The notes beneath the pieces are model-generated. The model was not told the origin of the DNA and did not search any database. It saw only the letters and a list, made by a program, of their open reading frames with translations. A stretch of DNA of 64,000 bases, from the NCBI GenBank assembly GCA_035628395.1, contig DASPJX010000204.1, positions 5,747 through 69,746 on the forward strand, given 5' to 3'. The DNA is from Burkholderiaceae bacterium (GTDB taxonomy: Bacteria; Pseudomonadota; Gammaproteobacteria; Burkholderiales; Burkholderiaceae_E). Of this stretch, positions 1 through 64,000 are shown piece by piece. Position numbers and translations under genes: made by a program. Numbering within the stretch: the stretch's first letter is position 1; each line of letters opens with the position of its first letter.

Positions 1-1448
1 GGCGTCGCGGCGACCGCGACCTCGAGCACGCCGGGATGCCGGCGCAGCACCGACTCGACCTCGACCGCGGCGATGTTCTCGCCGCTGCGCCGGATCACGT
101 TCTTGCGCCGGTCGACGAAGTGCAGCGCCCCGGCCTCGCCGCGGCGCACGACGTCGCCGGTGCGGAACCAGCCGCCCGCCCAGGCCTGCGCGGTGGCCTC
201 GGCGTCCTTCAGGTACTCGCGGAAGAAGCCGCGGCGCGGCTCCGGGCCGGCGGCGCGCACCAGCAGCTCGCCGGGCGTGCCGTCGGGCACGTCGCGGTCC
301 GCCTCGTCGACGATCCGCAGCTCGAGCTCCGGGCCGGGCACGCCGAAGCAGCTCTGCCCGACGTGGCGCGGCTCGCGGTTGGCGATCACGACCGCGCCCG
401 CGCCGGTCTCGGTCATCGCCCAGGCCTCGAGCAGCGGAAACCCGAAGCGCGCCTCGAAGCTCGCGTGGTGGCGCCGGTCCACGCCCGCGCCGAAGCCGAA
501 CCGCACGCCGTGGTCGCGGTCGTCGGGCGACTCGGGCGCGCCGATCAGCATCGCCGGCATCACGCCGAGGTAGTGGACGATCGTCGCGCGCGACGCGCGC
601 ACCGCGCGCCACCAGCTCGACGGATGGAAGCGGTCCAGCGGCACGACGCAGCCGGCCGACAGCAGCATCGCCATCGTCGAGTACGCCATCGCGTTCATGT
701 GCGTCATCGGCAGCGGCGTGATCAGCCGCTCCTGCCCGAAGCGGATCGCGCAGAGCCCGCCGGCCCGCAGGTACCAGCGCCCGGCGATCAGGTAGTACGC
801 GTTGTCGAGCACGCAGCCCTTGGGCCGGCCGGTGGTGCCCGAGGTGTAGAGCAGCCCGCACTCCGAGTCGGGGCCGGGGTCGCCCGCGCGCGGCGCGGGC
901 CCGGGCGCCGGCGCGAGCGAGGCGAGCCCGCGCGGCGCGGCGCCGCCGGGGCCGGCGTGCGTCTCGTCGTCGAGGCTCGGCACGACGCACACCGTGCAGC
1001 CGGTGCGCGCGGCCGCCGCGCGCAGGTCGTCGACCCGCGCCGGCAGCGCGACCGCCACGCACAGCCCGCTGTGCTCGACGAGGTAGTCGAGCTCGGCGGC
1101 GCGCAGCTCGCCGTTGATCGGCACGACGGAGACGCCGAGCGCGTTCAGCGCGAGCCAGGTGAGGAAGAACGACGGCCGGTTCTCGAGCAGCAGCCCCGCG
1201 CGATGGCCGTGGCCGTAGCCGGCCGCCGCGAAGCGCGCCGCGATCTCGCGGACCGCGACGAGCGCGCGGCCGTAGTCGAGCTCGATCGGCGCGATGCCCG
1301 CGCGGTGCGCGACCTCGGGCAGGATCTGCAGGAACGGGCGTCGCGGATGCTCGGTCGCGATCCGCTCGAACGCGGCGAACACGCTCGCGTCGTCGTCGGG
1401 CACGGGGGGCGACGCGCGGCCGTCGCCGTCCGGGAGGAGCGGGCTCAT
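1..1448 (-). CDS. AMP-dependent aryl/acyl-CoA synthetase (3' end cut by the window edge)
   Basis: Absent from the ORF track because it is open at the edge. My translation of the minus strand from ATG at 1448 gives MSPLLPDGDG..., then LLYTSGTTGRPKG (AMP-binding signature), WAMTETG and GWFRTGD. Its ATG overlaps the stop of the upstream beta-subunit gene (ATGA at 1445-1448). Confidence 0.85.
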   Translation of the reverse strand, partial: MSPLLPDGDGRASPPVPDDDASVFAAFERIATEHPRRPFLQILPEVAHRAGIAPIELDYGRALVAVREIAARFAAAGYGHGHRAGLLLENRPSFFLTWLALNALGVSVVPINGELRAAELDYLVEHSGLCVAVALPARVDDLRAAAARTGCTVCVVPSLDDETHAGPGGAAPRGLASLAPAPGPAPRAGDPGPDSECGLLYTSGTTGRPKGCVLDNAYYLIAGRWYLRAGGLCAIRFGQERLITPLPMTHMNAMAYSTMAMLLSAGCVVPLDRFHPSSWWRAVRASRATIVHYLGVMPAMLIGAPESPDDRDHGVRFGFGAGVDRRHHASFEARFGFPLLEAWAMTETGAGAVVIANREPRHVGQSCFGVPGPELELRIVDEADRDVPDGTPGELLVRAAGPEPRRGFFREYLKDAEATAQAWAGGWFRTGDVVRRGEAGALHFVDRRKNVIRRSGENIAAVEVESVLRRHPGVLEVAVAAT

Positions 1449-1936
1449 GGGAAGAGCTGGATCGAGGGCAGCGCGGCGTCGCAGTTCAGCAGGTCCACCC
1501 GCTTCAGGCGGATCCGCGGCGCGCCGTCGACCGTCGCGATCGTGTGGCGCACGACCGCGGCGAGCACGATCTGCGCCTCGCCCTGCGTCTCGACGTAGAG
1601 CTCGTTCGTGCGCATCGTCCAGGTCCCGGCGGCCTCGTCGGCGGACTCGAGCTCCGGGCGCTGGAGCACGTGCAGGCAGCGCACCGGCGGATGCAGCGAG
1701 AACGAGCGCGGGTTGGAGAAGCGCTCGATCCGCAGCCGCAGCAGCAGCTTGTCCTCGTCCATCAGCGAGGTGTGGTTCTCGCGGTCGGGCTGCCCGGGCG
1801 CGAGCGGCACCCAGTAGACGCCGTCGTCCGCGTACAGCGCGTACCACTCCTCCCAGCGGCGCTCGTCGATCAGCCGCGCCTCGAGGTAGACGAGCTCGGC
1901 GAGGCGCTCGGCCGTCGTCGGTGCGGCGCCCGTCAT
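1445..1936 (-). CDS. Aromatic ring-hydroxylating (Rieske) dioxygenase, beta (small) subunit
   Basis: C-terminal 163 codons of track ORF 1445..3139, starting MTGAAPTTAERLAELVYLEARLIDERRWEEWYALY (NTF2-like beta-subunit pattern). ATGA overlaps with the alpha subunit (1933-1936) and the CoA ligase. Confidence 0.8.
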   Translation of the reverse strand: MTGAAPTTAERLAELVYLEARLIDERRWEEWYALYADDGVYWVPLAPGQPDRENHTSLMDEDKLLLRLRIERFSNPRSFSLHPPVRCLHVLQRPELESADEAAGTWTMRTNELYVETQGEAQIVLAAVVRHTIATVDGAPRIRLKRVDLLNCDAALPSIQLFP

Positions 1937-3282
1937 GCCGGCGTCCCCTCGGTCATGTAGCGCGCCCACGCGCGGAACTGGTTGCGCATCGACACCTCGC
2001 TCGTGCCCTTCGTCGTGCGGTCGGCGGCGCCGATCTCCGCGGGATCGAAGTCGCGGTGCAGGCTGACCCACGGGTTGCCCGAGGCGGCGAGCCCCTGCTG
2101 GATCGACCGGTAGCAGTGCAGGTCGTCGTGGCCGACGACCGACATCGGCGAGTTGATCAGCCGCGAGTACGTCATCGTCCGCTTCAGCAGCGACTCGGGC
2201 GCGCCGACCTGCCGGAAGGTCCACGACTCGATCAGCGTCCGGTCCGCGGCGAGCGGGCGCACGACGCGGATCGCCGAGATCGCGCCCTTGATCGTCAGGC
2301 TCGGGTAGTAGACGGTGTTGTGCCGCACCTCGCCGAGGATCGCGTGCGCGCGCTCCTCGCCGTACGCGGCGACCATCGCGCGCTCGTACTCGGGGATCTG
2401 CGAGTACTTCGAGTGGATCGAGCCGTGCACGCCGGTGTAGCCGTGCCCGTTGTCGAACACCCGCACGCCCATCGAGTCGAAGAAGTCGTAGCTCGACACG
2501 AAGGGCACGAACTGCTCGATCGCCATCGGCTTGGGCTCGTCGGCCGGCCGGCCGGACCACAGCCGCTTGGCGGTGCCGGCCGAGGACTCGTGCGCCACCA
2601 TCGGATGCATGGTGTCGTTCAGGTTCTCGACGAACATCTTCCAGTTGCAGTCGTGCAGGTAGCGCAGCACGCCGCCGGCCACCTCGAGCCGGCCTTCGGG
2701 CGAGCGCTCGACCATGTTGTCGATCGAGGTCAGCGACGCGCCGAAGTACTCGCGAAAGCCCGGCCCGTCGTCCGACAGCCGGCAGAACACGAAGCCCCGG
2801 TAGTTCTCGACGTGGCGCAGCGCGGCCATCCCCCGCGCGTTGGGCGAGCGCTCGAAGCCCGTGCCCTCGTAGCCCTGCTTCAGCGGTACCGCCCGGATCG
2901 CCCCGTCCAGGTCGTACGCCCACGCATGGTACGGACAGCGAAAGAACCGCCCGACGTGGCCCGACGCCTCGCTCACCAGCTTCGCGCCCTTGTGCGCGCA
3001 GCGGTTCTCCAGCACCCGCACCGCGCCGTCCTCGCCGCGCACCATCACCAGCGGCCGCCCGGCGATCTCCACCGCCGCGTAGTCGCCCGGCGCCGGCACC
3101 TGGCTGTCGTGCCCGACGTACACCCAGGTGCGCGACCACAGCCGCTCGCGCTCGAGCTCGTACACCTCGGCGTCGACGTACACGTCGCGGTGCACCGCGT
3201 CCTCGCGCACCAGCGCGCGCAGCGCACCCGGATCGTCGCGGTAGCGGCTCCGCGCGCGCGGAGCCCCGGTCGTCGCGTCCAT
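1933..3282 (-). CDS. Aromatic ring-hydroxylating (Rieske) dioxygenase, alpha (large) subunit
   Basis: Track ORF of 449 aa. Rieske 2Fe-2S motif CAHKG...CPYHAW and mononuclear-iron motif DTMHPMVAH. Confidence 0.9.
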   Translation of the reverse strand: MDATTGAPRARSRYRDDPGALRALVREDAVHRDVYVDAEVYELERERLWSRTWVYVGHDSQVPAPGDYAAVEIAGRPLVMVRGEDGAVRVLENRCAHKGAKLVSEASGHVGRFFRCPYHAWAYDLDGAIRAVPLKQGYEGTGFERSPNARGMAALRHVENYRGFVFCRLSDDGPGFREYFGASLTSIDNMVERSPEGRLEVAGGVLRYLHDCNWKMFVENLNDTMHPMVAHESSAGTAKRLWSGRPADEPKPMAIEQFVPFVSSYDFFDSMGVRVFDNGHGYTGVHGSIHSKYSQIPEYERAMVAAYGEERAHAILGEVRHNTVYYPSLTIKGAISAIRVVRPLAADRTLIESWTFRQVGAPESLLKRTMTYSRLINSPMSVVGHDDLHCYRSIQQGLAASGNPWVSLHRDFDPAEIGAADRTTKGTSEVSMRNQFRAWARYMTEGTPA

Positions 3283-3321
3283 TCTCCCTCCCTCCTCAGT
3301 CGGTGGAGCCGGCGCGCCGGC

Positions 3322-5043
3322 TCAGGCGGCGTGCGCGGCGGGCGGCACGGCGCCGCCCCCCTCGAGCCGCGCGAGCGCCGCGCCGAGCGCGACCCCGCCC
3401 TCGTCGGCGAGCGCCGCCTCGCGCAGGCCGCGCAGGCCCGCCGCCGACAGCGCGCCCGGCGGCAGGCGGTCGACCGCCTGCATCAGCCGCTCGAAGTTCG
3501 CCCAGCCGCGCGCGTGCGTGTCCGAGTAGCCGCGCACCAGCGTCTGGCAGCGCGCGATCTCGAGCGCGAGCGCCGGATCGCGACCCGCGACCGCGACGAC
3601 GCGCGCGAGCCAGTCACCGATCCGCGCCGTCTCGACCTGGAAGCGCAGCGACGAGCGGCGGATCCGCCGCAGCGACGCGACCGCGTAGAGCGTCAGGAAG
3701 CCGCGCACCGAGCTCGTCCGCACGACCCGCCCGCCGCCGGCCAGGCGCGTCGCCCAGCCGCGCAGCCGCGGGCCGGCGAGCAGCCGCCGACCCAGCGCGG
3801 CGGGCAGCGTGTCGGCGATCTCCTCGACGCGCGGATGCAGGAACTCCCCGATCTCGAGCAGCTGGCCGTCGGCCAGCCGGACCTCGCCCGCGACCCGCTC
3901 GAAGCGGCTGCGCCGCGTCTTCAGGTCGGCCACGCGCACCGTGTCCTCGTACGACATCCACAGCGCGAGGTGCCGCGCGGTCTCGGCGAGCAGCGCGTGC
4001 GGCGGCTCGCCGGCGATCGCGCCGCCGCCCCGCGCGTCGAGCGCGCGCAGCGGCCCGAGGCGATCGAGGTAGTCGGCCGCGTGCGCCTCGTCCTGCCAGT
4101 CGGCCAGCCGCAGCACGCCCGCGCGCAGCACCTCGTGCGCCTCGGCCGGGAAGTCGGCGACGATCCGCGCCTCGTGCGCGCGCAGCCGCGGCCCGAGCAC
4201 CGTCGGCCGACGGGCCGGGGCGGCCGCGCCCGGTCCGCCGGGCAGCGCCGCGCTGCCCGAGGGGCCGTCGGCGACCGAGGTCGCGCCGGTCGAGACCGCG
4301 TCGCCGGGCGCCGGGAGCGGCGCCGCGGCCGCCTCGCGGGCGGCGTCGAAGCCGGCGGCGAACGCGGCGAGGCTCGCGTCGACGCCGACGCCGCCGCGCC
4401 GGACCGCGGCCTCGAAGGCCTCGCGCGGGAACGGCAGCGCGCCGGTGCCGGCGAGCGCGCCGAACAGCGAGGCGCTGATCACGCTGCGGGCGTCCTCGGC
4501 GAGCCGCGCGAAGTCGGCCGCGACGAACCGGCGCGCCGCGTCGCGGCCGGCCCCCAGCAGCGCCGACGAGTCGACGCGGCCGTCGGCCATCGCGGTCTTC
4601 TCGGTCATCGAATAGACGCGGTTGGTCGAGGCGATCAGCGTGGTGCGGTCGTCGCTGACGAGGCCGCGCTGGATCGCGCGCCCCGCCTCCATCAGCTCCG
4701 AGGCGATCACCACGTCGACCTCGCCGGGCGTCGGCATCAGCGCGAGCACCGGCTCGCGGCCGGCCGCGCGCACCGCCGCCTCGGGGAACAGCTCCACGTA
4801 GTAGATCGTCGCGCCGGTGCGCTGCGCGACGCCGGGCACCGAGGTGGCCTGCGCGACGAAGCCGTTCGACTCGCCGAGGTCGACCACCCAGTCGGCGAGC
4901 ACCCCGCCGCCCTCGCCGCCCATCGCGAGGATCGCGACGCAGATCGCGCGCGGACGCCCCGCGTCCACGACGCCGGCCGTCCCGGCCGTGGCCGCGGGCG
5001 CCGCGGCGTCGCCGCGCGGGCGGGACAGCTCGCGCGCGCTCAT
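3322..5043 (-). CDS. iorB: Indolepyruvate/aryl-2-oxoacid:ferredoxin oxidoreductase, beta subunit (IorB-like)
   Basis: C-terminal 573 codons of track ORF 3322..6711, starting MSARELS at ATG 5043, which overlaps the IorA stop (ATGA 5040-5043). N-terminal AILAMGGEGGGVLADW catalytic-type domain. The upstream part of the track ORF is R/A/G junk antisense to iorA. Confidence 0.8.
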   Translation of the reverse strand: MSARELSRPRGDAAAPAATAGTAGVVDAGRPRAICVAILAMGGEGGGVLADWVVDLGESNGFVAQATSVPGVAQRTGATIYYVELFPEAAVRAAGREPVLALMPTPGEVDVVIASELMEAGRAIQRGLVSDDRTTLIASTNRVYSMTEKTAMADGRVDSSALLGAGRDAARRFVAADFARLAEDARSVISASLFGALAGTGALPFPREAFEAAVRRGGVGVDASLAAFAAGFDAAREAAAAPLPAPGDAVSTGATSVADGPSGSAALPGGPGAAAPARRPTVLGPRLRAHEARIVADFPAEAHEVLRAGVLRLADWQDEAHAADYLDRLGPLRALDARGGGAIAGEPPHALLAETARHLALWMSYEDTVRVADLKTRRSRFERVAGEVRLADGQLLEIGEFLHPRVEEIADTLPAALGRRLLAGPRLRGWATRLAGGGRVVRTSSVRGFLTLYAVASLRRIRRSSLRFQVETARIGDWLARVVAVAGRDPALALEIARCQTLVRGYSDTHARGWANFERLMQAVDRLPPGALSAAGLRGLREAALADEGGVALGAALARLEGGGAVPPAAHAA

Positions 5044-7274
5044 GCCGCGAACCCCTCGAGCCGGCGCTCGATGCGGCGCTGCAGCCAGCCGACGATCCGG
5101 CGGCGCCAGCGGTCGCGACGGCGATCGCCCGCGCTCGGGTTGTGGACGATGCCGGCCCGGTAGAACGACGGGCACAGCACCGCGGCGTGCGACACCTCGC
5201 CGCACAGCCCGCAGCCGACGCAGGAGTCGACGACCGCGGCGATCGGCTCGGTGCGCAGCGGGTCGGGGTTGTCGCGCACCGTCAGCGACGGGCAGCCCGA
5301 CAGCCGGATGCACGAACGATCGCCGGTGCAGGTGTCCGGGTCGACGCCGAAGCGCTCGCGCACCACCCGCTCGCCCGAGGCGATCGCCGCGCGCTGCTTC
5401 GGCTTCTCGCGCCGCTGCCGGTTGAGCATGCACTCGCTCTGCGCGACGACGACCTTCGGGCCCTTCTCGGGCGTGGTCAGCGCCTCGCGCAGCACGTCGC
5501 GCATCCGGGACACCGAGTACGTGTTCGTCACGGTGCGCACCCATTCGACGCCGACGCCGCGGACCGCGCGCTCGATCGGGTTGTTCGTCGAGCGCAGCCC
5601 GTTCTCCGCCTTCGACGACATCACGTCCTGGCCGCCGGTCGCGGCCGAGTAGCCGTTGTCGATCACGAGCAGCACGTTGTCGGTCTTGTTGAACACCGCG
5701 TTGCCCACGCCGCTCGTCAGGCCGTTGTGCCAGAAGCCGCCGTCGCCCATCACGCTGATCGTGCGCTTCGCGGTCTCGTCGGTGTTGAGCGCGGCGGCGC
5801 CCGCCCAGCCCAGGCCGTAGCCCATCGTCGTCGCGCCGATCTCGAACGGCGGCAGGATCGAGAACAGGTTGCAGCCGATGTCGCAGCTGACGTGGTGCCG
5901 CCCCAGCTCGCGCTCGAGCAGCTTCATCGCGGCGAAGATCGGCCGCTCGGGGCAGCCGGTGCAGAACGACGGCGGACGCGCGTGCACGTGCGGCGCCACC
6001 GCGGCCGCCGGCTCGGGGACGCGGCGCGGCGGACGCGCGATGGCCGACGGATCGATCCGCGCGACGACCGGCGCGTCGGTCCTCACCGGCGCGGCGGCGG
6101 CGGCGGGCCGTGCCGCGCGCGGCAGCGGCCGGCCGGCGAGCAGCGCCGGCTCCGTCAGCTCGACGAAGCGCGCGACGCCCGCGGTCACCGCGCCGCCGGT
6201 GTACTCGCCGGCGGCCGGCAGCACGTCCTTGCCGTGGATCGCGGTCTGCAGCCCGGCGCGGCGCAGGATCGTGTTCAGCGCCTGCTCGATGTAGTCGGGC
6301 TGCCCCTCCTCGACGAGCAGCACCGCGCGCTTGTCGGCGCAGAAGGCCGCCACCTCCTCGTCGATCAGCGGATAGGTGACGTTGAGCACGTACAGCGGGA
6401 TGCGGCTGCGGCCGAACGCGTCGGCGAGGCCGAGCGTCTCGAGCGCGCGCACCACGCCGTTGTACATCCCGCCCTGCATCACGATGCCGAGCCCGGACAC
6501 GTCGCCGTCGAAGAACTCGTTCAGCCGGTGCTCGCGCACGAAGCGCACGGCCGCCGGCCAGCGCTTGGTGATCTTCTCCTGCTCGTGCTGGTAGCTCATC
6601 GGCGGCAGCACGATCCGGCCGGTGTCGCGGCGCGGGTTCTCGATCGCGTCCTTCAGCGAGTACGGCGCGCGGCGGTTCGCCTTGGTGCGGAAGCGGCCGT
6701 GCACGTGGCACGCGCGGATCCGCAGCTCGAGCATCACCGGCGTGTTCGAGGCCTCGGACAGCTCGAAGCCCTTCTCGACCATCTCGACGATCTTCGGCAG
6801 GTTCGGGCGCGGGTCGAGCAGCCAGACCTGCGACTTCATCGCGAACGCGTGCGAGCGCTCCTGCATGATCGAGGAGCCCTCGCCGTAGTCCTCGCCGACG
6901 ATCAGCATCGCGCCGCCGGTGACCCCGCCCGAGGCGAGGTTGGCGAGCGCGTCGGACGCGACGTTGGTGCCGACGGTCGACTTGAAGGTGACCGCGCCGC
7001 GCAGCGGCGTGTTCACCGAGGCGGCGAGCGTGGCCGCGGCCGTCGCCTCCGACGCGCTGTGCTCGAAGCGGATGCCGAGCTCCTGCAGGATGTCGTTCGC
7101 GTCGGTCAGCACGTCCATCAGGTGCGAGATCGGCGCGCCCTGGTAGCCGGCCACGTACGACACGCCCGACTGCAGCAGCGCCTTGGTGACCGCGAGGATG
7201 CCCTCGCCCCGGAACTCGTCGCCGTCGCCGAGCCGCAGCGACTGCACTTCCTTCTTGAACGACCTTTCCGCCAC
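5040..7274 (-). CDS. iorA: Indolepyruvate/aryl-2-oxoacid:ferredoxin oxidoreductase, alpha subunit (IorA-like, TPP and 4Fe-4S)
   Basis: Track ORF 5040..7340 (TTG start). Conserved N-terminus AERSFKKEVQSLRLGDGDEFRGEGILAVTKALLQSGVSYVAGYQGAP, TPP motif GDGGFWHNG, and Cys clusters CTGDRSCIRLSGCPS and CVGCGLCGEV. I prefer GTG at 7274, which has GGGAG 6 nt upstream. The TTG at 7340 sits inside the promoter palindrome. Confidence 0.8.
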   Translation of the reverse strand: MAERSFKKEVQSLRLGDGDEFRGEGILAVTKALLQSGVSYVAGYQGAPISHLMDVLTDANDILQELGIRFEHSASEATAAATLAASVNTPLRGAVTFKSTVGTNVASDALANLASGGVTGGAMLIVGEDYGEGSSIMQERSHAFAMKSQVWLLDPRPNLPKIVEMVEKGFELSEASNTPVMLELRIRACHVHGRFRTKANRRAPYSLKDAIENPRRDTGRIVLPPMSYQHEQEKITKRWPAAVRFVREHRLNEFFDGDVSGLGIVMQGGMYNGVVRALETLGLADAFGRSRIPLYVLNVTYPLIDEEVAAFCADKRAVLLVEEGQPDYIEQALNTILRRAGLQTAIHGKDVLPAAGEYTGGAVTAGVARFVELTEPALLAGRPLPRAARPAAAAAPVRTDAPVVARIDPSAIARPPRRVPEPAAAVAPHVHARPPSFCTGCPERPIFAAMKLLERELGRHHVSCDIGCNLFSILPPFEIGATTMGYGLGWAGAAALNTDETAKRTISVMGDGGFWHNGLTSGVGNAVFNKTDNVLLVIDNGYSAATGGQDVMSSKAENGLRSTNNPIERAVRGVGVEWVRTVTNTYSVSRMRDVLREALTTPEKGPKVVVAQSECMLNRQRREKPKQRAAIASGERVVRERFGVDPDTCTGDRSCIRLSGCPSLTVRDNPDPLRTEPIAAVVDSCVGCGLCGEVSHAAVLCPSFYRAGIVHNPSAGDRRRDRWRRRIVGWLQRRIERRLEGFAA

Positions 7275-7314
7275 CGTCCGCTCCCGGCTCCCGCGCCGCC
7301 TGCGCACGGGCGCG

Positions 7315-7341
7315 ATTGCATTAGATGAAAATTCATGCAAT
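7315..7341. promoter_or_regulatory. Perfect palindrome ATTGCAT-N13-ATGCAAT in the divergent iorA / thiolase-like promoter region; candidate operator (possibly for the MarR at 10622)
   Basis: Read directly from the sequence: ATTGCAT at 7315-7321 and ATGCAAT at 7335-7341, in the only AT-rich stretch of this region. It overlaps the predicted promoters TTGCAT-17-AATAGT (plus strand) and TTGACA-17-TCAAAT (minus strand, tgtcaa 7369-7374 and atttga 7346-7351). Confidence 0.35.
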
Positions 7342-7367
7342 AGTCATTTGAAGCCCGAAACTTCCGC

Positions 7368-8561
7368 GTGTCAAGCGTGCCCACCCCCCGAAACCGGATC
7401 GGCTACGACGAGGTCGCGATCGTCGCGCCGGTCACGGTGCCCTACGTGCGCTACTCGATCCGGGCGGCGCACTGGTTCGTCGCGCGGGCGCTGGCGCTGC
7501 TGCTCGAGCGCAGCGGGCTGTCCAAGGACGAGGTCGACGGCGCGTGCGTCTCGAGCTTCACGCTCGCGCCCGACAGCGCGATCGGCCTGATGCAGCACCT
7601 CGGGCTGTCGCCGCGCTGGCTCGACTGGCTGCCGATCGGCGGCGCGAGCGGCGTGATGGCGATGCGCCGCGCCGCGCGGGCGGTGCAGTCGGGCGACGCC
7701 GACGTCGTCGCCTGCGTCGCGGCCGACACCAACCACGTCGACTCGTTCCGGCTCACGCTGTCGAACTTCAGCCAGTTCGCCCGCGACGCGGTGTATCCGT
7801 ACGGCGCGGGCGGCCCGAACGCGAGCTTCGCGTTCCTGACCGACCACTACATGCGCACCTACGGCGCGACCCGCGAGGACTTCGGCAAGCTGTGCGTCGC
7901 GCAGCGCGAGAACGCGCTGCGCAACCCGCTCGCGCTGTTCAGGAAGCCGCTGACCCTGGCCGAGTACCTCGACGCGCGCCCGATCGCCGATCCGCTGCAC
8001 CTGTTCGACTGCGTGATGCCCTGCGCCGGCGCCGACGCGGTGCTCGTGATGCGGCGCGAGCGCGCGCGCGACCTCGGCCTGCCGTACGCGACGCTGCTCG
8101 GCACGATCGAGCGCCACAACGCGTTCCCCGACGATCCGGTGCAGTTCCGGGGCGGCTGGGAGATGGACCGCGACGACCTGTACGCGCAGGCGGGCGTCGG
8201 CCCGGCCGACGTCGACCTGTTCCAGCCCTACGACGACTACCCGGTGATCTCGATGATGCAGATCGAGGACCTGGGGTTCTGCGCGAAGGGCGAGGGGCCG
8301 GCGTTCGTGCGCGAGCACGGCTTCACCTGGCGCGACTCGTTCCCGCTCAACACCTCGGGCGGCCAGCTGTCGGCCGGCCAGGCGGGCTGCGCGGGCGGCT
8401 ACCTGGGGCTCGTCGAGGCGGTGCGCCAGCTGACCGGCGAGGCCGGCGAGCGGCAGGTCGCCGACGCCCGCATCGGGCTGGTCAGCGGCTTCGGGATGAT
8501 CAACTTCGACCGCGGCCTCGCCACCTGCGCCGCGCTGCTCGGACGCGGAGACGCCCGATGA
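7368..8561 (+). CDS. Thiolase-like (SCP-x/Ltp-type) protein lacking canonical thiolase catalytic residues; probable DUF35-dependent retro-aldolase/thiolase-fold enzyme
   Basis: Track ORF of 397 aa with a thiolase fold (NTSGGQLS..., ...DADVVACVAAD...). It has GGASG where thiolases carry CxSG and GQAGCAGG where they carry GHPxGATG. The stop overlaps the next gene's start (ATGA 8558-8561). The exact start (GTG 7368 or 7377) is uncertain. Confidence 0.8.
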   Translation: MSSVPTPRNRIGYDEVAIVAPVTVPYVRYSIRAAHWFVARALALLLERSGLSKDEVDGACVSSFTLAPDSAIGLMQHLGLSPRWLDWLPIGGASGVMAMRRAARAVQSGDADVVACVAADTNHVDSFRLTLSNFSQFARDAVYPYGAGGPNASFAFLTDHYMRTYGATREDFGKLCVAQRENALRNPLALFRKPLTLAEYLDARPIADPLHLFDCVMPCAGADAVLVMRRERARDLGLPYATLLGTIERHNAFPDDPVQFRGGWEMDRDDLYAQAGVGPADVDLFQPYDDYPVISMMQIEDLGFCAKGEGPAFVREHGFTWRDSFPLNTSGGQLSAGQAGCAGGYLGLVEAVRQLTGEAGERQVADARIGLVSGFGMINFDRGLATCAALLGRGDAR

Positions 8562-9802
8562 GCGCGCCGATGACGCGCCCGAAGCGCAAGAACCCGGTGC
8601 TCGCCACGCGCGCGCCGACGCTGCCGCCCGGCGGGCGCAGCCGCGTCGCGCTCGGGCTGACCGCCGCCGCGGCCGAGGGCCGCTTCGCGCTGCAGGCCTG
8701 CGCCGACTGCGGCGCGGTCCAGTACCCGCCGCGCGAGGCCTGCCGCGTCTGCCTGGGCGTGCGGCTGCCCTGGCGCACGCAGGACGGCGCGGGCACGCTG
8801 CTCGCGCAGACCCGGCTGCACCACAGCAACGACCTGTTCTTCCGCGAGCGGCTGCCCTGGCGGCTCGGCATGGTGAAGCTCGCGGTCGGCCCGACGGTCG
8901 TGGCCCACCTGCACGGCGACGTCGGCGCGGCCGGCGAGCGGGTGCGCGTGCGCGCGATGCTCGACCGGGCCGGCCAGGCCGTGCTCGTCGCGCTGCCCTC
9001 CGAGGACACCCCGAACATGAGCGACGACCCGATGCTGCGCGAGATGAGCTGCGACCCGAAGTTCCGCAAGGTGCTGGTCACCGACGCGAAGACCGCGACC
9101 GGACAGGCGGTGGTGAAGGCGCTGGTGGCCGCGGGCGCCGACGTCGTCTGGGCGGGCCACGCCGAGCCCTGGAAGAAGCTGCCGGGCTTCGACGCGCTGG
9201 TCGCGCTGCCGCAGGTGACGCCGGTGCCGCTCGACCCGACCGACTCGCGCTCGGTGGCGGAGCTCGCCGGCGAGATCGGCGGCCGGGTCGACATCGTCGT
9301 CAACACCGCCGAGCACCACCGCGCGCAGGGCATCGGCGGGCGCGTCGCGGTCGAGACCGCGCGCAGCGAGATGGACGTCAACTACTTCGGGCTGCTGCGG
9401 CTCGCGCAGGCCTTCGGGCCGGCGCTGCGCGCGCGCGCGGCCGACGGGCCGACCGGCGCCTGCGCGTGGGTCAACCTGCTGTCGATCTTCGCGCTCGCCA
9501 ACTTCCCCGCGCACGGCACGTTCTCCGCGTCGAAGGCCGCCGCGCTGTCGCTCGCGCAGTGCCTGCGCGCCGAGATGCGCCCGGCGGGCGTGCGCGTGGT
9601 CAACGTGTTCCCGGGCCCGATCGACGACGAGTGGAACCAGCTGCTGCCGCCGCCCAAGCTGCCGCCGGCGGCGCTCGCGAAGGCGGTCGTCGGCGCGCTG
9701 AAGGACGGCACCGAGGACGTCTATCCCGGCGACGTCGCGCAGGAGTGGCTCGAGCGCTGGCGCGACAACCCGAAGGCCCTGGAACGCGAGATCGGCGGCT
9801 GA
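8558..9802 (+). CDS. Fusion protein: N-terminal DUF35 (Zn-ribbon + OB-fold) domain and C-terminal degenerate short-chain dehydrogenase/reductase-like domain
   Basis: In-frame part of track ORF 7544..9802, starting at ATG 8558. Zn-ribbon CADCGAVQYPPREACRVC followed by an OB-fold segment. The SDR-like half is KVLVTDAKTATGQAVVKAL ... HGTFSASKAAALSLAQCLRAEMRPAGVRVVNVFPGPI, with Phe replacing the catalytic Tyr. Confidence 0.75.
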   Translation: MSAPMTRPKRKNPVLATRAPTLPPGGRSRVALGLTAAAAEGRFALQACADCGAVQYPPREACRVCLGVRLPWRTQDGAGTLLAQTRLHHSNDLFFRERLPWRLGMVKLAVGPTVVAHLHGDVGAAGERVRVRAMLDRAGQAVLVALPSEDTPNMSDDPMLREMSCDPKFRKVLVTDAKTATGQAVVKALVAAGADVVWAGHAEPWKKLPGFDALVALPQVTPVPLDPTDSRSVAELAGEIGGRVDIVVNTAEHHRAQGIGGRVAVETARSEMDVNYFGLLRLAQAFGPALRARAADGPTGACAWVNLLSIFALANFPAHGTFSASKAAALSLAQCLRAEMRPAGVRVVNVFPGPIDDEWNQLLPPPKLPPAALAKAVVGALKDGTEDVYPGDVAQEWLERWRDNPKALEREIGG

Positions 9803-9821
9803 GCCGCCACGGAGACCGACC

Positions 9822-10619
9822 ATGGACAGGCTGCCCCCTTCCGAGACGCTCGGCGCGCTGGTCGCCGACCTGCTCGCCGGACGCATCCGCGTCGTCGACC
9901 TGACGCAGACCCTCGCCCCCGAGTTCCCGCAGATCGTGCTGCCGCCCGAGATGGGCCAGTGCCTGCCGTTCCGGATCGAGGAGATCTCGCGCTACGACGA
10001 CCGCGGTCCCGGCTGGTACTGGAACAACTTCTCCTGCGGCGAGCACACCGGCACGCACTTCGACGCGCCGATCCACTGGGTCTCGGGCCGCGACCTGCCG
10101 AACAACTCGGTCGACACGCTGCCCGTCGAGCGCACGATCGGCCCGGCCTGCGTGATCGACTGCTCGGCGCAGTCGGCCGCCGACCCCGACTTCCTGCTGA
10201 CCCGGGACTTCGTGCTCGACTGGGAGTCGCGTCACGGCCGGATCCCGCCGCGCGCGTGGGTGCTGATGCGCACCGACTGGAGCAAGCGCACCGATCCGGT
10301 GGACTACCAGAACTACGACGAGACCGGCCAGCACACGCCGGGCCCCGACGCCGAGGTCGCGCGCTTTTTCGTCGAGGAGCGCGACGTCGTGGGCTTCGGC
10401 ACCGAGGCGATCGGCACCGACGCCGGCCAGGGGGTCCACCAGCGTCCGCCCTACCCGTGCCACTACTACATGCACGGCGCGGGGCGCTACGGGCTGCAGT
10501 GCCTGACCAACCTCGACCTGCTGCCGCCCACCGGCGCCGTCGTGATCGCCCCTCCGCTGAAGATCCGCCAGGGCAGCGGCAGTCCGCTGCGCGTGATCGC
10601 GCTGGTGCCGGGAGGCTGA
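9822..10619 (+). CDS. Cyclase-family metal-dependent amidohydrolase (kynurenine formamidase / isatin hydrolase family)
   Basis: Track ORF of 265 aa with the metal-binding signature CGEHTGTHFDAPIHW (HxGTHxDxPxH). Confidence 0.85.
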   Translation: MDRLPPSETLGALVADLLAGRIRVVDLTQTLAPEFPQIVLPPEMGQCLPFRIEEISRYDDRGPGWYWNNFSCGEHTGTHFDAPIHWVSGRDLPNNSVDTLPVERTIGPACVIDCSAQSAADPDFLLTRDFVLDWESRHGRIPPRAWVLMRTDWSKRTDPVDYQNYDETGQHTPGPDAEVARFFVEERDVVGFGTEAIGTDAGQGVHQRPPYPCHYYMHGAGRYGLQCLTNLDLLPPTGAVVIAPPLKIRQGSGSPLRVIALVPGG

Positions 10620-10621
10620 GC

Positions 10622-11098
10622 GTGGCGCGACGCGCGGACGCGCTCGCCCCCGGCGCGGCGGCGAACGACGAACCGCTCGAGGGCTTCATCGCCGGCTACC
10701 TGCCGTACCTGCTCGCCCGCGCGAGCCACCTGATCTCGGGCCAGTTCCACGCGCACCTGGCCGCGGAGAAGGTGCCGGTGATGCAGTGGCGCGTGCTCGC
10801 CGCGCTGTGGGACGCGCCGAAGTCGGCGCGCGAGGTCGCCGACATCATCCTGCAGAAGCAGCCCACGGTCTCCAAGCTGCTCGACCGCATGGAGCGTCAG
10901 GGCCTCGTGCGGCGCGAGACCGACGCCGAGGACCGCCGGCGGATCGTCGTCAGCCTGTCGCCGCGCGGACGCGCGGTGGCCGGGCCGCTGATCGAGGCCG
11001 CCCGCGAGCACGAGCGCGCGGTGCTCGAGCCCTTCGGCTCGGGCAACGCGCGCGCGCTGATCGCGGCGCTGCAGCGGCTGATCGACGGCAACGCCTGA
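10622..11098 (+). CDS. MarR-family transcriptional regulator
   Basis: In-frame part of track ORF 9959..11098. GTG 10622 has GGAGG 6 nt upstream and lies 2 nt after the cyclase stop. Winged-HTH pattern VMQWRVLAALWDAPKSAREVADIILQKQPTVSKLLDRMERQGLVRRETDAEDRRRIVVSLSPRG. Confidence 0.85.
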   Translation: MARRADALAPGAAANDEPLEGFIAGYLPYLLARASHLISGQFHAHLAAEKVPVMQWRVLAALWDAPKSAREVADIILQKQPTVSKLLDRMERQGLVRRETDAEDRRRIVVSLSPRGRAVAGPLIEAAREHERAVLEPFGSGNARALIAALQRLIDGNA

Positions 11099-11234
11099 GC
11101 CCGGTCGCCCGCGCCGGGCGGCCGGGGGGAGCCGCCCGAGTCGCCGGCGCCGCCCGACCCGCTGCGGGCGGCCGTGCCCGCGGCGGCCCGGCTCGGCCGC
11201 GCGGCGCGCCGCCGCGGTCGGGCGGACCTGATCT

Positions 11235-12104
11235 ATGATCCCTCCCCAGCCCTTCGCCCACCGTGACCGGAACGCCGTGACCGACCTGCCCGTGCGCCGC
11301 CTCGCGATCGACCTCGACACGCCCTTCCCGGTGCGCTGGGCGGGCGGCGACGCGTTCCGCTCGGCGCTCTTCAACGCGCTGTCGATGAGCTTTCCGGTCG
11401 GCGAGCAGTTCTTCATCGACTCGGTCCGCGCCGGCATCGCGGCGCTGCCGCCCGAGCGGCGCGAGGCCTTCGCCGCCGAGGCGAAGGGCTTCATCGGCCA
11501 GGAGGCGACGCACCGGCACGTCCACGCGCGCTTCAACGCGATCCTCGCCGACCAGGGCCAGGTCAACACCGTCGAGGCCCGGGCCGGCCGCCGGATGGCC
11601 GCCGCCGCGAGCCTGGACGTGCGCAACCGGGTGGCGGCCACGGCGGCCACCGAGCACCTGACGGCGGTGTTCGCCGAGTGGACGCTGCGCCATCCCGAGG
11701 CGTTCGACGGCGTCGAGCCCCGGCTGCGCCGGATGTGGGAATGGCACGCCGCCGAGGAGTCCGAGCACCGCTCGACCGCGTTCGACCTCTACGGCGCGCT
11801 CGGCGGCGACCACGCGTGGCGGGTGCGGACCTTCCGCTACGTGACGACGACCTTCGTGATCGACATCGGGCGCCAGACGCTGCGCAACCTGTGGGACGAC
11901 GGCGCGCTGCTGCGACCCTCGACCTGGACGAGCGCCGCGCGATTCCTGTTCTCGCGCGACGGGTTCGTGCGCGGCAACGTCGCGGCGTGGCGCGCGTACC
12001 TCGCGCCGGACTTCCATCCGTCGAGGCACGGCGGCGCGCTCGGCGCGCGCTGGCTCGACGAGCATCCGGACGCGTACTCGGTGGTCGGGCGCCCGGCGGC
12101 CTGA
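11235..12104 (+). CDS. Predicted metal-dependent hydrolase (PF10118-like)
   Basis: Track ORF of 289 aa with FNALSMSFPVGEQFFIDSVR ... GQEATHRHVH ... AAEESEHRS, which resembles the predicted metal-hydrolase family. The true start is possibly GTG 11277, because the ATG at 11235 lies inside a TATGAT -10-like box. Confidence 0.6.
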   Translation: MIPPQPFAHRDRNAVTDLPVRRLAIDLDTPFPVRWAGGDAFRSALFNALSMSFPVGEQFFIDSVRAGIAALPPERREAFAAEAKGFIGQEATHRHVHARFNAILADQGQVNTVEARAGRRMAAAASLDVRNRVAATAATEHLTAVFAEWTLRHPEAFDGVEPRLRRMWEWHAAEESEHRSTAFDLYGALGGDHAWRVRTFRYVTTTFVIDIGRQTLRNLWDDGALLRPSTWTSAARFLFSRDGFVRGNVAAWRAYLAPDFHPSRHGGALGARWLDEHPDAYSVVGRPAA

Positions 12105-12182
12105 GGGCGCGTCCGCCGTCCCGCGCTCCGGACGGAGGCGGGATCGCCTCCATCGGGCCGCGCGCCGCGGCGGCCGGTGCGC

Positions 12183-13001
12183 TCAGCCGCCCGGCGCGCG
12201 CACCGGCTCGAGCGCCGCGAGCACCGCGTCGTGGATCGTGCCGCCGGTCGCGACGATCGAGTCGGCGCCGACCGGGTCCCCGCCCGTCCAGTCGGTGATC
12301 CGTCCGCCCGCGCCCTCGACGACCGGGATCAGCGCCATCAGGTCCCACGGCGAGAGGATCGGGTCGAGCATCGCGTCGGCGCCGCCGGTGGCCAGCAGCG
12401 CGTAGCCCTGGCAGTCGCCCCAGGTGCGGTAGAGCCTCGCGCGGCGCGCGAGCGCCTCGAACGCGGCGCCGTCCCGGTGGCGCGCGACGGCGTGATGGTC
12501 GGTGGTCAGCAGCGTCGCGTCCTCGATCCGCGCGCAGGGCCGCACCCGGACCGCGCGGCCGCCGGCGAGCCGGGTCTCGTCGCCGGTGCCGAGGAGCGCG
12601 TGCCCGGTCGCCGGGCTCGCGATCACGCCGATCGTCGGGCGACCGTCGCGCTGCAGCGCGATCAGCGTGCCGAACATCGGGCAGTTCGCGATGAACGAGC
12701 GCGTGCCGTCGATCGGATCGAGCACCCAGCGGTAGCGCGCGCCCGGGCGCGTCTCGCCGTACTCCTCGCCGAGGATGCCGTGGTCGGGGTAGCGCCGCTC
12801 GATCAGCGCGCGCATCACCTCCTCGGCGCGGCGGTCGGCCACCGTCACCGGCGTCGCGTCGGCCTTGTCGAGCACGCGCACGTCGGCGAGCCACCACGGG
12901 CGGATGACCGCGGCCGCGACCGCGGCGAGCTCGAGCGCGAAGGGCACCAGCTCGGCGCGCTCGGCCGCGTCGGGCACGGCGGTGTGGCGCGGAGCGTCCA
13001 T
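12183..13001 (-). CDS. Inositol monophosphatase family protein (IMPase / histidinol-phosphatase-like)
   Basis: Track ORF of 272 aa with motifs ILGEEYG, WVLDPIDGT and WDLMALIPVVEGAGG. Confidence 0.85.
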   Translation of the reverse strand: MDAPRHTAVPDAAERAELVPFALELAAVAAAVIRPWWLADVRVLDKADATPVTVADRRAEEVMRALIERRYPDHGILGEEYGETRPGARYRWVLDPIDGTRSFIANCPMFGTLIALQRDGRPTIGVIASPATGHALLGTGDETRLAGGRAVRVRPCARIEDATLLTTDHHAVARHRDGAAFEALARRARLYRTWGDCQGYALLATGGADAMLDPILSPWDLMALIPVVEGAGGRITDWTGGDPVGADSIVATGGTIHDAVLAALEPVRAPGG

Positions 13002-13012
13002 CGGCGCGCGGA

Positions 13013-14008
13013 TCAGACCGACTCGCGCATCGCCCAGCGCATGTCGGGGTAGCGCTCGCCCGCCACCGCCTCGTGCATGCGCAGCGCCTCGATCCGCGCG
13101 AGCGTGCGCGCCGACAGCGCGACGTCGACCGCGTCGAGGTTCTCGTCCAGTCGCGCCCGCCGCGTGGTGCCGGGGATCGGCACGACGTCGCGGCCCTGCG
13201 CGAGCACCCAGGCGAGCGCGAGCTGCGCGGGCGTGCAGCCCGCCTCCCGCGCGATCGCCGCGAAGCCGGCGAGCAGCTCGCGGTTGCGCGCGGCGTTGTC
13301 CTGCGAGAAGCGCGGCTGGCTTCGCCGGAAGTCGTCGGCCGCGAGCGCCGACGGGTCGGTCGCGGCGCCGGTCAGGAAGCCGCGCCCGAGCGGGCTGTAC
13401 GGCACGAAGCCGATGCCGAGCTCGCGCAGCACCGGGAACAGCGGCTCGACGTCGCGGCTCCAGAGCGAGTACTCGGTCTGCACCGCGGCGATCGGATGGA
13501 CCGCGTGCGCGCGCCGCACGGTGGCCGGCCCCACCTCGGACAGCCCGAGCCAGCGCACCTTGCCCGCGCGCACCAGGTCGGCCATCGCGCCGACCGTGTC
13601 CTCGATCGGCACGACGCCGTCGATCCGGTGGACGTAGAACAGGTCGATGCGATCGACGCCGAGCCGCTCGAGCGAGGCCTCGCAGGCCTCGCGCACGTAG
13701 TCGGGCGCGCCCGAGATGCCGCGGAACGACGGATCGTCGCGCCGGCGCAGGATGCCGAACTTCGTCGCGAGCACGACGCGCTCGCGCCGTCCGGCGATCG
13801 CGCGCCCGACGAGCCGCTCGTTGTCGCCGAAGCCGTAGATGTCGGCGGTGTCGAGCATCGTCGCGCCGCGCTCGATCGCGCGGTGGATCGTGCGGATCGA
13901 CTCGTCGGGGTCGGCGGGGCCGTAGAACTCGCTCATGCCCATGCAGCCGAGCCCGAGGGCGCCGACCGCCGGGCCGTCGCGGCCGAGCGTGCGAAGGGGG
14001 ATGTCCAT
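13013..14008 (-). CDS. Aldo/keto reductase
   Basis: Track ORF of 331 aa with [32 protein letters not shown] and the typical AKR C-terminal IPGT... Confidence 0.9.
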
Positions 14009-14051
14009 GCCCGATGATGCCGCAGGTCGCGCGTCCGCGCCCGCGCGCCGC

Positions 14052-14513
14052 TCAGCGCAGCAGCTCGGGCGACACCACCGCCTTCACCAGCACCTGCCCG
14101 CCGCCGCGCGCGCGCCAGCCGAGCCACCAGAGGCCGGCCTTGCGGATCGGCCAGACCCCGTCGCGGCCGGCCACCAGCAGCGCGGCGGCCCGTCCGATCC
14201 ACGGGTTGTGGCCGACGACGACGAGCGTGCCCTCGCGCCCCTCGGGCCAGCCGGTCTCGGCGATCGCCTCGTCGGCGTCCGCGCCGGGCGCGAGCGCGCC
14301 GCTCACGCCGTAGGGCAGCCCGAGCGCGTCGGCCGTCCGGCGCGCGCGCCGCGCCGGGCTGCACAGCACCGTCGTCGCCGCGCCCGCGGGCAGCCGCTCG
14401 CGCAGCCAGGCCCCCACCCGCGCCGCGTCCGCCTCGCCGCGCGGCGTCAGCGCGCGCGCGTCGTCGGGCGTGCCGTCCTCGGCCTGCGCGTGCCGCCACA
14501 GGATCAGGTCCAT
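14052..14513 (-). CDS. Histidine phosphatase family protein (SixA-like phosphohistidine phosphatase)
   Basis: Last 153 codons of track ORF 14052..15545, starting [14 protein letters not shown] (RHA/RHG motif), then LTPRGEADA and VVVGHNPW. The start ATG is at 14511-14513. Confidence 0.8.
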
Positions 14514-14563
14514 GTCGGGCTCCTCCGTGCGCGACGCGGCGCAACCCGCGTGCCCGTCGACCC

Positions 14564-15757
14564 TCAGGCGCGGCGGCGCCACGCGAGCAGCGCGGCGACG
14601 CCGAACACCGTGCCCCAGAACGCCGACCCGACGCCCCACAGCGTCAGGCCCGACGCGGTGACCAGGAAGGTGACGAGCGCCGGCTCGCGCTCGGCCTCGT
14701 CGGCGACCGCCGCCTGCAGCCCGCGACCGATGGTCGGGATCAGCGCGACGCCGGCGAGCGCGACGACCATCTCGCGCGGCAGCGCCGCGAACAGCTGCGC
14801 GATCGGGCCGGCGAAGGCCGCGATCGCGAGGTAGAAGGTGCCGGCGACGGCCGCGGCGAGCCAGCGCCGGCGCGGATCCGGGTGCACGTCGGGCGCCATG
14901 CACAGCGCCGCCGTGATCGCGGCGAGGTTCAGCGCGAACGCGCCGAACGGCGCGAGCACGAGCGTCGCGAGGCCGACCGCGACGAGCAGCCGCGACACCG
15001 GGGCGTCGCCGTAGCCCGAGGCCCTGAGCACCGCGACGCCGGGCAGGTTCTGCGAGGCCATCGTCACGACGAAGAGCGGCAGCGCGACGCCCAGCAGCGA
15101 CGAGACCGCGAAGACCGGCGGCCAGGCGAGCGGCGCGAGCGCGGGCCGCGCGGCGGCGACCGTCGCGTCGCCGAGCCCGGGGCCGGCGAGCGCCGCGACC
15201 ACGCCCGCGACGAGCGTCGCCGGCACCGCCCAGCGCGGCGACGCGCGGCGCGCGAGCAGGTAGGTCGCGAGCATCGCGCCGACGACGGCCGGCGCGGTGC
15301 GCAGCGCGCCGAACGCCTCCAGCCCGAAGCGCAGCAGCACGCCGGCGAGCAGCGCGCTCGCGATCGACGACGGGATCCGGCTCATCCAGCGCTCGAAGAG
15401 CCCGGTGGCGCCGGCCAGCGTCAGCAGCGCGCCGCAGGCGACGAACGCGCCGATCGCCTCCGGCAGCGGCACGCCGGGCAGGCTCGCGGCGAGCAGCGCC
15501 GCGCCGGGCGTCGACCAGGCGGTGACCACCGGGATGCGCAGCCACGCGCTCGGCAGCAGCGTGGTGAGGCCCATGCCGAGCGAGAGCGCGGCCGTCATCG
15601 TCGCCAGCCCCGCGGCGTCGAGGCCCATCGCGAGGCCCGCCTGGACGATCAGCGCGTACGAGCTCGAGAACCCGACCAGCACGCAGACGAAGCCCGCGAC
15701 CAGCACCGCGACCGCGGTGCCGCGCGCCGTGTCCGTGGATCGGGCGTCGGACGCCAT
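14564..15757 (-). CDS. Benzoate/H+ symporter BenE-family membrane transporter
   Basis: Track ORF of 397 aa, polytopic and hydrophobic, with BenE-like segments (LVGFSSSYALIVQAG, MASQNLPGVAVLRASGY). Confidence 0.8.
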   Translation of the reverse strand: MASDARSTDTARGTAVAVLVAGFVCVLVGFSSSYALIVQAGLAMGLDAAGLATMTAALSLGMGLTTLLPSAWLRIPVVTAWSTPGAALLAASLPGVPLPEAIGAFVACGALLTLAGATGLFERWMSRIPSSIASALLAGVLLRFGLEAFGALRTAPAVVGAMLATYLLARRASPRWAVPATLVAGVVAALAGPGLGDATVAAARPALAPLAWPPVFAVSSLLGVALPLFVVTMASQNLPGVAVLRASGYGDAPVSRLLVAVGLATLVLAPFGAFALNLAAITAALCMAPDVHPDPRRRWLAAAVAGTFYLAIAAFAGPIAQLFAALPREMVVALAGVALIPTIGRGLQAAVADEAEREPALVTFLVTASGLTLWGVGSAFWGTVFGVAALLAWRRRA

Positions 15758-15767
15758 CGGCCGTGCC

Positions 15768-17378
<1,611 letters not shown>

Positions 17379-17539
17379 GGGTCGGCGCGAGTGTATCAGC
17401 CGGGCGGCGCGCCTCCGGCGGGCGCCGGCGTTCCATCCGCCCGACGCGCGCGCGGCCCCGACCCGCCCCGGTGCGCGATACTCGGACGAGCGCGCGTGCC
17501 GGCCGTCCCGGCCGCGGCCGCGCCGAGGAGACGCCACCG

Positions 17540-18526
17540 ATGACACCGATCCGACGCCGCCTGCTGCGCGGCGCGCTCGCGAGCGCGGCCTTCGCGCCCG
17601 TCGCGCGCGCCGTCCGCGCGCAGCCCGCCGAGCCCTGGCCGGCCCGGCCGGTGCGCATCCTGGTCGGCTTCGCGCCGGGCGGCAGCTCCGACGTCGTCGC
17701 GCGGCTGCTCGCGCAGCGGATCCAGCCGCTGCTCGGCCAGCCGGTGATCGTCGAGAACCGGGTGGGCGCCGGCGGGCTGGTCGCCGCCGAGGCCGTCGCG
17801 CGCGGGCCCGCCGACGGCCACACCTGGCTGCTGGTGCCGAGCGGGCACGCGAGCCAGGCGGCGATGCTGAAGCGCATGCCCTTCGATCCGATCGACGGCC
17901 TCGGCTGGATCGGCACGCTGACCACCTACCCGATGTTCGTCGCGGTCGCGCCCGAGTCGCCGATCCGCACGCTGCGCGACCTCGTCGAGCGCGCCCGCGC
18001 CGCGCCGGGCAAGGTCTCGTTCTCCTCGGTCGGCGTGGGCACCGCGCACCACCTGATCGGCGAGTGGATCGCGGCCGAGTCGGGCGTCGACCTCGTGCAC
18101 GTCCCGTACAAGGGCTCGGCCGCGGCGTTCGCCGACGTCGCCGCCGGCCGGGTCGACGTGATGGTCGAGACCGCGACCGCGGCCCTGCCCTTCGTGCGGG
18201 GCGGCCGGCTGCGCGCGGTCGCGGTGACCTCGGAGGCGGGGCGCGCGCTGGTGCCGGGCGTGCCCGCGGCGTCCGAGACGATCCCCGGGCTGGAGTACGA
18301 ATCGTGGCTCGGCGTCGCGGTGGCGCCCGGCACGCCGGCGCCGGTGGTCGATCGTGCCGGCCAGGCGATCCGCGCGGTGCTGGCGCAGCCCGAGACGATC
18401 CAGCGCCTCGACGAGCTCGGCGGCAAGGCCGGTCCGTCGACGCCCGACGCGTTCCGCCGGCGCGTGGAGCAGGACGTCGCGCGGTTCCGGCGGATCGTCG
18501 CGAGCCGGAACATCCCGCAGGAGTGA
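17540..18526 (+). CDS. Bug-family (TctC-like) periplasmic tripartite tricarboxylate transporter substrate-binding protein
   Basis: In-frame part of track ORF 17369..18526. ATG 17540 has GAGGAG upstream. Signal peptide [27 protein letters not shown], then [18 protein letters not shown], typical of the Bug family. Confidence 0.85.
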
Positions 18527-18599
18527 GCGTCGGCGCGAGGCCCGCCCGGGACGCGCGCCGCGCACCGACGGGACGACGCGACGCACCGGACGCACCGAC

Positions 18600-19451
18600 A
18601 TGACCGATCCGACCCCCTCGCCCGCCGGCGCCGGCCGACCCGACCGGGAGCCCTGGTACCTGCCCGCCGCCGACGAGGTCGCGCTGTTCGAGGCGGCCTA
18701 CGCGGCGCGGCTCCCGGTGCTGCTGCGCGGTCCGACCGGCTGCGGCAAGACGCGCTTCGTCGAGCACATGGCGTGGCGCCTGCATCGCGCGGCCGGCGCG
18801 TCGGCGCGCGCGCCCGAGGTGCCGCTGGTCACGGTCTCCTGCCACGAGGACCTGACCGCCACCGACCTCGTCGGACGCTGGCTGCTGGCCGACGACGAGA
18901 CCGTCTGGCGCGACGGGCCGCTGACCCGCGCGGTGCGGACCGGGGCGATCTGCTACCTCGACGAGGTCGTCGAGGCGCGCCGCGACACCACCGTCGTCAT
19001 CCATTCGCTGACCGACCACCGTCGGGTGCTGCCGATCGAGAAGACCGGCGAGCTGCTCGACGCGCACCCCGACTTCATGCTGGTGGTGTCGTACAACCCG
19101 GGCCACGCGGCCGCCGGCAAGGCGCTGAAGGCGTCGACGCGCCAGCGCTTCGTGAGCCTCGACTTCGCCTATCCGACGCTCGACGACGAGACGACGATCG
19201 TCGCGCACGAGACCGGGCTCGATCCCGACGCGGCGCACCGGCTCGCGCGCATCGGCGAGCGGCTGCGGCACCTCGACGGGCACGGCCTCGACGACGGCGT
19301 CGGCACCCGGCTGCTGGTGCACGCCGGGCACCTGATCCGCCGCGGGATCGCGCCGCGCCGCGCCTGCGACGTCGCGATCGGGCGCGCGCTCACCGAGGAC
19401 GCCGACGTGCGACGCGCGGTCGCCGACGTCTGCGACGTGCTGCTGCCGTGA
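18600..19451 (+). CDS. CbbQ/NirQ/NorQ-family MoxR-type AAA+ ATPase
   Basis: In-frame part of track ORF 18354..19451, starting at ATG 18600. Walker [12 protein letters not shown] and Walker [11 protein letters not shown]. Confidence 0.85.
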
Positions 19452-21412
19452 GCGGCGGCGCTCGGGCGACCGGGGCGGCGCCGTCCGCGTTCGCCGACGC
19501 GCACCGCGCGCTCGCGATGTTCGCCCACGCGATCGCCGGCCGGCCGCTGCGGCTGGTGCCGAGCGCGCTCGCGCTCGAGTCGCCGCGCCTGCCGCCCCCC
19601 GGCGAGCCCGGCACGATCCGCGTCCCGGGCGCCGACAGCGCCGGCGAGCCGTCGCCGCGGGCGCTGCGCGTCGCGGTGCTGCGGGCGGTCGCGCGCGCGG
19701 ACGACGTCGCGAGCGCGCCGCCGCGACGCCGGGGCGGCGGCCCGCGTCGCGCGGTGCTGCGCGATCGGCTGACCGCGGTGCTCGAGCGGGCCCGGGTCGA
19801 CGCGGCGATCCCGAGGCGATGGCCCGGGGCGGCGGCCGACGTCGAGCGGCTCCGCGCGGCCGCGCTGCGTCGCCTCGAGGGTCCGGCGCCCCGCGGCCCG
19901 GTGCGCGCGCTGCTCGCCGCGCTGGTGGCCGAGTCGCTCGGCGCGCCGCGGCCGACCGGACCCGATCCGCTCGGCCTGCGGGACGCGGTGCTCGACGCGG
20001 TCGCTCCGCTGCGCGCGCCGGGCGCCGCGGCGTCCGACACCGCGCGGGCGGTCGACGGGATCGTCGCGCTGCTCGAGGCCGCGCTGCGGACGCGACCGGC
20101 CGCCGGCGGCGCGACCGTGCGCATCGCCGCGCCGGACGGCGCCTCCGACGCCGACGCGGCGCCCGAGGGCCCGCGGCGCGACGACGGCACGGCCGACCGC
20201 GGGCGCGAGCCGTCCGGCGGGCGGGACGCGCCGCGCGCCGTCGCCGCCGGCGCCGTGGGCGCGCGTGTCGGCGAGGGCGAGGCGCCCGAGGCGGTCACCG
20301 CGGCGATCCCGGCCGGGCGCGACGCGCCGCGCGACCCCGCCCCGCGTGCGCCCGGGAGCGGCGGGGCGCCGCGCGACGCGCGTCCGGCGCCGGGCGGCGT
20401 GCTGCACGACGAGTGGGACTACCGCGCCGGGCGCTTCCTGCGCGCCTGGTGCCGGGTCCACGAGCGCCGGCTGCGCGGCACCGAGACCGGCTTCGCGGAC
20501 GACGTGCGCGCCCGCCATCCCGAGCTCGTCCGCGCGCTGCGCGCGCGCTTCGCGCGGATGCGGCCGACCGGCCGGCTGCGGGTGCGCCGCGTCGGCGACG
20601 GCGACGAGCTCGACCTCGAGGGGCTGGTCGAGGCCGTCGTCGACCGCCGTGCCGGTCGCGCGACCGACGAGCGCCTGTACGTGCGGCGCGACCCGGCGGT
20701 CCGCGACGTCGCGGCCGCGTTCCTCGTCGACATGAGCGCCTCGACCGCGGTCGCCCTGCCCGACCCGGACGCGGCGGCGCGCGCCGCGCCCGCCGCGACG
20801 GCCGCGTGGGTCGACACCGGCGCGCTGCTGTACGGCGCCTACGACGACCCGCCGGACGAGCCGGCGCCGGGTCCGCGGCGGCGCGTCATCGACGTCGCGA
20901 AGGACGCGCTCGCGCTGATGGTCGACGCGCTCGCGACGCTCGGCGACGCGTGCGCGGTGTACGGCTTCTCGGGCGACGGGCGCGACGACGTCGAGTTCCA
21001 CGTCGTGAAGGCGTTCGAGGACGCGTCGTCGGCCTCGACCTGGGCCGCGCTCGCGGCGATCGAGCCGCGCGGCTCGACGCGGATGGGCGCCGCGGTCCGG
21101 CACGCGGCGACCCGGCTCGCGCGACGGCCCGAATCGTGCCGGGTGCTGATCGTGGTGTCCGACGGCTACCCGCAGGACACCGACTACGGCCCCGACCGGC
21201 TCGACGAGGAATACGGGATCCAGGACACCGCGCGCGCGCTGCGCGACCTCGAGCGCGCCGGCATCCGGACGTTCTGCGTGACGATCGACCCGGCCGGGCA
21301 CGACTACCTCCGCCGGATGTGCCCGCCGCGCCGCTACCTCGTCATCGACGACGTGCCGGCGCTGCCCGCCGCGCTCGCCCGCACGTACGCCGAGCTCACC
21401 GGGCGCGGCTGA
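19448..21412 (+). CDS. VWA-domain protein (NorD/CbbO-like partner of the AAA+ ATPase)
   Basis: In-frame part of track ORF 18773..21412. GTG 19448 overlaps the ATPase stop (GTGA). C-terminal VWA domain with [14 protein letters not shown] ... STRMGAA ... [10 protein letters not shown]. Long Ala/Arg/Pro-rich central segment. Confidence 0.75.
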
Positions 21413-21434
21413 CGGGGGCGCGGGACGGCCGCGC

Positions 21435-22874
21435 TCACAGCAGCGGCGACGCGAGCTGCGCCGCGTTCTCCAGCATCCGGCGCCGGAACGGCCGCGCCCG
21501 CCACGCGCCGAGCTCGAGCGGCTCGCAGGCCTCGAGGTAGCGGCGCCCGAGCGCGAGCAGCTCCTCGGCGAACGGCCGGTCGTAGATCAGCATCGACAGC
21601 TCGAAGTTCAGGTGGAAGCTGCGCAGGTCGAAGTTGACCGTGCCGAACACCGACACCTCGCGGTCGATCACCATGCTCTTCGTGTGCAGCAGCCCGCCCC
21701 GGAAGCGCTCGATCCGGACGCCCGCGGTCAGCAGCTCGTCGAAGTACGACGCGCTCGCGTGCTGCACGAGCCGCGAGTCGCTCTGCCAGGGCAGCAGCAG
21801 CACGACCTCCACGCCCCGGCGCGCCGCCGAGCTGAGCGCGCCGACCACCCCCTCGCCGGGCGCGAAGTACGGCGTCGTCAGCACGAGCTCGCGCCGCGCC
21901 GCGTGGATCGCGGTCAGGATCACCGACTCGACGTGCTGGAACGCGAAGCCCGGCCCCGACGGATAGGCCTGCAGCGCCACCGGCCCGGCCACCGGCCCGT
22001 GCCCGACCCGGCGGTCGTCGCGCAGCCGCGGCCCCTCCTGCAGCACCGCCATCGCGTTCGTGACCGCCCCGAGCAGCGCGCAGCTCGGCCCCTGGATGCG
22101 GACCATCGCGTCGATCCACTGGCCGACGCCCGCGTGCCGCTTGAAGTGGCGCGGATCGGCGAGGTTGAAGCTGCCGGTCCAGGCGACGTGGTCGTCGAAC
22201 ACCGCGATCTTGCGGTGGTTGCGCAGGTCCGCGCGCGCGACCGCCATCCGCAGCGCGCTCGCCGGCAGCACCACGACCACCTCGATGCCCGCCGCGCGCA
22301 TCCGGCCGATCGCCCGGCCCTGGACGAACGGCCGGCTGCCGAGCCCGTCCATCAGCGCGAGCACCCTCACGCCGCGCGCGGCCGCGCGGATCAGCGCGTC
22401 GACGAGCTCGTCGACGCGGCCGCCCTCGTGCCAGATGTAGAACTCGAGCGAGCAGCGCTCGACGCAGGCGTCGACGTCCTCGATCAGCCGCCCGAGGATG
22501 CCGTCGGCGTCGTCGAGCAGCTCGACGCGGTGGCCGCGCATCACCGGGATCGCGCCGAGCGACTGCGCGAGGCGCGCGACCGGCTCGCCGACCGGCCCGA
22601 CGTCGGCGGGGTCGAGCCGCGCGTCGGACGCGAGCCGGTCGAAGTGCCGGGCGAGCGCCGCGCGCTCGGCCTCGGCGCGCTCGATCCAGCGCCGGCCGAG
22701 CCGGCGCTCGCCGATCATCACGTAGAGCACGAGCCCGCCGACCGGCACGAGCAGCACCAGCAGGATCCAGGCCATCGACACGCCCGGCGGGTTGCGCCGC
22801 GCGAGGATGCGCAGGGTCACCGCGACGAAGACCGCCGCGTGGGCCAGCGCGAGGAGCAGCACCTGCATCCGCAT
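21435..22874 (-). CDS. cls: Cardiolipin synthase (phospholipase D superfamily)
   Basis: Track ORF of 479 aa with two N-terminal TM helices and two HKD motifs (NHRKIAVFDD and LHTKSMVIDR). Confidence 0.9.
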   Translation of the reverse strand: MRMQVLLLALAHAAVFVAVTLRILARRNPPGVSMAWILLVLLVPVGGLVLYVMIGERRLGRRWIERAEAERAALARHFDRLASDARLDPADVGPVGEPVARLAQSLGAIPVMRGHRVELLDDADGILGRLIEDVDACVERCSLEFYIWHEGGRVDELVDALIRAAARGVRVLALMDGLGSRPFVQGRAIGRMRAAGIEVVVVLPASALRMAVARADLRNHRKIAVFDDHVAWTGSFNLADPRHFKRHAGVGQWIDAMVRIQGPSCALLGAVTNAMAVLQEGPRLRDDRRVGHGPVAGPVALQAYPSGPGFAFQHVESVILTAIHAARRELVLTTPYFAPGEGVVGALSSAARRGVEVVLLLPWQSDSRLVQHASASYFDELLTAGVRIERFRGGLLHTKSMVIDREVSVFGTVNFDLRSFHLNFELSMLIYDRPFAEELLALGRRYLEACEPLELGAWRARPFRRRMLENAAQLASPLL

Positions 22875-22977
22875 CGCGGTGCAGTCTAAGCGAAACGGCC
22901 GGGCGGTTCGACGCGGCCCGACCGTTCCCGGCAGGGGGTCTCGCGACGGGGCCCGCCGCGGGAACGATAATCGGGCG

Positions 22978-23331
22978 ATGGCGAGCGACGGGCATCCCCG
23001 GCACGACGATCGCGGCGCTCCCCCGGCCGGGGGGCACGGCCGCGCCCACCCGCACGGCCGGGGGCGCGGCCACGGCCACGAGCACGGGCACGGGCGCGAC
23101 CTTGGGGACGGTCACGGCCGCGGACATGGCCACGGTCAGGGGCAAGGTCACGAGCACGGGCGTGGTCACGAGCCCGAACGTGGTCACGAGCCCGGGCGTG
23201 GTCAGGAGCACGGGCATGGTCACGACCACGGCCACGACTACGGTCACGGTCACGACCACGGCCACCCTGGCCACGACCACGGCCACGGCCTGCTCGGCGC
23301 GCACGTCCACGCGCCGCCCGACACCCACGGC
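22978..23331 (+). repeat. Low-complexity His/Gly(/Asp/Glu/Arg)-rich coding repeat (GHGH-type) forming the CDF N-terminal tail
   Basis: I count 31 His in the first 117 residues (for example GHGHEHGHG, GHGHDHGHDYGHGHDHGHPGHDHGHG). The DNA shows reiterated cacggc/cacgac/ggtcac units. Confidence 0.85.
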
Positions 23332-24219
23332 CGCGCGTTCCTCCTCGGCATCCTGCTGAACGCCGGCTTCGTGCTCCTCGAGGTCGTCGCCGGGCTGTGG
23401 TCGGGCTCGCTCGCGCTGCTGTCCGATGCCGGCCACAACCTCGGCGACGTGCTCGGGCTGGCGCTCGCCTGGGCCGGCGCCTGGGCGTCGGCGCGCGCGC
23501 CGACCGCGCGCTACACCTGGGGCTGGCGGCGGGCCGCGCTGCTCGCGGCGCTGGCCAACGCGGCGCTGCTGGTCGCCGCGGTCGGCGCGATCGCCTGGGA
23601 GGCGGTCGGGCGGCTGGGCGATCCGTCGCCGGTCGACGGCGCCGTCGTGATCGGCGTCGCGGCCGCCGGCATCGCGGTCAACGGATTCACCGCCTGGCTG
23701 TTCGTGCGCGGCCGCGACGACGTGAACGTGCGCGGCGCGTTCCTGCACATGGTCGCCGACGCGGCCGTGTCGGCGGGCGTGGTCGTCGCCGGCCTCGTCG
23801 TCGCGCTCACCGGCTGGCGGATCGTCGATCCGCTGATCGGCCTCGCGATCGCCGCGCTGGTCGGCTGGAGCACGGTGTCGCTCGGCCGGCAGGCGCTCGC
23901 GCTCGCGCTGGACGCGGTGCCGCCCGGCATCGACCCCGGCGAGGTCGACCGCGCGCTGCGCGGGCTGCCGGGCGTCGACGGCCTGCACGACCTGCACGTC
24001 TGGCCGCTCGGCACGCGCGGCGCGGCGATGAGCGCCCACCTCGAGATGCGGACCGCCCCGGGCGACGGCTTCCTCGCCGACGCCCGCGCGCTGCTCGCCG
24101 CCCGCTTCGGCATCGAGCACGTCACGCTGCAGGTGGAGACCGGCGCGGGCTGCCCGCAGGACTGCGCCCGCCCGCGCGAAGCCGCCGTCGCGCGGCGCCG
24201 GGACGTCGCGCGGCGCTAG
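22978..24219 (+). CDS. Cation diffusion facilitator (CzcD/ZitB-like) metal efflux transporter with an extended His-rich N-terminus
   Basis: In-frame part of track ORF 22792..24219, starting at ATG 22978. CDF signatures GSLALLSDAGHNLGDV and FLHMVADAAVS, plus a C-terminal cytoplasmic domain (HDLHVWPL). The portion upstream of 22978 overlaps the cls 5' end. Confidence 0.85.
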   Translation: MASDGHPRHDDRGAPPAGGHGRAHPHGRGRGHGHEHGHGRDLGDGHGRGHGHGQGQGHEHGRGHEPERGHEPGRGQEHGHGHDHGHDYGHGHDHGHPGHDHGHGLLGAHVHAPPDTHGRAFLLGILLNAGFVLLEVVAGLWSGSLALLSDAGHNLGDVLGLALAWAGAWASARAPTARYTWGWRRAALLAALANAALLVAAVGAIAWEAVGRLGDPSPVDGAVVIGVAAAGIAVNGFTAWLFVRGRDDVNVRGAFLHMVADAAVSAGVVVAGLVVALTGWRIVDPLIGLAIAALVGWSTVSLGRQALALALDAVPPGIDPGEVDRALRGLPGVDGLHDLHVWPLGTRGAAMSAHLEMRTAPGDGFLADARALLAARFGIEHVTLQVETGAGCPQDCARPREAAVARRRDVARR

Positions 24220-26396
24220 GAGGTCGCGCGCCGCCGGCCGACCGAGCGCGAGATCGCGCGGACCAGGTCGGACGGCGAGCAGGGCTTGGGCAGCACCTCG
24301 AAGCCGTCGGCGAGCGCGCTCTCCAGCTGCGGCGCGTGCCCGGTCATCAGCACCACCGGCAGCTCGGGCAGCCGCTCCCGGAGCGCCCGCGCGAGCGCCA
24401 GCCCGTCGACCGGGCCGGGCATCATCACGTCGGAGAGCACCACGTCCCAGCGCTCCGGCTCGGCCGTCACCCGCTCGAGCGCCCGCTCGCCGTCGGCCGC
24501 GCTCTCGACGACGCAGCCGGCGTCCTCGAGCAGCCGGCGCGTCGTGTCGGCGACCTCGGGGTTGTCCTCGACCAGCATCACCGTCGCCCGGACCGACGGC
24601 GGCGGCACCGGACCGGCCTCCGCCGGCCGTTCCGGCGCGGCGCCCGCCTCGGGCAGGTACATCGTGACGACGGTCCCCCGGCCCGGCTCGCTCGACACCT
24701 GCACGGTGCCGCCCGACTGCGTCGCGAAGCCGTAGACCTGCGCGAGCCCGAGACCGGTGCCCTGCCCGGCGGGCTTCGTCGTGAAGAACGGCTCGAACAC
24801 GCGGTCGAGCACGTCGGGCGGGATGCCCTGGCCGGTGTCCGCGATCGCGACCGCGACGAAGGGCCCGCCGCCGTCGGGCAGGCCCTCGGGCGCGACCACC
24901 CGCCGGGCGGACAGCCGCACGGTCCCGCCGGCCGGCATCGCGTCGCGGGCGTTCACCGCGAGGTTCAGCACCGCGAGCTCGAACTCGTCGCGGTCGACCT
25001 CGATCGCGGCGACGTCGGGCGCGACCTCCGACTCGACCGTCACCGAGGAGCCGACGACCGTGCGGACCAGCCCGGCGATCTCGGCCATGGTCGCCGCCAT
25101 CGGCAGCGGCGCCGGCTGCAGCGGCTGGCGCCGGGCGAAGCTGAGCAGCTGCCGGGTGAGCTTGGTGCCGGCCGACACGGCGCGCCGGATCGCGTCGAGC
25201 CGGGGCTGCGCCGACGCGGCGTCGCCGATGCGCCGCAGCAGGAACACGTTGTTGCTGATCACCATCAGCAGGTTGTTGAAGTCGTGCGCGACGTTGCCGG
25301 TGATCCGCCCGAGCGCCTCCAGCTTCTGGCCCTGGCGCAGCGCCTCCTCGGCGCGGACCCGGTGCTCGGCCTCGGTGCGGAAGCCGTCGAGCGCGGCCTG
25401 CTCGCGCACCGCGCGCCGCGCCGCGGTCGAGGACGTGACCGCGAGCCAGACCGCGAGCGGCAGCACGAACGCCCCGAGCAGCGCCACCTGCCGCTGCCAG
25501 GCCGCGAGCACGACGTCGCGCGGCAGGCTCGCCGCCACCCAGACCGGCAGGTCGGCGACCTGCCGGAACGCGACCTTCCGGTCCCGGCCGTCGATCGAGG
25601 ACCGGCCCTCGCTGGTCCCCGCGCGCAGGCCCTCCTCCATCCGGGCGAGCAGCTCGCTGTCCGGTCCCAGCCGCGTGTCGAGCGCCGGGGGCTCGGGCCA
25701 GCGGGCGAGCAGCCAGCCGTCGCGGCGCACGAGCGCGACGGTGAGCCCGGGCTCGCGGCGCGTCAGGTCCTCGTAGAACTTCGTGAAGTAGGCCGGGAAC
25801 AGCGAGACCGAGACCACGCCGCCGAAGCGGCCGTCGGCCATCGAGCGCCGGCGGGTGAAGTCGATGAACGGCTCCCCGGTCGAGCGGCTGATCAGCGGGC
25901 GGCTGACGAACCACGCGTCGCCGGCGTTGTCGCGCGCCCACGCGAAGTATTCCCGGTCGGCGACGCCGAGCGTGCGCGGCGGGCTCGCGAAGCGCGAGCT
26001 CGCGAGCGGCCGGCCCTCGACGTCCCACAGCCAGACCGACTGGAACTGGCCGAGCCCGCGGGTCAGCCCGACCATCAGCCGGTGCAGGTCGGCCTCGGCC
26101 GCCCGGAGCCGCTCGTCCGGCAGGTCGCCGGCCTCCTGCAGCACCGAGCGCGCGATCACCTCGTTGGTCTCGAACACGCGGGCGGCGTGCTCCTGCCCGA
26201 TCCGGGCGGCGCGCTCGAGCCGCTCGTCCGCCTCGGCGAAGGTCGAGCGGTAGCTGACCGCGCAGGCGACCGCGAACAGCAGCGCCGGCACCACCCACGC
26301 GGCGAGCACGGCGGCCCGCGACCACCGGACGGCGGCGGCGGCCTCGTCGATGGCCCGTCGGAACTGCAGGTTGTACGAGGACCAGCGATGGGGCAC
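24216..26396 (-). CDS. Hybrid sensor histidine kinase/response regulator (two TM helices, large periplasmic domain, HisKA-HATPase-REC)
   Basis: Track ORF 24216..26657. H-box GNVAHDFNNLL, N/G boxes LAVNARDAM, DTGQGI and GTGLGL, and receiver VMLVEDN...VVLSDVMMPG...LPKP. I place the start at GTG 26396, just before TM1 (AAVLAAWVVPALLFAV). The upstream 87 codons are R/P/G-rich. The start is uncertain. Confidence 0.8.
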   Translation of the reverse strand: MPHRWSSYNLQFRRAIDEAAAAVRWSRAAVLAAWVVPALLFAVACAVSYRSTFAEADERLERAARIGQEHAARVFETNEVIARSVLQEAGDLPDERLRAAEADLHRLMVGLTRGLGQFQSVWLWDVEGRPLASSRFASPPRTLGVADREYFAWARDNAGDAWFVSRPLISRSTGEPFIDFTRRRSMADGRFGGVVSVSLFPAYFTKFYEDLTRREPGLTVALVRRDGWLLARWPEPPALDTRLGPDSELLARMEEGLRAGTSEGRSSIDGRDRKVAFRQVADLPVWVAASLPRDVVLAAWQRQVALLGAFVLPLAVWLAVTSSTAARRAVREQAALDGFRTEAEHRVRAEEALRQGQKLEALGRITGNVAHDFNNLLMVISNNVFLLRRIGDAASAQPRLDAIRRAVSAGTKLTRQLLSFARRQPLQPAPLPMAATMAEIAGLVRTVVGSSVTVESEVAPDVAAIEVDRDEFELAVLNLAVNARDAMPAGGTVRLSARRVVAPEGLPDGGGPFVAVAIADTGQGIPPDVLDRVFEPFFTTKPAGQGTGLGLAQVYGFATQSGGTVQVSSEPGRGTVVTMYLPEAGAAPERPAEAGPVPPPSVRATVMLVEDNPEVADTTRRLLEDAGCVVESAADGERALERVTAEPERWDVVLSDVMMPGPVDGLALARALRERLPELPVVLMTGHAPQLESALADGFEVLPKPCSPSDLVRAISRSVGRRRATS

Positions 26397-26717
26397 GGCG
26401 ACGACGCGGTAGGCGGGGCGGCACGCCGGGACACGGGGCACGGCCCGCCGCGGCGGGCGGACGCACCCCGACGGACGTCGGCGCGCCCCGGTTCGGATCG
26501 CCGGTCCTGCGGACCGAGCGAGGCCGTGATTGTGCCCCGAAAAGGCCCGGCCGCGGGCGAAGACCGCATCGGGCGATCGCCCGTCCGCCTCCCTCCGGCG
26601 GGGGCCCGGCGGCCCGTCCGGGCGGGCCGCCCGCCACGACTGCGGACCGGTCCGCACGGGCCGTCCGCGGCGAACCGGGTGCTATCCTCGGCCGATCCCG
26701 GCCCTGTCACGACCTCG

Positions 26718-28031
26718 ATGGACCTGCTGCTGCTGCTGCTCCTCATCCTGCTGAACGCGCTGTTCGCGATGTCGGAGATGGCCGTGGTGTCCTCCCGCAA
26801 GGCCCGGCTGCAGCGGATGGCCGACGACGGGTTCCCCGGATCCCGCTCGGCGATGGGGCTGAACGAGGAGCCGTCGGCGTTCCTCTCGACGATCCAGGTC
26901 GGCATCACCTCGATCGGCATCCTGAGCGGGGTGGTCGGCGAGGGGCTGATCGCCGTCCCGATCCAGGCGTGGCTGTCGAACTTCCCCCCGATCGCGCCGT
27001 ACGCCGAAGGCCTGTCGGTCGCGCTCGCCGTCGTGCTGATCACCTACCTGTCGGTCGTGGTCGGCGAGCTCGTGCCCAAGCAGCTCGCGCTGCTCGCGCC
27101 GGAACGGATCGCCTCGGTCGTCGCCCGTCCGATGGTCTGGATCGCGCGGGTCACCCGCCCGCTCGTCTGGGCGCTGTCCTCGTCGAGCAACCTGATCCTG
27201 CGGCTGTTCGGCGCGCGCCGCACCGACGAGCCGCCGGTCACCGACGACGAGATCAAGGTGCTGATGGAACAGGGCGCCGAGGCCGGCGTCTTCCACCAGA
27301 GCGAGCAGGCGATCGTCTCGAACGTGCTGCGGCTCGACGAGCAGCGCATCGGCGCGATCATGACGCCGCGGATGGACATCTACGCGGTCGACCTCGACGA
27401 CGGCGACGACGCGGTCCGCGACCGGATCGCCGACAGCCCGCACTCGCGCATGGTCGTCTGCCGCGGCGGGCTCGAGCGCATCCTCGGCGTGCTGCGGGTC
27501 GGCGACCTGCTCAAGTCGGCGCTCGCCGGCGGTCCGCTCGACGTCGAGCGGCACCTGTCGCCGCCGCTGTTCGTGCCCGAGTCGATCAGCACCACCCAGC
27601 TCCTCGAGAGCTTCCGGCGCGAGCGCGTGCAGTTCGCGCTGATCGTCGACGAGTACGGCGACCTGCAGGGGCTGGTGTCGCTGACCGACGTGCTGACCTC
27701 GATCGTCGGCGAGCTGCCCGAGCACGACGAGGGCGGCGACACCGACGTCGTGCAGCGCGAGGACGGCTCGTGGCTGGTCGACGGCTCGACCGGCCTCGAG
27801 CGGCTGAAGGCCGTCCTCGAGATCGACGAGCTGCCCGACGAGGACGAGCACGGGTTCCACACGGTGGGCGGCTTCGCGATGCACCGGCTCGGCCGGATCC
27901 CGACCGTGGCCGACTACTTCGAGGCGGCGGGCTTCCGCTTCGAGGTGGTCGACATGGACCGCAACCGCGTCGACAAGATGCTCGTGGCCCGGCTGCCCGA
28001 CCCGCAGCCGGTGCCGATCGACGAGCCCTGA
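26718..28031 (+). CDS. HlyC/CorC-family transporter (DUF21 membrane domain + CBS pair + CorC_HlyC domain)
   Basis: Last 437 codons of track ORF 23397..28031, starting MDLLLLLLLILLNALFAMSEMAVVSSRKARL, then GELVPKQLAL and IVDEYGDLQGLVSLTDVL. Confidence 0.9.
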   Translation: MDLLLLLLLILLNALFAMSEMAVVSSRKARLQRMADDGFPGSRSAMGLNEEPSAFLSTIQVGITSIGILSGVVGEGLIAVPIQAWLSNFPPIAPYAEGLSVALAVVLITYLSVVVGELVPKQLALLAPERIASVVARPMVWIARVTRPLVWALSSSSNLILRLFGARRTDEPPVTDDEIKVLMEQGAEAGVFHQSEQAIVSNVLRLDEQRIGAIMTPRMDIYAVDLDDGDDAVRDRIADSPHSRMVVCRGGLERILGVLRVGDLLKSALAGGPLDVERHLSPPLFVPESISTTQLLESFRRERVQFALIVDEYGDLQGLVSLTDVLTSIVGELPEHDEGGDTDVVQREDGSWLVDGSTGLERLKAVLEIDELPDEDEHGFHTVGGFAMHRLGRIPTVADYFEAAGFRFEVVDMDRNRVDKMLVARLPDPQPVPIDEP

Positions 28032-28144
28032 CCGGTCCGCCGCGCGTGCCGGAAGCCGGCGCGCCGCGGCGCCTCGCGCCCGGTGCGAGGCCGTATGATC
28101 CCCGCGTCGCGGGCCCCGGGGCCCGCCAGCCAAGGAACGTCCGA

Positions 28145-29107
28145 ATGATCCCCTCGTCCGCCGTCCGCCGCGCGCTCGCCGGCCTGCTCGTCGCGTTCGC
28201 CGCCGCCTCGCCGGCGCTCGCCCAGATCGACACGCTGAAGGTGATGATCGGGGCGAACCCCGGCGGCGGCTACGACCAGACCGGCCGCGGCATCGCCGCC
28301 GCGATGCAGGCGGCCGGAGCGGTGCGCGCGGTCACCTTCGAGAACCGCGGCGGCGCCGGCGGCACGATCGGGCTCGCGCAGTTCGTCAACACCGAGAAGG
28401 GCAACCCGAACGCGCTGGTGGTGACCGGCGCGGTGATGGTCGGCGCGATCGAGACCGCCCGGCCGCCGGTCACGCTGCGCAACGCGACCCCGATCGCGCG
28501 GCTCTTCGCCGACACGCTGGTCGTGGTCGTGCCGGCCGCCTCGAAGATCCGCTCGATGTCCGAGCTGGTCGCGCAGATGAAGGCGGCGCCCGGCTCGGTC
28601 TCCTGGGGCGGCGGCTCGCGCGGCTCGGTCGACCACATCCTCGTCGGGCTGGTCGCGCAGGCGGCCGGCGTCGAGCCGACGAAGGCCAACTACATCCCGT
28701 TCGCCGGCGGCGGCGAGGCGCTCGCCGCGATCCTCGGCGGGCAGGTGAGCGTCGGCGTGGCCGGGCTGTCGGAGTTCCTGCCCTACGTGAAGGACGGCCG
28801 CATGCGCGCGCTCGCGGTGTCGTCGCCCGCGCCGGTGCAGGGGATCCCGACGCTGCGCGAGCAGGGGCTGGCGGTCGAGATGCAGAACTGGCGCGGCGTC
28901 TACGGCGCGCCCGGCATCACGCCCGAGCAGCAGAAGGCGCTCGTCGACGCGGTGGTCCGCGGCACGCAGACCCCGCAGTGGAAGGAGACGCTCGCGAAGA
29001 ACGAGTGGACGCCCGTGCTGCTGACCGGCGCCGAGTTCGGCGCGTACGTCGAGTCGGAGTCGAAGCGCATCGGCGGCATCCTGCGCGAGCTGGGGATGGC
29101 GAAGTGA
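28145..29107 (+). CDS. tctC: Tripartite tricarboxylate transporter substrate-binding protein (Bug family)
   Basis: In-frame part of track ORF 26969..29107, starting at ATG 28145. Signal peptide [26 protein letters not shown]. Followed by tctB and tctA with overlapping starts. Confidence 0.85.
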
Positions 29108-29589
29108 GAGCCGGGGCGCGCGCCGGCGTCGCCGTCGGCGCGGCCGTGACGGCGGCGGCGGGCGCGATGGCGCTCGGGCTGGCGTCGATCGACGACGCGG
29201 GCGGCTACGCCGGGCTCTCGCCGCGCTTCCTGCCGTCGCTGGTCGTCGCCGGGCTCGCGGCGCTCGGCGTCGCGATCGTCGTCTCGGCGCTGCGCGGCCG
29301 CTTCGTCGCCGGCCCGGACGACGCGTCCGGCGACGCGCCGCCCTCGCCCACCGCGCGGCGCGACCTCGCCTGGGTGCTCGGCGGGCTGCTGCTGCACCTG
29401 GCCTCGATCGGCACGATCGGGTTCGTGGCCGCGGGCACGCTGCTCTGGACCTGCGTGGCGCGCGGCTGGGGCAGCCGCCGCCCGCTGCGCGACGCGGCCG
29501 TCGCGCTCGCGGTCACGCTGCCGACGTGGGCGGTGTTCGCCCTGGGGCTCGGCGTGTCGCTGCCGCTGGTGCCGCTGCTCGCCCGATGA
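29104..29589 (+). CDS. tctB: Tripartite tricarboxylate transporter small membrane subunit
   Basis: In-frame part of track ORF 28978..29589. GTG 29104 overlaps the tctC stop (GTGA). About 160 aa and hydrophobic (4 predicted TM). The position between tctC and tctA supports the call. Confidence 0.7.
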
Positions 29590-31100
29590 CCGACACGCTG
29601 CTCGCGCTCGCGGGCGGCTTCGCCGCCGCCGTCTCGCCGATGAACCTCGCGTGGGCGCTGGCCGGCTGCTTCCTCGGCACCGCGATCGGCGTGCTGCCCG
29701 GCATCGGGCCCGCGCTGACCGTCGCGATGCTGCTGCCGCTCACCTCGAAGGTCGAGCCCTCGTCGGCGCTGATCCTGTTCGCGGGCGTCTACTACGGCGC
29801 GATGTTCGGCGGCTCGACGACCTCGGTGCTGATGAACACGCCGGGCGAGTCGGCGACGATGGTCACCGCGCTGGAGGGCAACGCGATGGCCCGCGACGGG
29901 CGGGCCGGCCCCGCGCTCGCGACCGCGGCGATCGGCTCGTTCGTCGCCGGCACCGTCTCGACGGTGCTGCTCACGCTGTCGGCGCCGCTGCTCGCCAGCG
30001 TCGCGCTGCGCTTCGGGCCGGCCGAGTACTTCGCGGTGATGGTGTTCGCGTTCACGACCGTCTCGGCGGTGCTCGGCGCGTCGGTCCTCAAGGGCCTGAC
30101 GAGCCTGCTCGCCGGGCTCGCGATCGGGCTGGTCGGCATCGATCAGGTCTCCGGCACGACGCGCTTCACGCTCGGCATCCCGGAGCTCTTCGACGGCATC
30201 GACGTGGTGGTGGTCGCGGTCGGGCTGTTCGCCGTCGGCGAGACGCTGCACGGCGTGACGACGCGCGGCGCCGCCGCGTCCGCGAACCGGCTGAGCCCGA
30301 CCCGGATGTCGCGCGAGGACTGGCGCCGCTCGCTGCCCGCGTGGCTGCGCGGCACGGCGATCGGCTTCCCGTTCGGCCTCGTGCCGGCCGGCGGCGCCGA
30401 GATCCCGACCTTCGTGTCGTACGCGACCGAGAAACGGCTGTCGAAGCGACCGCAGGAGTTCTCGACCTCGGGCGGGCGCGGCGCGATCGAGGGCGTGGCC
30501 GGGCCCGAGGCGGCGAACAACGCGTCGGTGACCGCCGCGCTCGCGCCGCTGCTGACGCTCGGCATCCCCACCTCGGCCACCACCGCGATCCTGCTCGCCG
30601 CGTTCCAGAACTACTCGCTGCAGCCCGGCCCGACGCTGCTGCAGACCTCGGGGCCGCTGGTCTGGACGCTGATCGCGTCGCTCTACGTCGGCAACGCGAT
30701 GCTGCTCGTGCTGAACCTGCCGCTGATCGGCCTGTGGGTGCGGGTGCTGCGCGTGCCGCCGCCGCTGCTGCACGGCGGCATCCTGGTGTTCTCGACGCTC
30801 GGGGCGTACTCGATCCGCCAGTCGTGGTTCGACCTCGCGCTGCTGCTCGCCGTCGGCCTCGTCGGGCTCGGCATGCGCCGCTTCGGCTTCCCGACCACGC
30901 CGGTGATCGTCGGCATGATCCTCGGCCCGATCGCCGAGAAGCAGCTGCGCAACGCGCTGTCGATCTCGCAGGGCGACTGGTCGGTCTTCGCGACCCGGCC
31001 GCTGTCGCTCGCCTTCCTCGCGGCCGCCGTCGCGGTGCCGCTCGTGCCGCGGCTCGTCCGTCGCCGCGCCCTCCGAACCCGGGAGACTCCATGGCCCTGA
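29586..31100 (+). CDS. tctA: Tripartite tricarboxylate transporter large permease subunit
   Basis: In-frame part of track ORF 29526..31100. ATG 29586 overlaps the tctB stop (ATGA). Polytopic protein of 504 aa with a typical TctA N-terminus ([33 protein letters not shown]). Confidence 0.9.
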
Positions 31101-32182
31101 TCGCCGCCGTCCGCTCCGACCTCTACCGCATCGCGCTGCCCGTCGTGCTGTCCGACAGCACGCACGGCGACATGACGCACTTCGAGCTGGTGACCGTGCG
31201 CGTGACCGACGCCGACGGCGCCGAGGGCGTCGGCTACACGTTCACCGTCGGCGCGAACGGCGTCGCGATCCACGCGACGCTCGAGCGCTACCTGCAGCCG
31301 CTGCTCGCCGGGCGCGAGGCCGCCGACATCGCCGCCGCGTGGCAGGCGATGTGGTGGGCGACGCACTACGGCGGGCGCGGCGGCGCCGCGGTGCTCGCGA
31401 TCTCGGCCGTCGACATCGCGCTCTGGGACCTCGCCGCGAAGCGCGCGGGCCAGCCGCTGTGGCGCCACCTCGGCGGATTCGACCCGGCGGTGCCGTGCTA
31501 CGCGGGCGGCATCGACCTGATGTTCCCGCTCGATCGGCTGCTGAAGCAGACCGAGGACAACCTCGCCAAGGGCTTCCGCGCGATCAAGATGAAGGTGGGC
31601 CGCGCGAGGCTGTCCGAGGACGTCGAGCGGGTCCGCGCGATGCGCGCGATGCTCGGCGAGGATTTCCCGCTGATGGTCGACGCGAACATGCGCTGGACGC
31701 CCGACCAGGCGATCGCCGCGGCCCGCGCGCTGCAGCCGCTCGCGCCGACGTGGATCGAGGAGCCGACCATCCCCGACGACGTGAGCGGGCACGCGCGGAT
31801 CGTCCGCGAGGGCGGGCTGCCGGTGGCCACCGGGGAGAACTTCCGCACGCTCTGGGAGTTCCGGCAGATGATCGCGGCCGGCGGCGTCACCTACCCCGAG
31901 CCCGACGTCACCAACTGCGGCGGCGTGACGGTGTTCATGAAGGTCGCCGCGCTCGCCGAGGCGTTCAACCTGCCGGTGACCTCGCACGGCGCGCACGACG
32001 TCACCGTGCACCTGCTCGCCGCGGCACCGAACCGCTCGTACCTCGAGGCGCACGGCTTCGGGCTCGATCGCTACGTCGCCGAGCCGCTCGCGATCCGCGA
32101 CGGCGTCGCGATCGCGCCGTCGCGGCCCGGCCACGGCATCGAGTTCGACTGGGCCGGGCTCGAGGCGACGCGTCCCGCGTGA
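31091..32182 (+). CDS. Enolase-superfamily enzyme (mandelate racemase/muconate lactonizing enzyme family; acid-sugar dehydratase/cycloisomerase-like)
   Basis: In-frame part of track ORF 29651..32182. ATG 31091 has GGGAG upstream and overlaps the tctA 3' end by 10 nt. Signature residues AIKMKVG, LMVDAN, WIEEP and VATGEN. Confidence 0.85.
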
Positions 32183-32189
32183 GGCGGCC

Positions 32190-33992
32190 GTGAGCGCCCT
32201 GCCCGTCGCCGCCGACGACCCGGTCGCGCCCGCGCAGCGCCCGCGCGGCCGCTTCGCGCGGCGCGCGTGGGCGCTCGTCGCGCCCTATTTCGCGAGCGAG
32301 CGGCGCTGGCAGGCGATCGGCCTGCTCGCCGCGGTGGTCGCGCTGAACCTGGTCACCGTCTACGTCGACGTGCTGATCAACGACTTCCAGCGCGACTTCT
32401 TCAACGCGATGGAGAGCCGCGACCAGGCCGAGTTCTGGCGCCAGCTGATGCGCTTCGGCGGGCTCGCGTTCGCGTTCATCCTGGTGGCGGTCTACAAGTT
32501 CTACCTGACCCAGCTGTTCGAGCTGCGCTGGCGGACCTGGCTCACCGAGCGCTACGTCGACCGCTGGCTCGAGCACCGCGCGTACTACCGGCTCGAGCTC
32601 GGCGGCGCCGAGGCCGACAACCCCGACCAGCGGATCGCCGAGGACGTCCGGCTGTTCACCGAGTACACGGTGTCGCTGTCGATGGGGCTGCTGAACTCGG
32701 TGGTCACGCTCGCGTCCTTCGTCGCGATCCTGTGGGTCGTGTCGGGGCCGCTCGCCGTCGCGATCGGCGGCACGGAGGTGACGATCCCCGGCTACATGGT
32801 CTGGGTGGCGCTGCTCTACGCGATCGGCGGCAGCCTGCTGTCGCACGCGATCGGCCGGCGCCTGATCCCGCTGAACTTCGCGCAGCAGCGCTTCGAGGCC
32901 GACTTCCGCTACGGGCTGGTGCGCATCCGCGAGCACGCCGAGAGCATCGCGCTCTACCGCGGCGAGGACGCCGAGCGGGGCGGCACGCTCGAGCGCTTCG
33001 GGCGCGTCGTCGCCAACTACTGGGCGCTGGTGCGCGCGCAGAAGCGGCTGATCTGGGTGCAGAGCTTCTACTCGCAGCTCGCGGTGATCTTCCCCTTCGT
33101 CGTCGCCGCGCCGCGCTACTTCGGCGGCTCGCTGAAGCTCGGCGACGTGATGCAGATCTCGAACGCGTTCGCGCAGGTGCAGGGCGCGCTGTCGTGGTTC
33201 GTCGCCGCCTACGCCGACCTCGCCACCTGGAAGGCGACGACCGACCGGCTGCTGACCTTCGACGACGCGCTCGCCGCGCTGCGCGCGTCCGAGGCCTCGC
33301 TGCTGCACGCCGCGCCCGCGGCCGCGCCGGCGCTCGACGGCGTGCGGCTCGACACGCCGCGCGGCACGCCGATCGTCGCCGCCGCGACGCTCGCGATCGC
33401 CCCGGGCGAACGCGTGCTGCTCACCGGCCCGTCGGGCAGCGGCAAGAGCACGCTGTTCCGGGCGCTGGCCGGCATCTGGCCGTACGGCGACGGGCGGGTC
33501 GGCGCGCCCCGGGGGGGCATCCTGTTCCTGCCGCAGCGGCCCTACCTGCCGATCGGGTCGCTGCGCGCGACGGTCTCGTTCCCGGCGGCGGCCGACGCGT
33601 TCGACGACGCGGCGATCGCGCGGGCGCTGCGCGACGCCCGGCTGCCCGCGCTCGCCGACCGCCTCGACGAGGTCGCGGCCTGGGACCGGCGGCTGTCGCC
33701 GGGCGAGCAGCAGCGGCTCGCGGTCGCGCGCGCGCTGCTCAACCGGCCCGACTGGCTGTTCCTCGACGAGGCGACCGCGGCGCTCGACGAGGCGACCGGC
33801 GTCGCGATGTACCGGCTGCTGCTCGAGCGGCTGCCCGGCGCGGCGATCGTCAGCATCGCGCACGACCCGTCGGTGGCCGAGTTCCACGCGCGGCGCGTGC
33901 ACCTCGCGCCGGGCGACGGCGGCTCGCGGCTCGGCGCGCCGCCGCCCGGGGCCGCCGGGCCGGCGGCCGTCGCGCCTCAGGAGCGTCCGTAG
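32190..33992 (+). CDS. ABC transporter, fused permease (SbmA/BacA-like, YddA-type) and ATP-binding domains
   Basis: Track ORF of 600 aa with [13 protein letters not shown] (YddA/SbmA-type membrane-domain motif), Walker [10 protein letters not shown], signature LSPGEQQR and Walker [12 protein letters not shown]. Confidence 0.85.
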
Positions 33993-35023
33993 ACCTCGTT
34001 CAGCTGCTGCCCGACGCGCACGAAGGTCGTGCACTTCGACAGGTCCTTCAGCTTGCGCGCGCCGACGTACGTGCACGCCGAGCGCAGCCCGCCGAGGATC
34101 TCCTGCACGGTCTCCTCGACCGGGCCGCGCGCCTCGAGCAGCACCGACTTGCCCTCGGACGCCCGGTAGCGGGCGACGCCGCCCGCGTAGCGCTCCATGG
34201 CCTCGGCCGAGCTCATCCCGTAGAAGCGCCGGAAGACCCGACCGTCCTGCTCGACCCGCTCGCCGCCCGACTCGTCGTGCGCGGCGAACATGCCGCCGAG
34301 CATCACGAAGTCGGCGCCGCCGCCGAAGGCCTTGGCGACGTCGCCGGGCACCGTGCAGCCGCCGTCGCCGCAGATCTGGCCGCCGAGCCCGTGGGCGGCG
34401 TCGGCGCACTCGATGATCGCGGAGAGCTGCGGGTAGCCGACGCCGGTCATCTTGCGGGTCGTGCACACCGAGCCCGGCCCGATGCCCACCTTGACGATGT
34501 CGACGCCGGCGAGGATCAGCGCCTCGGTCATGTCGGCGGTCACCACGTTGCCGGCCATCAGCGCGATCGACGGCCAGCGCTCGCGGAAGCGCCTGACGAA
34601 GTCGACGAAGGCCTCGGTGTAGCCGTTGGCCACGTCGATGCAGACCCACTCGATCGCCCCGCCGGTGCCGCTCCAGACCCGCTCGAACTTCTCGAGGTCG
34701 GCCTTCAGGATGCCGAGCGAGTAGAACGCGTAGCGGTTGCGCTCGGCGTTCTCGCGGGCGAAGAACTCGACCAGCGCGTCGACCGGGTGGTGCTTGTGCA
34801 GCGCGCAGTGCAGGCCGTGGCGCGCGAGCGCGGCCGCCATCTCGAAGGTGCCGACGGTGTCCATGTTGGCCGCGATGATCGGCACCGACGGCCGGCGCAG
34901 CGGCGAGTGGCGGAAGCGGTACTCGCGGACCAGGTCGACGTTGGCCCGGCTGCCGAGCGTGGAGCGCTTGGGCCGGAGCAGCACGTCGCGGAAGTCGAGC
35001 TTCGGTTCGTATTCGATACGCAT
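33977..35023 (-). CDS. guaC: GMP reductase
   Basis: Track ORF 33977..35035. The conserved N-terminus [23 protein letters not shown] begins at the third Met (35023). IMPDH/GMPR active-site loop [11 protein letters not shown]. Confidence 0.9.
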
Positions 35024-35053
35024 GTTCCGCATCATGCCATCGCGGTAATGAGG

Positions 35054-35059
35054 TACAAT
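35054..35059 (+). promoter_or_regulatory. Putative sigma70 -10 hexamer TACAAT upstream of the DEAD-box helicase leader
   Basis: AT-rich hexamer in an otherwise GC-rich intergenic region. It belongs to a recurring nACAAT pattern (see findings). Confidence 0.3.
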
Positions 35060-35183
35060 GAGCGGCTCGGTCGGCTGGATGCATCGCGTTCGCCGACCGT
35101 TCCTTCCATCGCCTCCGACTCCGCCGAGCGCGTCGGGCCCGTCTCACCGGGCCGGCCGGGCGGACGCGCCCCCCGCGGGGGAC

Positions 35184-35212
35184 GCGGTTGGCGCCGATGT
35201 CACGCCAACCGC
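35184..35212 (+). other. 10-bp stem hairpin (GCGGTTGGCG / CGCCAACCGC, 9-nt loop) in the roughly 190-nt 5' leader of the DEAD-box helicase gene
   Basis: Read directly from the sequence: arms at 35184-35193 and 35203-35212. Confidence 0.4.
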
Positions 35213-35246
35213 CGCCCGGTCCGCACCGGGCGCAAGAGGATTTGTC

Positions 35247-36725
35247 ATGTTCCGTGATTCCGACCTGGAGTCGGGCGCGTTCGCGTCCGCATCGCCCGTC
35301 GCCGCCGCCGTCGAGGCCGCGCCGACCGTTCCGTCCGCCTTCGCCGCCCTCGGCCTGTCCGAGCCGATGCTGCGCACGCTCGCCCGCCTCGGCCACGAGA
35401 CGCCGACGCCGGTGCAGCGCGAGGCCATCCCCGCGCTGATCGAGGGCCACGACCTGCTGGTCTCGGCCGAGACCGGCAGCGGCAAGACCGGGGCGTTCCT
35501 GCTCCCGGCGATCGACCGCCTCGCCGCCTCGCCCGAGGGCCGGCGCGGCGCGCCGCGCGTGCTGGTGCTCGCCCCGACCCGCGAGCTCGCGCTGCAGGTC
35601 GAGCAGGCCGCGCTGCTCTACGGCCGTCACCTGCGCAGGATGCGCACGGTCAGCCTGATCGGCGGCGCGCCGTTCGGCCCGCAGCTGCGCCGGCTGTCCG
35701 AGGGCGTCGACCTGGTCGTCGCCACCCCGGGCCGCCTGGTCGACCACCTCGAGCGCGGCCGCATCGACCTGTCGTCGGTCAACCTGCTGGTGCTCGACGA
35801 GGCCGACCGGATGCTCGACATGGGCTTCGCCGACGAGATCGACGCGGTCTGCCGCCGCCTGCCCGACGTCCGGCAGACGGTGCTGTTCTCGGCCACGCTC
35901 GACGCCCGCATCGGCGGCGTCGCGTCGAAGGTCGCCCGCGATCCGCGCCGCATCGAGGTGGATGCGCGCACCGACGCCGGCACGCTCACGCAGGTGGTCC
36001 ACCACGTCGACGACCTGCGCCACAAGCTCGCGCTGCTCGACGCGGTGCTCGGCCGCGGCGACGTCGCGCAGGCGATCGTCTTCGCGTCCACCAAGGCCGC
36101 GGTCGACGAGCTCACGATGAAGCTGCGCGACGACGGCCGCCAGGCCGCGGGGCTGCACGGCGACATGCCGCAGGTGGTGCGCGACCGCGTCGTGCGCTCG
36201 CTGCGCGACGGCCGCATCGGCGTGCTGGTCGCCACCGACGTCGCCTCGCGCGGCATCGACGTGCCGACGATCAGCCACGTCGTGAACTTCGACCTGCCGA
36301 TGCGCGCCGAGGACTACGTGCACCGGATCGGCCGCACCGCGCGCGCCGGTCGCTCGGGCACCTCGATCACGCTGGTGGGCGCGCGCGACCGGCGCCTGCT
36401 GGCCGGCATCGAGCGGCTGCTGCAGACGAGGATCCCGGTCGAGGTGCTGCCCGGCCTCGAGCCGCGCAGCGTGCCGTCGCGGCCGCCCCGCCGCTTCGAC
36501 GCGCGGCCCGGTCCCGGCGGCCGGCCGTCGGGCTCGCGCCCGTCGGGTCCGTCCGACCCGGCGCGCCGCGGCATCGGCGGATTCGGCGGCGCCCGCTCGG
36601 CGGACGCCGGCGGCCGCGACGACGGCTTCGGCGGTCGCGGCCAGGAGTCGCATCGCGGCGCCCCCCGACGCGACGGCCCTCCCGCGCACCGACCCCGCAG
36701 CGCGGCGCGCCGGCACTCCGGCTGA
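35247..36725 (+). CDS. ATP-dependent DEAD-box RNA helicase (RhlE-like) with an Arg/Gly-rich C-terminal tail
   Basis: In-frame part of track ORF 35058..36725. ATG 35247 has AGAGGA upstream. Motifs: Q-motif TPTPVQ, AETGSGKT, PTRELA, DEAD, SAT and HRIGRTARAG. Confidence 0.9.
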   Translation: MFRDSDLESGAFASASPVAAAVEAAPTVPSAFAALGLSEPMLRTLARLGHETPTPVQREAIPALIEGHDLLVSAETGSGKTGAFLLPAIDRLAASPEGRRGAPRVLVLAPTRELALQVEQAALLYGRHLRRMRTVSLIGGAPFGPQLRRLSEGVDLVVATPGRLVDHLERGRIDLSSVNLLVLDEADRMLDMGFADEIDAVCRRLPDVRQTVLFSATLDARIGGVASKVARDPRRIEVDARTDAGTLTQVVHHVDDLRHKLALLDAVLGRGDVAQAIVFASTKAAVDELTMKLRDDGRQAAGLHGDMPQVVRDRVVRSLRDGRIGVLVATDVASRGIDVPTISHVVNFDLPMRAEDYVHRIGRTARAGRSGTSITLVGARDRRLLAGIERLLQTRIPVEVLPGLEPRSVPSRPPRRFDARPGPGGRPSGSRPSGPSDPARRGIGGFGGARSADAGGRDDGFGGRGQESHRGAPRRDGPPAHRPRSAARRHSG

Positions 36726-36739
36726 CGAGCCCCGGCCCG

Positions 36740-36745
36740 TACAAT
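36740..36745 (+). promoter_or_regulatory. Putative -10 hexamer TACAAT for the otsB-glk-GH15 operon
   Basis: GTACAATCGG lies 15 nt after the helicase stop codon and 18 nt before a GGAG Shine-Dalgarno sequence (36763-36766). Confidence 0.3.
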
Positions 36746-36773
36746 CGGTCGGACACCCTGCCGGAGTCCGACC

Positions 36774-37550
36774 ATCGATCGCCCGATCTCGCTGTTCCTG
36801 GACGTCGACGGCACGCTGCTGGAGTTCGCCTCGCATCCCGACGCGGTGATCGTGGGCGATAGCCTGGTCGCGTTGCTCGACGGCCTGCACCGCGCCAGCG
36901 GCGGTGCCCTCGCGCTGGTGAGCGGCCGCTCGATCGAGTCGCTCGACCGGCTCTTCTCTCCGTTTTGCGGCGTCGCCGTCGGCCTGCACGGCATGGAGAT
37001 GCGCCTGTCCCCGGGTGCCGAGCCCGAGCGCAGGCGCACCGACGGCCCGCCCGGCGCGCTGCGCGAGAGCGTCGCCCGGATCGCCGAGCGGCCCGGGGTC
37101 GCGCTCGTCGAGGACAAGGGCCCGGCGATCGCGGTCCACCACCGGCTGCCCGCCCCGGCGATGCAGGCGCTGTGCCGCGAGCTGCGTGCCGCGGGCGAGC
37201 GCCACGCGCCCGGCTGGACCGTGCTGCGCGGGCGGCAGGTGCTCGAGATCAAGCCGGCCGACGCGACCAAGGCGAACGGCGTCGACGCGCTGATGGCCGT
37301 CGCGCCGTTCGCGGGCTCGGTGCCGATCGCGTTCGGCGACGACATCACCGACCTCGACATGTTCGAGGCGATCCGCCGTCACGGCGGCATCGCGGTCGCG
37401 GTCGGGCCCCGGATCGCCGGCAGCGGCGACCTGCAGCTCGACGCGCCCGACGAGAGCCTCGCGCTGCTGCGCGACATCCAGGACGCGCTGCGCGACGGCG
37501 CGCGGTCGGAGCGCATCGTCGGGCTGCTGCGCAGCCGCGCCCATGCCTGA
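36774..37550 (+). CDS. otsB: Trehalose-6-phosphate phosphatase (HAD superfamily); the start codon is non-canonical or unresolved
   Basis: The track ORF starts at GTG 36846. The in-frame upstream sequence encodes the HAD motif I, SLFLDVDGTLLEF (36789-36827), which is homologous to the E. coli OtsB FFDLDGTLAEI. The frame is open back to the helicase TGA (36723-36725) with no ATG, GTG or TTG. ATC 36774 has GGAG 7 nt upstream. Downstream motifs are LVSGRS and FGDDITD. Confidence 0.75.
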   Translation: MDRPISLFLDVDGTLLEFASHPDAVIVGDSLVALLDGLHRASGGALALVSGRSIESLDRLFSPFCGVAVGLHGMEMRLSPGAEPERRRTDGPPGALRESVARIAERPGVALVEDKGPAIAVHHRLPAPAMQALCRELRAAGERHAPGWTVLRGRQVLEIKPADATKANGVDALMAVAPFAGSVPIAFGDDITDLDMFEAIRRHGGIAVAVGPRIAGSGDLQLDAPDESLALLRDIQDALRDGARSERIVGLLRSRAHA

Positions 37551-38550
37551 GTCGCGCGACGGCCACGTCGTGCTGACGGCCGACGTCGGCGGCACCTGGG
37601 CGCGCTTCGCGCTCGCCTGCGACGGCCGGCTGCTGCAGCCGCCGCAGCGCCTCGAGCGCGCGCGCTTCCCCGACCTCGCGAGCGCCTGCCGGCACCATCT
37701 CGGCGGCACCTCCGGCGCCCCGCGCATCGACGGCGCGGCGATCGCCGCGGCCGGGCGCGTCGAGGGCGGCCGCATCGCGATGACCAACGCCGACTGGTCC
37801 GTCGACCCGCAGGCGCTCGCCGGCGAGCTCGGCCTGCGCCCGTCCCGGATCCGCGTGCTCAACGACTTCGCCGCCCTCGCCTGGGTGCTGCCCGAGCTCG
37901 GCCCCGACGAGCGGGTCGCGGCGCCCGGCGGCGCGCACGCGCTCGCGCACGGCGCGCCGCCCCCGGGCGACCCGCTCGGCAACCGCGTCGTCGTCGGGCC
38001 GGGCAGCGGCCTGGGCGTCGCCGCGCTGCTGCGCGTCGGCGATCGCTGGCACCCGCTCGCCACCGAGGGCGGGCACGCGAGCGTCGCGGTGCGCACGCCG
38101 TCCGAGCACGCCGCGCTCGAGCTGGCCGCGTCGCGCTTCGGTCGCGTGTCGTGGGAGCGGCTGCTGTCGGGACCGGGTCTCGCGCTGCTGCACGAGTCGG
38201 CGTGCGCCGAGGCCGGCCTGCCCCCCGCGGGGCTCGACGCGGCCGGCGTCGTCGAGGCCTGCGGCCGGGGCGACCCGCTCGCGCTGCGGGCGGCGCGCAA
38301 CTTCGTCGCGCTGCTCGGCGAGTTCGCCGGCGACCTGGCGCTGCTGTACGACGCGACCGGCGGCGTGACGATCGCCGGCGGCGTGCTGCCCAGCCTCGCG
38401 GCCGTGCTGCCGCTCGACGCGCTGCGCGCGCGCTTCGAGGACAAGGGCCGCTTCGCGGCCTGGCTCGCGACCGTTCCGGTCGACGTGCTGGCCTCGCCGT
38501 TCGCCGCGCTGCGCGGCGCGGCGATCGCGTACCGCGCCTCGTCTTCGTGA
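37543..38550 (+). CDS. glk: Glucokinase
   Basis: Track ORF of 335 aa. N-terminal ATP-binding motif LTADVGGTWARFAL (compare E. coli Glk GDVGGTNARLAL) and NDFAALAW. It overlaps otsB by 8 nt. Confidence 0.8.
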   Translation: MPESRDGHVVLTADVGGTWARFALACDGRLLQPPQRLERARFPDLASACRHHLGGTSGAPRIDGAAIAAAGRVEGGRIAMTNADWSVDPQALAGELGLRPSRIRVLNDFAALAWVLPELGPDERVAAPGGAHALAHGAPPPGDPLGNRVVVGPGSGLGVAALLRVGDRWHPLATEGGHASVAVRTPSEHAALELAASRFGRVSWERLLSGPGLALLHESACAEAGLPPAGLDAAGVVEACGRGDPLALRAARNFVALLGEFAGDLALLYDATGGVTIAGGVLPSLAAVLPLDALRARFEDKGRFAAWLATVPVDVLASPFAALRGAAIAYRASSS

Positions 38551-38624
38551 GAGAGTAAGGGGTCGCGTCCGCGCGCGACCCGCCGTTCGTTCCTCCGCCT
38601 CCCCCCGCGCCCGACCCGCCCACG

Positions 38625-40451
38625 ATGACCGACCGCACGACCCCGTCCGCTCCCACGGCCGCCTCCGGCAGCTCGCTCGACCTCGGCCTGATCGGCAACT
38701 CGCGCACCGGCGCGCTCGTCGATCCGCAGGCCGGCATCGTCTGGTGGTGCCATCCGCGGCTCGACGGCGATCCGGTGTGCAGCGCGCTGCTGTCGGGCGA
38801 GACGCGGCCGCAGCACGGCTACGTCGACGTGCGCCTCGAGCGCCAGGCGCGCACCGAGCAGAAGTACCTGACCAACACGCCGATCCTCTCCACGACGATC
38901 CACGACGAGGACGGCAACTCGGTCGAGGTGCTCGACTTCGCGCCGCGCTTCTACCAGTTCGGGCGCATGTTCAATCCGGCGATGCTGGTGCGGATCGTGC
39001 GCCGGCTCACCGGCCGCCCGCGCGTGATCGTGCGGGCGCGGCTCGCCTGCGACTACGGCGCGAAGCGCTCCGAGCGCATCGTAGGCACCCACCACATCCG
39101 CTTCCTGCAGCGCGACGGCGCGATCCGGCTGACCACCGACATGCCGATCACGCAGGTCGTCGAGGAGCGCGCGTTCTTCGTCAACCGCACGGTGACGCTG
39201 CTGTTCGGCACCGACGAGACGCTCGGCGGCGCGCCGGCCGAGGTCGGCCGCACGTTCTTCGAGGAGACGCGCTCGTACTGGCTGCGCTGGGTGCGCAACC
39301 TCGCGGTGCCCTTCGAGTGGCAGGACGTCGTGATCCGCGCGGCGATCACGCTGAAGCTCAACGCGTTCGACGACTCCGGCGGCATCGTCGCCGCGGTCAC
39401 CACGTCGATCCCCGAGGCGCCGGCGAGCGGGCGCAACTGGGACTACCGGTACTGCTGGCTGCGCGACGCGTACTTCGTCGTCAACGTGCTGAACCGGCTC
39501 GGCGCGACCGGCACGATGCAGCGCCACCTGAACTACATCCTGAACGTGGTCGCCGAGACCGGCCCGCGGCCGCTGCAGCCGGTCTACGGGATCACCGGCG
39601 AGGCGGCGATCGACGAGTCGGTCGCGCCGGCGCTGCCCGGCTACCGCGGCATGGGGCCGGTGCGCATCGGCAACGCCGCCTACTTCCAGGTGCAGCACGA
39701 CGTCTACGGCGAGGCGGTGCTCGCCGGCGCGCACGCGTTCTTCGACCGCCGCCTCGAGCACGGCGCCGACGAGCAGATCTTCCGCGAGCTCGAGAAGCTC
39801 GGCGACCGCGCGGTCGCGCACTACGAGGACCCGGACGCGGGGCTGTGGGAGCTGCGCGGCACGAAGCGCGTGCACACGTTCTCGAGCCTGATGTGCTGGG
39901 CGGCCTGCGATCGGCTCGCGCGGATCGCGCAGCAGCTCGGCCTCGCCGAGCGGCGCGAGCACTGGGCCGGTCACGCGAAGCGGATCCACGCGACCATCTG
40001 CGACCGCGCCTGGAACCCGCAGCTGCAGGCCTTCGCGTCGACCTTCGGCGGCGACCGGCTCGACTCGAGCCTGCTGCTGCTCGCCGAGCTGCAGTTCCTG
40101 CCCGCGAGCGACCCGCGCTTCGCGTCGACGGTGCGCGCGATCGAGTCGCGGCTCCGGCGCGGCGACTTCCTGCTGCGCTACGACGAGCAGGACGACTTCG
40201 GCTATCCGGAGACGGCGTTCCTCGTCTGCACGCAGTGGTGGGTGCTCGCGCTCGCCGCGCTCGGCGAGACCGACCGCGCGCGGGCGATCTTCGAGAAGCT
40301 GCTCGCGATCCGCAGCCCGCTCGGGCTGCTGGCCGAGGACGTCGATCCGGCGACCGGCGAGCTCTGGGGCAACTACCCGCAGACGTACACGATGGTCGGC
40401 CTGATCCAGTGCGCGATGCGGCTGTCGCGGCCCTGGGAGGACGCGTACTGA
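38625..40451 (+). CDS. Glycoside hydrolase family 15 protein (glucoamylase/trehalase-like)
   Basis: Track ORF of 608 aa with LGLIGNSRTGALV, NWDYRYCWLRDA, YGEAVLA and WELRG, typical of bacterial GH15 proteins. Confidence 0.85.
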   Translation: MTDRTTPSAPTAASGSSLDLGLIGNSRTGALVDPQAGIVWWCHPRLDGDPVCSALLSGETRPQHGYVDVRLERQARTEQKYLTNTPILSTTIHDEDGNSVEVLDFAPRFYQFGRMFNPAMLVRIVRRLTGRPRVIVRARLACDYGAKRSERIVGTHHIRFLQRDGAIRLTTDMPITQVVEERAFFVNRTVTLLFGTDETLGGAPAEVGRTFFEETRSYWLRWVRNLAVPFEWQDVVIRAAITLKLNAFDDSGGIVAAVTTSIPEAPASGRNWDYRYCWLRDAYFVVNVLNRLGATGTMQRHLNYILNVVAETGPRPLQPVYGITGEAAIDESVAPALPGYRGMGPVRIGNAAYFQVQHDVYGEAVLAGAHAFFDRRLEHGADEQIFRELEKLGDRAVAHYEDPDAGLWELRGTKRVHTFSSLMCWAACDRLARIAQQLGLAERREHWAGHAKRIHATICDRAWNPQLQAFASTFGGDRLDSSLLLLAELQFLPASDPRFASTVRAIESRLRRGDFLLRYDEQDDFGYPETAFLVCTQWWVLALAALGETDRARAIFEKLLAIRSPLGLLAEDVDPATGELWGNYPQTYTMVGLIQCAMRLSRPWEDAY

Positions 40452-40491
40452 GGCCGCGTCCGGACCGGCGCGCCGCCGGCCCGGCGCGGCG

Positions 40492-42735
40492 TCACGCCGC
40501 CAGGTCCCGACGCTCGCGCGCCCGCGACTCGGTCTTCAGCCGCAGCCGCTCGCGCTGGCGCACGCGGGCCGCGTCCATCAGCAGCCTGCCGGCCCAGCGG
40601 TAGACGTTGTTCTCCTTGACCGTGCGCCGCATCATCCGCATCCGCTCGCGCCGCTCGTCGCGGTCGAGCTCGAGCGCCTGACGGATCGCGTTGGCGGTCT
40701 CGGTGATGTCGTACGGATTGACGAGCAGCGCCTCGATCAGCTCGCGCGACGCGCCGGCGAAGGTCGACAGGATCAGCACGCCGTCGTGGTCGTCGCGCGC
40801 GGCGACGAACTCCTTCGCGACGAGGTTCATCCCGTCGTGCAGGCTGTTGACCAGGCAGAAGTCCGCCGCACGGTAGAGCTCGAAGACCTGCAGCGGCTCC
40901 TGGTGCTCGCCGATCAGCACGATCGGCTTCCAGCGGTCGGTGCCGAAGCGCTCGTTGACGCGGGCGGCCGCGGCCTCGGTCTCCTCCTTCAGCGCGCGGT
41001 ACGCCGGCAGCTTGCTGCGCGTGGGGGCGGCCACCTGCAGCAGGCTCACCTTGCCGCGCCACGACGGATGGCGCTCGAGCAGCTGCTCGACCGCGAGGAA
41101 GCGCTCGACGATGCCCTTCGTGAAGTCCCAGCGCTCGACGCCCACGCCGATCCGCACGTCGTCGGCGAGGCCGTAGCGCTCGCGCACCGCCTTCGCGCAC
41201 TGCTCGACGCCGGGCAGCTGCTCGATCCAGCGCGGCGGCCACTCGATCGAGATCGGGTACGGCGCGACATGGCAGACGTGGCCCTGGATCGTCACCGTCA
41301 TGTGCTCGCGGTCGATGTGGCACTCGACGAAGCGGTCGATGGTCTCCAGGAAGTTCTGGCAGTGGTAGCGCGTGTGGAAGCCGAGGATGTCGGCCGACAG
41401 CATCCCCTTCAGCAGCTCCTCCTTCCACGGGCACACGCCGAAGGTCTCGGCGTTCGGCCAGGGGATGTGCCAGAAGACGACGATCGTCGCGCCCGGGATC
41501 CGGCTGCGCACCATCTCCGGCAGCAGCGCGAAGTGGTAGTCCTGCACGAACACCACCGGGTGGTCGCTGCGCGCCTCCTTCAGCACCACGTCGGCGAACT
41601 TGCGGTTGACCGCCTGGTACTGGCGCCAGTCGGCCTCGCGGAACGAGGGCCGCACGTACGCGAGGTGGCACAGCGGCCACAGCCCCTCGTTCGAGAAGCC
41701 GAAGTAGAAGCCGTTCTCCTCGTCGTCGCTCAGCCAGACCCGGCGCAGCGTGTACGCGGGATCGGCCGGCGGGACGCTGACGCGGTCGTGCAGGTCGACG
41801 ACGTCGCGGTCGGCGCTGCCGCTGCCGTGCGCGACCCAGACGCCGCTGCACGCGCGGATGATCGGCTCTAGCGCGGTCACCATGCCGCTCGCCGGCACCT
41901 GCACCACCGGACGGCCGTCGGGCCCGCGGTTGTGGATGTAGGGCTCGCGGTTCGAGACCACGATCATCTGCGGCGAGTCGAGGCTCTGCTTGACCAGGTG
42001 GGCGAGCGCCTGCGGCGTCCAGTTCTCGCGGTAGTCGATCTCGAGCCGCTGGTCGTGCTCGATCTCGCGCAGCACCTTGCGCACCTGCGACAGGATCGGC
42101 GCGCTCGCGGTCGACTCGGCGTCGTCGAGGAAGCGCCGGCTCTGGATGTCGCGCACCAGCAGCTTGCCCCAGCGCCGCAGCAGCAGCCACGCCGCGGCGA
42201 CCGACAGCAGCGCGAGCACCACCGCCGACATCACGCCGAACGCGATCAGGTAGTCGCGCGCCCGGGTCTGGCGGCGGTCGACGAACGACAGGTCGTGCAC
42301 GATCAGCAGCACCGCGGGCTCGCCGTCGGGCGGCGTCACGGCGTAGCGCGCGAGGTGCACCGTGCCCTGCGGCGCGCGGATCACGCGGCTCTCCGGCTCG
42401 TCGGGCAGCGCGGCGAGCGCGCACGAGACCTGCGGCGGCGTGCGGTCGGTCTGGTAGATCGTCTGGCCGTTCGGACGGCACGCGAGCACCGCGAGCAGCC
42501 GCTCGTCCTCGGTGACCGTCGACAGGAAGCGGCGCAGGCGCGGCAGCTCGGACCGGTCGAGCAGCGTGGGCAGCGTCTCGCCCATCGAGTTCATGACCAG
42601 CTTGGCCCGCATCTCGACGTCGGTGCGGAACCACTCGGTGAGCATGCGCTCGACGTAGGGAACGGCGATCCAGGCGCCCACGGACAGCGCGACCAGCACG
42701 GGAAGCGCGAATCGCCAGAACAGGGTGCCGAGCAT
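40492..42735 (-). CDS. otsA: Alpha,alpha-trehalose-phosphate synthase (GT20) with an N-terminal two-TM extracytoplasmic-domain extension
   Basis: Track ORF 40492..42897. I place the start at ATG 42735 (MLGTLFWRF...), which has GGAG 7 nt upstream. GT20 motifs IVVSNREPY, VFVQDYHFALLP, ILGFHT and LHDGMNLVAKEF. The first roughly 255 residues contain two hydrophobic helices flanking a segment of about 135 aa. Confidence 0.85.
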   Translation of the reverse strand: MLGTLFWRFALPVLVALSVGAWIAVPYVERMLTEWFRTDVEMRAKLVMNSMGETLPTLLDRSELPRLRRFLSTVTEDERLLAVLACRPNGQTIYQTDRTPPQVSCALAALPDEPESRVIRAPQGTVHLARYAVTPPDGEPAVLLIVHDLSFVDRRQTRARDYLIAFGVMSAVVLALLSVAAAWLLLRRWGKLLVRDIQSRRFLDDAESTASAPILSQVRKVLREIEHDQRLEIDYRENWTPQALAHLVKQSLDSPQMIVVSNREPYIHNRGPDGRPVVQVPASGMVTALEPIIRACSGVWVAHGSGSADRDVVDLHDRVSVPPADPAYTLRRVWLSDDEENGFYFGFSNEGLWPLCHLAYVRPSFREADWRQYQAVNRKFADVVLKEARSDHPVVFVQDYHFALLPEMVRSRIPGATIVVFWHIPWPNAETFGVCPWKEELLKGMLSADILGFHTRYHCQNFLETIDRFVECHIDREHMTVTIQGHVCHVAPYPISIEWPPRWIEQLPGVEQCAKAVRERYGLADDVRIGVGVERWDFTKGIVERFLAVEQLLERHPSWRGKVSLLQVAAPTRSKLPAYRALKEETEAAAARVNERFGTDRWKPIVLIGEHQEPLQVFELYRAADFCLVNSLHDGMNLVAKEFVAARDDHDGVLILSTFAGASRELIEALLVNPYDITETANAIRQALELDRDERRERMRMMRRTVKENNVYRWAGRLLMDAARVRQRERLRLKTESRARERRDLAA

Positions 42736-42855
42736 CAGGCGGCTCCAGGGAGGCGTTCGGGAGGGGAGGATACCGTCAACGTCGGCGCGACTTTCGGAAA
42801 ACGGGATGGCCGAGGTGTAGGCAACGGCCGTACCCGATCCGTCCGTTGCACAATC

Positions 42856-42883
42856 GATCGCGCGCGACGCGTCTCGCGCGATC
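42856..42883. promoter_or_regulatory. Imperfect inverted repeat GATCGCGCGCGA-cgcg-TCTCGCGCGATC in the otsA / aldo-keto reductase divergent region
   Basis: Read directly from the sequence, with 11 of 12 positions complementary. A CACAAT -10-like box lies at 42849-42854 immediately upstream. Confidence 0.25.
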
Positions 42884-42916
42884 CGGGTTCCACCCATCCC
42901 CGTTCAGGAGAGTCGG

Positions 42917-43936
42917 ATGCAGTACCGCAAGCTCGGCCGCAGCGGCGTCTCGGTCTCGGCGCTGTGCCTCGGCACGATGATGTTCGGCGACCGCACGAGC
43001 GAGGCCGAGGCCGTGGAGATCGTCGCGGCGAGCCGCGACGCCGGCATCGACTTCATCGACACCGCCGACATCTACGCGAAGGGCGAGTCCGAGCGGATCA
43101 CCGGACGCGCGATCGCCGCCGACCGGCACCGCTGGGTGCTCGCGACGAAGGTGGGCAACCCGATGGAGGACGGCGCGAACGGGCGCGGCCTGTCGCGCCG
43201 CCGCCTGATGCGCGCGATCGACGCCTCGCTCGAGCGCCTGGGCACCGACCACGTCGACGTCTGGTACCTGCACAAGGAGGACCACGAGACGCCGCTCGAG
43301 GAGACCGTGGCCGCGATCGCCGACGTCGTGCGCGCGGGCAAGGTCCGCTACCTCGGCGTCTCGAACTTCCGCGCGTGGCGGATCGCCGAGATCGTGCGGC
43401 TGTGCCGCGAGGCCGGGCTCGGCGCGCCGGCGGTCTGCCAGCCGTACTACAACGCGTTCAACCGGATGCCCGAGGTCGAGGTGCTGCCGGCCTGCGCCCA
43501 CTTCGGCATCGGCGTCGCCTCGTACTCGCCGGTGGCGCGCGGCGTGCTCGCCGGCAAGTACGCGCCGGGCCGCCCGCCGCCCGAGGATTCCCGCGCCGCC
43601 CGCAACGACCGCCGGATCATGCAGACCGAGTGGCGCGAGGAGTCGCTCGTGCTCGCGCAGCGCGTCGCCGAGCACGCCCGCGCGCGCGGCACGACGCCGG
43701 CGCAGTTCGCGGTGAACTGGGTGCTGAACAACCGCCTCGTCAGCTCGGCGATCGTCGGGCCGCGCACCCTCGAGCAGATGCGCGAGTACCTCGGCGCGAT
43801 CGACCGGCCGTTCGGTCCCGAGGACGAGGCGCTGATCGACGCGATGGTGGCGCCCGGCCACCCGTCGACGCCGGGCTACAACGACCCGGCGTATCCGCTC
43901 GAGGGGCGCGTGCCGGTCTCCGGCCGGCCCGGCTGA
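42917..43936 (+). CDS. Aldo/keto reductase (Tas / K+-channel beta-subunit-like)
   Basis: Track ORF of 339 aa with MQYRKLGRSGVSVSALCLGTMMFG, IDFIDTADIY and YLGVSNF. Confidence 0.9.
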   Translation: MQYRKLGRSGVSVSALCLGTMMFGDRTSEAEAVEIVAASRDAGIDFIDTADIYAKGESERITGRAIAADRHRWVLATKVGNPMEDGANGRGLSRRRLMRAIDASLERLGTDHVDVWYLHKEDHETPLEETVAAIADVVRAGKVRYLGVSNFRAWRIAEIVRLCREAGLGAPAVCQPYYNAFNRMPEVEVLPACAHFGIGVASYSPVARGVLAGKYAPGRPPPEDSRAARNDRRIMQTEWREESLVLAQRVAEHARARGTTPAQFAVNWVLNNRLVSSAIVGPRTLEQMREYLGAIDRPFGPEDEALIDAMVAPGHPSTPGYNDPAYPLEGRVPVSGRPG

Positions 43937-44106
43937 GGCCCGGCGGCCGGCCGGGCCGGAGCCCGTCGGCCGGGCCGGCCGAGGCGCGTCGGCCGGGGCG
44001 ATCCGTCCAGCCGCCCCGGCCCGGCGAGACCGGGCCGCCGCACGGCGGGAAGGCGCCCGGACGCCCCTCGGGGGAACCCGACGCGGCTGGAGGGGCGCGT
44101 CGGCGC

Positions 44107-44131
44107 GTGGGACAATGACGGGTTGTCCCAC
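44107..44131. promoter_or_regulatory. Perfect 9-bp inverted repeat GTGGGACAA-N7-TTGTCCCAC 27 nt upstream of ccmI; candidate operator overlapping a GACAAT -10-like box
   Basis: Read directly from the sequence: arms at 44107-44115 and 44123-44131, with GACAAT at 44111-44116. Confidence 0.3.
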
Positions 44132-44157
44132 GACCGGCTCCGTCCGACGCCCCTTCC

Positions 44158-45549
44158 GTGACCGCCCCGATCCTGCTCCTCGCGCTGCTGCTGGCGGTCG
44201 CCCTCCTCGTGGGCGCCTGGGTCCTGTGGCCGCTGCTCGGACGCGGCCGCGGCGGACCGGACGTCGACGCCTCGGCGGTCGCGCGCGCGGTGCTGCGCGA
44301 GCGGCGGCGCGAGATCGAGGCCGCGCTCGCGCACCTGCCGCCCGACGCGCCGGAGCGGCGCGCCGCGCTCGCCGAGTTCGCCGCCCAGGCCGACGAGGAG
44401 CTCGGCGACGGCGCGCCCGCCGCGCCGGCCGCGGCCGCGGCGCCCGTCCGCCGTCCCTGGACCGCGGCCGCGCTCGCCGCGCTGCTGGTGGTGCCGAGCT
44501 TCGTGCTGTACCTGCTCGCCGGCGCGCCGCAGGCGGTCTCGCCCGAGTTCGCGGCCGGCGCGGGCGAGCCGCAGAGCCTCGACGAGCTCGCGGCCGACCT
44601 GCGCCGCCGGCTGGGCGCCGATCCGAACGAGCTCGACGGCTGGCGGCTGCTCGGTCGCGTCGAGCTCGCCCGCGGCCGGCCCGGCGAGGCGCGCGACGCG
44701 TTCGCCCGGGCGCTCGAGCTCGCGCCGAACGACGCGCAGGCGAAGGTCGATCTCGCCGACGCGACCGCGCAGGCCCAGGGAGCGGTGCTCGAGGGTCGTC
44801 CGATCGAGCTGATCCGCGAGGCGCTCGCGCTCGACGCGCGCAATCCGAAGGCGCTCGCGCTCGCCGGCGCGTACCAGGTGTCGCGGCGCGACTTCCCGGC
44901 GGCGATCGCGCACTGGACGGTGCTGCTCGAGGTGCTGCCGGCCGACTCCGAGCAGGCGAAGCAGGTGGCGGGCTTCATCGCCGACCTGCGGGCGGGACGG
45001 ATGCCCCGCGTCGCCGCGGCCGATACCCCGCCGGGCGAGGCACCGGCCCCGGGCGCGGCGGCGACCGGCCCCGCCGCGACCGGCCCCGCCGCAACCGGCT
45101 CCGTGGCGCAGGCCGGCGGCGCGGCGCAGGGCGGCCCCGCGGCGCAGGGCGGCGCCGGCGGCGCATCCGCCGCGCCCTCCCCCGCCGCGACGCTGCGCGG
45201 CCGCGTCGATCTCGATCGCCGTCTCGCCGACCGGCTGCGGCCCGACGACACGCTGTTCGTCGTCGCCCGCACGATCGACGAGGCGGGCCGTCCGGTCGGC
45301 CCGCCGGTCGCGGTGCTGCGAGGCCGCGGCGCCGACCTGCCGCTCGACTTCGTGCTCGACGACCGCCAGGCGATGAGCCCCGCCGCGCGGCTGTCGTCGG
45401 TGCCGGCCGGCACCCAGGTGGTCGTCGTCGCCCGGCTGTCGCGGCACGGCGAGGCGGGCGCCCGCCCCGGCGACCTGCAGGGCGCGTCGACGCCGATCCG
45501 CCCCGGGGCGGCCGGCCTGCGGGTGCTGATCGACACGGTGATCGATTGA
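44158..45549 (+). CDS. ccmI: Cytochrome c-type biogenesis protein CcmI (CycH), TM + TPR + C-terminal domain
   Basis: Track ORF of 463 aa with an N-terminal TM (ILLLALLLAVALLVGAWVLWPLL), a second TM, a TPR-like segment (GWRLLGRVELARGRPGEARDAFARALELAPND), and a position at the head of the ccm genes. Confidence 0.75.
   Translation: MTAPILLLALLLAVALLVGAWVLWPLLGRGRGGPDVDASAVARAVLRERRREIEAALAHLPPDAPERRAALAEFAAQADEELGDGAPAAPAAAAAPVRRPWTAAALAALLVVPSFVLYLLAGAPQAVSPEFAAGAGEPQSLDELAADLRRRLGADPNELDGWRLLGRVELARGRPGEARDAFARALELAPNDAQAKVDLADATAQAQGAVLEGRPIELIREALALDARNPKALALAGAYQVSRRDFPAAIAHWTVLLEVLPADSEQAKQVAGFIADLRAGRMPRVAAADTPPGEAPAPGAAATGPAATGPAATGSVAQAGGAAQGGPAAQGGAGGASAAPSPAATLRGRVDLDRRLADRLRPDDTLFVVARTIDEAGRPVGPPVAVLRGRGADLPLDFVLDDRQAMSPAARLSSVPAGTQVVVVARLSRHGEAGARPGDLQGASTPIRPGAAGLRVLIDTVID
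45061..45156 (+). repeat. In-frame micro-tandem repeats inside ccmI: 15-bp unit x3 (45061-45105) and 18-bp unit x2 (45121-45156)
   Basis: gcgaccggccccgcc occurs twice identically, plus a degenerate third copy. gcggcgcagggcggcccc and gcggcgcagggcggcgcc follow. They encode ATGPAATGPAATG and GGAAQGGPAAQGG in a Pro/Ala/Gly linker. Confidence 0.85.
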
Positions 45550-46259
45550 CCGCGTCCGGGTTCGCGGGGCTTCGCGCCGCGGATCTCGCGCTCGCGCGCG
45601 GCGGCCGGCGGCTGTTCGCCGGCCTGTCGTTCGAGCTCGGCGCCGGCGAGGTGCTGCTGCTCGTCGGCCCCAACGGCGCCGGCAAGAGCAGCCTGCTGCG
45701 CGCGCTGCTCGGCCTCGCGCCGCTCGCCGCCGGCACGCTCGCGCTCGCCGGCGAGACGATCCGGCCGCGCGCGCTGTGCGAGCGCGCGCTCTACCAGGGC
45801 CATGCGGCGGGCGCCAAGGGCGAGCTCACCGCGCGCGAGAACCTCGCGCTCGCCGCCGCGCTCGACGGCACGACGGCGGGCGACGGCGACGCCGCGCTCG
45901 CGGCGGCGCTCGACGAGGTCGGCCTCGCGCGGCAGCGCGACGTCGAGACCCGGCGGCTGTCGCAGGGGCAGAAGCAGCGGCTGGCGCTCGCGCGCTTCGC
46001 GCTCGCGCTGCGCGCGCGGGTCCGCCCGCTGTGGCTGATGGACGAGCCGAGCGCCGCCCTCGACCGCGAGGGCGCCGCGCTGCTGCAGCGCATGCTCGAC
46101 GCGCACGCGGCGGCCGGCGGCGCGGCGATCGTCGCGACCCACCTGCCGATCGCCCCCGGCGCGGCGCGGGTGCGCGAGCTGCGCGTCGACGCGTTCGCGC
46201 CGCGCCGCGCGGCGCCCCCGGCGGCCGCGGTCCCCGAGCCCGCGGGCCTCGCGCGATGA
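45546..46259 (+). CDS. ccmA: Heme exporter ATP-binding protein CcmA
   Basis: In-frame part of track ORF 44115..46259. TTG 45546 overlaps the ccmI stop (TTGA). Walker A GPNGAGKSS, signature LSQGQKQR and Walker B LWLMDEP. Confidence 0.85.
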   Translation: MTASGFAGLRAADLALARGGRRLFAGLSFELGAGEVLLLVGPNGAGKSSLLRALLGLAPLAAGTLALAGETIRPRALCERALYQGHAAGAKGELTARENLALAAALDGTTAGDGDAALAAALDEVGLARQRDVETRRLSQGQKQRLALARFALALRARVRPLWLMDEPSAALDREGAALLQRMLDAHAAAGGAAIVATHLPIAPGAARVRELRVDAFAPRRAAPPAAAVPEPAGLAR

Positions 46260-46930
46260 CCGAGCTCGGCACCTTCGCCTGGGCGCTGCGACGCGACCTG
46301 CGGCTCGCGATGCGCCGGCGCGCCGACGCGCTCAACGTGCTCGGCTTCTTCGTGCTCGCCTGCTCGATGTTCCCGCTCGCGATCGGTCCGCAGCGCGAGT
46401 GGCTGCAGCGGATCGGTCCCGGCGTGATCTGGGTGGCGGCGCTGCTCGCGACGATGCTCGCGCTGCCGCGGCTCTTCGAGCACGACCATGCCGACGGCAC
46501 GCTCGACGCGATGATCGCGAGCGGCCGCCCGCTGTCGCTGATCGTGGCCGGCAAGCTGGTCGCCGCGTGGCTCGTCACCGCGCTGCCGCTGATCGTGCTG
46601 ACGCCGCTGCTCGCGCTCGCGTTCGCGATGCCCGCCGAGGCGGTGCCGACGATGCTCGGCGCGCTGCTGCTCGGCACGCCGGTGCTGCTCGGGCTGGGCG
46701 CGATCGCGGGCGCGCTGACCCTCGGCCTGAAGGCCGGCCCGACGCTGGTCACGCTGCTGTGCCTGCCGCTGTACGTGCCGGTGCTCGTGTTCGGCGCGGG
46801 CGCGGTCGAGGCGCAGGCCGCGGGGCTGTCCCCCTACGCGCATCTCGCCCTGCTGGGCGCTGGTATGCTGGCGGTCGCGCTGGCCGCCCCCCCGGTCGCG
46901 GCGCAGGCGCTGCGCATCTCCGTCGAGTGA
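46256..46930 (+). CDS. ccmB: Heme exporter membrane protein CcmB
   Basis: In-frame part of track ORF 45776..46930. ATG 46256 overlaps the ccmA stop (ATGA). Polytopic protein of 224 aa with the typical FEHDHADGTLD motif region. Confidence 0.85.
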   Translation: MTELGTFAWALRRDLRLAMRRRADALNVLGFFVLACSMFPLAIGPQREWLQRIGPGVIWVAALLATMLALPRLFEHDHADGTLDAMIASGRPLSLIVAGKLVAAWLVTALPLIVLTPLLALAFAMPAEAVPTMLGALLLGTPVLLGLGAIAGALTLGLKAGPTLVTLLCLPLYVPVLVFGAGAVEAQAAGLSPYAHLALLGAGMLAVALAAPPVAAQALRISVE

Positions 46931-46939
46931 CCCGCCGGC

Positions 46940-47665
46940 ATGAACCTGTTCCGCTACGCCGCCCCCCAGACCTTCTATCCGCTCGCGGGACGGCTCCAGC
47001 CGTGGTTCGCGGCGGCCGCGATCGCGCTCGCGCTCGCCGGGCTCTGGGTCGGCTTCGGCATCGCGCCCGCCGACTTCCAGCAGGGCGAGGTCTACCGGAT
47101 CATCTTCATCCACGTGCCCTCGGCCTGGATGGCGATGTTCATCTACCTGGTGATGGCCGGCTACGCGGTGTTCACGCTGGTGTTCCGCACCCGGCTGTCG
47201 GGCATGATGTGCCGCGCGCTCGCGCCCACCGGCGCGCTGATGGCCGCGATCTCGCTGTGGACCGGCGCGATCTGGGGCCGGCCCACCTGGGGCACCTACT
47301 GGGTCTGGGACGCGCGGCTCACCTCGACGCTGATCCTGCTGTTCCTCTACCTCGGCTACCTCGCGCTGATCGCCGCGATCGAGGACACCGAGCGCGCCGA
47401 CCGCGCCGGCGCGCTGCTGCTGCTGGTGGGCGTCGTCAACGTGCCGATCATCTACTTCTCGGTGCGGTGGTGGAACACGCTGCACCAGGGCGCGAGCGTG
47501 TCCCTCTCGGCCGCGCCGCGGATGGCCTCGACGATGCTCGCCGGCATGCTGCTGATGAGCCTGGCGGCCTGGATGTACTCGATCGCCGCCGCGCTGCACC
47601 GCGTGCGCTCGATCATCCTCGAGCGCGAGCGCCACACCCGCTGGGTGCGCCAGCTCGCGGGCTGA
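46940..47665 (+). CDS. ccmC: Heme exporter/heme lyase-associated protein CcmC
   Basis: Track ORF of 241 aa with the Trp-rich heme-handling motif WGRPTWGTYWVWDARL. Confidence 0.9.
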   Translation: MNLFRYAAPQTFYPLAGRLQPWFAAAAIALALAGLWVGFGIAPADFQQGEVYRIIFIHVPSAWMAMFIYLVMAGYAVFTLVFRTRLSGMMCRALAPTGALMAAISLWTGAIWGRPTWGTYWVWDARLTSTLILLFLYLGYLALIAAIEDTERADRAGALLLLVGVVNVPIIYFSVRWWNTLHQGASVSLSAAPRMASTMLAGMLLMSLAAWMYSIAAALHRVRSIILERERHTRWVRQLAG

Positions 47666-47679
47666 CAGGATCCGCGTCG

Positions 47680-47835
47680 ATGGCCGACCAGCACTGGACC
47701 TTCATCGTCGTCGCGTACGCCGTCTCGGCGGCGCTGATCGTCGCCGAGGTCGTGTCGCTCGTGCGCCGGCGGCGGCGGGCGCTCGATCGCGCGAACGCCG
47801 AGCGCGACCACGACGAGGACGAGCGCGACGCTTGA
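47680..47835 (+). CDS. ccmD: Heme exporter small membrane protein CcmD
   Basis: 51 codons ([35 protein letters not shown]...) in frame within track ORF 46399..47835. A single TM and the position between ccmC and ccmE support the call. Confidence 0.7.
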
Positions 47836-47884
47836 ATCGCGCCCGGCCCCGCCCCACCTCACGGATATCGGACGCCGTACCCCG

Positions 47885-48373
47885 ATGAACGCACCCGCCA
47901 CCGCCGCGCCGCCGCCGCGCGGCATGACCCCCCGCCGCAAGCGGCTCGCCTGGATCGTCGCGGGCCTCGTCGCGCTCTCGGTGATCGTCGCGCTCGTGCT
48001 GTCGGCGCTGCGCTCGAACATCGTGTTCTTCTTCACGCCGACCCAGGTCGCCGCGAACGAGGCGCCGCAGGGTCGCGCGTTCCGCGTCGGCGGGCTCGTC
48101 GAGCCGGGCAGCGTGAAGCGCGAGGGCCTCGAGGTCAGCTTCCGCGTGACCGACAGCGCGAAGACGATCCCGGTCGTCTACCGCGGCACGCTGCCCGACC
48201 TGTTCAAGGAGGGCAAGGGCGTGGTCGCGCAGGGCACGCTCGGCGCCGACGGCACGTTCAAGGCCTCCGAGGTGCTCGCCAAGCACGACGAGAACTACAT
48301 GCCGCCCGAGGCCGCCGAGGCGCTCGAGAAGGCGGGCCATCCCGTCAAGTCGGGCACGGTGCAGACGCGATGA
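47885..48373 (+). CDS. ccmE: Cytochrome c-type biogenesis heme chaperone CcmE
   Basis: Track ORF of 162 aa with the heme-binding motif [10 protein letters not shown]. An alternative start at Met14 (47924) is possible. Confidence 0.9.
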
Positions 48374-50385
48374 TCGCCGAGCTCGGACACTTCGCCCTCT
48401 GGCTGGCGCTCGCGGTCTCGCTGGTGCAGGCCTTCGCCGGGCTGCTCGGCGCGGCGCGCGCCGACGGCGCGTGGATGCGCACCGGCTCGAACGCCGCCAC
48501 CGCGCAGTTCGCGCTCGTCGCGACCGCCTTCGTCGCGCTCGCGACCTCGTTCGTCGGCAACGACTTCACCGTCGTCAACGTCGCGAACAACTCGAACTCG
48601 CAGCTGCCGGTGCCCTACCGCTTCGCGGCGAGCTGGGGCTCGCACGAGGGCTCGCTGCTGATGTGGGCGCTGATGCTCGCCGGCTGGACCGCGGCGGTCA
48701 ACGCGTTCGGCGGCTCGCTGACCCGGGTGTTCCGCGCCCGCGTGATCGGCGTGCTCGGGCTGGTCGCGCTCGGCTTCCTCGCGTTCATGCTGTTCACCTC
48801 CAACCCGTTCGTGCGCCGGTTCCCCGCGCCCCCGGACGGCCGGGACCTGAACCCGCTGCTGCAGGACCCGGGGATGGTGATCCACCCGCCGATGCTCTAC
48901 ATGGGCTACGTCGGGTTCTCGGTCGCCTTCGCGTTCGCGATCGCCGCGATGCTCGGCGGGCGCGTCGACGCCGCCTGGACCCGATGGGCGCGGCCGTGGA
49001 CGACCGCCGCGTGGTGCTTCCTCACGATGGGCATCGCGCTCGGCAGCTGGTGGGCCTACTACGAGCTCGGCTGGGGCGGCTGGTGGTTCTGGGACCCGGT
49101 CGAGAACGCCTCGTTCATGCCGTGGCTGGTCGGCACCGCGCTGATCCACTCGCTGGTGGTCACCGAGCGGCGCGGCGCGTTCAAGGCGTGGACGCTGCTG
49201 CTCGCGGTCGCCGCGTTCAGCCTGTCGCTGCTCGGCACCTTCCTCGTGCGCTCGGGCGTGCTGACCTCGGTGCACGCGTTCGCGACCGACCCGACGCGCG
49301 GCATCTTCATCCTCGCCTTCCTGGTCGCGGTGGTCGGCGGCTCGCTGCTGCTGTTCGCGCTGCGCGGACCGGGCGTCACCGGCAACGTCGCGCCGGTCTC
49401 CTTCGCGCCGAGCTCGCGCGAGGGCTACCTGCTGGCCAACAACGTGCTGATGGCGAGCGCGGCCGGCTCGGTGCTGCTCGGCACGATGTACCCGCTGGTG
49501 CTCGACACGCTCGGGCTCGGCAAGATCTCGGTCGGCCCGCCCTACTTCGAGGCGGTGTTCTTCCCGATCATGGCGCCCGCCGCGTTCCTGATGGGCGTCG
49601 GGCCGATCGCGCGCTGGCGCGAGGCGCCGGTGCCCGAGCTCGCGGCGCGCCTGAAGTGGGCGTTCGGCGTCGCGGTCGCGGCCACCGTGCTGATCGCCGC
49701 GACCTCGGGCCGCTTCGGCGGCGCGGCCTCGGGCGACGCGCTCGGCGCGGTCGCGTTCGCGATCGGCATCTTCCTCGGGCTGTGGCTGATCGCCGCGAGC
49801 GTCGCCGCCGTCGCCGACCGCGCGCGCCAGGTCAAGGCGCCGACGCTCGCCGCGCGGCTGCGCGCGCTGCCCGGCGGCTTCTGGGGGATGATCGTCGCGC
49901 ACGCCGGCGTCGGCGTGTTCTGCATCGGCGTGGCCGGCGTCAAGACGCTCGACGTCGAGGTCGACGCGGCGCTCGGCCCGAACCAGACCGTCGAGGTCCG
50001 CGGCTACGTGCTGAAGATGCTCGACGTGCGCGAGGTGGCCGGGCCGAACTACCGCGCGGTGCAGGGGCGCGTCGAGGTCTCGCGCGACGGCCGCCGGCTG
50101 TTCGAGCTGCTGCCCGAGAAGCGCTTCTACACGACGACCCAGATGGTGATGACCGAGGCGGCCATCGACACCGGCCTGACCCGCGACCTCTACGTCGCGC
50201 TCGGCGAGCAGCTGCCCGACGGCCGCTGGACGCTCAAGACCTGGGTCAAGCCCTTCGTCGACTGGATCTGGGCGGGCTGCTTCCTGATGGCGATCGGCGG
50301 CTTCGTCGCGATCTCCGACCGTCGCTACCGCAGCGTGCGGCGGAGCGCCGCGGCCGCCGCGCGCGGCGCCGGCGCCGCGGCCTGA
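48370..50385 (+). CDS. ccmF: Cytochrome c-type biogenesis heme lyase subunit CcmF
   Basis: Track ORF of 671 aa, polytopic, with the WWD motif region [18 protein letters not shown] overlap with ccmE. Confidence 0.95.
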
Positions 50386-50397
50386 CGCGGGCCCGGC

Positions 50398-50943
50398 ATG
50401 CGCACGCTCAAGTACGTCGTTCCGGCCGCGGTGTTCGCGGTCCTCGCGGCGTTCCTGCTGCTCGGCCTGAAGCCCGGGCGCGACCCGCGGGAGATCCCCT
50501 CGCCGCTGATCGGCCGGCCCGCGCCCGCGATCGCGCTGCCGGCGCTCGCCGCGCCCGGCGGCGAGCCGAAGGAGTGGTCGTCGCAGGCGATGGCGGGCCG
50601 GGTGTGGCTGCTCAACGTGTTCGCGTCGTGGTGCGTGCCCTGCCTCGTCGAGCATCCGGTGCTGCTGCAGATGCGCCGGGACGGCGTCGTCCCGATCGTC
50701 GGCTACAACTACAAGGACGAGCCGGGCGCGGCGACCGGCTGGCTCGCGAAGCACGGCGACCCCTACACGGCGATCGTCGCCGACCGTCCGGGCTCGTCCG
50801 CGATCGACTGGGGCGTCTACGGCGTGCCCGAGACCTTCCTGATCGACCGCGAGGGCACGATCCGCTTCAAGCACGTCGGGCCGCTGACGCCCGAGATCGT
50901 CTCCGGCCGGCTGATGCCGCTGATCCGGGAGCTGTCGCGATGA
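50398..50943 (+). CDS. ccmG: Periplasmic thiol:disulfide oxidoreductase CcmG/DsbE
   Basis: Track ORF of 181 aa with an N-terminal TM anchor, thioredoxin motif WCVPC and the GVPETFLID region. Confidence 0.9.
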   Translation: MRTLKYVVPAAVFAVLAAFLLLGLKPGRDPREIPSPLIGRPAPAIALPALAAPGGEPKEWSSQAMAGRVWLLNVFASWCVPCLVEHPVLLQMRRDGVVPIVGYNYKDEPGAATGWLAKHGDPYTAIVADRPGSSAIDWGVYGVPETFLIDREGTIRFKHVGPLTPEIVSGRLMPLIRELSR

Positions 50944-51470
50944 GGCGGCTGCGCGCGCTGCTGCTCGCGGCGACGCTCGCGGCCGGGCTCGGCCTCGCGC
51001 CGGCCGGCGCGCACGCGCAGCCCGCGGCGTCGGCGTCGCGCCTGCCGCCGCAGCTGCCCGCCGAGCAGGCCGAGGCGCTGCTGCGCAGCGACCGCTTCAG
51101 GGCGCTCGCGGCCGAGCTGCGCTGCCTCGTGTGCCAGAACCAGACGCTCGCCGACTCGAACGCCGACCTCGCGATCGACCTGCGCAACGAGGTGCTGCGC
51201 CAGATGGCCACCGGCAAGGACGACGGCGCGATCAAGGAGCACCTGGTCGCGCGCTACGGCGAGTTCGTGCTGTACCGTCCCGCGCTCTCGGCGCGCAACG
51301 CGGCGCTGTGGGCCGGGCCCGCGGTGCTGCTGGCGATCGGCGCGATCGTCGTGCTGCGGCTCGCGCGACGCCGGCCGGCCCCGGCCGCCTCGTCCGCGCC
51401 CGTCGACGAGGCGCGGCTGCGCCGCATCGAGCGGCTGCTCGACGACGACGCGCCGACCGGCCCGCGCTGA
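50940..51470 (+). CDS. ccmH: Cytochrome c-type biogenesis protein CcmH (CcmL/NrfF-like)
   Basis: In-frame part of track ORF 48471..51470. ATG 50940 overlaps the ccmG stop (ATGA). Signal peptide, LRCLVCQNQTLADS motif and a C-terminal TM. Confidence 0.85.
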   Translation: MRRLRALLLAATLAAGLGLAPAGAHAQPAASASRLPPQLPAEQAEALLRSDRFRALAAELRCLVCQNQTLADSNADLAIDLRNEVLRQMATGKDDGAIKEHLVARYGEFVLYRPALSARNAALWAGPAVLLAIGAIVVLRLARRRPAPAASSAPVDEARLRRIERLLDDDAPTGPR

Positions 51471-51486
51471 GCGCGGCGCTCCCGAC

Positions 51487-52422
51487 TCAGCGGCCGGTCG
51501 CGATCCGGAACAGTCCGCGCGCCGCGCACTCGGCGTCGGCGCGCACGACGCGCGCCGGCAGCGCGGCCCGCGGCCCGCTCGCGCGCAGCACGTCCCAGGC
51601 GCGCTCGTAGAGGCTCGCGAGCGCGGGCGCGCCCACCAGCACGAGGCCGCGCGCGACGTCGTCGGCGAACGGACCCTCGACGGCCTGGCGCAGCTCGGTG
51701 CCGAGCAGCCAGCCCGACAGGCGCGCGCGTTCGGCGGCGCCGTCCGCCCCCGCGCCGACCACGCGCGCGCGGAAGCCGAACAGCCGGTTCAGCCAGCGCG
51801 CGTCCGCGCCGGGCTCGAGCGCCGACGCGACGCCCTCGTCGAACGCGCGCTCGTCGAGCGTCCCCGGCGCGCCGAAGGCCTTCGCGAGGCTGCCGTGCGT
51901 GCCGAGCAGGTCGTACAGCTCGCCGGTGAACCAGGTCGCGAAGCGCTCGATCGTGCCGCCGCGCAGCGCGAGCCACTTGGCGTGCGTGCCCGGCATGCAC
52001 AGCAGCCCGTCCGCGAGACCGGTGCCGAGCGCCTGAGTCTCCTCGCCGCGCAGCACGTCGGGTCCGGGCGCGCGCAGCCCGCCGACCACGGCGAGCGGAC
52101 GACCGAGCGAGGTCGGCACCCTCGTCAGCCGCCCGCGGATCGCGTCGACGCCGGCCGGCAGGTCGAGGTACGGCGCCTCGACCCACGCCCCCCGCGCGCC
52201 GACCATCCCGCAGGCGATCATCGGCGCGCCCGGATGCGCGGCCGCCCAGTCGCCGACGAGGGCCGCGAGCACCGCGTCGAAGCGCTCGCGCGGCAGGCCG
52301 ATCGCGCCCTCGTCGCCCGCGCGCCGCTCGACGATCGCGCCGCCGGCGTCGAGCCGCCATGCGCGCACGCGCGTGGAGCCCCAGTCGATCGCGATCACGC
52401 CCTCGGCGGCGTCCGTGTCCAT
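51487..52422 (-). CDS. dgoK: 2-dehydro-3-deoxygalactonokinase family protein
   Basis: Track ORF 51487..52518. I place the start at ATG 52422 (MDTDAAEGVIAIDWGSTRVRAW), which has GAGGAGAG upstream. IDWGST..R and CMPGTHAKW are typical of the DgoK family. The upstream 32 codons run into the repeat array. Confidence 0.75.
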   Translation of the reverse strand: MDTDAAEGVIAIDWGSTRVRAWRLDAGGAIVERRAGDEGAIGLPRERFDAVLAALVGDWAAAHPGAPMIACGMVGARGAWVEAPYLDLPAGVDAIRGRLTRVPTSLGRPLAVVGGLRAPGPDVLRGEETQALGTGLADGLLCMPGTHAKWLALRGGTIERFATWFTGELYDLLGTHGSLAKAFGAPGTLDERAFDEGVASALEPGADARWLNRLFGFRARVVGAGADGAAERARLSGWLLGTELRQAVEGPFADDVARGLVLVGAPALASLYERAWDVLRASGPRAALPARVVRADAECAARGLFRIATGR

Positions 52423-52501
52423 GCGGTCTCTCCTCGTCGTCGCGGCCCGCGATGGTAGCGTCCGCGGGCGAGCCCCGCAGCGCGGCGCGGCGCGGCGCGG
52501 C

Positions 52502-52706
52502 GATCGGATCGGCGGCACGGGACTGGTGCGGATCGGCTACACGGCACGAGGTCCGATCGGCCGCGCCGCACGGATTCGGATCGGCGGCGCGGCAGAGGCT
52601 CGGATCGGCGGCACGGCACGGCACGCGATCGGATCGGATCGGATCGGCGGCACGGTACGGGGTCGGATCGCCGGCACGAGACGGCACGCGCGTCGCGCGC
52701 GATCGG
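52502..52706. repeat. Intergenic degenerate tandem repeat array with a 24-bp period (core GGATCGGCGGCACGG + about 9 variable nt), about 8-9 copies, plus an internal (GATCG)x4 run; extremely GATC-dense
   Basis: The GATCGG cores start at 52507, 52531, 52555, 52579, 52603 and 52627 (exact 24-bp phase). After a 15-nt GATCG-pentamer expansion they continue at 52642, 52666 and 52701. There are twelve GATC tetramers in about 200 bp. The array lies between the divergent dgoK (start 52422) and eamA-like (start 52782) genes. Confidence 0.85.
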
Positions 52707-52781
52707 ACCGGCGGCCTCGGCACCGCGGGTTGACACGCGCGCGCGACGCGCTTCGAATCGGGCGATGGAAGGAGCCTCGCG

Positions 52782-53630
52782 TTGAGCTGGGAGGTCACGC
52801 TCGCCGTGCTCGCGGCGGCGGTCGTGCACGCGGGCTGGAACGCGATGGTCAAGCGCGGCGGCGATCCGCTCTTCGAGACCGCGCTGATCCACGGCTGGGT
52901 CGCGCTGCCGGCCGCGATCGCGCTGCCCTGGCTGCCGCCGCCGGGACCGGTGGCCGCCGCGTGCCTCGTCGCGTCCACCGCCGTGCACTGCCTGTACTAC
53001 CACGCGCTCGCGGCCGCGTACCGGCACGGCGACCTGAGCCTCGCCTATCCCGTCATGCGCGGCAGCGCGCCGATGCTGACCGCGCTGCTCGCCGGGATCG
53101 CGCTCGGCGAGTGGCCGGGCGCGTGGGGCTGGGCCGGCATCGCGGCCGTCTGCGGCGGCGTGCTCGCGATCGGGCTCGCGCGCGCGCGCGGCGTCGATCC
53201 GGCGGCGCGTCGCCGTTCCATCGGATGGGCGCTGCTCACCGCCGCGACGATCGTCGCGTACACGCTGATCGACTCGCACGGTGCGCGCCACGCGCCCTCG
53301 GCGTGGTCGTACGTCGCGTGGCTCGCGGCCGTCGAGGGCGCGGCGATCGCGGCGATCGTGCTCGCGCGGCACGGTCGCCCGTTCGTCGACTACGCGCGTG
53401 CGCGCGGCGCCTCGCCGATGGCGGCCGGCGTCGCCGCGGTCGGGGGCTACGGCGTCGCGCTCTGGGCGATGACGCTCGCGCCGATCGCGCTGGTCGCGGC
53501 GCTGCGCGAGACCTCGGTGCTGTTCGCGCTGGTGATCGCGCGGCTCGCGCTCGGCGAACGCTTCGGGCCGCTGCGCTGGGCGGGCGCCGCGTCGATCCTC
53601 GCGGGCATCGCGCTGCTGCGGCTCGCGTGA
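52782..53630 (+). CDS. EamA/DMT-family membrane transporter
   Basis: Track ORF of 282 aa, about 10 TM, with a two-EamA-repeat architecture. TTG start with GGAG 7 nt upstream. Confidence 0.8.
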   Translation: MSWEVTLAVLAAAVVHAGWNAMVKRGGDPLFETALIHGWVALPAAIALPWLPPPGPVAAACLVASTAVHCLYYHALAAAYRHGDLSLAYPVMRGSAPMLTALLAGIALGEWPGAWGWAGIAAVCGGVLAIGLARARGVDPAARRRSIGWALLTAATIVAYTLIDSHGARHAPSAWSYVAWLAAVEGAAIAAIVLARHGRPFVDYARARGASPMAAGVAAVGGYGVALWAMTLAPIALVAALRETSVLFALVIARLALGERFGPLRWAGAASILAGIALLRLA

Positions 53631-53652
53631 GGCCCGGGGCGGGCCCAAACGC

Positions 53653-53679
53653 GAAGCGCCCCGACGTGCGGGGCGCTTC
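53653..53679. terminator. Bidirectional intrinsic-terminator-like hairpin (11-bp stem GAAGCGCCCCG / CGGGGCGCTTC, 5-nt loop) between the convergent eamA-like and HU genes
   Basis: Read directly from the sequence. It lies 23 nt after the eamA-like stop and 50 nt after the HU stop. There is no long T-tract, which is common in high-GC genomes. Confidence 0.6.
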
Positions 53680-53729
53680 GGAGGCCGGGGACGCGCGGCG
53701 TCGGACCCGGCGGCGGGTCGAGCCCGGTG

Positions 53730-54017
53730 CTACTTCGCCTTCTTCTTGTTGACGGTGGCCTTGAAGGCGGCACCGGCGGAGAACTTCGGCACGGTGGCCG
53801 CGGCGATCTTGATCTTCTCGCCGGTGCGCGGGTTCTTGCCCGTGCGCGCGGCGCGCTTGCTCGAGTAGAAGGTGCCGAATCCGACGAGCGTCACGCGATC
53901 GCCCTTGGTGACGGCCTTGGTGATCGCCTCGACCATCGAGTTGAGCGCACGCTCCGCGGCCGCCTTGCTGATGTCCGCTTCGGCGGACACGGTCTCGATC
54001 AGTTCACTCTTGTTCAT
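53730..54017 (-). CDS. HU-family nucleoid-associated DNA-binding protein
   Basis: Track ORF of 95 aa: MNKSELIETVSAEADISKAAAERALNSMVEAITKAVTKGDRVTLVGFGTFYSSKRAARTGKNPRTGEKIKIAAATVPKFSAGAAFK, with a short Lys-rich tail. Confidence 0.95.
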   Translation of the reverse strand: MNKSELIETVSAEADISKAAAERALNSMVEAITKAVTKGDRVTLVGFGTFYSSKRAARTGKNPRTGEKIKIAAATVPKFSAGAAFKATVNKKKAK

Positions 54018-54215
54018 CTAGCGACCTCGTTGTCCAGTGTGTGAGGGTGTCTCTCGGATTCGGCTGCGGGTGGCGCGATCATCCGGACGTTCCGGTCGCG
54101 GCGCGCCCGGTGGAGCCGGAACAGCGCGGAATTCTACCCGCTCAGGTCGCCGCACGCCTACGCCCGTCGGGCAATTTCCCACAGGGATCCCCGTTCCATG
54201 CGGGTTTCCGAGCGG

Positions 54216-54758
54216 TCATCCGGGTCGGTCGCTCGCCGCGTGCGCGAACGCGCCGTTCCAGAAGAGCAGCGGCTCGCCGCCCGACTCGCGCGCGCATCGG
54301 CGCACGCGTCCGATGAACAGCACGTGGTCGCCGGCGCGCTGGTGACTCGCCAGTTCGCATTCGAACGCGGCGATCGCGCCGTCGATCAGCGGCACGCCGC
54401 CGATCCCCTCGCGCGTCGCCACGCCCTCGAAGCGGTCGTGGCCCGAGCGCGCGAATCGCCGCGCGAGCGCGACCTGGTCGGCGGCGAGCACGTTGATCGC
54501 GAAGTTCGGGCACGCCTCGAACGCGGACAGGCTCGCCGAGCGCAGCGACAGGCTCCAGAGCACCAGCGGCGGATCGAGCGACAGCGCGTTGAAGCTGTTG
54601 ACCGTCAGGCCGGTCGGACGCGAGGCGGCGTCCAGCGTCGTGACGATCGTGACGCCGGTGGCGAACTGCCCGAGGCAGTCGCGCAGGTGGCGGGCATCGG
54701 GTGCCGGGTGTCGGTCGGACGCGGCGCGGTCCGGGGACGGGGAAGCGTGGGCGGTCAT
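54216..54758 (-). CDS. Flavin reductase family protein (HpaC/NADH:FMN oxidoreductase-like)
   Basis: Track ORF of 180 aa with FATGVTIVTT, GLTVNSFNALSLDPPLVLWSL and GDHVLFIGRV, typical of the flavin reductase domain. Confidence 0.85.
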   Translation of the reverse strand: MTAHASPSPDRAASDRHPAPDARHLRDCLGQFATGVTIVTTLDAASRPTGLTVNSFNALSLDPPLVLWSLSLRSASLSAFEACPNFAINVLAADQVALARRFARSGHDRFEGVATREGIGGVPLIDGAIAAFECELASHQRAGDHVLFIGRVRRCARESGGEPLLFWNGAFAHAASDRPG

Positions 54759-54865
54759 CGGCGGTCGGGAGGACCCGCGACCGTACCCGATCGGCCCGCG
54801 CGGCGCAACGCGGCCGCAGCGCCGCGAAGGGTCGTCCGGCGCGGCGCGCCGCGGGCGGTTTCGCG

Positions 54866-54871
54866 CACAAT
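54866..54871 (+). promoter_or_regulatory. Putative -10 hexamer CACAAT, 28 nt upstream of the PLP-enzyme start
   Basis: GCACAATGAACGGG. It belongs to the recurring nACAAT pattern. Confidence 0.25.
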
Positions 54872-54898
54872 GAACGGGCCTCCCCGCCGCGAGCGACG

Positions 54899-56083
54899 AT
54901 GACCGATCCGCGCCCGACCCCGCATCCCGACACGCTGCTGCTGCACGCCGACGACCCGCTGCACGAGGGCGCGTCGATCACGCCGCCGATCCCGTGGTCG
55001 GCCACCTTCGTCGCCGAGGACGCCGACGACTTCGCGCGCATGGCCTCGCAGCCGATGCACCCGCGCTACTACACGCGCTACGGCAATCCGCTGCACGCCC
55101 GCGTCGCCGCGATCGTCGCCGGGCTCGAGGGCGCCGAGACCGGCCTCGTCACCGCGAGCGGCATGGGCGCGATCTCGACGCTCGCGCTCGGGCTGCTGCG
55201 CCAGGGCGACCGCGTCGTCGCGCAGCGCAACCACTACATGGGCACGACGAAGCTGCTGTCGGAGCTGCTCGCGCGCTTCGGCGTCGTCGCCGAGTTCGTC
55301 GAGCAGACCGACACCGGCGCGTTCGAGCGCGCGCTCGCGACGCCCGCGGCGCTCGTGATGCTCGAGACGCCGACCAATCCCGACTGCAGCCTCACCGACC
55401 TCGCCGCCGTGTGCCGGCTCGCGCGCGACGCGGGCGCGACGATCGCGGTCGACAACACCTTCGCCACGCCGCTGAACCAGTCGCCGCTGGCGCTCGGCGC
55501 GCATCTCGTCGTGCACAGCGCGACCAAGTACCTCGGCGGCCATCACGACCTGACCGCGGGCGTCGTCGTCGGCGACGCGGCGACGATCGAGCGGCTCTGG
55601 TCGACGCAGATCGTGCTCGGCGCGACGCTCTCGCCGATGGACGCGTGGCTGCTGCTGCGCGGCCTGCGCACGCTCGCGGTGCGCGTCGAGCGGATCAACG
55701 CGAGCGCGCTCGCGGTCGCGCGCGCGCTGGCGGCGCATCCGGCGGTCGAGTCGGTGTCGTACCCGGGTCTCGAGAGCCATCCGCAGCACGCGGTGGCCCG
55801 GCGCCAGATGCGCGGCTTCGGCGGCGTGATGGGCGTGCGCCTGCGCACCGGCTACGCGGGCACCGCCCGCTTCGTGTCGGGGCTGTCGCTCGCGCAGCAC
55901 GCGGTGAGCCTCGGCGGCGTCGAGTCGCTGGTCGTGCACGCGGCGGCGATGTGGGCCGGCACGCTCGACGACGCGCGGATGCGCGCCTCCGGGATCGAGC
56001 CCAACCTCGTCCGGCTGTCGGTCGGGCTCGAGCATCCCGACGACCTGATCGCCGACCTGCGCCGCGCGCTCGACGCCGTCTGA
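54899..56083 (+). CDS. PLP-dependent Cys/Met-metabolism enzyme (cystathionine gamma-synthase / beta-lyase / methionine gamma-lyase family)
   Basis: In-frame part of track ORF 54701..56083, starting at ATG 54899. [22 protein letters not shown] and the PLP-lysine motif [10 protein letters not shown]. Confidence 0.85.
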
Positions 56084-56331
56084 CCGGCGGGGCCCGGCCG
56101 CGATCGGGGGTCCCGCCCGCCCGGGACGAGGACGCCGGCGCCGCGGCCGCGCGTCCGCGGCCACGCTCGCCCGCTCCCTCGACCGGGCGAGCCGGACGGT
56201 TTCCCGGCGGCCCGACGGCCGAGCCGCCGCCCCGCCCGGAACTGTCGGCGCGACGCCGCATCGCCGGCCCCCCGGGATCCCGTCACGGAGAAGCCCCCCG
56301 CTTTGCGGGTAGACTCGACGGGTTGGACCAC

Positions 56332-57999
56332 ATGGTGGAGCGTTCGATCTTGTTTCGCGCCAGGCCCGCTTCCGCGGGGCGTCGCAGCGTGTCCGCGACG
56401 CTCGCGGCCTGCGCCCTAGGATTCACCCTCGCGGGTTGCGGCGGGGGCGGCTCGCCCGCGGCCCCGGGGCCCGCGGCGGCGCCGAGCTGCGACCTCGCCT
56501 ACACCGTCACCGATTCGCCGCTGCTGGCCGGTCTCGACCCGCTGCTGGGCGAGCAGTGGCACCTGCGGAACACCGGGCAGAACGGCGGCACGCCGGGCGA
56601 GGACCTGCGCGCCCTCGACGTCTGGACGGCCTCGCCCCCGACCCGCGGCGAAGGCGTGCGCGTGGCGGTCATCGACGACGCGGTCGAGACCGTCCACCCC
56701 GACCTCGCCCCGAACGTCGTGCCGGGTGCGAGCTTCAGCTACCGCCCGTCCAGCCGCGGCAGCGCGCTGCCGCTGCCGTGCCGCGCCGAGCAGGACGACC
56801 ACGGGACGGCGGTCGCCGGCCTGATCGCCGCGCGCGACGGCAACGCGATCGGCGGCGCGGGCGTCGCGCCGCGCGCCGGCCTGGTCGGCCTCGACGCGCT
56901 GTCCACCTCGCTCGACGCCGACATCGCCGACGCGCTCGGCCGCGAGCGCGAGGTCAACGCCGTCTACAACAACAGCTGGGGCTCGATCGACAACGGCAAG
57001 CTGCACCCGGCCGAGGTCGCGTTCACGACCGCGATCGAGGACGGCCTGGGCACCGGCCGAGGCGGGCTCGGCTCGGTGTTCGTCTTCCCGGCGGGCAACG
57101 GCGGCTGCTACCTGCCCGAGGGCGGCAACGCCTCCACCTGCCAGCGCGACAACGCCAACTTCGACGGCTACGTGAACAAGCGCGGCACGATCGCGGTCTG
57201 CGCCGTCGACGACACCGGCCGCCAGCCCTGGTACGGCGAGCCCGGCGCGAACGTGCTGGTCTGCGCGCCGTCGTCGGGCGACCGGCCGCAGCGCGTGACC
57301 ACGACCGCGCTGAAGGGCGCGTACCGCAACGACTTCTCGGGCACCTCGGCGAGCACGCCGATGGTCTCGGGCGTCGTCGCGCTGATGCTGTCGGCGAAGC
57401 CGGAGCTGAGCTGGCGCGACGTGCGGCTGATCCTCGCCGAGACCGCGCGCCGCAACGACCCCGCCGACTCCGGCTGGACGCAGAGCCCGGCCTCCGGGCT
57501 GTGGTTCAACCACAAGTACGGATTCGGCGTGGCCGACGCCCGGGCCGCGGTCGCCCGCGCCCGCACCTGGACCACGGTCGGCCGGCGCGACGACCTGCTG
57601 GTCTGCACCGCGAACGCGGCCGCCGGCCCGCGCCCGATCGCCGACGCGGTCGGCAACGCGCCGGGCGCGCCGCTCGTCGACGCGGTCGCGGTCGCCGGCT
57701 GCGGGATCGGCAGGATCGAGTTCGTCGAGGTGATCCCCCGGCTCGCGCACGCCTACGCGGGCGACCTGCGGATCACGCTCGAGAGCCCGTCGAGCACGGT
57801 CAGCGAGCTCGCCGACACGCGGCTGTGCGGCGGCGCCGGCTCCGACCCCTGCGGCGCCTTCGAGGGCTGGACCTTCGGCTCGGTGCGCCACCTGAACGAA
57901 CCCTCGAACGGCACCTGGCGGCTGACGGTCCAGGATCGCCTGCCCGCCGACGTCGGCTCGCTGAACGGCTGGACGCTGCGCATCCATGGTCGCCCCTGA
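56332..57999 (+). CDS. Subtilisin/kexin-like S8 serine peptidase lipoprotein with a C-terminal proprotein-convertase P-domain
   Basis: In-frame part of track ORF 54994..57999, starting at ATG 56332. Lipobox FTLAGC. Catalytic triad contexts VAVIDDAV, DDHGTAVAG and GTSASTPMVSG. C-terminal P-domain-like segment (RIEFVEV...AYAGDLRITLESPSSTVSEL...NGTWRLTVQD...GSLNGWTLRIHG). Confidence 0.85.
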   Translation: MVERSILFRARPASAGRRSVSATLAACALGFTLAGCGGGGSPAAPGPAAAPSCDLAYTVTDSPLLAGLDPLLGEQWHLRNTGQNGGTPGEDLRALDVWTASPPTRGEGVRVAVIDDAVETVHPDLAPNVVPGASFSYRPSSRGSALPLPCRAEQDDHGTAVAGLIAARDGNAIGGAGVAPRAGLVGLDALSTSLDADIADALGREREVNAVYNNSWGSIDNGKLHPAEVAFTTAIEDGLGTGRGGLGSVFVFPAGNGGCYLPEGGNASTCQRDNANFDGYVNKRGTIAVCAVDDTGRQPWYGEPGANVLVCAPSSGDRPQRVTTTALKGAYRNDFSGTSASTPMVSGVVALMLSAKPELSWRDVRLILAETARRNDPADSGWTQSPASGLWFNHKYGFGVADARAAVARARTWTTVGRRDDLLVCTANAAAGPRPIADAVGNAPGAPLVDAVAVAGCGIGRIEFVEVIPRLAHAYAGDLRITLESPSSTVSELADTRLCGGAGSDPCGAFEGWTFGSVRHLNEPSNGTWRLTVQDRLPADVGSLNGWTLRIHGRP

Positions 58000-58561
58000 A
58001 CCGCTCCGACTCCCGGTCGCGCGCCTCGCGGCCTGCGCGGCGCTCGCGTTCGCCGCGGCCGCCGGCGCGACCGAGCCGCCGCGCCCCGCCGCCGGGCCCG
58101 GGGTCCCCGCGGCCAAGCACGCCCGCGTCGAGACCAAGGCGCTCGCCGCCCCGCTCGCGTGGCACGACGGCACCGCCTGGCGCGCGCTGCGCGTCGACCC
58201 GTCGCTCGAGGCCGACTTCGCGCCCGGCGCCGGCGCCCCGGGCGATCCGCTGCGGCCGGCCGGTGCGACGCCGAAGTCGGCCGGGGCGTTCGGCTCGCCG
58301 GTGCTGGTCGACGAGTCGGGTCGGCTGCGCGCGCTGCCGGGCGGCGCGATCGTCGTGCTGCGCGCGCCGCTCGAGGACGCGGCCGCGCGCGCGCTGATCG
58401 CCTCGGCGGGCGCCGTGCCGGCCCGCCGGCTCGGCGAGACCGCCTGGCTCGTCGAGTCGCCGGCCGGCCTCGCGTCGCTCGAGCTCGCGAACCGGCTGCA
58501 CGCGAGCGGCCGCTTCGCCGCGGCCCAGCCCAACTGGTGGGTGCGGCGCACCCGCAAGTAG
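57986..58561 (+). CDS. Secreted hypothetical protein with a protease-prodomain (I9-like) C-terminal half
   Basis: Track ORF of 191 aa. Its start overlaps the peptidase 3' end by 14 nt. Signal peptide LAACAALAFAAAAGA. The C-terminal pattern AIVVLRAPLEDAAARALIASAGAV...LELANRLHASGRFAAAQPNWW resembles S8 N-terminal propeptides that end ...VEYAEPNY. Confidence 0.5.
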   Translation: MVAPEPLRLPVARLAACAALAFAAAAGATEPPRPAAGPGVPAAKHARVETKALAAPLAWHDGTAWRALRVDPSLEADFAPGAGAPGDPLRPAGATPKSAGAFGSPVLVDESGRLRALPGGAIVVLRAPLEDAAARALIASAGAVPARRLGETAWLVESPAGLASLELANRLHASGRFAAAQPNWWVRRTRK

Positions 58562-58601
58562 GCGCGGCGCCCGCCCCGCTGGGGCGCTCCGGCGCGGGGC
58601 A

Positions 58602-58607
58602 TACAAT
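58602..58607 (+). promoter_or_regulatory. Putative -10 hexamer TACAAT, 32 nt upstream of pepN
   Basis: CATACAATCGG. The same TACAATCGG context occurs upstream of otsB. Confidence 0.3.
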
Positions 58608-58638
58608 CGGCGGTCCTCTCCCGCGACCCCGATACTCC

Positions 58639-61305
58639 ATGCGCACCGACCAGCCGGTCACCGTCCGACGTCTCGACTACACGCCCCCGGTCCACCGGAT
58701 CGAGCGCATCGCGCTCCGCTTCGAGCTCGACCCGGCGCGCACGCTCGTGACCGCGACGCTCGAGGTGCGCCGGCGCGACGACGCGCCCGCCGACGCGCCG
58801 CTGCGCCTCGACGGCGAGGCGCTCGAGCTCGTGTCGGCCGCGATCGACGGCACGCCGGTGCCCGCCGACCGGCTGCACGTCGAGCCCGACGGGCTGCGCA
58901 TCGACGGCGTGCCGGCGGCGTTCGTGCTGACCACCGTCGTCGCGATCTCGCCCGAGGCGAACACCGAGCTGACCGGGCTCTACGTGTCGAACGGCAACTT
59001 CTTCACGCAGTGCGAGGCGCAGGGCTTCCGGCGGATCACCTACTTCCCCGACCGGCCGGACGTGATGTCGCGCTACGAGGTCGAGCTCGTCGGCGACGCG
59101 GCGCGCTTCCCGGTGCTGCTGTCGAACGGCAACCTGGTCGACTCGGGCACGCTGCCCGGCGGCCGCCACTTCGCGCGCTGGGTCGATCCGTACCCGAAGC
59201 CCTGCTACCTGTTCGCGCTGGTCGCCGGCACGCTGGTCGCGCGCGAGGAGCGGCTCGTCACGAAGTCGGGGCGCGACGCGCTGCTGCAGGTCTGGGTCGA
59301 GCCCGGGCAGCTCGACCGCACCGAGCACGCGATGCGCTCGCTGGTGCGCTCGATCCGCTGGGACGAGGAGCGCTACGGGCTGGAGCTCGACCTCGACCGA
59401 TTCATGATCGTCGCGGTCGGCGACTTCAACATGGGGGCGATGGAGAACAAGGGGCTGAACATCTTCAACACGAAGTACGTGTTCGCCCATCCGCGGATCG
59501 CGACCGACACCGACTTCGCGAACGTCGAGTCGGTCGTCGCGCACGAGTACTTCCACAACTGGACCGGCAACCGCGTCACCTGCCGCGACTGGTTCCAGCT
59601 GACGCTGAAGGAGGGCCTGACGGTCTTCCGCGACCAGGAGTTCTCGGCCGACATGCTCGCGGCGGCGTGCCCCGACGAGGCCTCGGCGCGCAGCGCGCGC
59701 GCGGTCAAGCGGATCGACGACGTGCGCGTGCTGCGCGGCGTGCAGTTCGCCGAGGACGCGGGCCCGATGGCGCATCCGATCCGCCCGGACAGCTACCAGG
59801 CGATCGACAACTTCTACACCGTCACCGTCTACGAGAAGGGCGCCGAGGTCATCCGGATGCTCCAGACCCTGGTGGGCCGCGAGGGCTTCGCGAAGGGTCT
59901 CGCGCTCTACTTCGAGCGGCACGACGGCCAGGCGGTGACCTGCGACGACTTCGTCCGCGCGATCGCCGACGCGAACGGCCGCGACCTCGGGCAGTTCGGC
60001 CGCTGGTACTCGCAGGCCGGCACGCCGCGGCTGCGCGCAGAGCACCGGTTCGACGCCGGCGCGCGCCGCTGGACGCTGACGCTGACCCAGACGTGCCCCC
60101 CGACGCCCGGGCAGCCGCGCAAGCTGCCCTTCCACGTCCCGGTGGCGGTGGGCCTGCTCGGCTCCGACGGCCGCGAGCTGATGCACGCGATGCTCGAGCT
60201 CGTCGAGCCGTCGCAGACCTTCGTGTTCGAGGGCATCGACCCGGCGCCGGGCCCCGACGGCCGGCGCTTCGTCGTCCCGTCGCTGCTGCGCGACTTCTCA
60301 GCGCCGGTGGTGCTCGAGCACGAGACCGACGACGAGTCGCTCGCGTTCCAGCTCGCGCACGACACCGATCCGTTCAACCGCTGGGAGGCCTCGCAGCGCC
60401 TCGCGGTGTCGGCGATCCTGCGCACGATCGGCGGCGCGCCCGCCGCGCGCGCGGCCGCGCCGCTCGCCGCCGCGCTCGACGCGGCGCTCGCCGACGACGC
60501 GCTCGATCCGGCGCTGCGCGAGCAGCTGATCGGGCTGCCGTCGGAGGGCTTCGTCGCGGAGCAGCTGCCGGTGGTCGACCCGGCGGCGCTGCGCGCCGCG
60601 CGCAACGCGGTGCGCGACGCGCTCGGCGCGGCGCTCGCCGGGCGGCTGCGCGCCACCTTCGACGCGATGCTCGACGAGGGCCCCTACTCGCCCGACCCGG
60701 TCGCGGCCGGCCGGCGCGGCCTGCGCAACGCCGCGCTCGGCCTGATGGTCGAGGCCGGCGTGCCCGGCGCCGACGCGCTCGCCGTCGAGCGGATCGCGCG
60801 CACCGACAACATGACCGACCGCCTCGGCGCGCTGTCGGCGCTCGCGATGTCGCGCTCGCCGCTGCGCGAGGACGCGCTCGCCGCGTACGCGACCGAGTTC
60901 GCCGACGAGCCGCTCGCGCTCGACAAGTGGTTCATGCTGCAGGCGACGATGCACCGCCAGCCGGGCGACGCGCCGGTGGTCGAGCGCGTGCGCCGGCTGA
61001 TGTCGCACCCGGCGTTCTCGCTGCGCAACCCGAACAAGGTGCGCGCGCTGCTCACCGCGTTCTGCGGCGGCAACCTCGCCGAGTTCCACGCGGCCGACGG
61101 CTCGGGCTACGCGTTCTGGGTCGAGCAGGTGCTCGCGCTCGACGCGCTGAACCCGCAGGTCGCCGCGCGGCTCTCGCGCGCCACCGACCGCTGGCGCAAG
61201 TTCGACCCGGCCCGCCAGTCGGCGATGCGCGCGGCGCTCGAGCGCGTGCGCGCCGCGGCGCGCTCGCCCGACGTGCTCGAGGTGGTCGGCAAGGCGCTCG
61301 CCTGA
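58639..61305 (+). CDS. pepN: Aminopeptidase N (M1 family)
   Basis: In-frame part of track ORF 58159..61305, starting at ATG 58639. GAMEN exopeptidase motif and zinc motif [11 protein letters not shown]...LKEG. Confidence 0.95.
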
Positions 61306-61365
61306 GCGTCGGCGATCTCCGGCTCGGAGGCGCTCGCCCGAGCGTCGGCGGGCTTCGCCTCGGAG
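61294..61365 (+). repeat. 36-bp imperfect tandem duplication spanning the pepN stop codon
   Basis: Copy 1 (61294-61329) is gcgctcgcctgagcgtcggcgatctccggctcggag. Copy 2 (61330-61365) is gcgctcgcccgagcgtcggcgggcttcgcctcggag. About 30 of 36 positions are identical, and the TGA of copy 1 is CGA in copy 2. Confidence 0.75.
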
Positions 61366-61519
61366 GCGCGCGCCGCCCGTCCGGACGGGGCGCGGAAGCG
61401 CCCCGCCGGTTCGCCTCGGCCGGGCGTGCGCGCCCGCCGCGCCGTGTCGGGCGTCACCGTCCCGACGGCCCGGCTTTGCGATAATCCGCGGTCGTCGACC
61501 GATCTCCGGAGAGCCCGAG

Positions 61520-62520
<1,001 letters not shown>

Positions 62521-62524
<4 letters not shown>

Positions 62525-62546
62525 GCGGCCCGTCGGGCCGGCTCAG
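62521..62546. terminator. Hairpin (CTGAGC GGCCC ... GGGCC G GCTCAG) containing the stop codons of both convergent genes (fbp and the PNPOx-family gene)
   Basis: Read directly from the sequence. One bulged base and no T-tract. Confidence 0.35.
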
Positions 62547-63154
62547 TACAGCGTCGTCCTGACCCGCTCGGCGAGCCCCGCGTCGTAGTCGGCGCCGCCC
62601 ACGCGCCCGTCGCTCGCCTGCGCGAGCATCGCGCCGGGCGTCGGCAGCCCGGCCGGACGCGCCGACGTGTCCCACAGCCCCGCGCGCACGACCGCGCGCG
62701 AGCACTGGAAGAACACCGTCTCGATCGCGACGACGATCACGCTGCGCGGCGCGCGTCCGTCCACCGCGAACGACGCGCACAGCGCCTCGTCGAGCGAGAT
62801 CCGCGCGGTGCCGCGCACGCGCAGCGTCTCGCCCAGGCCCGGCACGACGAACAGCAGGCCGAGCCTCGGATCGAGCGTCAGGTTGCGCAGCGTGTCGAGG
62901 CGGTTGTTGCCGCGCCGGTCGGGCATCAGCAGCGTGCGGTCGTCGGCGACCCGCACGAAGCCCGGCGCGTCCCCGCGCGGCGAGCAGTCGGGCCCGTCGG
63001 GCCCGACGGTGGCGAGCAGCACGAACGGCGAGGCCTCGACGAGCGCCCGGTACGCGGGCGTCAGCCGATCGGTCTCCTTGGCGATCGACGCGGGCGACGG
63101 CTCGCCGTACAGCGCGTCGAGCTCGGCGGTCGTCGTGACGAAGGATCCGTCCAC
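62543..63154 (-). CDS. Pyridoxamine 5'-phosphate oxidase-family FMN-binding protein (PPOX class, MSMEG-type)
   Basis: Track ORF 62543..63238. I place the start at GTG 63154, which has GAGGAG 5 nt upstream. SPFVLLATVGPDGPDCSPRGDAPGFVRVADDRTLLMPDRRGNNRLDTLRN and ETLRVRGTA are typical of this family. Confidence 0.7.
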   Translation of the reverse strand: MDGSFVTTTAELDALYGEPSPASIAKETDRLTPAYRALVEASPFVLLATVGPDGPDCSPRGDAPGFVRVADDRTLLMPDRRGNNRLDTLRNLTLDPRLGLLFVVPGLGETLRVRGTARISLDEALCASFAVDGRAPRSVIVVAIETVFFQCSRAVVRAGLWDTSARPAGLPTPGAMLAQASDGRVGGADYDAGLAERVRTTLY

Positions 63155-63352
63155 GGGGTCTCCTCGAACCGGCCGCGACGCGGCCGCTGGAGCGACACGA
63201 TACCGCGGATGCGGCACCCGGGCCGCGTCGGCGATCACCGCGGGCCGGCCGGACGGCCCGGCCCGATCCGGAATGCACCGGTCACCGCGACGCCTGCGCG
63301 ACGACGCGCCGAGGGCCTAGGATGGGAGGTCGCCGAGTCCACGGGAGTCGAC

Positions 63353-64000
63353 ATGCCCGCGCACGTTGCCCAGGAGGTCCGGTTCTGCAGCAGCCGGGAC
63401 GGCACCCGCATCGCCTACGCGCGCACCGGACGGGGCGTGCCGATCGTCAGGGCCGCGCACTGGCTCACGCACGTGGAGCACGAGCTCGAGTCCGGCGTCT
63501 GGCGGCCCTGGATCGCCGAGCTGTCCCGGGTCGGCCAGCTGCTGCGCTACGACGAACGCGGCTGCGGCCTGTCGGATCGCGACGTCGCCGACGTGGGGCT
63601 GGACGCTCACGTCGCCGACCTGGAAGCGGTCGTCGACGCCGCCGGGCTGGATCGGTTCGTGCTGCTCGCGCTGTCCCAGGGCGGCGCGATCGCGGCCACC
63701 TACGCCGCCCGACACCCCGAGCGCGTCTCGCACCTCGTGATGCTCGGGGCGTTCGTGCGGGGGACGCTGCGCCGGGACGTGCCCGAGGCGGCGAAGGAGG
63801 CCGCGCGGCTGTCGATCGGGCTGGTGCGCGTGGGCTGGGGTCAGGCGAATCCGGCGTTCAACCAGATGTTCACCACGCAGTTCATGCCGGACGCCCCGGC
63901 GGCGCTGCAGCGGACCTTCAACGAGATGCAGCGGCTGTGCACCTCCCCCGAGCAGGCGAGCCGGCTGCTGGGCGCGACGCTCGAGTTCGATGCGACCGCG
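63353..64000 (+). CDS. Alpha/beta-hydrolase fold protein (N-terminal part; 3' end beyond the window)
   Basis: Absent from the ORF track because it is open at the edge. My translation from ATG 63353 (GGGAG 5 nt upstream) gives MPAHVAQEVRFCSSRDGTRIAYARTGRGVPIVRAAHWLTHVEHE...RFVLLALSQGGAIAATYAARHPERVSHLVMLG, which contains a nucleophile-elbow-like LSQGG. Confidence 0.75.
   Translation, partial: MPAHVAQEVRFCSSRDGTRIAYARTGRGVPIVRAAHWLTHVEHELESGVWRPWIAELSRVGQLLRYDERGCGLSDRDVADVGLDAHVADLEAVVDAAGLDRFVLLALSQGGAIAATYAARHPERVSHLVMLGAFVRGTLRRDVPEAAKEAARLSIGLVRVGWGQANPAFNQMFTTQFMPDAPAALQRTFNEMQRLCTSPEQASRLLGATLEFDATA

Follow-up and report, generated by a model that had tools for sequence, protein, structure and literature searches.

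Positions 1-11098 of the window (the whole 64-kb stretch of DNA that was analysed) very probably hold a rearranged iad-type cluster for the degradation of the auxin indole-3-acetate (IAA) via isatin to anthranilate, as judged by sequence comparison. Two tightly packed divergent operons with nine genes fill this interval, and their families were confirmed with Pfam and NCBIfam. Since the window, which stems from a Burkholderiaceae MAG, has a GC content of about 75%, we based gene calls on third-position GC. These calls recovered both operons and all nine gene families named in the initial annotation. That annotation had considered the gene combination undescribed, but it is that of the known iad-like loci of the Variovorax/Achromobacter/Bradyrhizobium type (iadABCDEFGHIJ..R), with iorA and iorB (iadA and iadB) as exclusive marker genes of such operons (PMC9613470). 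Departures from the known cluster are minor. The features are:

<1-1448, minus strand: iadF-like AMP-dependent acyl-CoA ligase (PF00501, 190 bits), running past the left window edge
1445-1936, minus strand: iadE-like Rieske oxygenase beta subunit (PF00866)
1933-3282, minus strand: iadD-like Rieske oxygenase alpha subunit (IAA monooxygenase component), from PDB matches and conserved residues
3322-5043, minus strand: iadB-like IorB-family subunit with POR gamma-like domain and DUF6537 (NF006179, 666 bits; PF01558 and PF20169)
5040-7274, minus strand: iadA-like IorA-family subunit with TPP-binding and ferredoxin-like domains (TIGR03336; PF02775, TPP_enzyme_C; Fer4_10, 4Fe-4S)
7315-7341, no strand: candidate IadR operator, inverted repeat ATTGCAT-N13-ATGCAAT with the core CATGAnnTTTCAT at 7325-7337
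7368-8561, plus strand: iadG-like thiolase-fold (SCP-x/Ltp2-type) protein (PF22691), alternative start GTG at 7377
7369-7374, minus strand: TTGACA -35 box of the iadA-arm promoter, followed after 17 nt by TCAAAT
8558-9802, plus strand: iadH-like fusion of DUF35 (Cys4 zinc ribbon and OB fold) and an atypical SDR (PF12172, PF01796 and PF00106)
9822-10619, plus strand: iadI-like isatin hydrolase of the cyclase/arylformamidase fold, from PDB matches and the HxGTHxD motif
10622-11098, plus strand: iadR-like MarR repressor, the last gene of the plus arm, from PDB matches and IAA-contact residues
11235-12104, plus strand: PF10118 'predicted metal-dependent hydrolase' (238 bits)

Coupling within the arms is close. 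ATGA overlaps join ligase and beta subunit (the iadF ATG start at 1448 shares its ATGA with the iadE stop), beta and alpha subunit, IorB and IorA, and, in the plus arm, thiolase-like and DUF35-SDR genes. The minus arm had been described as ATGA-joined throughout; this is correct for its three junctions named above but not for alpha subunit and IorB, which are parted by 39 bp with a GGAGG site. The start of IorA is probably the GTG at 7274, because the N-terminus MAERSFKK is conserved in relatives. A TTG at 7340 was dropped as start, since the conserved MAERSFK begins at GTG 7274.

Gene-neighbourhood analysis supported the assignment as an auxin locus. Each of the genes is matched by a syntenic orthologue in Variovorax brevis (locus L082, order R|A B C D E F G H I J), with 42-75% identity. 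The divergent layout recurs in five loci, four of them distinct; with its 10 genes it was seen in L002/L003, L009, L030, L089 and L090, where it is flanked by unrelated genes. The iad gene list and pathway have been published (PMC9613470, PMC12852158, PMC12633357), with iadABCDEFGHIJKLMNR described for V. paradoxus CL14, V. boronicumulans and Achromobacter (PMC9613470, PMC10374108, PMC12633357). The window has orthologues of iadA, B, D, E, F, G, H, I and R, and the likeness extends to the IadD residues, the DUF35-SDR fusion IadH, the carboxylate ligands of IadR and a palindrome ahead of iadA. In contrast to Variovorax, inversion has turned the G-H-I-R block into a divergent arm, iadR ends an operon instead of diverging from iadA, iadJ would follow iadF (to judge from relatives), iadC is missing, the iadK-N ABC transporter genes and a second MarR (IadR2) are absent nearby, and the host is a MAG of high GC content. 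A transporter or other uptake system linked to the locus was not found. Adjacent to iadR, the PF10118 gene has a 74% identical homologue beside MarR in L009 and is present in L089, but is absent from L002 and L090; it gave no match in NCBIfam or PDB. It is a conserved neighbour in the closest relatives, and its membership in the pathway is uncertain.

The Rieske alpha subunit points to IAA as substrate. IadD matched the V. paradoxus IadD structures with 688 bits (9o71_A) and 677 bits (7yls_B), while the next match reached 144 bits; the V. brevis protein scores 863 bits to 9o71. None of the 14 residues published for the Rieske cluster, the Fe site and the IAA pocket is lost; the offset is +10. 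The beta subunit is 52% identical to that of V. brevis and 76-81% to those of the closest loci; for the ligase, the values are 59% (V. brevis) and 79-82% (L002/L009). Of the ligase, 482 aa are visible compared with about 565-570 aa in relatives, so about 85 C-terminal residues lie outside the window. Such families also occur in other catabolic schemes. An aryl-acid route like ipf/paa uses a CoA ligase, a Rieske oxygenase acting on the aryl-CoA, and deacylation by a thiolase-like protein with DUF35, and by description the gene set resembles ipf, the ibuprofen system. It is nevertheless very improbable that the cluster serves such a route, or a steroid or phenylpropanoid side-chain system, instead of auxin. 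AMP ligase, Rieske alpha/beta, SCP-x thiolase-like protein and DUF35 are indeed the same families, and the nearest named NCBIfam Rieske models, those for benzoate, phenylpropionate and anthranilate dioxygenases, were matched far under their cut-offs. Against this, IadD scores about 5-fold higher to the IAA enzyme than to other solved Rieske oxygenases, its whole IAA pocket is kept, the MarR protein retains IAA-contact residues, an isatin hydrolase orthologue is part of the cluster, and synteny with the Variovorax iad locus is complete.

Electron supply is a gap in the locus. As the initial annotation had noted, no Rieske reductase or ferredoxin is present; we found none anywhere in the 64 kb, and tblastn with Variovorax IadC gave a best E-value of 1.9. 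The suggestion that the reductase lies left of position 1 was not borne out by close relatives, which encode an IadJ-like SDR of 241-242 aa there, not a reductase. The iadJ dehydrogenase gene itself is not present in the window and presumably lies just off its left edge, next after iadF. Since the locus is without iadC and purified IadDE is inactive in vitro without IadC, activity would depend on a donor from elsewhere. The substrate of IadDE is free IAA; indole-3-propionate and indole-3-butyrate are not turned over.

Regulation fits the same assignment. The best PDB matches of the MarR protein were V. paradoxus MarR_73/IadR (7kfo, 102 bits), 7kki and 3cdh, with the next tier at 57 bits. Although the protein as a whole is just about 42% identical to Variovorax IadR, five of seven IAA contacts are identical (equivalents of Y15, S28, H32, W45 and R46), including all three carboxylate ligands (S28, H32, R46); V65 is changed to Ile and A18 to Tyr. 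The candidate operator lies within the AT-rich divergent promoter region. Its core CATGAnnTTTCAT occurs once in the window and once in each of 26 related loci, always in an intergenic stretch ahead of the operon's first gene and with unchanged orientation (about 0.6 chance matches expected in 1.35 Mb). We infer that IadR binds the palindrome at 7315-7341. The TTGACA box of the iadA arm is kept in L002, L009, L018, L023 and L030; a strict sigma-70 scan did not call this promoter.

For side-chain removal, the thiolase-like protein and its DUF35 partner had been proposed to form an aldolase-type pair, and their sequences support this. IadG (69% identical to V. brevis) matched 9myr (185 bits) and 4u4e (160 bits), but Ltp2 (6ok1) and BbsB (7pxp) with only 149 and 110 bits. 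As in Ltp2, a Gly (IGGASG) replaces the nucleophilic Cys of thiolases; the equivalent of Ltp2 Tyr294 is kept, that of Tyr344 not clearly so. IadG is therefore probably a retro-aldolase subunit. The DUF35-SDR fusion also occurs in V. brevis and 24 other loci. Its Cys48/51/62/65 are conserved, and the Cys4 motif is found in every orthologue whose alignment covers that part; the catalytic Tyr position of the SDR is Phe in the window (FSASK) and Phe or Tyr among orthologues. The steroid side-chain retro-aldolase Ltp2-ChsH2, benzoylsuccinyl-CoA thiolase BbsAB and IadGH all pair a thiolase-fold protein with a zinc-ribbon/OB partner of the DUF35 type, and all work on a CoA ester, in the case of IadGH by prediction. 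IadGH differs in that its DUF35 is joined to an SDR-like domain and not to a MaoC hydratase, and in that its substrate would be dioxindole-3-acetyl-CoA. The aldolase-type sequence traits fit a retro-aldol loss of acetyl-CoA from this compound to give isatin, a reading that departs from the wording 'ketothiolase plus alcohol dehydrogenase' in PMC12633357. The cyclase-family protein is, as had been proposed, a predicted isatin hydrolase: IadI (75% identical to V. brevis) gave full-length matches to isatin hydrolase A (5nna, 382 bits), 5nmp (354 bits) and IH-B (4j0n, 277 bits), and shares the HxGTHxD metal motif with these IH-A/IH-B enzymes of Labrenzia aggregata and Ralstonia solanacearum.

For IadA and IadB, more than one role is conceivable. 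IadA shares 67% identity with its V. brevis counterpart and 83-88% with those of L002/L009/L089, and has a GDGG-x25-IDNG TPP motif and Cys clusters; IadB is 54% identical to its V. brevis counterpart. According to published data, anthranilate can form without conversion of isatinate to 2-aminobenzoyl-CoA by IorAB: in V. paradoxus, a construct of nine genes (iadC-K2) that lacks iadAB is enough to bring anthranilate production back in full (PMC12633357), and the end product seen is free anthranilate (PMC9613470). Both observations speak against IadAB being an isatinate (2-aminophenylglyoxylate):acceptor oxidoreductase at the end of a route to 2-aminobenzoyl-CoA, a plausible activity suggested in the initial annotation that we can propose only tentatively. 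In its favour, the iad literature searched gives no gene for isatinate to anthranilate and no step for IadA/IadB, and strong build-up of isatinate (C8H7NO3) was seen only in the iadC-K2 strain without iadAB, a link that we infer. In four other gene orders (L043, L067, L078, L081), a gap of 4-37 bp separates the isatin hydrolase gene from iorA-iorB downstream of it. IorAB and IadI also co-occur (17 loci with both, 19 with neither, 3 with IorAB only, 5 with IadI only), but these counts are phylogenetically non-independent, IorAB tracks the whole G-H-I module, and the exceptions comprise five G-H-I loci without IorAB within 10 kb and three IorAB loci without IadI. In the window and in L089/L090, no thioesterase and no enzyme that would consume 2-aminobenzoyl-CoA is evident.

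The orthogroup also occurs without any iad genes, in LysR|IorA-IorB-DctPQM operons of Polaromonas and Pigmentiphaga, where it is tied to a TRAP carboxylate importer, so that an acid taken up from outside can be its substrate. These IorA proteins are 76-77% identical to that of the window and nest within the iad-linked clade. The adjoining binding protein, Bpro_4736 (PDB 4mnc/4mni), was reportedly crystallised with benzoyl formate (phenylglyoxylate), which is isatinate without the amino group. Gene order and this sister context hint at an arylglyoxylate substrate for IadAB. The iad-free operons also suit a generic arylpyruvate (indolepyruvate/phenylpyruvate):ferredoxin oxidoreductase, or one for an unrelated aromatic 2-oxoacid, outside the isatin branch. 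We propose this, too, only tentatively. IadB scores above the NF006179 cut-off, IorAB of proteobacteria has been described to form phenylacetyl-CoA from phenylpyruvate in Aromatoleum and, for the aerobe Phaeobacter, is listed as an indolepyruvate oxidoreductase, and IadAB is dispensable from IAA to anthranilate. Yet IadA reaches 284 bits to the TIGR03336 IOR_alpha equivalog model, far under its cut-off of 651, and the tight I-A-B adjacency in four architectures is left unexplained. In one variant, indole-3-pyruvate, a precursor of auxin, would enter the pathway through IadAB in the form of indoleacetyl-CoA; because IadDE acts on free IAA, this would need a thioesterase, and none is encoded at the locus.

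Among known auxin pathways, the iac locus of Pseudomonas putida 1290 (IAA to catechol) shares MarR regulation and a distantly related Rieske pair (iacC/iacD). The iorA/iorB markers and isatin hydrolase make the locus iad-like, not iac-like, and no member of the iacA-like flavin monooxygenase family is among the genes annotated in the window. The chemistry implied by the enzyme set, isatin hydrolase above all, is that of the Bradyrhizobium japonicum route from IAA through dioxindole-3-acetate, dioxindole, isatin and isatinate to anthranilate, as cited in PMC8383072 and PMC9613470; as described there, it is defined by metabolites rather than genes, and the comparison is one of chemistry, not sequence. 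The order proposed in the initial annotation, from oxygenation through CoA activation and side-chain removal to isatin hydrolysis, is likewise that of the published iad pathway (PMC9613470; PMC12633357).

We propose the following model for the iad-type locus. Conserved residues and a conserved operator suggest that IadR, without IAA, would hold the palindrome of the shared divergent promoter, and that IAA would free both arms. Like its characterised homologue from Variovorax, IadDE would be a Rieske alpha3-beta3 oxygenase that oxidises the pyrrole ring of IAA, with electrons from a reductase encoded elsewhere, as the locus has no iadC. An IadJ-type SDR, presumably encoded just beyond the left window edge, may finish dioxindole-3-acetate, of which IadF would make the CoA thioester. 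A complex of IadG and the IadH DUF35 domain would strip the side chain as acetyl-CoA, probably by Ltp2-ChsH2-like retro-aldol rather than thiolytic chemistry, yielding isatin, or dioxindole after reduction. IadI would hydrolyse isatin to isatinate, which would be converted to anthranilate, with IadAB, a predicted two-subunit TPP/[4Fe-4S] 2-oxoacid:acceptor oxidoreductase, as an accessory module.

The locus at positions 1-11098 belongs to the known iad-like loci for catabolism of the auxin indole-3-acetate (IAA), in a rearranged form that lacks iadC, and as such it is ordinary in kind. Since the window has a GC content of about 75%, which makes raw ORF lists useless here, genes were called from third-position GC. 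Two divergent arms fill the interval:

<1-1448, minus strand: AMP-dependent CoA ligase (iadF-like), cut by the window edge
1445-1936, minus strand: Rieske beta subunit (iadE-like)
1933-3282, minus strand: Rieske alpha subunit (iadD-like)
3322-5043, minus strand: IorB-type protein (iadB-like)
5040-7274, minus strand: IorA-type protein (iadA-like)
7368-8561, plus strand: thiolase-like protein (iadG-like)
8558-9802, plus strand: DUF35-SDR fusion (iadH-like)
9822-10619, plus strand: cyclase-family protein (iadI-like)
10622-11098, plus strand: MarR regulator (iadR-like), closing the plus arm

Pfam and NCBIfam confirmed every gene family named in the initial annotation, with small corrections only. 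The start of IorA is better placed at GTG 7274, because the N-terminus MAERSFK is kept in relatives. ATGA overlaps, proposed to join the whole minus arm, were found at four gene pairs; the Rieske alpha and IorB genes lie 39 bp apart with a GGAGG site.

The gene combination had been regarded as undescribed. It equals the gene set of the published iad locus, and the published pathway had been rebuilt almost correctly from the sequence alone. The V. boronicumulans locus runs iadR (MarR), A (iorA), B (iorB), C (reductase), D/E (Rieske alpha/beta), F (AMP ligase), G (thiolase), H (SDR), I (cyclase), J (SDR) (PMC12852158), and the marker genes of such loci are iorA/iadA (COG4231) and iorB/iadB (COG1014) (PMC9613470). 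Both markers are present in the window: IorA (5040-7274) and IorB (3322-5043) are 67% and 54% identical to the syntenic genes of Variovorax brevis. We found the adjacent Rieske alpha and beta genes that serve as the criterion of Conway 2022, with iadD and iadE overlapping by ATGA and IadE 52% identical to its V. brevis counterpart. The downstream genes iadF, iadG, iadH and iadI are all in the locus (4/4, 59-75% identity to V. brevis).

The window's Rieske alpha scored 688 bits to 9o71 and 677 bits to 7yls, both V. paradoxus IadD structures, versus 144 bits to the next solved family. All 14 published IadD residues are identical in it at an offset of +10, comprising the Rieske ligands (C85/H87/C106/H109), the Fe ligands (H216/H221/D377) and the IAA-pocket residues (N210/L211/F251/H311/K322/R329/Y362). 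The cyclase-family protein aligned over its full length to isatin hydrolase A (382 bits) and to two further isatin hydrolases (354 and 277 bits), and its metal motif HxGTHxD reads HTGTHFD. Of the iac markers iacA, iacB and iacI, the Pfam annotation of ~60 window genes covered the iacA type, and no such acyl-CoA-dehydrogenase-like family was found. An ipf, steroid or phenylpropanoid pathway was rejected on the specificity of IadD, IadI and IadR.

To place the locus among its relatives, a genome collection was scanned with an IadD alignment. Close IadD relatives are encoded in 530 species-representative genomes, and 80 of the 530 loci were kept for tblastn with all window proteins. The V. brevis locus (L082) has the canonical order R|A-B-C-D-E-F-G-H-I-J and is 42-75% identical to the window; it is a true iad locus, since its IadD gives 863 bits to 9o71. 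Compared with the Variovorax order, the G-H-I-R block of the window is inverted, resulting in R-I-H-G | A-B-D-E-F. The same layout recurs in the related loci L002/L003, L009, L030, L089 and L090. A more reduced arrangement was seen in Lautropia MAG loci (L004, L005 and L014), where just iadD-E-F-J are clustered, with 72-78% identity to the proteins of the window and of L002, and where none of A, B, G, H, I and R lies within 10 kb.

Two genes of the published set, iadJ and iadC, were not detected within the 64-kb window. The reductase partner of the Rieske oxygenase had been suspected to the left of position 1. In L002, L009, L030, L089 and L090, however, iadF is followed by an IadJ-like SDR of 241-242 aa and then by unrelated genes. 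Because iadJ follows iadF in all of these, it was probably lost to the window edge, and the gene left of position 1 is almost certainly iadJ rather than a reductase. For iadC, tblastn with V. brevis IadC (FAD_binding_6, NAD_binding_1 and Fer2 domains) gave no match in 64 kb (best E = 1.9). In 27 other loci the gene immediately precedes iadD, and it is also missing from 18 other IorAB-containing loci. IadDE is reported to have no in vitro activity without IadC, yet Variovorax reportedly does without iadC in vivo, which makes an unlinked reductase the simplest assumption. A stand-alone flavin reductase gene (PF01613, 54216-54743, minus strand), the one reductase-like gene that the window contains, was rejected as the Rieske partner, being 47 kb away and of the wrong type.

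Directly after iadR lies a PF10118 'predicted metal-dependent hydrolase' gene (11235-12104, plus strand), for which PDB and NCBIfam searches gave no match. It occupies the same position in L009 (74% identity) and L089 and is missing in L002 and L090. An aldo-keto reductase gene (13013-14008, minus strand) also accompanies the cluster in the closest relatives, with 84-85% identity (L002 1037-2032, L009 84-1073, L089 1542-2549); this could be mere synteny of close relatives, or the enzyme could act as an isatin or aldehyde reductase. A BenE-family benzoate-type transporter gene (14564-15757, minus strand), 3.5 kb from the cluster, is probably unrelated, as none of the related loci keeps it nearby. 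Otherwise the window carries housekeeping content: prfC, TTT and CNNM transporters, peptidases, trehalose genes (otsA-like GT20, trehalose phosphatase and GH15, at 36.7-42.8 kb) and a complete ccm operon (ccmABC..EFGH/CycH, 44131-51470, plus strand), the latter two being quite ordinary. We detected no anthranilate or aminobenzoyl-CoA genes in the window.

Among solved structures, the MarR regulator comes closest to the IAA-binding MarR_73 group (102 bits, against 57 bits for the next tier). Five of the seven IAA contacts are identical (Y15, S28, H32, W45 and R46), including all carboxylate ligands, while Ile takes the place of V65 and Tyr that of A18, the latter as in the group member 3CDH. 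The protein is thus predicted to be an IadR (MarR_73-type) IAA-responsive repressor. A candidate target lies in the AT-rich intergenic region 7275-7367, where an inverted repeat, ATTGCAT-N13-ATGCAAT, spans 7315-7341 and contains the core CATGAATTTTCAT. In degenerate form (CATGAnnTTTCAT), this core has a single copy in the window and a single copy in each of 26 related loci, invariably just ahead of the leading gene of the operon and in constant orientation (chance expectation: ~0.6 matches in 1.35 Mb). Ahead of it is a promoter of the form TTGACA-17 nt-TCAAAT/TGAAAT. A scan of 7150-7500 for sigma-70 promoters and terminators called nothing; the conserved TTGACA-17-TCAAAT element was passed over because it fails the scanner's -10 hexamer rule. 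Conway et al. mapped an IadR site of 24 bp to the interval between iadR and iadA, and we infer that the conserved core corresponds to this site. In the window, a single predicted operator would serve both arms, with iadR as the final gene of the plus arm.

A further sub-type was found in Paraburkholderia and relatives (L021, L024, L026-L029, L031, L033-L038, L040, L042 and L046). Alongside iadC-D-E-F-J, these loci have a MarR of IadR type and a thiolase-like gene that is divergent (only ~43% identical); iorAB, the DUF35-SDR fusion and isatin hydrolase are missing. They keep the operator core CATGAAnTTTCAT ~1.2 kb upstream of iadD.

IadG and IadH have been described as "ketothiolase plus alcohol dehydrogenase" (PMC12633357). 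The best solved relatives of IadG were 9myr, 4u4e and Ltp2 (6ok1), all nucleophile-less thiolase-fold proteins, although the score to Ltp2 was 149 bits only. At the catalytic Cys position of true thiolases (aaCASG in 7yvy), IadG has Gly (IGGASG). Of the Ltp2 residues that we take to be catalytic, Tyr294 and Tyr344, the first is kept; the position of the second aligns to Gly across an indel and is not clearly conserved. The DUF35 partner IadH is encoded beside IadG with an ATGA overlap and is a DUF35-SDR fusion in 25/25 orthologues, with the DUF35 Cys4 motif kept in each orthologue whose alignment covers it. The SDR half departs from the classical SDR pattern of a TGxxxGxG cofactor motif and a catalytic Ser-Tyr-Lys triad. 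Its cofactor motif reads TDAKTATGQA in the window and TD[AG]KTxxGQA across IadH loci, and residue 322, the canonical catalytic Tyr position, is Phe (FSASK). Phe is found here in 17 of 25 distinct sequences, the window and V. brevis among the 17, and Tyr in 8. These features suggest a resemblance of IadG and IadH to an aldolase complex of Ltp2 type, in which the SDR half is often without the catalytic Tyr. Given a Cys-less IadG and an IadH with a Cys4 DUF35 and a degenerate SDR half, we favour the retro-aldol cleavage of dioxindole-3-acetyl-CoA to isatin and acetyl-CoA put forward in the initial annotation. The published role of IadH as an alcohol dehydrogenase may need revisiting.

No role was assigned to IadAB in the literature searched. 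IadA scored 284 against IOR_alpha (TIGR03336, cut-off 651) and IadB 23 against the beta model TIGR03334 (cut-off 206); NF006179, a broad subfamily, was the only IOR-type model passed. It had been proposed that IadAB turns isatinate into 2-aminobenzoyl-CoA, an idea that is possible but less likely than not. It would match an orphan enzyme with a step that also is an orphan, the conversion of isatinate to anthranilate, and a strain without iadAB accumulates isatinate (PMC12633357). In four other architectures iorAB directly follows an isatin hydrolase gene, and IorAB and IadI co-occur in 17 loci, are both absent from 19 and occur singly in 3 and 5, the loci not being phylogenetically independent. 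But anthranilate is restored by iadC-K2 alone (PMC12633357), the end product is free anthranilate (PMC9613470), IorAB is missing from some iad loci and no aminobenzoyl-CoA enzymes are encoded nearby. Proteobacterial IorAB are elsewhere tied to arylpyruvates, and a generic arylpyruvate oxidoreductase is about equally possible.

Sister operons provide a further clue, hinting at an arylglyoxylate substrate. In Polaromonas and Pigmentiphaga we found LysR | IorA-IorB-DctP-DctQ-DctM operons without iad genes (L086 10001-16682, L087, L088 10001-16640). Their IorA is 76-77% identical to that of the window and nests in the iad-linked clade of a neighbour-joining tree, calculated with no bootstrap support. 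The adjacent binding protein DctP is the crystallised Bpro_4736 (4mnc/4mni), which Foldseek ranked first even with poor AlphaFold models (pLDDT 34 and 44) and which was presumably solved with benzoyl formate (phenylglyoxylate) bound. In Pigmentiphaga, a three-subunit molybdenum hydroxylase and a further Rieske alpha/beta pair flank the operon. TRAP binding proteins ~50% identical to Bpro_4736 also lie a few kb from several iad loci (L002 at 19888-20877, L007, L013, L015, L004, L059 and L074), and there they possibly serve uptake of IAA or a pathway acid; the window has none, though its close relative L002 does.

It is conceivable, if doubtful, that IadAB is an arylglyoxylate:acceptor oxidoreductase which acts on isatinate in iad loci and delivers 2-aminobenzoyl-CoA besides free anthranilate. 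As pure speculation, in iadC-less loci its two electrons might pass via the IorA ferredoxin domain back to IadDE, making the first step self-priming. The presence of iadC and iadAB showed only a weak negative association (odds ratio 0.30, p = 0.055, without phylogenetic correction), and this complementarity was set aside as too weak to argue for electron supply.

The locus itself adds little, as iad-like loci have already been catalogued across many genera. Its compact 10-gene form, without transporter or reductase, recurs in uncultured Burkholderiaceae and shows the core genes. In genomes, the core CATGAnnTTTCAT could mark IadR regulons, also those of the Paraburkholderia-type loci without A, B, H and I. 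If IadAB takes isatinate, an inoculant engineered to degrade auxin with just iadC-K2 would be without the native pathway exit.

What the first reader, a model, noticed from the sequence alone, without database searches (positions are those of the whole stretch)
7368..8561. Thiolase-fold protein with the nucleophilic Cys and catalytic His positions substituted
Thiolases and SCP-x thiolases carry the acyl-accepting Cys in a CxSG context followed by ...A...I..G..D. Here this protein reads LPIGGASGVMAMRRAARAVQSGDADVV, so the Cys is replaced by Gly. The C-terminal NxxGG...GHPxGATG block reads NTSGGQLSAGQAGCAGG, so the His is replaced by Gln. This pattern is known for Ltp2-type enzymes, which act as retro-aldolases together with a DUF35 domain rather than as thiolases. 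It would suit cleavage of a tertiary beta-hydroxyacyl-CoA, which cannot be oxidised, and fits the degenerate SDR encoded next door. The alignment was done by eye.
Basis: partly seen in the sequence, partly recalled or inferred. Interest (0 to 1): 0.6.

Follow-up and report, generated by a model that had tools for sequence, protein, structure and literature searches.

The report
Cysteine-less thiolase-fold aldolase for auxin breakdown
This gene is the "thiolase" (IadG) of a known bacterial operon that degrades the plant hormone auxin, but it lacks every thiolase catalytic residue and most likely cuts dioxindole-3-acetyl-CoA into isatin and acetyl-CoA by a retro-aldol reaction, which published pathway schemes do not say.

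Summary
The 397-aa product of 7368-8561 has a thiolase fold. It has Gly92 where thiolases carry the nucleophilic Cys and Gln338 where they carry the GHP His. Both are invariant in 81 orthologues.

- The best sequence and structure matches in the PDB are the two known thiolase-fold retro-aldolases, CtSal-Shy(DUF35) (9myr) and TcLtp2-ChsH2(DUF35) (6ok1).
- The stop codon overlaps (ATGA) the start of a DUF35 zinc-ribbon/OB domain fused to a degenerate SDR.
- The next gene is an isatin hydrolase A orthologue (E 1.6e-113).
- The region is a rearranged iad (indole-3-acetic acid degradation) locus. This gene is iadG, which the literature calls a ketothiolase.

The substrate implied by published genetics, dioxindole-3-acetyl-CoA, is a tertiary beta-hydroxyacyl-CoA. 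It cannot be oxidised and thiolysed, but retro-aldol cleavage gives isatin plus acetyl-CoA.

New here: the catalytic motif is an invariant YDDY, not YDCY (Sal) or YDHF plus Tyr344 (Ltp2). YDD[Y/F] proteins form one well-supported clade, sister to Sal-like lineages, and distant members also sit next to DUF35 genes. I rate it a new variant of a known kind. Nothing was tested biochemically.

The parts
7368..8561 (+). IadG-like Cys-less thiolase-fold protein (P0001, 397 aa), the proposed dioxindole-3-acetyl-CoA retro-aldolase. A GTG at 7377 is an alternative start.
   Evidence: AF2 model pLDDT 85, pTM 0.89. Top Foldseek hit is 9myr_A (E 1.2e-32, TM 0.83).
7641..7643 (+). Codon of Gly92, at the position of the thiolase nucleophilic Cys (CtSal Gly89)
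   Evidence: Invariant in 81 of 81 orthologues.
8229..8240 (+). Codons of Y288-D289-D290-Y291. These correspond to HDCF of SCP2 thiolases, YDCY of CtSal and YDHF of TcLtp2. Proposed Tyr base and Asp acid.
8364..8381 (+). Codons Q333 to Q338 (GGQLSAGQ). Gln338 replaces the thiolase GHP His. The two Gln correspond to CtSal Gln347 and Gln352.
8558..9802 (+). IadH-like DUF35 / pseudo-SDR fusion (P0002, 414 aa). Its start ATG overlaps the IadG stop (ATGA at 8558-8561).
8663..8953 (+). DUF35 module: zf-ChsH2 zinc ribbon (four invariant Cys: C48, C51, C62, C65) plus OB fold. Presumed docking partner of IadG.
   Evidence: Pfam PF12172 5.6e-11 and PF01796 7.2e-10. Cys invariant in 73 of 73.
9065..9793 (+). 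SDR-fold domain with degenerate motifs: TDAKTATG for TGxxxGxG, NTAE for NNAG, and FSASK for YxxxK (Phe322)
   Evidence: Foldseek top hit 5u4s.
9822..10619 (+). Isatin hydrolase (IadI-like, cyclase family) with HTGTHFDAPIH, GLQC and WYW signature motifs
   Evidence: 5nna isatin hydrolase A, E 1.6e-113. Motif definitions from PMC6117287.
10628..11098 (+). MarR-family regulator (IadR-like). The start codon is not fixed.
   Evidence: Pfam MarR_2 2.1e-15
7315..7341 (.). Perfect inverted repeat ATTGCAT-N13-ATGCAAT in the divergent promoter region. Candidate MarR operator.
   Evidence: Read directly. Function not tested.
5040..7340 (-). IorA-like TPP / 4Fe-4S 2-oxoacid:ferredoxin oxidoreductase alpha subunit (IadA-like)
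   Evidence: Synteny.
3322..5043 (-). IorB-like subunit (POR plus DUF6537; IadB-like)
1933..3282 (-). Rieske oxygenase alpha subunit (IadD-like)
1445..1936 (-). Rieske oxygenase beta subunit (IadE-like)
3..1442 (-). AMP-forming acyl-CoA ligase (IadF-like), cut by the window edge. An IadJ-like SDR follows just outside the window.

Best explanation
The gene is the iadG orthologue of a rearranged iad (aerobic indole-3-acetic acid degradation) locus.

Its product keeps the thiolase fold but cannot form an acyl-enzyme, because Gly92 replaces the nucleophilic Cys, Gln338 replaces the His, and no acid/base Cys is present.

Inferred mechanism: it docks to the DUF35 zinc-ribbon/OB module at the N-terminus of the translationally coupled IadH-like protein. 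The complex cleaves dioxindole-3-acetyl-CoA (3-hydroxy-2-oxindole-3-acetyl-CoA, made by the IadF-like ligase) by a retro-aldol reaction into isatin and acetyl-CoA.
- Tyr288 of the invariant YDDY motif would deprotonate the tertiary C3 hydroxyl, as Tyr302 does in CtSal and Tyr294 in TcLtp2.
- Asp290, in the place of CtSal Cys304, would protonate the acetyl-CoA enolate.
- The isatin hydrolase encoded next opens isatin to isatinate.

The SDR-like domain of the partner is probably not a dehydrogenase.

Shown: residue identities and their conservation, the fold, the phylogenetic position, the gene context, and the identity of the downstream enzyme. Inferred: the complex, the substrate, and the roles of Tyr288 and Asp290.
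For: 1. Catalytic Cys and His are absent and the replacement residues are invariant.
2. The best PDB sequence hit is CtSal (E 1.6e-53). The AF2 model (pLDDT 85) matches the 9myr Sal-Shy(DUF35) aldolase best and the 6ok1 Ltp2-ChsH2(DUF35) aldolase next.
3. The CtSal base Tyr and both Gln residues are conserved.
4. A DUF35 partner is encoded with an ATGA overlap. It is present in 72 of the 80 fetched loci; most of the rest are short contigs.
5. The next gene is isatin hydrolase A (E 1.6e-113) with its signature motifs, so isatin must be produced here.
6. The gene order IorA-IorB-(reductase)-Rieske alpha-Rieske beta-ligase-thiolase-like-DUF35/SDR-cyclase-SDR recurs in Achromobacter, Bordetella, Pusillimonas, Aromatoleum, Bradyrhizobium and Roseibium. 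It equals the published iadA-J order.
7. In V. paradoxus, deleting iadF, iadG, iadH or iadI accumulates C10H9NO4 (dioxindole-3-acetate), and IadF is a CoA ligase (PMC12633357). This places IadG/H on the CoA ester of a tertiary alcohol, which a dehydrogenase-plus-thiolase route cannot process (established chemistry).
8. Ltp2 provides the precedent: a tertiary beta-hydroxyacyl-CoA cleaved to a ketone plus an acyl-CoA.
Against: - No biochemical test exists for any IadG.
- CtSal Cys304 is essential (C304A, C304S and C304H variants are inactive). Here it is Asp, so the acid catalyst is a guess.
- CtSal oxyanion-hole Gln161 aligns with Pro150, and CtSal Tyr165 aligns with Phe154.
- The Variovorax study reports C8H7NO2 (dioxindole formula), not isatin (C8H5NO2), as what builds up after IadFGH, and reads the step as reductive. 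My reading needs isatin to be reduced adventitiously when IadI is missing.
- I could not obtain model coordinates, so active-site geometry was not checked.
- I did not retrieve a Variovorax IadG sequence by name. Orthology to the genetically studied gene rests on synteny and on Achromobacter and Roseibium loci.
Confidence: 0.72

Rival explanations
1. The protein is a catalytically inert, thiolase-shaped scaffold. C-C cleavage is done by another component, for example the SDR-like domain or the isatin hydrolase family protein, or it happens spontaneously once the CoA ester is made.
For: All three canonical thiolase residues are lost. The CtSal acid Cys304 is also missing. The partner protein is itself partly degenerate.
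Against: Residues lining the aldolase active site in CtSal (Gly92, Tyr288, Gln333, Gln338) plus Asp290 are invariant across 81 orthologues. The YDD motif holds across a deep clade down to about 34% identity, which fits selection on catalysis. Deleting iadG blocks the pathway at dioxindole-3-acetate. The SDR domain has lost its own catalytic Tyr in most orthologues.
Confidence: 0.08
2. It is a retro-aldolase of this type but acts on a different CoA ester. One candidate is the CoA ester of 2,3-dihydroxyindoline-3-acetate (C10H11NO4), which would give a C8H7NO2 product directly. Another is a different aryl-acetate-derived hydroxyacyl-CoA in this organism.
For: The Variovorax study sees C8H7NO2, not isatin, downstream of IadFGH. 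This window lacks an IadC-type reductase within 64 kb, and the operon is split into two arms. Related YDD-clade proteins sit in other ligase-containing clusters.
Against: Deleting iadF, iadG or iadH accumulates C10H9NO4, the IadJ product, and not C10H11NO4. An IadJ-like SDR lies directly after the ligase, just outside the window. The gene downstream is a close orthologue of enzymes with measured isatin hydrolase activity.
Confidence: 0.12
3. It is a genuine thiolase or acyltransferase, as annotated (acetyl-CoA acetyltransferase / ketothiolase), and uses a non-canonical nucleophile located elsewhere in the sequence.
For: Database names such as 'acetyl-CoA acetyltransferase' and 'thiolase family protein'. 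The literature labels IadG a ketothiolase. Invariant Cys215 and Cys219 exist.
Against: Every NCBIfam thiolase or lipid-transfer model scores far below its cutoff (best 220 bits against 421). The nucleophile position is Gly in all orthologues, and His and the acid/base Cys are absent. Among 66 full-length relatives from the 50% representative library, none carries Cys at that position. The pathway substrate has a tertiary hydroxyl, so no 3-oxoacyl-CoA can be formed. DUF35-partnered acyltransferases of the PhlC type keep their Cys; the PDB lists a C88S mutant of one.
Confidence: 0.03

Closest known systems
CtSal-CtShy(DUF35), bile-acid C5 side-chain retro-aldolase of Comamonas testosteroni (PDB 9myr; PMC12329534)
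   Same: Thiolase fold. Gly at the nucleophile position. Base Tyr of the YDxY motif. Both Gln residues (347 and 352). A DUF35 partner fused to another enzyme-like domain. Best hit by sequence (E 1.6e-53) and by fold (TM 0.83). Sits in the same large clade with Gln at the GHP position.
   Different: About 30% identity. The essential Cys304 is Asp290. Gln161 corresponds to Pro150 and Tyr165 to Phe154. The substrate would be a tertiary alcohol on an oxindole giving a ketone, not a secondary steroid alcohol giving an aldehyde. DUF35 has a Cys4 ribbon rather than Cys3His, and it lies N-terminal to an SDR-like domain rather than C-terminal to a MaoC hydratase. The YDD clade is separate from the Sal branch.
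TcLtp2-ChsH2(DUF35), steroid C3 side-chain retro-aldolase of Thermomonospora curvata (PDB 6ok1)
   Same: Cys-less thiolase fold with a DUF35 partner. Base Tyr (Tyr294) conserved. Same reaction type: a tertiary beta-hydroxyacyl-CoA cleaved to a ketone plus an acyl-CoA.
   Different: The acid Tyr344 has no counterpart (Gly340/Cys341, and Cys341 is not conserved). YDHF versus YDDY. Lies in a different clade. 28% identity.
IadG / IadH of iad loci (Achromobacter, Variovorax paradoxus CL014, V. boronicumulans; PMC9613470, PMC12633357, PMC12852158)
   Same: Same position in the conserved iadA-J gene order. 70-73% identical to the Achromobacter orthologues. Same neighbours: ligase, DUF35/SDR and cyclase.
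   Different: Here the locus is split into two divergent arms (A-B-D-E-F-J and G-H-I-R), and no IadC-type reductase lies within the window. The literature calls IadG a ketothiolase and IadH an alcohol dehydrogenase that together perform a 'reductive removal' of the side chain. The sequences argue for an aldolase plus a DUF35/pseudo-SDR partner.
IpfD / IpfE of the ibuprofen pathway (plasmid pIBU218, NZ_CP059320)
   Same: Same module logic and gene neighbourhood: Rieske alpha and beta, thiolase-like protein, DUF35, CoA ligase. IpfD also lacks the nucleophilic Cys. The proposed job is likewise to clip an acyl-CoA side chain from a hydroxylated ring carbon.
   Different: IpfD has YDAF plus an Ltp2-like Tyr (GFYLQG) and is only about 34% identical. 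IpfE is a stand-alone DUF35.

Membership tests
Thiolase (EC 2.3.1.9 / 2.3.1.16, including SCP2-type) | Nucleophilic Cys in the CxS motif after N-beta3 | tested here: not met
   Gly92 aligns with the Cys of 7yvy. It is Gly in 81 of 81 orthologues.
Thiolase (EC 2.3.1.9 / 2.3.1.16, including SCP2-type) | His of the GHP motif, and an acid/base Cys (CxG or HDCF) | tested here: not met
   Gln338 replaces His. HDCF is YDDY. CxG is GFG.
Thiolase (EC 2.3.1.9 / 2.3.1.16, including SCP2-type) | Thiolase fold | tested here: met
   AF2 pTM 0.89. TM 0.77-0.83 to thiolase-fold structures.
Sal-type thiolase-fold aldolase (CtSal) | Catalytic dyad Tyr302 / Cys304 in YDCY | tested here: not met
   Tyr288 is present, but Cys304 is Asp290, invariant.
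Sal-type thiolase-fold aldolase (CtSal) | Gly at the nucleophile position, plus Gln347 and Gln352 | tested here: met
   Gly92, Gln333 and Gln338.
Sal-type thiolase-fold aldolase (CtSal) | Falls inside the Sal clade | tested here: not met
   The YDD clade (SH-aLRT 100) is separate from the CtSal branch, within a shared Gln-type clade.
Ltp2-type thiolase-fold aldolase (TcLtp2) | Catalytic Tyr294 (YDHF) and Tyr344 | tested here: not met
   Tyr288 is present. No Tyr lies at the Tyr344 position (Gly340/Cys341, and Cys341 is Ala in most orthologues).
DUF35-dependent thiolase-fold complexes (Ltp2-ChsH2, Sal-Shy, BbsAB, archaeal thiolase/HMGCS) | Adjacent gene encodes a DUF35 zinc-ribbon/OB domain | tested here: met
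   PF12172 plus PF01796 in the ATGA-overlapping downstream gene. Conserved across loci and next to distant YDD members.
DUF35-dependent thiolase-fold complexes (Ltp2-ChsH2, Sal-Shy, BbsAB, archaeal thiolase/HMGCS) | Physical complex between the thiolase-fold protein and DUF35 | not testable with these tools
   Only single-chain prediction was available.
IadG of iad auxin-degradation loci | Position between the acyl-CoA ligase and the DUF35/SDR and cyclase genes, in a locus with Rieske oxygenase, IorAB and MarR | tested here: met
IadG of iad auxin-degradation loci | Required for IAA catabolism, with dioxindole-3-acetate accumulating on deletion | not testable with these tools
   Shown for V. 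paradoxus CL014 only.

The most novel reading that the evidence does not exclude
YDD[Y/F]-motif proteins are a third mechanistic class of thiolase-fold, DUF35-dependent retro-aldolases, alongside Sal (Tyr/Cys) and Ltp2 (Tyr/Tyr). They would use a Tyr/Asp dyad. The clade has a single origin and is large: 33 of the 66 full-length 50%-identity representatives nearest the query. It would then serve widely as the cutting half of 'CoA ligase plus aldolase' modules that clip acetate-type side chains from hydroxylated rings, with IadG as the first member whose substrate can be named.
Probability: 0.45. Interest if true: 0.65.

Novelty: new variant of a known kind. Interest (0 to 1): 0.55.

Why it matters
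The iad pathway is how Variovorax and other root bacteria remove excess auxin, and it is now being engineered into commensals to promote plant growth (PMC12633357). The side-chain removal step is its least understood part. It is drawn as a CoA ligase, a ketothiolase and an alcohol dehydrogenase performing a 'reductive' cleavage.

The sequence evidence points instead to a cofactor-free retro-aldol cleavage that yields isatin directly, by an enzyme that needs a DUF35 partner. This changes several things:
- which genes must be co-expressed in engineered strains;
- which intermediates to look for (isatin and acetyl-CoA, with dioxindole as a shunt product);
- how thousands of 'acetyl-CoA acetyltransferase' database entries should be named.

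It would also add a third active-site solution (Tyr/Asp) to the small set of thiolase-fold aldolases, which are of interest as C-C bond biocatalysts.

Tried and rejected
1. I looked for a catalytic triad elsewhere. The invariant FDC (213-215) and LGFC motifs also occur in Cys-less relatives, so they are not evidence for thiolase chemistry.
2. I tested whether IpfD of the ibuprofen pathway belongs to the same YDD clade. It does not: it has YDAF plus an Ltp2-like Tyr.
3. I tried to retrieve a named Variovorax IadG by searching with the Xenophilus orthologue. Named hits were Pseudorhodoferax, Delftia, Ottowia, Hydrogenophaga, Ramlibacter and Massilia, and none was labelled Variovorax. Variovorax plasmid hits in PLSDB are below 60% identity and did not reach the listed rows.
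4. Model coordinates are not exposed to the Python box, so distances between Tyr288, Asp290 and Gly92 could not be measured.
5. I considered the partner SDR domain as an isatin reductase, which would explain the 'reductive' step. Tyr is replaced by Phe or Trp in 62 of 73 orthologues, Lys is variable, and the glycine motif reads T-D-G/A-K, so I rate this unlikely. It is not excluded, because the nearest solved SDR (5u4s) also lacks that Tyr yet binds NADP.
6. Literature searches for 'DUF35 plus IAA', for dioxindole-3-acetyl-CoA or retro-aldol, and for YDDY found no paper describing IadG as an aldolase. The library is incomplete, so this is not proof of absence.
7. One search was an empty placeholder script.
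Full report
**The gene and the observation**

The window is 75% GC. The ORF 7368-8561 (+) has GC3 of 0.98 and encodes 397 aa. Pfam finds Thiolase_C_1 (1.9e-35) and only a sub-threshold Thiolase_N. Every NCBIfam thiolase or lipid-transfer model scores far below its curated cutoff, the best being 220 bits against 421.

HMMER alignments against solved structures place the key residues as follows:
- The CASG Cys of the Pyrococcus thiolase 7yvy aligns with Gly92.
- Its HDAF aligns with Y288-D-D-Y291.
- Its GHP His aligns with Gln338.

I recovered 80 orthologues (67-87% identical) from one genome per species. Across these plus the window protein, G91, G92, Y288, D289, D290, Y291, Q333 and Q338 are invariant.

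**Closest relatives**

The best PDB sequence hit is 9myr (E 1.6e-53), followed by 4u4e and then 6ok1. 9myr is CtSal, the bile-acid side-chain aldolase of Comamonas testosteroni bound to the DUF35 domain of Shy (PMC12329534). 6ok1 is TcLtp2-ChsH2(DUF35).

An AlphaFold2 model built on 32 sequences (pLDDT 85.2, pTM 0.89) gives the same ranking by fold:
- 9myr_A: E 1.2e-32, TM 0.83.
- 6ok1 next.
- Then DUF35-partnered thiolases (BbsB 7pxp), 7yvy and TbSLP.

The two nearest structures are therefore the only two characterised thiolase-fold retro-aldolases.

**Active-site comparison**

According to PMC12329534, CtSal uses Tyr302 as base and Cys304 as acid in a YDCY motif. Gly89 sits at the former nucleophile position, and Gln347 and Gln352 support Cys304. 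C304A, C304S and C304H variants are inactive. TcLtp2 uses Tyr294 (in YDHF) and Tyr344.

Mapping through the alignments gives:

| CtSal residue | This protein |
|---|---|
| Gly89 | Gly92 |
| Tyr302 | Tyr288 |
| Cys304 | Asp290 |
| Tyr305 | Tyr291 |
| Gln347 | Gln333 |
| Gln352 | Gln338 |
| Gln161 | Pro150 |
| Tyr165 | Phe154 |

Ltp2 Tyr344 falls on Gly340/Cys341, and Cys341 is Ala in most orthologues. The protein therefore shares the base Tyr and the Gln pair with Sal, but it has neither known acid residue. An invariant Asp sits where Sal has its essential Cys.

**A distinct clade**

A full scan of 1.84 billion 50%-identity representatives found 7,787 relatives. Among the full-length sequences in the best 150, about half read YDD[Y/F].

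I built a maximum-likelihood tree of 67 sequences: these representatives, six IadG orthologues, and CtSal, TcLtp2, 4u4e and 7yvy taken from the alignments. The results:
- All 33 YDD sequences form one clade (SH-aLRT 100).
- That clade lies inside a larger clade with Gln at the GHP position (support 99), which also holds CtSal and other YDC[Y/F] lineages.
- TcLtp2 lies elsewhere.
- None of the 66 relatives has Cys at the nucleophile position.

Two distant YDD members (36% identical) are each followed by a stand-alone DUF35 gene. A third is preceded by an AMP-forming ligase.

IpfD of the ibuprofen plasmid pIBU218 sits in an analogous cluster of Rieske alpha and beta, thiolase-like protein, DUF35 and ligase. 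It is also Cys-less, but of the Ltp2 type (YDAF plus GFYLQG).

**The partner**

The stop codon of the gene overlaps the ATG of the next gene (ATGA at 8558-8561). That product (414 aa) has a zf-ChsH2 zinc ribbon and a ChsH2-type OB fold (DUF35) at residues 36-132. An SDR domain occupies residues 170-412.

Features of the partner:
- The four ribbon Cys are invariant in 73 sequences.
- The SDR motifs are degenerate. TGxxxGxG reads T-D-G/A-K in 69 of 73. The catalytic Tyr is Phe (33), Trp (30) or Tyr (10). The Lys is Lys, Gln, Met or another residue.
- The model shows a Rossmann-type domain nearest to 5u4s, and a less confident DUF35 part.
- 5u4s itself has Leu at the Tyr position yet was crystallised with NADP. 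Cofactor binding is therefore not excluded, but dehydrogenase chemistry is unlikely.

In three Alcaligenes loci, DUF35 is instead fused to a canonical SDR (TGGSTGIG, HNAG, YAATK). That SDR is 59% identical to Roseibium IadJ.

**Context and substrate**

The next gene (9822-10619) matches isatin hydrolase A structures at E 1.6e-113. It carries the HxGTHxDxPxH, GLQC and WxW signature motifs (PMC6117287). A MarR gene follows.

The divergent arm encodes:
- IorA- and IorB-like 2-oxoacid:ferredoxin oxidoreductase subunits;
- Rieske oxygenase alpha and beta subunits;
- an AMP-forming ligase.

An IadJ-like SDR lies just beyond the window edge on the same contig.

In 80 loci from other species, the same proteins occur colinearly as IorA-IorB-(reductase)-Rieske alpha-Rieske beta-ligase-thiolase-like-DUF35/SDR-cyclase-SDR. 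Genera include Achromobacter, Bordetella, Pusillimonas, Aromatoleum and Bradyrhizobium, and the order also holds on Roseibium plasmids.

This is the iadA-J order. The nomenclature was defined in Achromobacter and adopted for Variovorax, and it is tabulated for V. boronicumulans. The gene is therefore iadG and its partner is iadH.

In V. paradoxus CL014, deleting iadF, iadG, iadH or iadI accumulates C10H9NO4 (dioxindole-3-acetate). IadF is a CoA ligase. IadG is called a ketothiolase and IadH an alcohol dehydrogenase, and the three are said to remove the side chain 'reductively' (PMC12633357).

Dioxindole-3-acetyl-CoA carries its hydroxyl on a fully substituted carbon. It cannot be oxidised to a 3-oxoacyl-CoA, whereas retro-aldol cleavage gives isatin and acetyl-CoA directly. 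This is the Ltp2-type reaction (tertiary alcohol to ketone), and it supplies the substrate of the enzyme encoded next.

I found no paper describing IadG as an aldolase, noting its missing Cys, or noting the DUF35 domain of IadH.

**Weak points**

- Nothing here is biochemical.
- Assigning Asp290 as the acid is an inference from position and invariance.
- The oxyanion-hole residue of CtSal is not conserved.
- Variovorax metabolomics saw the dioxindole formula, not isatin, after IadFGH. I explain this as reduction of isatin when IadI is absent, and I did not test that explanation.
- Orthology to the genetically studied Variovorax gene rests on synteny. No Variovorax sequence was retrieved by name.

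**Earlier notes of this scan**

Notes on other genomes and on this window reach the same reading: an iad locus, a Cys-less aldolase, and a pseudo-SDR partner. They are not independent evidence.

The supercluster note on this window pointed me to the IAA/isatin idea early. I then tested it with the isatin hydrolase match, the synteny analysis and the literature.

**Verdict**

The gene is a member of a genetically known family (iadG) whose chemistry is mis-described in the literature. It represents a distinct YDDY variant of the thiolase-fold aldolases. My confidence in the overall mechanism is about 0.7. Interest is moderate.

Noticed in passing
L041:11179-12400 (also L050 and L056; Alcaligenes parafaecalis, A. 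phenolicus, A. pakistanensis): In Alcaligenes iad loci the DUF35 domain is not fused to the degenerate SDR. It is fused to a canonical SDR (TGGSTGIG, HNAG, YAATK) that is 59% identical to Roseibium IadJ, so this is a DUF35-IadJ fusion. It recalls the steroid systems, where DUF35 is fused to the enzyme of the preceding step.
   Followed up: partly
L085:14640-15827 (-) (pIBU218, NZ_CP059320 63639-64826): IpfD of the ibuprofen pathway, described as a thiolase, also lacks the nucleophilic Cys (EGS). It has YDAF plus an Ltp2-like Tyr (GFYLQG). This suggests that it too is a retro-aldolase working with the DUF35 protein IpfE.
   Followed up: partly
window 7315-7341: A perfect inverted repeat ATTGCAT-N13-ATGCAAT lies between the divergent arms. 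It overlaps the longest-ORF TTG start (7340) of the IorA-like gene, so that gene probably starts further in. It is a candidate operator for the MarR encoded at 10628-11098.
   Followed up: no
G000:C204:4727-5467 (-), about 300 bases left of the window start: An intact IadJ-like SDR (53% identical to Roseibium IadJ) follows the ligase on the minus arm. The locus therefore extends beyond the window. No IadC-type PDR/VanB reductase was found within the 64 kb window.
   Followed up: partly
window 9065-9793 versus PDB 5u4s: The nearest solved SDR (5u4s, Burkholderia cenocepacia, NADP complex) has Leu at the canonical catalytic Tyr position (SLSASK). The SDR lineage fused to DUF35 may therefore have lacked that Tyr before the fusion.
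   Followed up: no
L100:4272-7335: A distant YDDY-clade member (38% identical) is preceded by an AMP-forming ligase. It is followed by a 100-aa ORF with no Pfam hit and a TctC binding protein, and lies near a VanA-type Rieske oxygenase. This may be another 'activate and clip' module with an unknown substrate.
   Followed up: no
orthologue alignment, position 94 of P0001: Seven of 81 IadG orthologues read GGACG instead of GGASG. The Cys lies two residues after the nucleophile position and could be mistaken for a retained catalytic Cys.
   Followed up: no
G000 contigs C245, C44, C397, C393, C28, C268 and C165: The same 4.0 Mb metagenome-assembled genome (405 contigs) encodes at least nine further thiolase-like paralogues, 28-33% identical to this protein.
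   Followed up: no

Follow-up and report, generated by a model that had tools for sequence, protein, structure and literature searches.

An IadH orthologue with a DUF35 domain fused to an SDR fold with degenerate motifs in a Burkholderiaceae iad locus

The gene at positions 8558 to 9802 of a 64,000-nucleotide stretch of DNA from a Burkholderiaceae bacterium (the window, analyzed here as a whole) is the IadH orthologue of a Variovorax-type iad (indole-3-acetic acid degradation) locus, and is thus a common, named gene. Its product carries an SDR domain in which the dinucleotide-binding and catalytic motifs are lost and the fold is kept. Across the aligned fusions, this degeneracy is conserved within a large clade and is not a private mutation. 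The sequence suggests that IadH is not the annotated "alcohol dehydrogenase" but an adaptor, whose zinc ribbon is joined to a dehydrogenase-like domain that is inactive and which would help a thiolase-like partner to remove the side chain of auxin. The reading that we favor, and consider fairly probable by analogy with known systems, is that the upstream protein IadG and the DUF35 domain of IadH would form an Ltp2/Sal-like retro-aldolase acting on dioxindole-3-acetyl-CoA, with the SDR domain as a cofactor-less structural or ligand-holding module.

The iadG/iadH pair already has its names from work on V. paradoxus, where the genes were deleted and the proteins purified (PMC9613470, PMC10374108, 10.1101/2025.10.25.684584), and both genes are induced by indole-3-acetic acid (IAA) in V. 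boronicumulans (PMC12852158). IadG has been called a ketothiolase and IadH an alcohol dehydrogenase (10.1101/2025.10.25.684584, PMC12852158), or simply an SDR. A preliminary description of the window had held the fusion to be unusual and undescribed. It is neither, as the published pair is the same one and relatives of IadH are encoded in no fewer than 493 genome stretches, each species being represented by one genome. No mention of a DUF35 domain, dead SDR motifs, or an aldolase mechanism was found in the iad papers searched, and these three points seem to be new here.

The features of the locus are given in Table 1. In the window, iadF, iadE, iadD, iadB, and iadA lie on the minus strand, and iadG, iadH, iadI, and iadR lie on the plus strand. 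The iadH gene has iadG on its 5' side and iadI on its 3' side, and iadA, iadB, iadD, iadE, iadF, iadJ, and a MarR gene are also present. Orthology extends over the full length of the protein, with 72-88% identity over residues 1-412/414 to the proteins encoded at the iadH position of 80 genome loci, many of them from Variovorax. IadI scores 382 bits against isatin hydrolase A (5nna) and 25 bits against kynurenine formamidase (4cob). The best solved match of the IadR-like protein is 7kfo (102 bits), a MarR-family regulator that we take to be the auxin-binding MarR of V. paradoxus (PMC9613470). Structures 9o71 and 7yls are presumed to be those of IadDE, given the very high similarity and the dates of the iad papers. 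The name iadA follows published usage (PMC9613470, PMC12852158).

Table 1. Positions of iad locus features, counted from the first nucleotide of the window unless another sequence is named.
Feature	Position	Strand	Evidence or remark
iadF, AMP-forming acyl-CoA ligase, extends past window start	1..1445	-	Pfam AMP-binding
iadE, Rieske oxygenase beta subunit	1445..1951	-	Pfam Ring_hydroxyl_B 68.9 bits
iadD, Rieske oxygenase alpha subunit	1933..3282	-	688 bits to 9o71_A, 677 to 7yls_B
iadB, IorB-like subunit (POR + DUF6537)	3322..5052	-	synteny
iadA, IorA-like TPP + 4Fe-4S subunit, 2-oxoacid:ferredoxin oxidoreductase	5040..7340	-	synteny
Perfect inverted repeat ATTGCAT-N13-ATGCAAT in the divergent iadA/iadG intergenic region, candidate MarR (IadR) operator	7315..7341	.	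direct reading
iadG orthologue, SCP2/Ltp2/Sal-like thiolase-fold protein	7368..8561	+	Pfam Thiolase_C_1 122 bits
ATGA stop/start overlap of iadG and iadH	8558..8561	+	ATG 8558-8560, TGA 8559-8561
iadH orthologue, DUF35 (zinc ribbon + OB fold) and SDR fold with degenerate motifs	8558..9802	+	414 aa
DUF35 zinc ribbon, residues 36-67	8663..8758	+	Pfam zf-ChsH2 42.5 bits
DUF35 OB fold, residues 72-132	8771..8953	+	Pfam OB_ChsH2_C 39.1 bits
SDR (Rossmann) domain, residues 171-359	9068..9634	+	Pfam adh_short 72.8 bits
iadI orthologue, isatin hydrolase (cyclase family)	9822..10619	+	Pfam Cyclase
iadR-like MarR regulator, start codon not fixed	10640..11098	+	Pfam MarR_2
iadJ, canonical SDR, just beyond iadF on the contig	L089:4727-5446	-	64% identical to V. 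paradoxus iadJ

IadH and IadG of the window are approximately 73% and 69% identical to their Variovorax counterparts. The Variovorax locus has the same DUF35-SDR fusion with FSASK and the neighbors iadA, B, D, E, F, I, J, and R. In V. paradoxus (L056) the order is IorA, IorB, reductase, Rieske alpha, Rieske beta, CoA ligase, thiolase-like protein, DUF35-SDR, cyclase, SDR, and two periplasmic binding proteins, which is the published order of iadA to iadK3 (PMC10374108, PMC12852158). The MAG locus differs in that its genes diverge as two arms, with iadJ-F-E-D-B-A encoded on the minus and iadG-H-I-R on the plus strand. It also differs in that the iadC reductase gene was not found near the locus, so the pathway may be incomplete in the MAG organism.

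The iadH reading frame is translated without interruption, and a Pfam search places three domains in this single ORF (zf-ChsH2, OB_ChsH2_C, and adh_short), as expected for the fusion first proposed from the sequence. All three exceed their curated cut-offs, which are 23.2 bits for zf-ChsH2 and 27.1 bits for OB_ChsH2_C. The zinc ribbon has the pattern C48-x2-C51-x10-C62-x2-C65 (CADCGAVQYPPREACRVC; read from the translation), and its four cysteines are kept in all 292 distinct DUF35-SDR fusions gathered. The nearest solved relatives of the DUF35 domain are ChsH2-DUF35 (6ok1_B, the top match, E 1.8e-5), an archaeal DUF35 protein (6esq_E), and Shy-DUF35 (9myr_B). An AF2 model of IadH has a pLDDT of 93.4 and a pTM of 0.92, with beta strands at residues 72-147 (pLDDT >90). 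The adh_short match and the model both give a Rossmann-type SDR fold. The nearest solved structure to this domain is 5u4s, a Burkholderia cenocepacia SDR of the PRK08264 family with bound NADP (34-36% identity; Foldseek TM-score of 0.92-0.93, normalized by target length). Automated annotation names IadH sequences "SDR family oxidoreductase".

Three SDR motifs had been described as degenerate, and direct reading agrees in each case. TDAKTATG replaces TGxxxGxG at residues 175-182 (nt 9080-9103), with Asp for the first Gly and Ala for the second. NTAE replaces NNAG at residues 249-252 (nt 9302-9313). FSASK replaces YxxxK at residues 322-326, where the codon of F322 is indeed TTC (nt 9521-9523), and this residue aligns with the catalytic Tyr of 3m1a and 3ucx. 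The catalytic residues S309 and K326 are retained. IadH therefore has neither TGxxxGxG, nor NNAG, nor the complete Ser-Tyr-Lys triad of a catalytically competent classical SDR. It has HAE where NADP-bound 5u4s has the basic VRK after beta-2. Like IadH, 5u4s lacks the catalytic Tyr (LSASK) and has a C-terminal G-x-E-D-x-Y-x-G region. Unlike IadH, it is a stand-alone protein with no DUF35 domain and keeps TGADRGLG, NNAG, and VRK.

The 292 fusions sort into 242 of the degenerate type and 50 with fully canonical SDR motifs, which form a sister clade. In 235 of the 242 degenerate-type sequences (235 of 292 overall), Asp stands in place of the first Gly, and in 204 of the 292, all Variovorax among them, Phe stands in place of the catalytic Tyr. 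Within 81 close orthologues, the NNAG site reads NNAE in 71 and NTAE in 9, and FSASK is present in 73, including every Variovorax; the other eight, for example Piscinibacter sakaiensis, keep the Tyr. Among 34 diverse members compared, the SDR domain contains no invariant Tyr, His, Ser, or Lys. The SDR domain is nevertheless conserved as much as DUF35, with 76% versus 71% identity to orthologues and a crude omega of 0.36 versus 0.50, which fits a retained non-catalytic role. The earlier suggestion that the fold is kept as a scaffold is supported in part. Judged from its motifs, the IadH SDR domain is predicted to have lost NAD(P)(H) binding and is probably cofactor-less and structural.

The product of the upstream gene belongs with thiolase-fold proteins that lack the nucleophilic Cys. 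Its best solved matches are 9myr_A (CtSal, 185 bits), 4u4e (160 bits), and 6ok1_A (Ltp2, 149 bits), all of which lack this Cys. IadG contains PIGGASG (residues 89-95), YDDY (residues 288-291), and GGQLSAGQ. PIGGASG sits where thiolases have the nucleophilic Cys, and is matched in the alignment by DLGGASS in CtSal and YGGGAAC in Ltp2. GG is found at the nucleophile position in 79 of 79 IadG sequences, and YDDY and GGQLSxGQ do not vary among the aligned orthologues, apart from a gap at YDDY in one of them. These sequences are nonetheless annotated automatically as "acetyl-CoA acetyltransferase/thiolase".

Y288 of IadG aligns with Tyr302 of CtSal (YDCY) and Tyr294 of Ltp2 (YDHF). CtSal also has Gly at the nucleophile position, together with Gln347 and Gln352, and replacement of its Cys304 by Ala, Ser, or His leaves no detectable activity (PMC12329534). 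The third motif position in IadG is Asp (D290) and not Cys or His, and the position of Ltp2 Tyr344 is Gln, as in Sal. IadG thus lacks both known catalytic acids (Cys304 in Sal, Tyr344 in Ltp2), and these two residues mark it as a distinct third variant outside the strict Sal/Ltp2 clade. The Asp of YDDY is unlike the second catalytic residue of both characterized aldolases, a point that counts against retro-aldolase activity.

The ATGA coupling of iadH to a gene for a Cys-less thiolase-fold protein was correctly seen in the preliminary description. In 78 of 80 loci, iadG is the gene immediately 5' of iadH. The 4-nt overlap, deduced in 41 of these 78, is the commonest spacing, and also occurs in the distant canonical-type modules L090 and L092. 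Because of this coupling and adjacency, and by analogy with known pairs, we infer a physical complex between IadG and the DUF35 domain of IadH.

Two systems offer the closest comparison, ChsH2(DUF35)-Ltp2 of Thermomonospora curvata (6ok1) and Shy(DUF35)-Sal of Comamonas testosteroni (9myr). Both have a Cys-less thiolase fold with a Tyr in YDxx (PMC12329534, PMC11321319), and in both the partner's DUF35 zinc-ribbon/OB domain is fused to another enzyme-like domain. Both cleave a beta-hydroxyacyl-CoA by a retro-aldol reaction, as is proposed for IadG/IadH, and the product of Ltp2 is a ketone set free from a tertiary carbinol, as isatin would be. They differ in that their DUF35 domain is C-terminal to a MaoC hydratase, whereas that of IadH is N-terminal to an SDR fold that appears catalytically dead. 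The motif is YDDY in IadG as opposed to YDHF and YDCY, and their substrate is a steroid as opposed to the proposed oxindole.

Two further systems are more distant. In BbsAB/BbsCD of anaerobic toluene degradation, a DUF35 subunit (BbsA) also partners a thiolase-fold enzyme, but BbsB (7pxp; 110 bits to IadG) is a true thiolase with Cys. BbsC is an inactive SDR pseudo-subunit paired with its active paralogue BbsD. The likeness drawn earlier between BbsC and IadH is a loose one, since BbsA and BbsC are separate proteins and no active SDR paralogue adjoins iadH to pair with it. In the IpfD/IpfE system of ibuprofen degradation, the small partner is a DUF35 protein. IpfE is unlike IadH in being stand-alone, without an SDR domain, and in its substrate and product. 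The Ipf system shares with iad a CoA ligase, a Rieske oxygenase, a thiolase-like protein with a small partner, and the taking away of a side chain, present as acyl-CoA, from an aromatic ring that has been oxygenated (PMC9195938), a likeness in the logic of the operon.

In V. paradoxus, deletion of iadG or iadH abolishes anthranilate and leads to a build-up of C10H9NO4, dioxindole-3-acetic acid; the iadH deletion in strain CL014 accumulates this compound (10.1101/2025.10.25.684584). Isatin, isatinate, and dioxindole have been detected in V. paradoxus (PMC9613470). In the pathway proposed here, IadCDE and IadJ would form dioxindole-3-acetic acid and the CoA ligase IadF would convert it to its CoA thioester. 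Dioxindole-3-acetyl-CoA would be a beta-hydroxyacyl-CoA with a tertiary alcohol, which cannot be oxidized to a 3-keto thioester, and thiolysis would thus be impossible. IadG, with Gly at the nucleophile position, would bind the N-terminal DUF35 domain of IadH in the manner of Ltp2-ChsH2-DUF35 and Sal-Shy-DUF35, and the complex would split the thioester into acetyl-CoA and isatin by a retro-aldol reaction. In YDDY, the Tyr would serve as the base on the C3 hydroxyl and the second Asp probably as the acid for the enolate. IadI would then convert isatin to isatinate, which leads to anthranilate. This pathway is a deduced one as regards complex formation, aldolase chemistry, substrate, and SDR non-catalysis. 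We infer the retro-aldol step by analogy, from the chemistry of the proposed substrate, dioxindole-3-acetyl-CoA, from the phenotypes of the knock-outs, and from the isatin hydrolase encoded downstream.

The IadH SDR domain could instead be a working enzyme, an NAD(P)H-dependent oxidoreductase of an unconventional type that acts on isatin/dioxindole and is attached to the aldolase, so that IadFGH would yield dioxindole (C8H7NO2). We consider this unlikely. The compound that accumulates in iadCDEFGH strains without iadI, and in the iadI deletion, is C8H7NO2 and not isatin; it equals isatin plus two hydrogens, and the loss of the side chain was termed a "reductive removal" (10.1101/2025.10.25.684584). 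This product and this term would fit a working reductase, as would the dioxindole found in V. paradoxus (PMC9613470). Several sequence features also sit uneasily with a dead SDR domain: S309 and K326 are kept, eight close orthologues have the Tyr, the domain is under purifying selection, and canonical, presumably active fusions occur in the same module. Moreover, 5u4s binds NADP although it too has no Tyr. Against activity stand the Asp that nearly all degenerate-type sequences have for the first Gly of the dinucleotide-binding motif, the Glu that ends the NNAG motif, and the absence of basic residues after beta-2. Phe replaces Tyr in all Variovorax, where the gene is essential, and Tyr and Lys are free to vary across the degenerate clade. 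The next enzyme, a close relative of isatin hydrolase, requires isatin and not dioxindole. Since unrelated carbonyl reductases in the cell act readily on isatin, dioxindole could be a shunt product.

The SDR-fold domain might also have a sensor or regulatory role. It would bind oxindole, isatin, or a CoA nucleotide and gate the aldolase, or else dock IadI or IadF. The strong purifying selection is in keeping with this, and the near-invariance of the replacement Asp suggests a new function and not decay. The high pTM of the model implies a fixed DUF35-SDR arrangement. In ITC, however, purified IadF to IadJ and IadC did not bind IAA (PMC10374108), although IAA is not the ligand to be expected. 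A role of this kind is judged rather improbable.

The literature reading makes IadH an alcohol dehydrogenase of the 3-hydroxyacyl-CoA type and IadG a ketothiolase, the two removing the side chain together as in beta-oxidation, and is very improbable. It has the automated annotations of both proteins behind it, and the same names are used in print (10.1101/2025.10.25.684584, PMC12852158). The substrate hydroxyl at C3 of dioxindole-3-acetic acid is tertiary and is not oxidizable to a ketone, the SDR motifs of IadH are degenerate, and all 79 IadG sequences have Gly for the acyl-accepting Cys, a substitution with which CtSal is incapable of thiolysis (PMC12329534).

An artifactual fusion of two genes by frameshift or misassembly, conceivable in a fragmented MAG of 405 contigs, is refuted and has practically no probability left, because the same single ORF is found in 292 distinct sequences and in 80 of 80 fetched genome loci, complete genomes among them (Variovorax paradoxus, Variovorax sp. 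KK3, and Piscinibacter sakaiensis 201-F6), and AF2 gives one compact protein.

Returning to the retro-aldolase reading, a broader proposal is made tentatively, at somewhat less than even confidence. IadG/IadH may represent a third class of DUF35-dependent thiolase-fold retro-aldolases, marked by the Tyr/Asp of YDDY and the first with a non-steroid substrate. The pseudo-SDR domain would be obligatory and cofactor-free, and would descend from an active DUF35-SDR ancestor. Versions of the module with a canonical SDR adjoin enoyl-CoA hydratase/TauD genes or CoA ligase/Zn-ADH genes, and the module may be general. If the proposal is true, the pseudo-SDR domain would shape the active site or pass reactive isatin to isatin hydrolase, and the two-gene module of a YDDY thiolase-fold protein and a DUF35-SDR protein would be an unrecognized general device for side-chain removal.

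The ORF at 8558-9802 translates without stops into a protein of 414 amino acids, with three Pfam domains above the curated cut-offs (table). The zinc ribbon of its DUF35 part is a Cys4 ribbon, CADCGAVQYPPREACRVC, with canonical C4 spacing, and the closest solved relatives of this part are ChsH2-DUF35 (6ok1_B), an archaeal DUF35 (6esq_E), and Shy-DUF35 (9myr_B). In the SDR part, TDAKTATG replaces TGxxxGxG at residues 175-182, NTAE replaces NNAG at residues 249-252, and FSASK occupies residues 322-326. F322 is encoded by TTC (nucleotides 9521-9523) and is aligned by HMMER with the catalytic Tyr of the solved SDRs 3m1a and 3ucx. The start codon overlaps the TGA of the preceding ORF (7368-8561) as ATGA. 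That ORF encodes a thiolase-fold protein (Pfam Thiolase_C_1, 122 bits) with PIGGASG where thiolases have the acyl-accepting Cys. The preliminary description, of a DUF35 domain fused to a degenerate SDR and coupled to a Cys-less thiolase-fold protein, is borne out by these features. Its proviso that a frameshift or misassembly might hide two separate genes can be effectively excluded, since the same single ORF is kept in complete genomes.

The surrounding genes were compared across 80 loci by tblastn with the window's neighbours, and genes in the compared loci were called from ORF lists and Pfam. Of the 80 loci, 78 have the thiolase-fold gene, 76 the downstream cyclase, 63 a Rieske alpha subunit, and 52 IorB. 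The Variovorax paradoxus locus (L056) reads IorA, IorB, FAD/2Fe-2S reductase, Rieske alpha, Rieske beta, AMP-ligase, thiolase-like, DUF35-SDR, cyclase, SDR, and two periplasmic binding proteins. The same order, iadA-B-C-D-E-F-G-H-I-J-K2-K3, has been published for the auxin-degradation locus of Variovorax (PMC9613470, PMC10374108, PMC12852158). Against 9o71 and 7yls, taken as IadDE structures, the window's Rieske alpha subunit reaches 688 and 677 bits, and the best solved match of its MarR protein is 7kfo (102 bits), taken as the auxin-binding MarR of V. paradoxus. Because synteny, published gene order, and solved-structure matches agree, the ORF product is assigned as the orthologue of IadH, with about 73% identity to the Variovorax protein.

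Features of the iad locus, of the IadH protein, and of related two-gene modules
Feature	Position	Strand	Remark
iadF	<1-1445	minus	
iadE	1445-1951	minus	
iadD	1933-3282	minus	
iadB	3322-5052	minus	
iadA	5040-7340	minus	
iadG	7368-8561	plus	divergent from the iadA arm
iadH	8558-9802	plus	
zf-ChsH2	IadH residues 36-67		Pfam
OB_ChsH2_C	IadH residues 72-132		Pfam
adh_short	IadH residues 171-359		Pfam
iadI	9822-10619	plus	
MarR gene	10640-11098	plus	
Metal-dependent hydrolase	11235-12104		PF10118, by Pfam; downstream of MarR
Inositol-monophosphatase-like, aldo/keto reductase, and BenE-like benzoate transporter genes	12183-13001, 13013-14008, 14564-15757		from translations only
iadJ orthologue	4727-5446 of L089		contig beyond the window start, just outside the window; 64% identity
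L090 module	7826-11833		with enoyl-CoA hydratase and TauD, divergent DLH/SnoaL gene
L092 module	6826-10840		with enoyl-CoA hydratase and TauD, divergent DLH/SnoaL gene
L094 module	5237-10236		with CoA ligase and Zn-ADH

Whereas Variovorax has a single iadA to iadK operon, the locus in the window's MAG is rearranged into two divergent arms. An iadC-type reductase was not found near the locus, and the best match in the MAG genome is 34% identical and lies on another contig. No iadK binding-protein genes adjoin the locus in this MAG. Between the divergent iadA and iadG, the only AT-rich stretch holds a perfect inverted repeat, ATTGCAT-N13-ATGCAAT, at 7315-7341. This repeat is a plausible candidate operator for the MarR protein of the locus (IadR); the MarR_73 site of V. 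paradoxus lies between iadR and iadA (PMC9613470). The four genes downstream of MarR are probably not part of iad. Among the loci compared, only those of the closest MAGs (L010 and L011) are flanked by homologues of some of them, namely the hydrolase, aldo/keto reductase, and BenE-like transporter genes. Pseudomonas sp. LY1 (PMC8383072) also has a cluster with the letters "iad", but it is an iac-like locus and is irrelevant here.

The products of iadA and iadB (3322-7340) make up a 2-oxoacid:ferredoxin oxidoreductase of the IorAB type. Isatinate (2-aminophenylglyoxylate) is a 2-oxoacid, and its oxidative decarboxylation to 2-aminobenzoyl-CoA is a possible role for IadAB. Against an established role is the report that iadC to iadK2 are enough for anthranilate to form (10.1101/2025.10.25.684584).

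The fusion had been thought undescribed, but it is a known, named, and common gene. The 120 matches listed from a search of 5.8 billion proteins all share the same four-Pfam architecture at 74-100% identity, under database names such as "SDR family NAD(P)-dependent oxidoreductase" or "dehydrogenase/uncharacterized OB-fold protein". Exhaustive HMMER against 50%-identity representatives gave 249 clusters with E below 1e-30, many of them full length and with identity down to 37%. A relative is encoded in at least 493 stretches of a collection that has a single genome for each species; carriers include V. paradoxus, V. boronicumulans, Piscinibacter sakaiensis 201-F6, Rubrivivax, Pseudacidovorax, and Rhodoferax. 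A single copy is present in the window's MAG. Since relatives occur in 9 of 301 genomes evenly sampled from the window's own order, spread over several families, the distribution is typical of accessory catabolic genes.

The 292 distinct full-length DUF35-SDR fusions collected can be sorted into two sharply separated classes. The first (50 sequences) has a fully canonical Gly motif (GGG), and nearly all members also keep NNAG, Tyr, and Lys. In the second (242 sequences), both the Gly motif and NNAG are degenerate, and the first Gly is replaced by Asp in 235. Tyr is replaced by Phe in 204 of the 292 fusions; elsewhere the Tyr and Lys positions vary. FSASK is found in 73 of 81 close orthologues, including every Variovorax sequence, and the eight that keep Tyr are from outside Variovorax. 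The basic VRK after beta-2 of 5u4s, a Burkholderia cenocepacia SDR with bound NADP, reads HAE in the window's IadH. Among 34 diverse members, the SDR domain has no invariant Tyr, His, Ser, or Lys.

The SDR fold is nevertheless predicted to be intact. An AF2 model of IadH has a pLDDT of 93.4 and a pTM of 0.92, and its SDR domain aligns with 5u4s at a TM-score of 0.92-0.93 (normalised by target length). Orthologues share 76% identity with it in the SDR domain and 71% in DUF35. A crude omega (Nei-Gojobori) is 0.36 and 0.50, respectively, values that serve only to compare the domains because extreme GC3 bias lowers dS. By these measures, the SDR domain is constrained at least as much as DUF35. Motif loss, intact fold, and constraint together argue that the domain, though retained for some function, most likely has no cofactor and no catalytic activity, which supports the scaffold part of the earlier suggestion that the fold serves as a scaffold or substrate-binding module. 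The closest solved SDR, 5u4s, itself has LSASK at the YxxxK position, and its stand-alone subfamily may also be catalytically unconventional.

The best solved relatives of IadG are CtSal (9myr_A, 185 bits), 4u4e (160 bits), and Ltp2 (6ok1_A, 149 bits), all without a nucleophilic Cys. Sal and Ltp2 are thiolase-fold steroid aldolases that depend on a DUF35 partner. In both, Gly takes the place of the nucleophile and the catalytic Tyr belongs to a short motif (YDCY in Sal, YDHF in Ltp2), with Cys304 as the acid in Sal and Tyr344 in Ltp2; Sal also has Gln347 and Gln352 (PMC12329534). IadG aligns with Sal as PIGGASG/DLGGASS, YDDY/YDCY, and GGQLSAGQ/GGQLSFGQ. The GG, YDDY, and GGQLSxGQ are invariant across the aligned IadG orthologues, with one sequence gapped at YDDY. 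The base Tyr and both Gln of Sal are kept in IadG, but Asp occupies the position that is Cys in Sal and His in Ltp2; the IadG site is classed as a third variant.

In dioxindole-3-acetyl-CoA, a beta-hydroxyacyl-CoA, the hydroxyl is tertiary, so that dehydrogenation followed by thiolysis is impossible. By analogy with Ltp2, which releases a 17-ketosteroid by the same logic, IadG with the DUF35 of IadH would cleave this compound by a retro-aldol reaction into isatin and acetyl-CoA. The isatin would pass to IadI, encoded by the next gene. IadI is labeled in the literature as a kynurenine formamidase or broad amidase. It scores 382 bits against crystallised isatin hydrolase A (5nna) versus 25 bits against kynurenine formamidase (4cob), and for this reason should be named isatin hydrolase. 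Both isatin and isatinate have been detected in V. paradoxus (PMC9613470).

In V. paradoxus CL014, loss of iadF, iadG, iadH, or iadI strongly lowers anthranilate, and all four deletions build up C10H9NO4, dioxindole-3-acetic acid (10.1101/2025.10.25.684584). Should IadG depend on the DUF35 of IadH in the way that Ltp2 and Sal depend on their DUF35 partners, deleting either iadG or iadH would block the same step, which matches the reported phenotypes. Purified IadH does not bind IAA (PMC10374108), and in V. boronicumulans IAA induces iadH 3.35-fold (PMC12852158).

In the main competing reading, the SDR domain has kept an isatin-reducing activity. A C8H7NO2 product builds up in iadCDEFGH strains without iadI (10.1101/2025.10.25.684584), Ser and Lys are retained, relatives with canonical motifs exist, and 5u4s binds NADP without the Tyr. 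However, the Gly-to-Asp, NNAE/NTAE, and Tyr-to-Phe pattern is found precisely in organisms that require the gene, and the next enzyme is an isatin hydrolase. Reduction by IadH is considered unlikely; dioxindole may arise as a shunt product when isatin is reduced unspecifically. A beta-oxidation pair of dehydrogenase and thiolase is effectively excluded by the tertiary alcohol and the missing Cys.

The retro-aldol reading has no counterpart in the literature searchable here, where no link of iad with an aldolase or retro-aldol step was found. The terms "DUF35" and "aldol" are absent from the main text of the preprint describing the deletions (10.1101/2025.10.25.684584), whose authors took the functions of IadG and IadH, "ketothiolase" and "alcohol dehydrogenase", from annotation. 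The fusion was also not found in an archaeal fatty-acid-synthase preprint, although DUF35 and SDR proteins occur there. The architecture implies a DUF35-assembled retro-aldolase with a pseudo-SDR, a mechanism undescribed in that literature.

Canonical-type fusions (for example, P0278, P0279, and P0310) also directly follow a thiolase-fold gene, with an overlap of 4 nucleotides in L090 and L092 and 1 nucleotide in L094. Their thiolase-fold partners are 50-55% identical to IadG and have the same Cys-less YDDY-type site. Because this pairing recurs in other gene contexts, the YDDY thiolase fold with DUF35-SDR can be recognised as a two-gene module of wider occurrence. In the iad lineage, this module seems to have persisted while SDR catalysis was lost; the canonical modules look like an uncharacterised general side-chain-cleaving device.

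The iad locus serves auxin removal in the rhizosphere by Variovorax and relatives, by which root growth is kept normal, and work to engineer it into other root bacteria is under way (10.1101/2025.10.25.684584). Side-chain removal is its least resolved step, and the sequences cannot support the explanation by a ketothiolase and an alcohol dehydrogenase. If the retro-aldolase reading is true, the same block from either deletion would be explained, the predicted products would be isatin and acetyl-CoA, and engineers would have to keep iadG and iadH together and stoichiometrically balanced. The Ltp2/Sal paradigm would also extend beyond steroids, with a new catalytic motif. With 242 distinct sequences of the degenerate type, the SDR domain of IadH offers a well-populated case of a pseudoenzyme domain under selection.

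Follow-up and report, generated by a model that had tools for sequence, protein, structure and literature searches.

The intergenic region between the divergent genes dgoK and eamA contained a tandem array that is best described as a minisatellite, a kind of element that is already known. We consider it probable that this species-specific, non-coding array was born by slippage and is nearly neutral, with no dedicated sequence-specific function. The window, a stretch of 64,000 nucleotides, corresponded to positions 5747-69746 of contig C204 of the assembly G000 (4.0 Mb, 405 contigs, 74.3% GC, 93% complete). The gene dgoK, encoding 2-dehydro-3-deoxygalactonokinase (51487-52422, minus strand; PF05035, E=2.5e-72), and the EamA-family transporter gene eamA (52782-53630, plus strand; PF00892, E=1.3e-16) were separated by 359 nt. 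The TTG start of eamA, which was kept in the relatives, was preceded on the plus strand by the ribosome-binding site GGAAGGAG at 52767-52774. The whole array occupied 52476-52729. Its dgoK-proximal edge was formed by a (CGCGG)x5.4 pentamer microsatellite (52476-52502; TRF period 5, 95% matches), followed by five 24-bp units (52504-52626) that were recovered by TRF at period 24, as a repeat family with 24-bp spacing and in the unit table. The GGATCGGCGGCACGG cores of these five units lay at 52506, 52530, 52554, 52578, and 52602, and TRF also detected (GGCAC)x3 inside the block (52610-52625). A (GATCG)x4 pentamer run (52627-52646; TRF period 5, 100% matches) shifted the register by 15 nt. Two more 24-bp units (52641-52688; TRF period 24 at 52639-52684) had their cores at 52641 and 52665 and were taken in by a 63-bp higher-order duplication (52571-52690; TRF period 63, 84% matches). 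The array closed with a degenerate tail (52689-52729) that held the last GATC (52701) and the relic core CCGGCGGCCTCGGCAC.

The earlier note had described 8-9 copies of a strictly phased 24-bp unit in this region. The array was real, with a 24-bp period of 4.8-6 copies, 72% matches and scores of 103-118 by TRF and an autocorrelation peak at lag 24 (z=6.6). The phase was also strict at six GATC sites, was interrupted by the (GATCG)x4 run and was then resumed as described; the copy number, however, came to about 7 complete units with 1-2 further degenerate copies and not to 8-9 clean ones. TRF and autocorrelation thus both found head-to-tail copies of a unit within the size range of about 10-100 bp that characterizes minisatellites. 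The strongest autocorrelation peak was at lag 5 (z=8.4), with further peaks at 29, 48, and 63. Because the lag 5 peak exceeded that at lag 24, the 24-mer was regarded as a higher-order unit whose basis is a degenerate pentamer repeat.

The array was absent from all 26 species of the genus searched, eleven of which carried dgoK at 70-76% protein identity (best DgoK, 76%). Two metagenome scans yielded nothing closer, with one match resembling the genome G024 and having no array. The same chromosomal synteny occurred in congeners without the array. A set of 12 related loci, from the eleven congeners and one metagenome contig, had dgoK and eamA as divergent neighbours throughout and shared the architecture GATGGTA - spacer - TTGACA - N17/18 - TnnnAT (mostly TCGAAT) - 23 nt - eamA start. 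The GATGGTA box was found in 12/12 of these loci; where its distance to the dgoK start was checked, it came to about 26-30 nt. In the window the box lay at 52451-52457 on the minus strand, read TACCATC in the direction of dgoK and preceded the dgoK ATG by about 30 nt; it may represent a -10-like element of the dgoK promoter. On the plus strand, TTGACA - 17 nt - TCGAAT (52730-52758), separated by 23 nt from the TTG start of eamA and with the same boxes and spacing in the 12 loci, is the putative core promoter of eamA. A strict sigma-70 scan of the intergenic region called no promoter because the TCGAAT -10 box has no A at position 2; both promoter assignments are therefore based on conservation only. 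The array ended directly upstream of the putative eamA -35 box, and the inter-promoter spacer measured 272 nt in the window (52458-52729) versus 28-93 nt in the 12 related loci. The array was therefore an expansion inside the sole length-variable segment of the region, upstream of both putative core promoters.

The spacers of the relatives contained candidate seeds of the array, namely CGGCGGCACGG followed by (CACGG)x4 in the locus L014 and GGCGGCACGG in L021, and G(G/A)CAC(G)CCGCG directly abutted TTGACA in most congeners. Most congeners also carried an inverted repeat, GACAC-N11-13-GTGTC, over the eamA -35 and -10 boxes (TTGACAC...GGTGTCGAAT; L012-L021, L097, and L100 examined), whose position suggests a candidate operator. 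The window had lost the right half of this repeat; instead, a repeat search found a perfect 14-bp inverted repeat (52688-52701/52738-52751) bracketing the putative -35 box. Downstream of ccmH in the congener L020 (G020:C203), a small tandem repeat of GAGTCCTCCTCGC in about 3 copies was observed between ccmH and dgoK, which indicated that the formation of short arrays in relatives extends to other junctions of the syntenic block.

The abutment of G(G/A)CAC(G)CCGCG on TTGACA is also what would be expected if an ancestral promoter-proximal GGCACG element, lying beside the eamA -35 box and upstream of the dgoK promoter, had been amplified into about eight sites bound by a transcription factor or nucleoid protein. 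Such a platform would co-regulate or insulate the dgoK and eamA promoters, and the location of the array upstream of both is consistent with it, but the shared motif was only 6 nt long in a context of 75% GC. The earlier note had likewise proposed an iterated binding-site array, and had described the unit as a conserved core plus about 9 variable nucleotides. The core was indeed the less variable part, with mismatches at 9/105 positions in the 15-nt core versus 20/63 in the 9-nt spacer (Fisher p=2e-4). The position-wise dispersion of the array (variance/mean 1.38, p about 0.1) was no stronger than in the other arrays of the genome, and the core-versus-spacer unevenness was generic among them. 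Exact matches to the 15-nt core numbered three in the genome, all inside the dgoK-eamA array; elsewhere the core with 1-2 mismatches appeared as scattered singletons. With at most one mismatch, 7/21 of the matches outside the array were in non-coding DNA, a mild enrichment (p=0.004) that would favor a binding site, but these seven were unrelated singletons without a common gene context, unlike the recurrence of a regulon. A period of 24 bp corresponds to 2.3 helical turns and sets successive units about 103 degrees apart round the helix; successive sites would therefore point to different sides of the helix. No regulator gene adjoined the locus, whose neighbours were HU, flavin reductase, and ccm genes, and the congeners manage with their short spacers and without the array. 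Taken together, these results argue against the binding-site array, and a regulator platform at this locus is considered unlikely.

The unit did not belong to a wider family. Its consensus was no closer to any other array of the genome than shuffled controls were, and a search of 185,579 species representatives with a two-unit pattern returned 26 unrelated single matches, none of which was an array. Two of the 26 had extra GGATCGG copies, one in a Gly-rich coding repeat and the other in a hairpin. A dispersed REP/BIME-like element, which the earlier note had named among the findings that would overturn its reading, was rejected: the genome-wide 15-mer scan with 0-2 mismatches found the exact core confined to the array and only singletons outside it, and fold z-scores of -0.57 and +0.33 indicated no stable hairpin. 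The array was also not a CRISPR array, in agreement with the earlier note, as the period was only 24 nt, there were no unique repeat-length spacers, and the 9-nt variable parts shared the consensus CACGGnnTC. An iteron or origin array, with phasing of about 21-22 bp beside rep, dnaA or other origin features, did not fit a period of 24 bp and the neighbours dgoK, eamA, the ccm genes, and HU.

Twelve GATC tetramers started at 52502, 52507, 52531, 52555, 52579, 52603, 52627, 52632, 52637, 52642, 52666, and 52701, exactly at the positions first described. This density of 12 per 200 bp was the maximum of the window and tied the genome maximum with one other locus. The statement that well under one GATC would be expected was true for the mononucleotide composition only, since the real background of 9.4-9.7 per kb (9.7 genome-wide; 7.4 in non-coding DNA) gave about 1.9 per 200 bp. 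Under a second-order Markov model the genome-wide observed/expected ratio of GATC was 1.01, neither enriched nor avoided. The tetramer was present in the unit of 24/175 non-coding arrays, compared with about 13% expected by chance from the intergenic density. Two other non-coding arrays of the genome had GATC-bearing 18-bp units, GATCGGATCGGCGACGTG with about 10 copies and 12 GATC per 200 bp at C210:7100-7330, and CGCGTCACGACGGATCGC with 14 copies at C239:7432-7688. Because these arrays matched the dgoK-eamA array in GATC density, or nearly so, GATC-dense arrays were not unique to the dgoK locus. The amplified unit happens to contain GATC, and the saturation would therefore be a by-product of its amplification; local GATC density can arise trivially in this manner.

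Clusters of GATC occur at enterobacterial oriC and at Dam-dependent switches such as pap and agn43. The array resembles them in its high local GATC density, and the earlier note had raised a methylation-dense epigenetic switch, provided that the host has a GATC methyltransferase or restriction system; a restriction-related GATC cluster was weighed together with it. Unlike those systems, the locus is flanked by dgoK and eamA and not by replication or pilus genes, and its GATCs simply reflect the copying of a single repeat unit. The genome contained no match to the Dam/DpnM class (D12) of methyltransferases (PF02086) and none to m5C methyltransferases (PF00145), an absence that is not absolute because the genome is 93% complete; PF01555 (N6_N4_Mtase) matched a single fragment at 23.9 bits, below the family cut-off. 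With GATC neither enriched nor avoided in the genome, present in array units at the chance rate, and already lost at 52701 in a sister strain, methylation-dependent switching at this locus appears extremely unlikely.

Codon-position analysis supported the earlier statement that the array is non-coding. The GC content of the array was flat (0.75-0.79) over codon positions in all six frames, whereas the flanking genes had a GC3 of 0.96 (0.80/0.59/0.96 at the three codon positions of dgoK), and a coding repeat was ruled out on this basis. The frame continuous with dgoK contained a stop, and a 124-aa ORF in the array region had no Pfam match. A transcribed element, whether a GGA-rich sponge RNA, a structured leader or a small repeat peptide, would draw on the recurrence of GGAUCGG 8 or more times and on the open frames on both strands, the latter being found everywhere at 75% GC. 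No frame, however, had a genic GC3, both putative promoters point away from the array, an Rfam search of the array gave no match at E<=1, and RNA folding was no better than in shuffled sequences on either strand (z-scores as above). CsrA was not found in the genome, and a sponge RNA of the CsrB/RsmZ type was rejected on the combined absence of CsrA, of an Rfam match, and of excess structure. A transcribed function was accordingly judged very improbable. The G-quadruplex motifs in the array were of the two-tetrad type only, with none of the GGG type.

An independent ENA metagenome assembly (L028) was 99.6% identical to the window over 6.85 kb and, as the one sister assembly compared, had an equal number of 24-bp units. 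Five substitutions and a 5-nt deletion fell within the 33 bp of 52671-52703, where the GATC at 52701 was lost, compared with 16 substitutions in the other 6.6 kb (flank divergence, 0.24%). This clustering at the distal end of the array reflects a hotspot either of mutation or of assembly error, with the error in one of the assemblies. The Logan contig L027 (L102, SRR7003765; cf. L101) was rejected as an array-less strain variant since it was a chimera with an organism of 68% GC. It departed from the window sequence at 52502 and joined dgoK to a GFA-family gene of that organism via a shared low-complexity CCCCGCAGCGCGG..GCGGCG stretch; in the ENA assembly, the GFA gene adjoined DUF3035.

Phase variation in bacteria is known to arise from repeats near promoters, among other routes, and surface-structure genes are its classical targets. 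A contingency locus, in which 24-bp units or GATCG pentamers are often gained or lost and the resulting promoter geometry tunes the expression of dgoK and eamA, would be in line with the tandem structure, with its perfect pentamer runs, and with the 5-nt indel and the cluster of substitutions that separate the window from the sister strain. The identical unit count in the two available assemblies speaks against it, as do the flanking genes, which encode a sugar-acid kinase and a transporter of the EamA family. The units were only about 72% alike, which lowers slippage rates, and the array lay upstream of both -35 boxes, so that the -35/-10 spacing would stay unaltered. The tuning of the two promoters by a variable-number array, as offered in the earlier note, therefore found no support in the sole near-identical strain available, and a contingency locus is quite improbable. 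The promoter-upstream tracts that modulate transcription in contingency loci, of which Haemophilus offers an example (PMC12721329), resemble the array as tandem repeats in a promoter region, here between divergent genes; such tracts are near-perfect repeats of 1-7 nt with demonstrated high-frequency length change, whereas the dgoK-eamA array has a diverged 24-nt unit upstream of both -35 boxes and showed no length variation against one sister strain.

Tandem arrays were abundant across the genome, a feature that was missed in the first reading. With non-redundant TRF calls of period at least 9, at least 4 copies, and a score of at least 80, the assembly contained 242 arrays (60 per Mb), of which 175 were non-coding, and the dgoK-eamA array ranked 131st by score. 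Contig ends held 84 of the 242, which suggests that the arrays break the assembly. A re-implemented SATFIND-like rule gave 98 satellites, or 24.5 per Mb, and the dgoK-eamA array fell outside its regularity rule. Reference bacteria have a median of 0-3 satellites per Mb, and only 18/119 exceed 4 per Mb (PMC6749651). The large contigs of the genome carried 4.2 arrays per 100 kb. Of eight further genomes, each sampled over 29-100 kb, six congeners and a member of another family had 0-2 arrays per 100 kb, and the congener G001 had 3 arrays in just 29 kb. Half of the internal non-coding arrays had a period that was a multiple of 3, with 15, 18, and 24 the commonest. In the window itself, an 18-bp x 12.5 tandem array at 23067-23288 was observed to code for the His-rich N-terminal region (HGHGHEHG...) of a cation-diffusion-facilitator-like transporter (ORF 22792-24219, plus strand).

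By a crude, heuristic GC3-based gene caller, on which the placement statistics rest, convergent intergenic regions had more than their share of arrays (36% of arrays vs 16% of intergenic bp) and divergent ones less (13% vs 34%). A separate count placed thirteen arrays in divergent intergenic regions. Being rare in divergent and common in convergent regions, the arrays as a class are not promoter elements, and their placement fits arrays that arise everywhere and survive best where they are least harmful. The array density of about 25-60 per Mb, well above that in the 29-100 kb samples of most congeners examined, together with the convergent 3' intergenic preference, could also point to a lineage-specific and still-active seeding of locus-specific minisatellites, which here would have turned the GGCACG element into an eight-site platform insulating or co-regulating both promoters. 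We regard this as rather unlikely. If true, the arrays would not be junk but either a class of rapidly evolving cis-architecture not described before or the trace left by an unusual defect in replication or repair.

For the nearly neutral minisatellite that we prefer, the seeds would have been the local CGGCGGCACGG element and pentamer microsatellites of the CGCGG, CACGG, and GATCG types. Growth by replication slippage and unequal exchange would have proceeded stepwise, from a 5-nt sub-period to 24-nt units and then to the duplication of a 63-nt block. The expansion would have taken place where a change in length was tolerated, in the spacer between the back-to-back core promoters of dgoK and eamA. 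Its one likely consequence would be architectural, an extra distance of about 180-240 bp between the divergent promoters. The array would thus be one instance of a genome-wide propensity to form locus-specific minisatellites. Three observations weigh against this explanation. The lower variability of the core could reflect constraint, an argument weakened by the units not being independent and by the similar unevenness common in other arrays of the genome. The position of the array between two promoters is a minority case that could be tolerated for a reason. Finally, the identical unit number in one sister strain gave no sign of rapid slippage.

The array shares several features with known bacterial minisatellite and VNTR loci. 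The tracts of Burkholderia mallei and B. pseudomallei (PMC1574311, PMC6749651) and the mycobacterial loci (PMC12817950) are likewise head-to-tail, GC-rich, non-coding, and intergenic, with locus-specific units of tens of bp that are species-specific and local mutation hotspots. Burkholderia satellites derive from shorter microsatellite seeds (PMC6749651). Unlike VNTR loci, the array showed no copy-number polymorphism, the defining "V", against the single sister strain, its units were fairly diverged, and its lineage is uncultured. As in other satellite-rich prokaryotic genomes, the satellites were many, unique, and unrelated, with short repeat lengths (PMC6749651). Subirana and Messeguer (2019) gave unique satellites no special significance and traced their birth to replication anomalies (PMC6749651); the genome studied here lies far above the median in that survey by either count.

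The locus itself matters little, and the tempting story of an epigenetic GATC switch or an iteron-like array is removed as unsupported. The alignment of the related loci is modestly useful, as it defines two conserved boxes of the putative core promoters of dgoK and eamA and shows that the spacer between them tolerates lengths of 28 to 272 nt. The more interesting lead is the genome-wide minisatellite load, about ten times that of typical bacteria and above that of the sampled congeners, which has implications for metagenome-assembled genome quality and for the ways in which repeats are born in high-GC bacteria.
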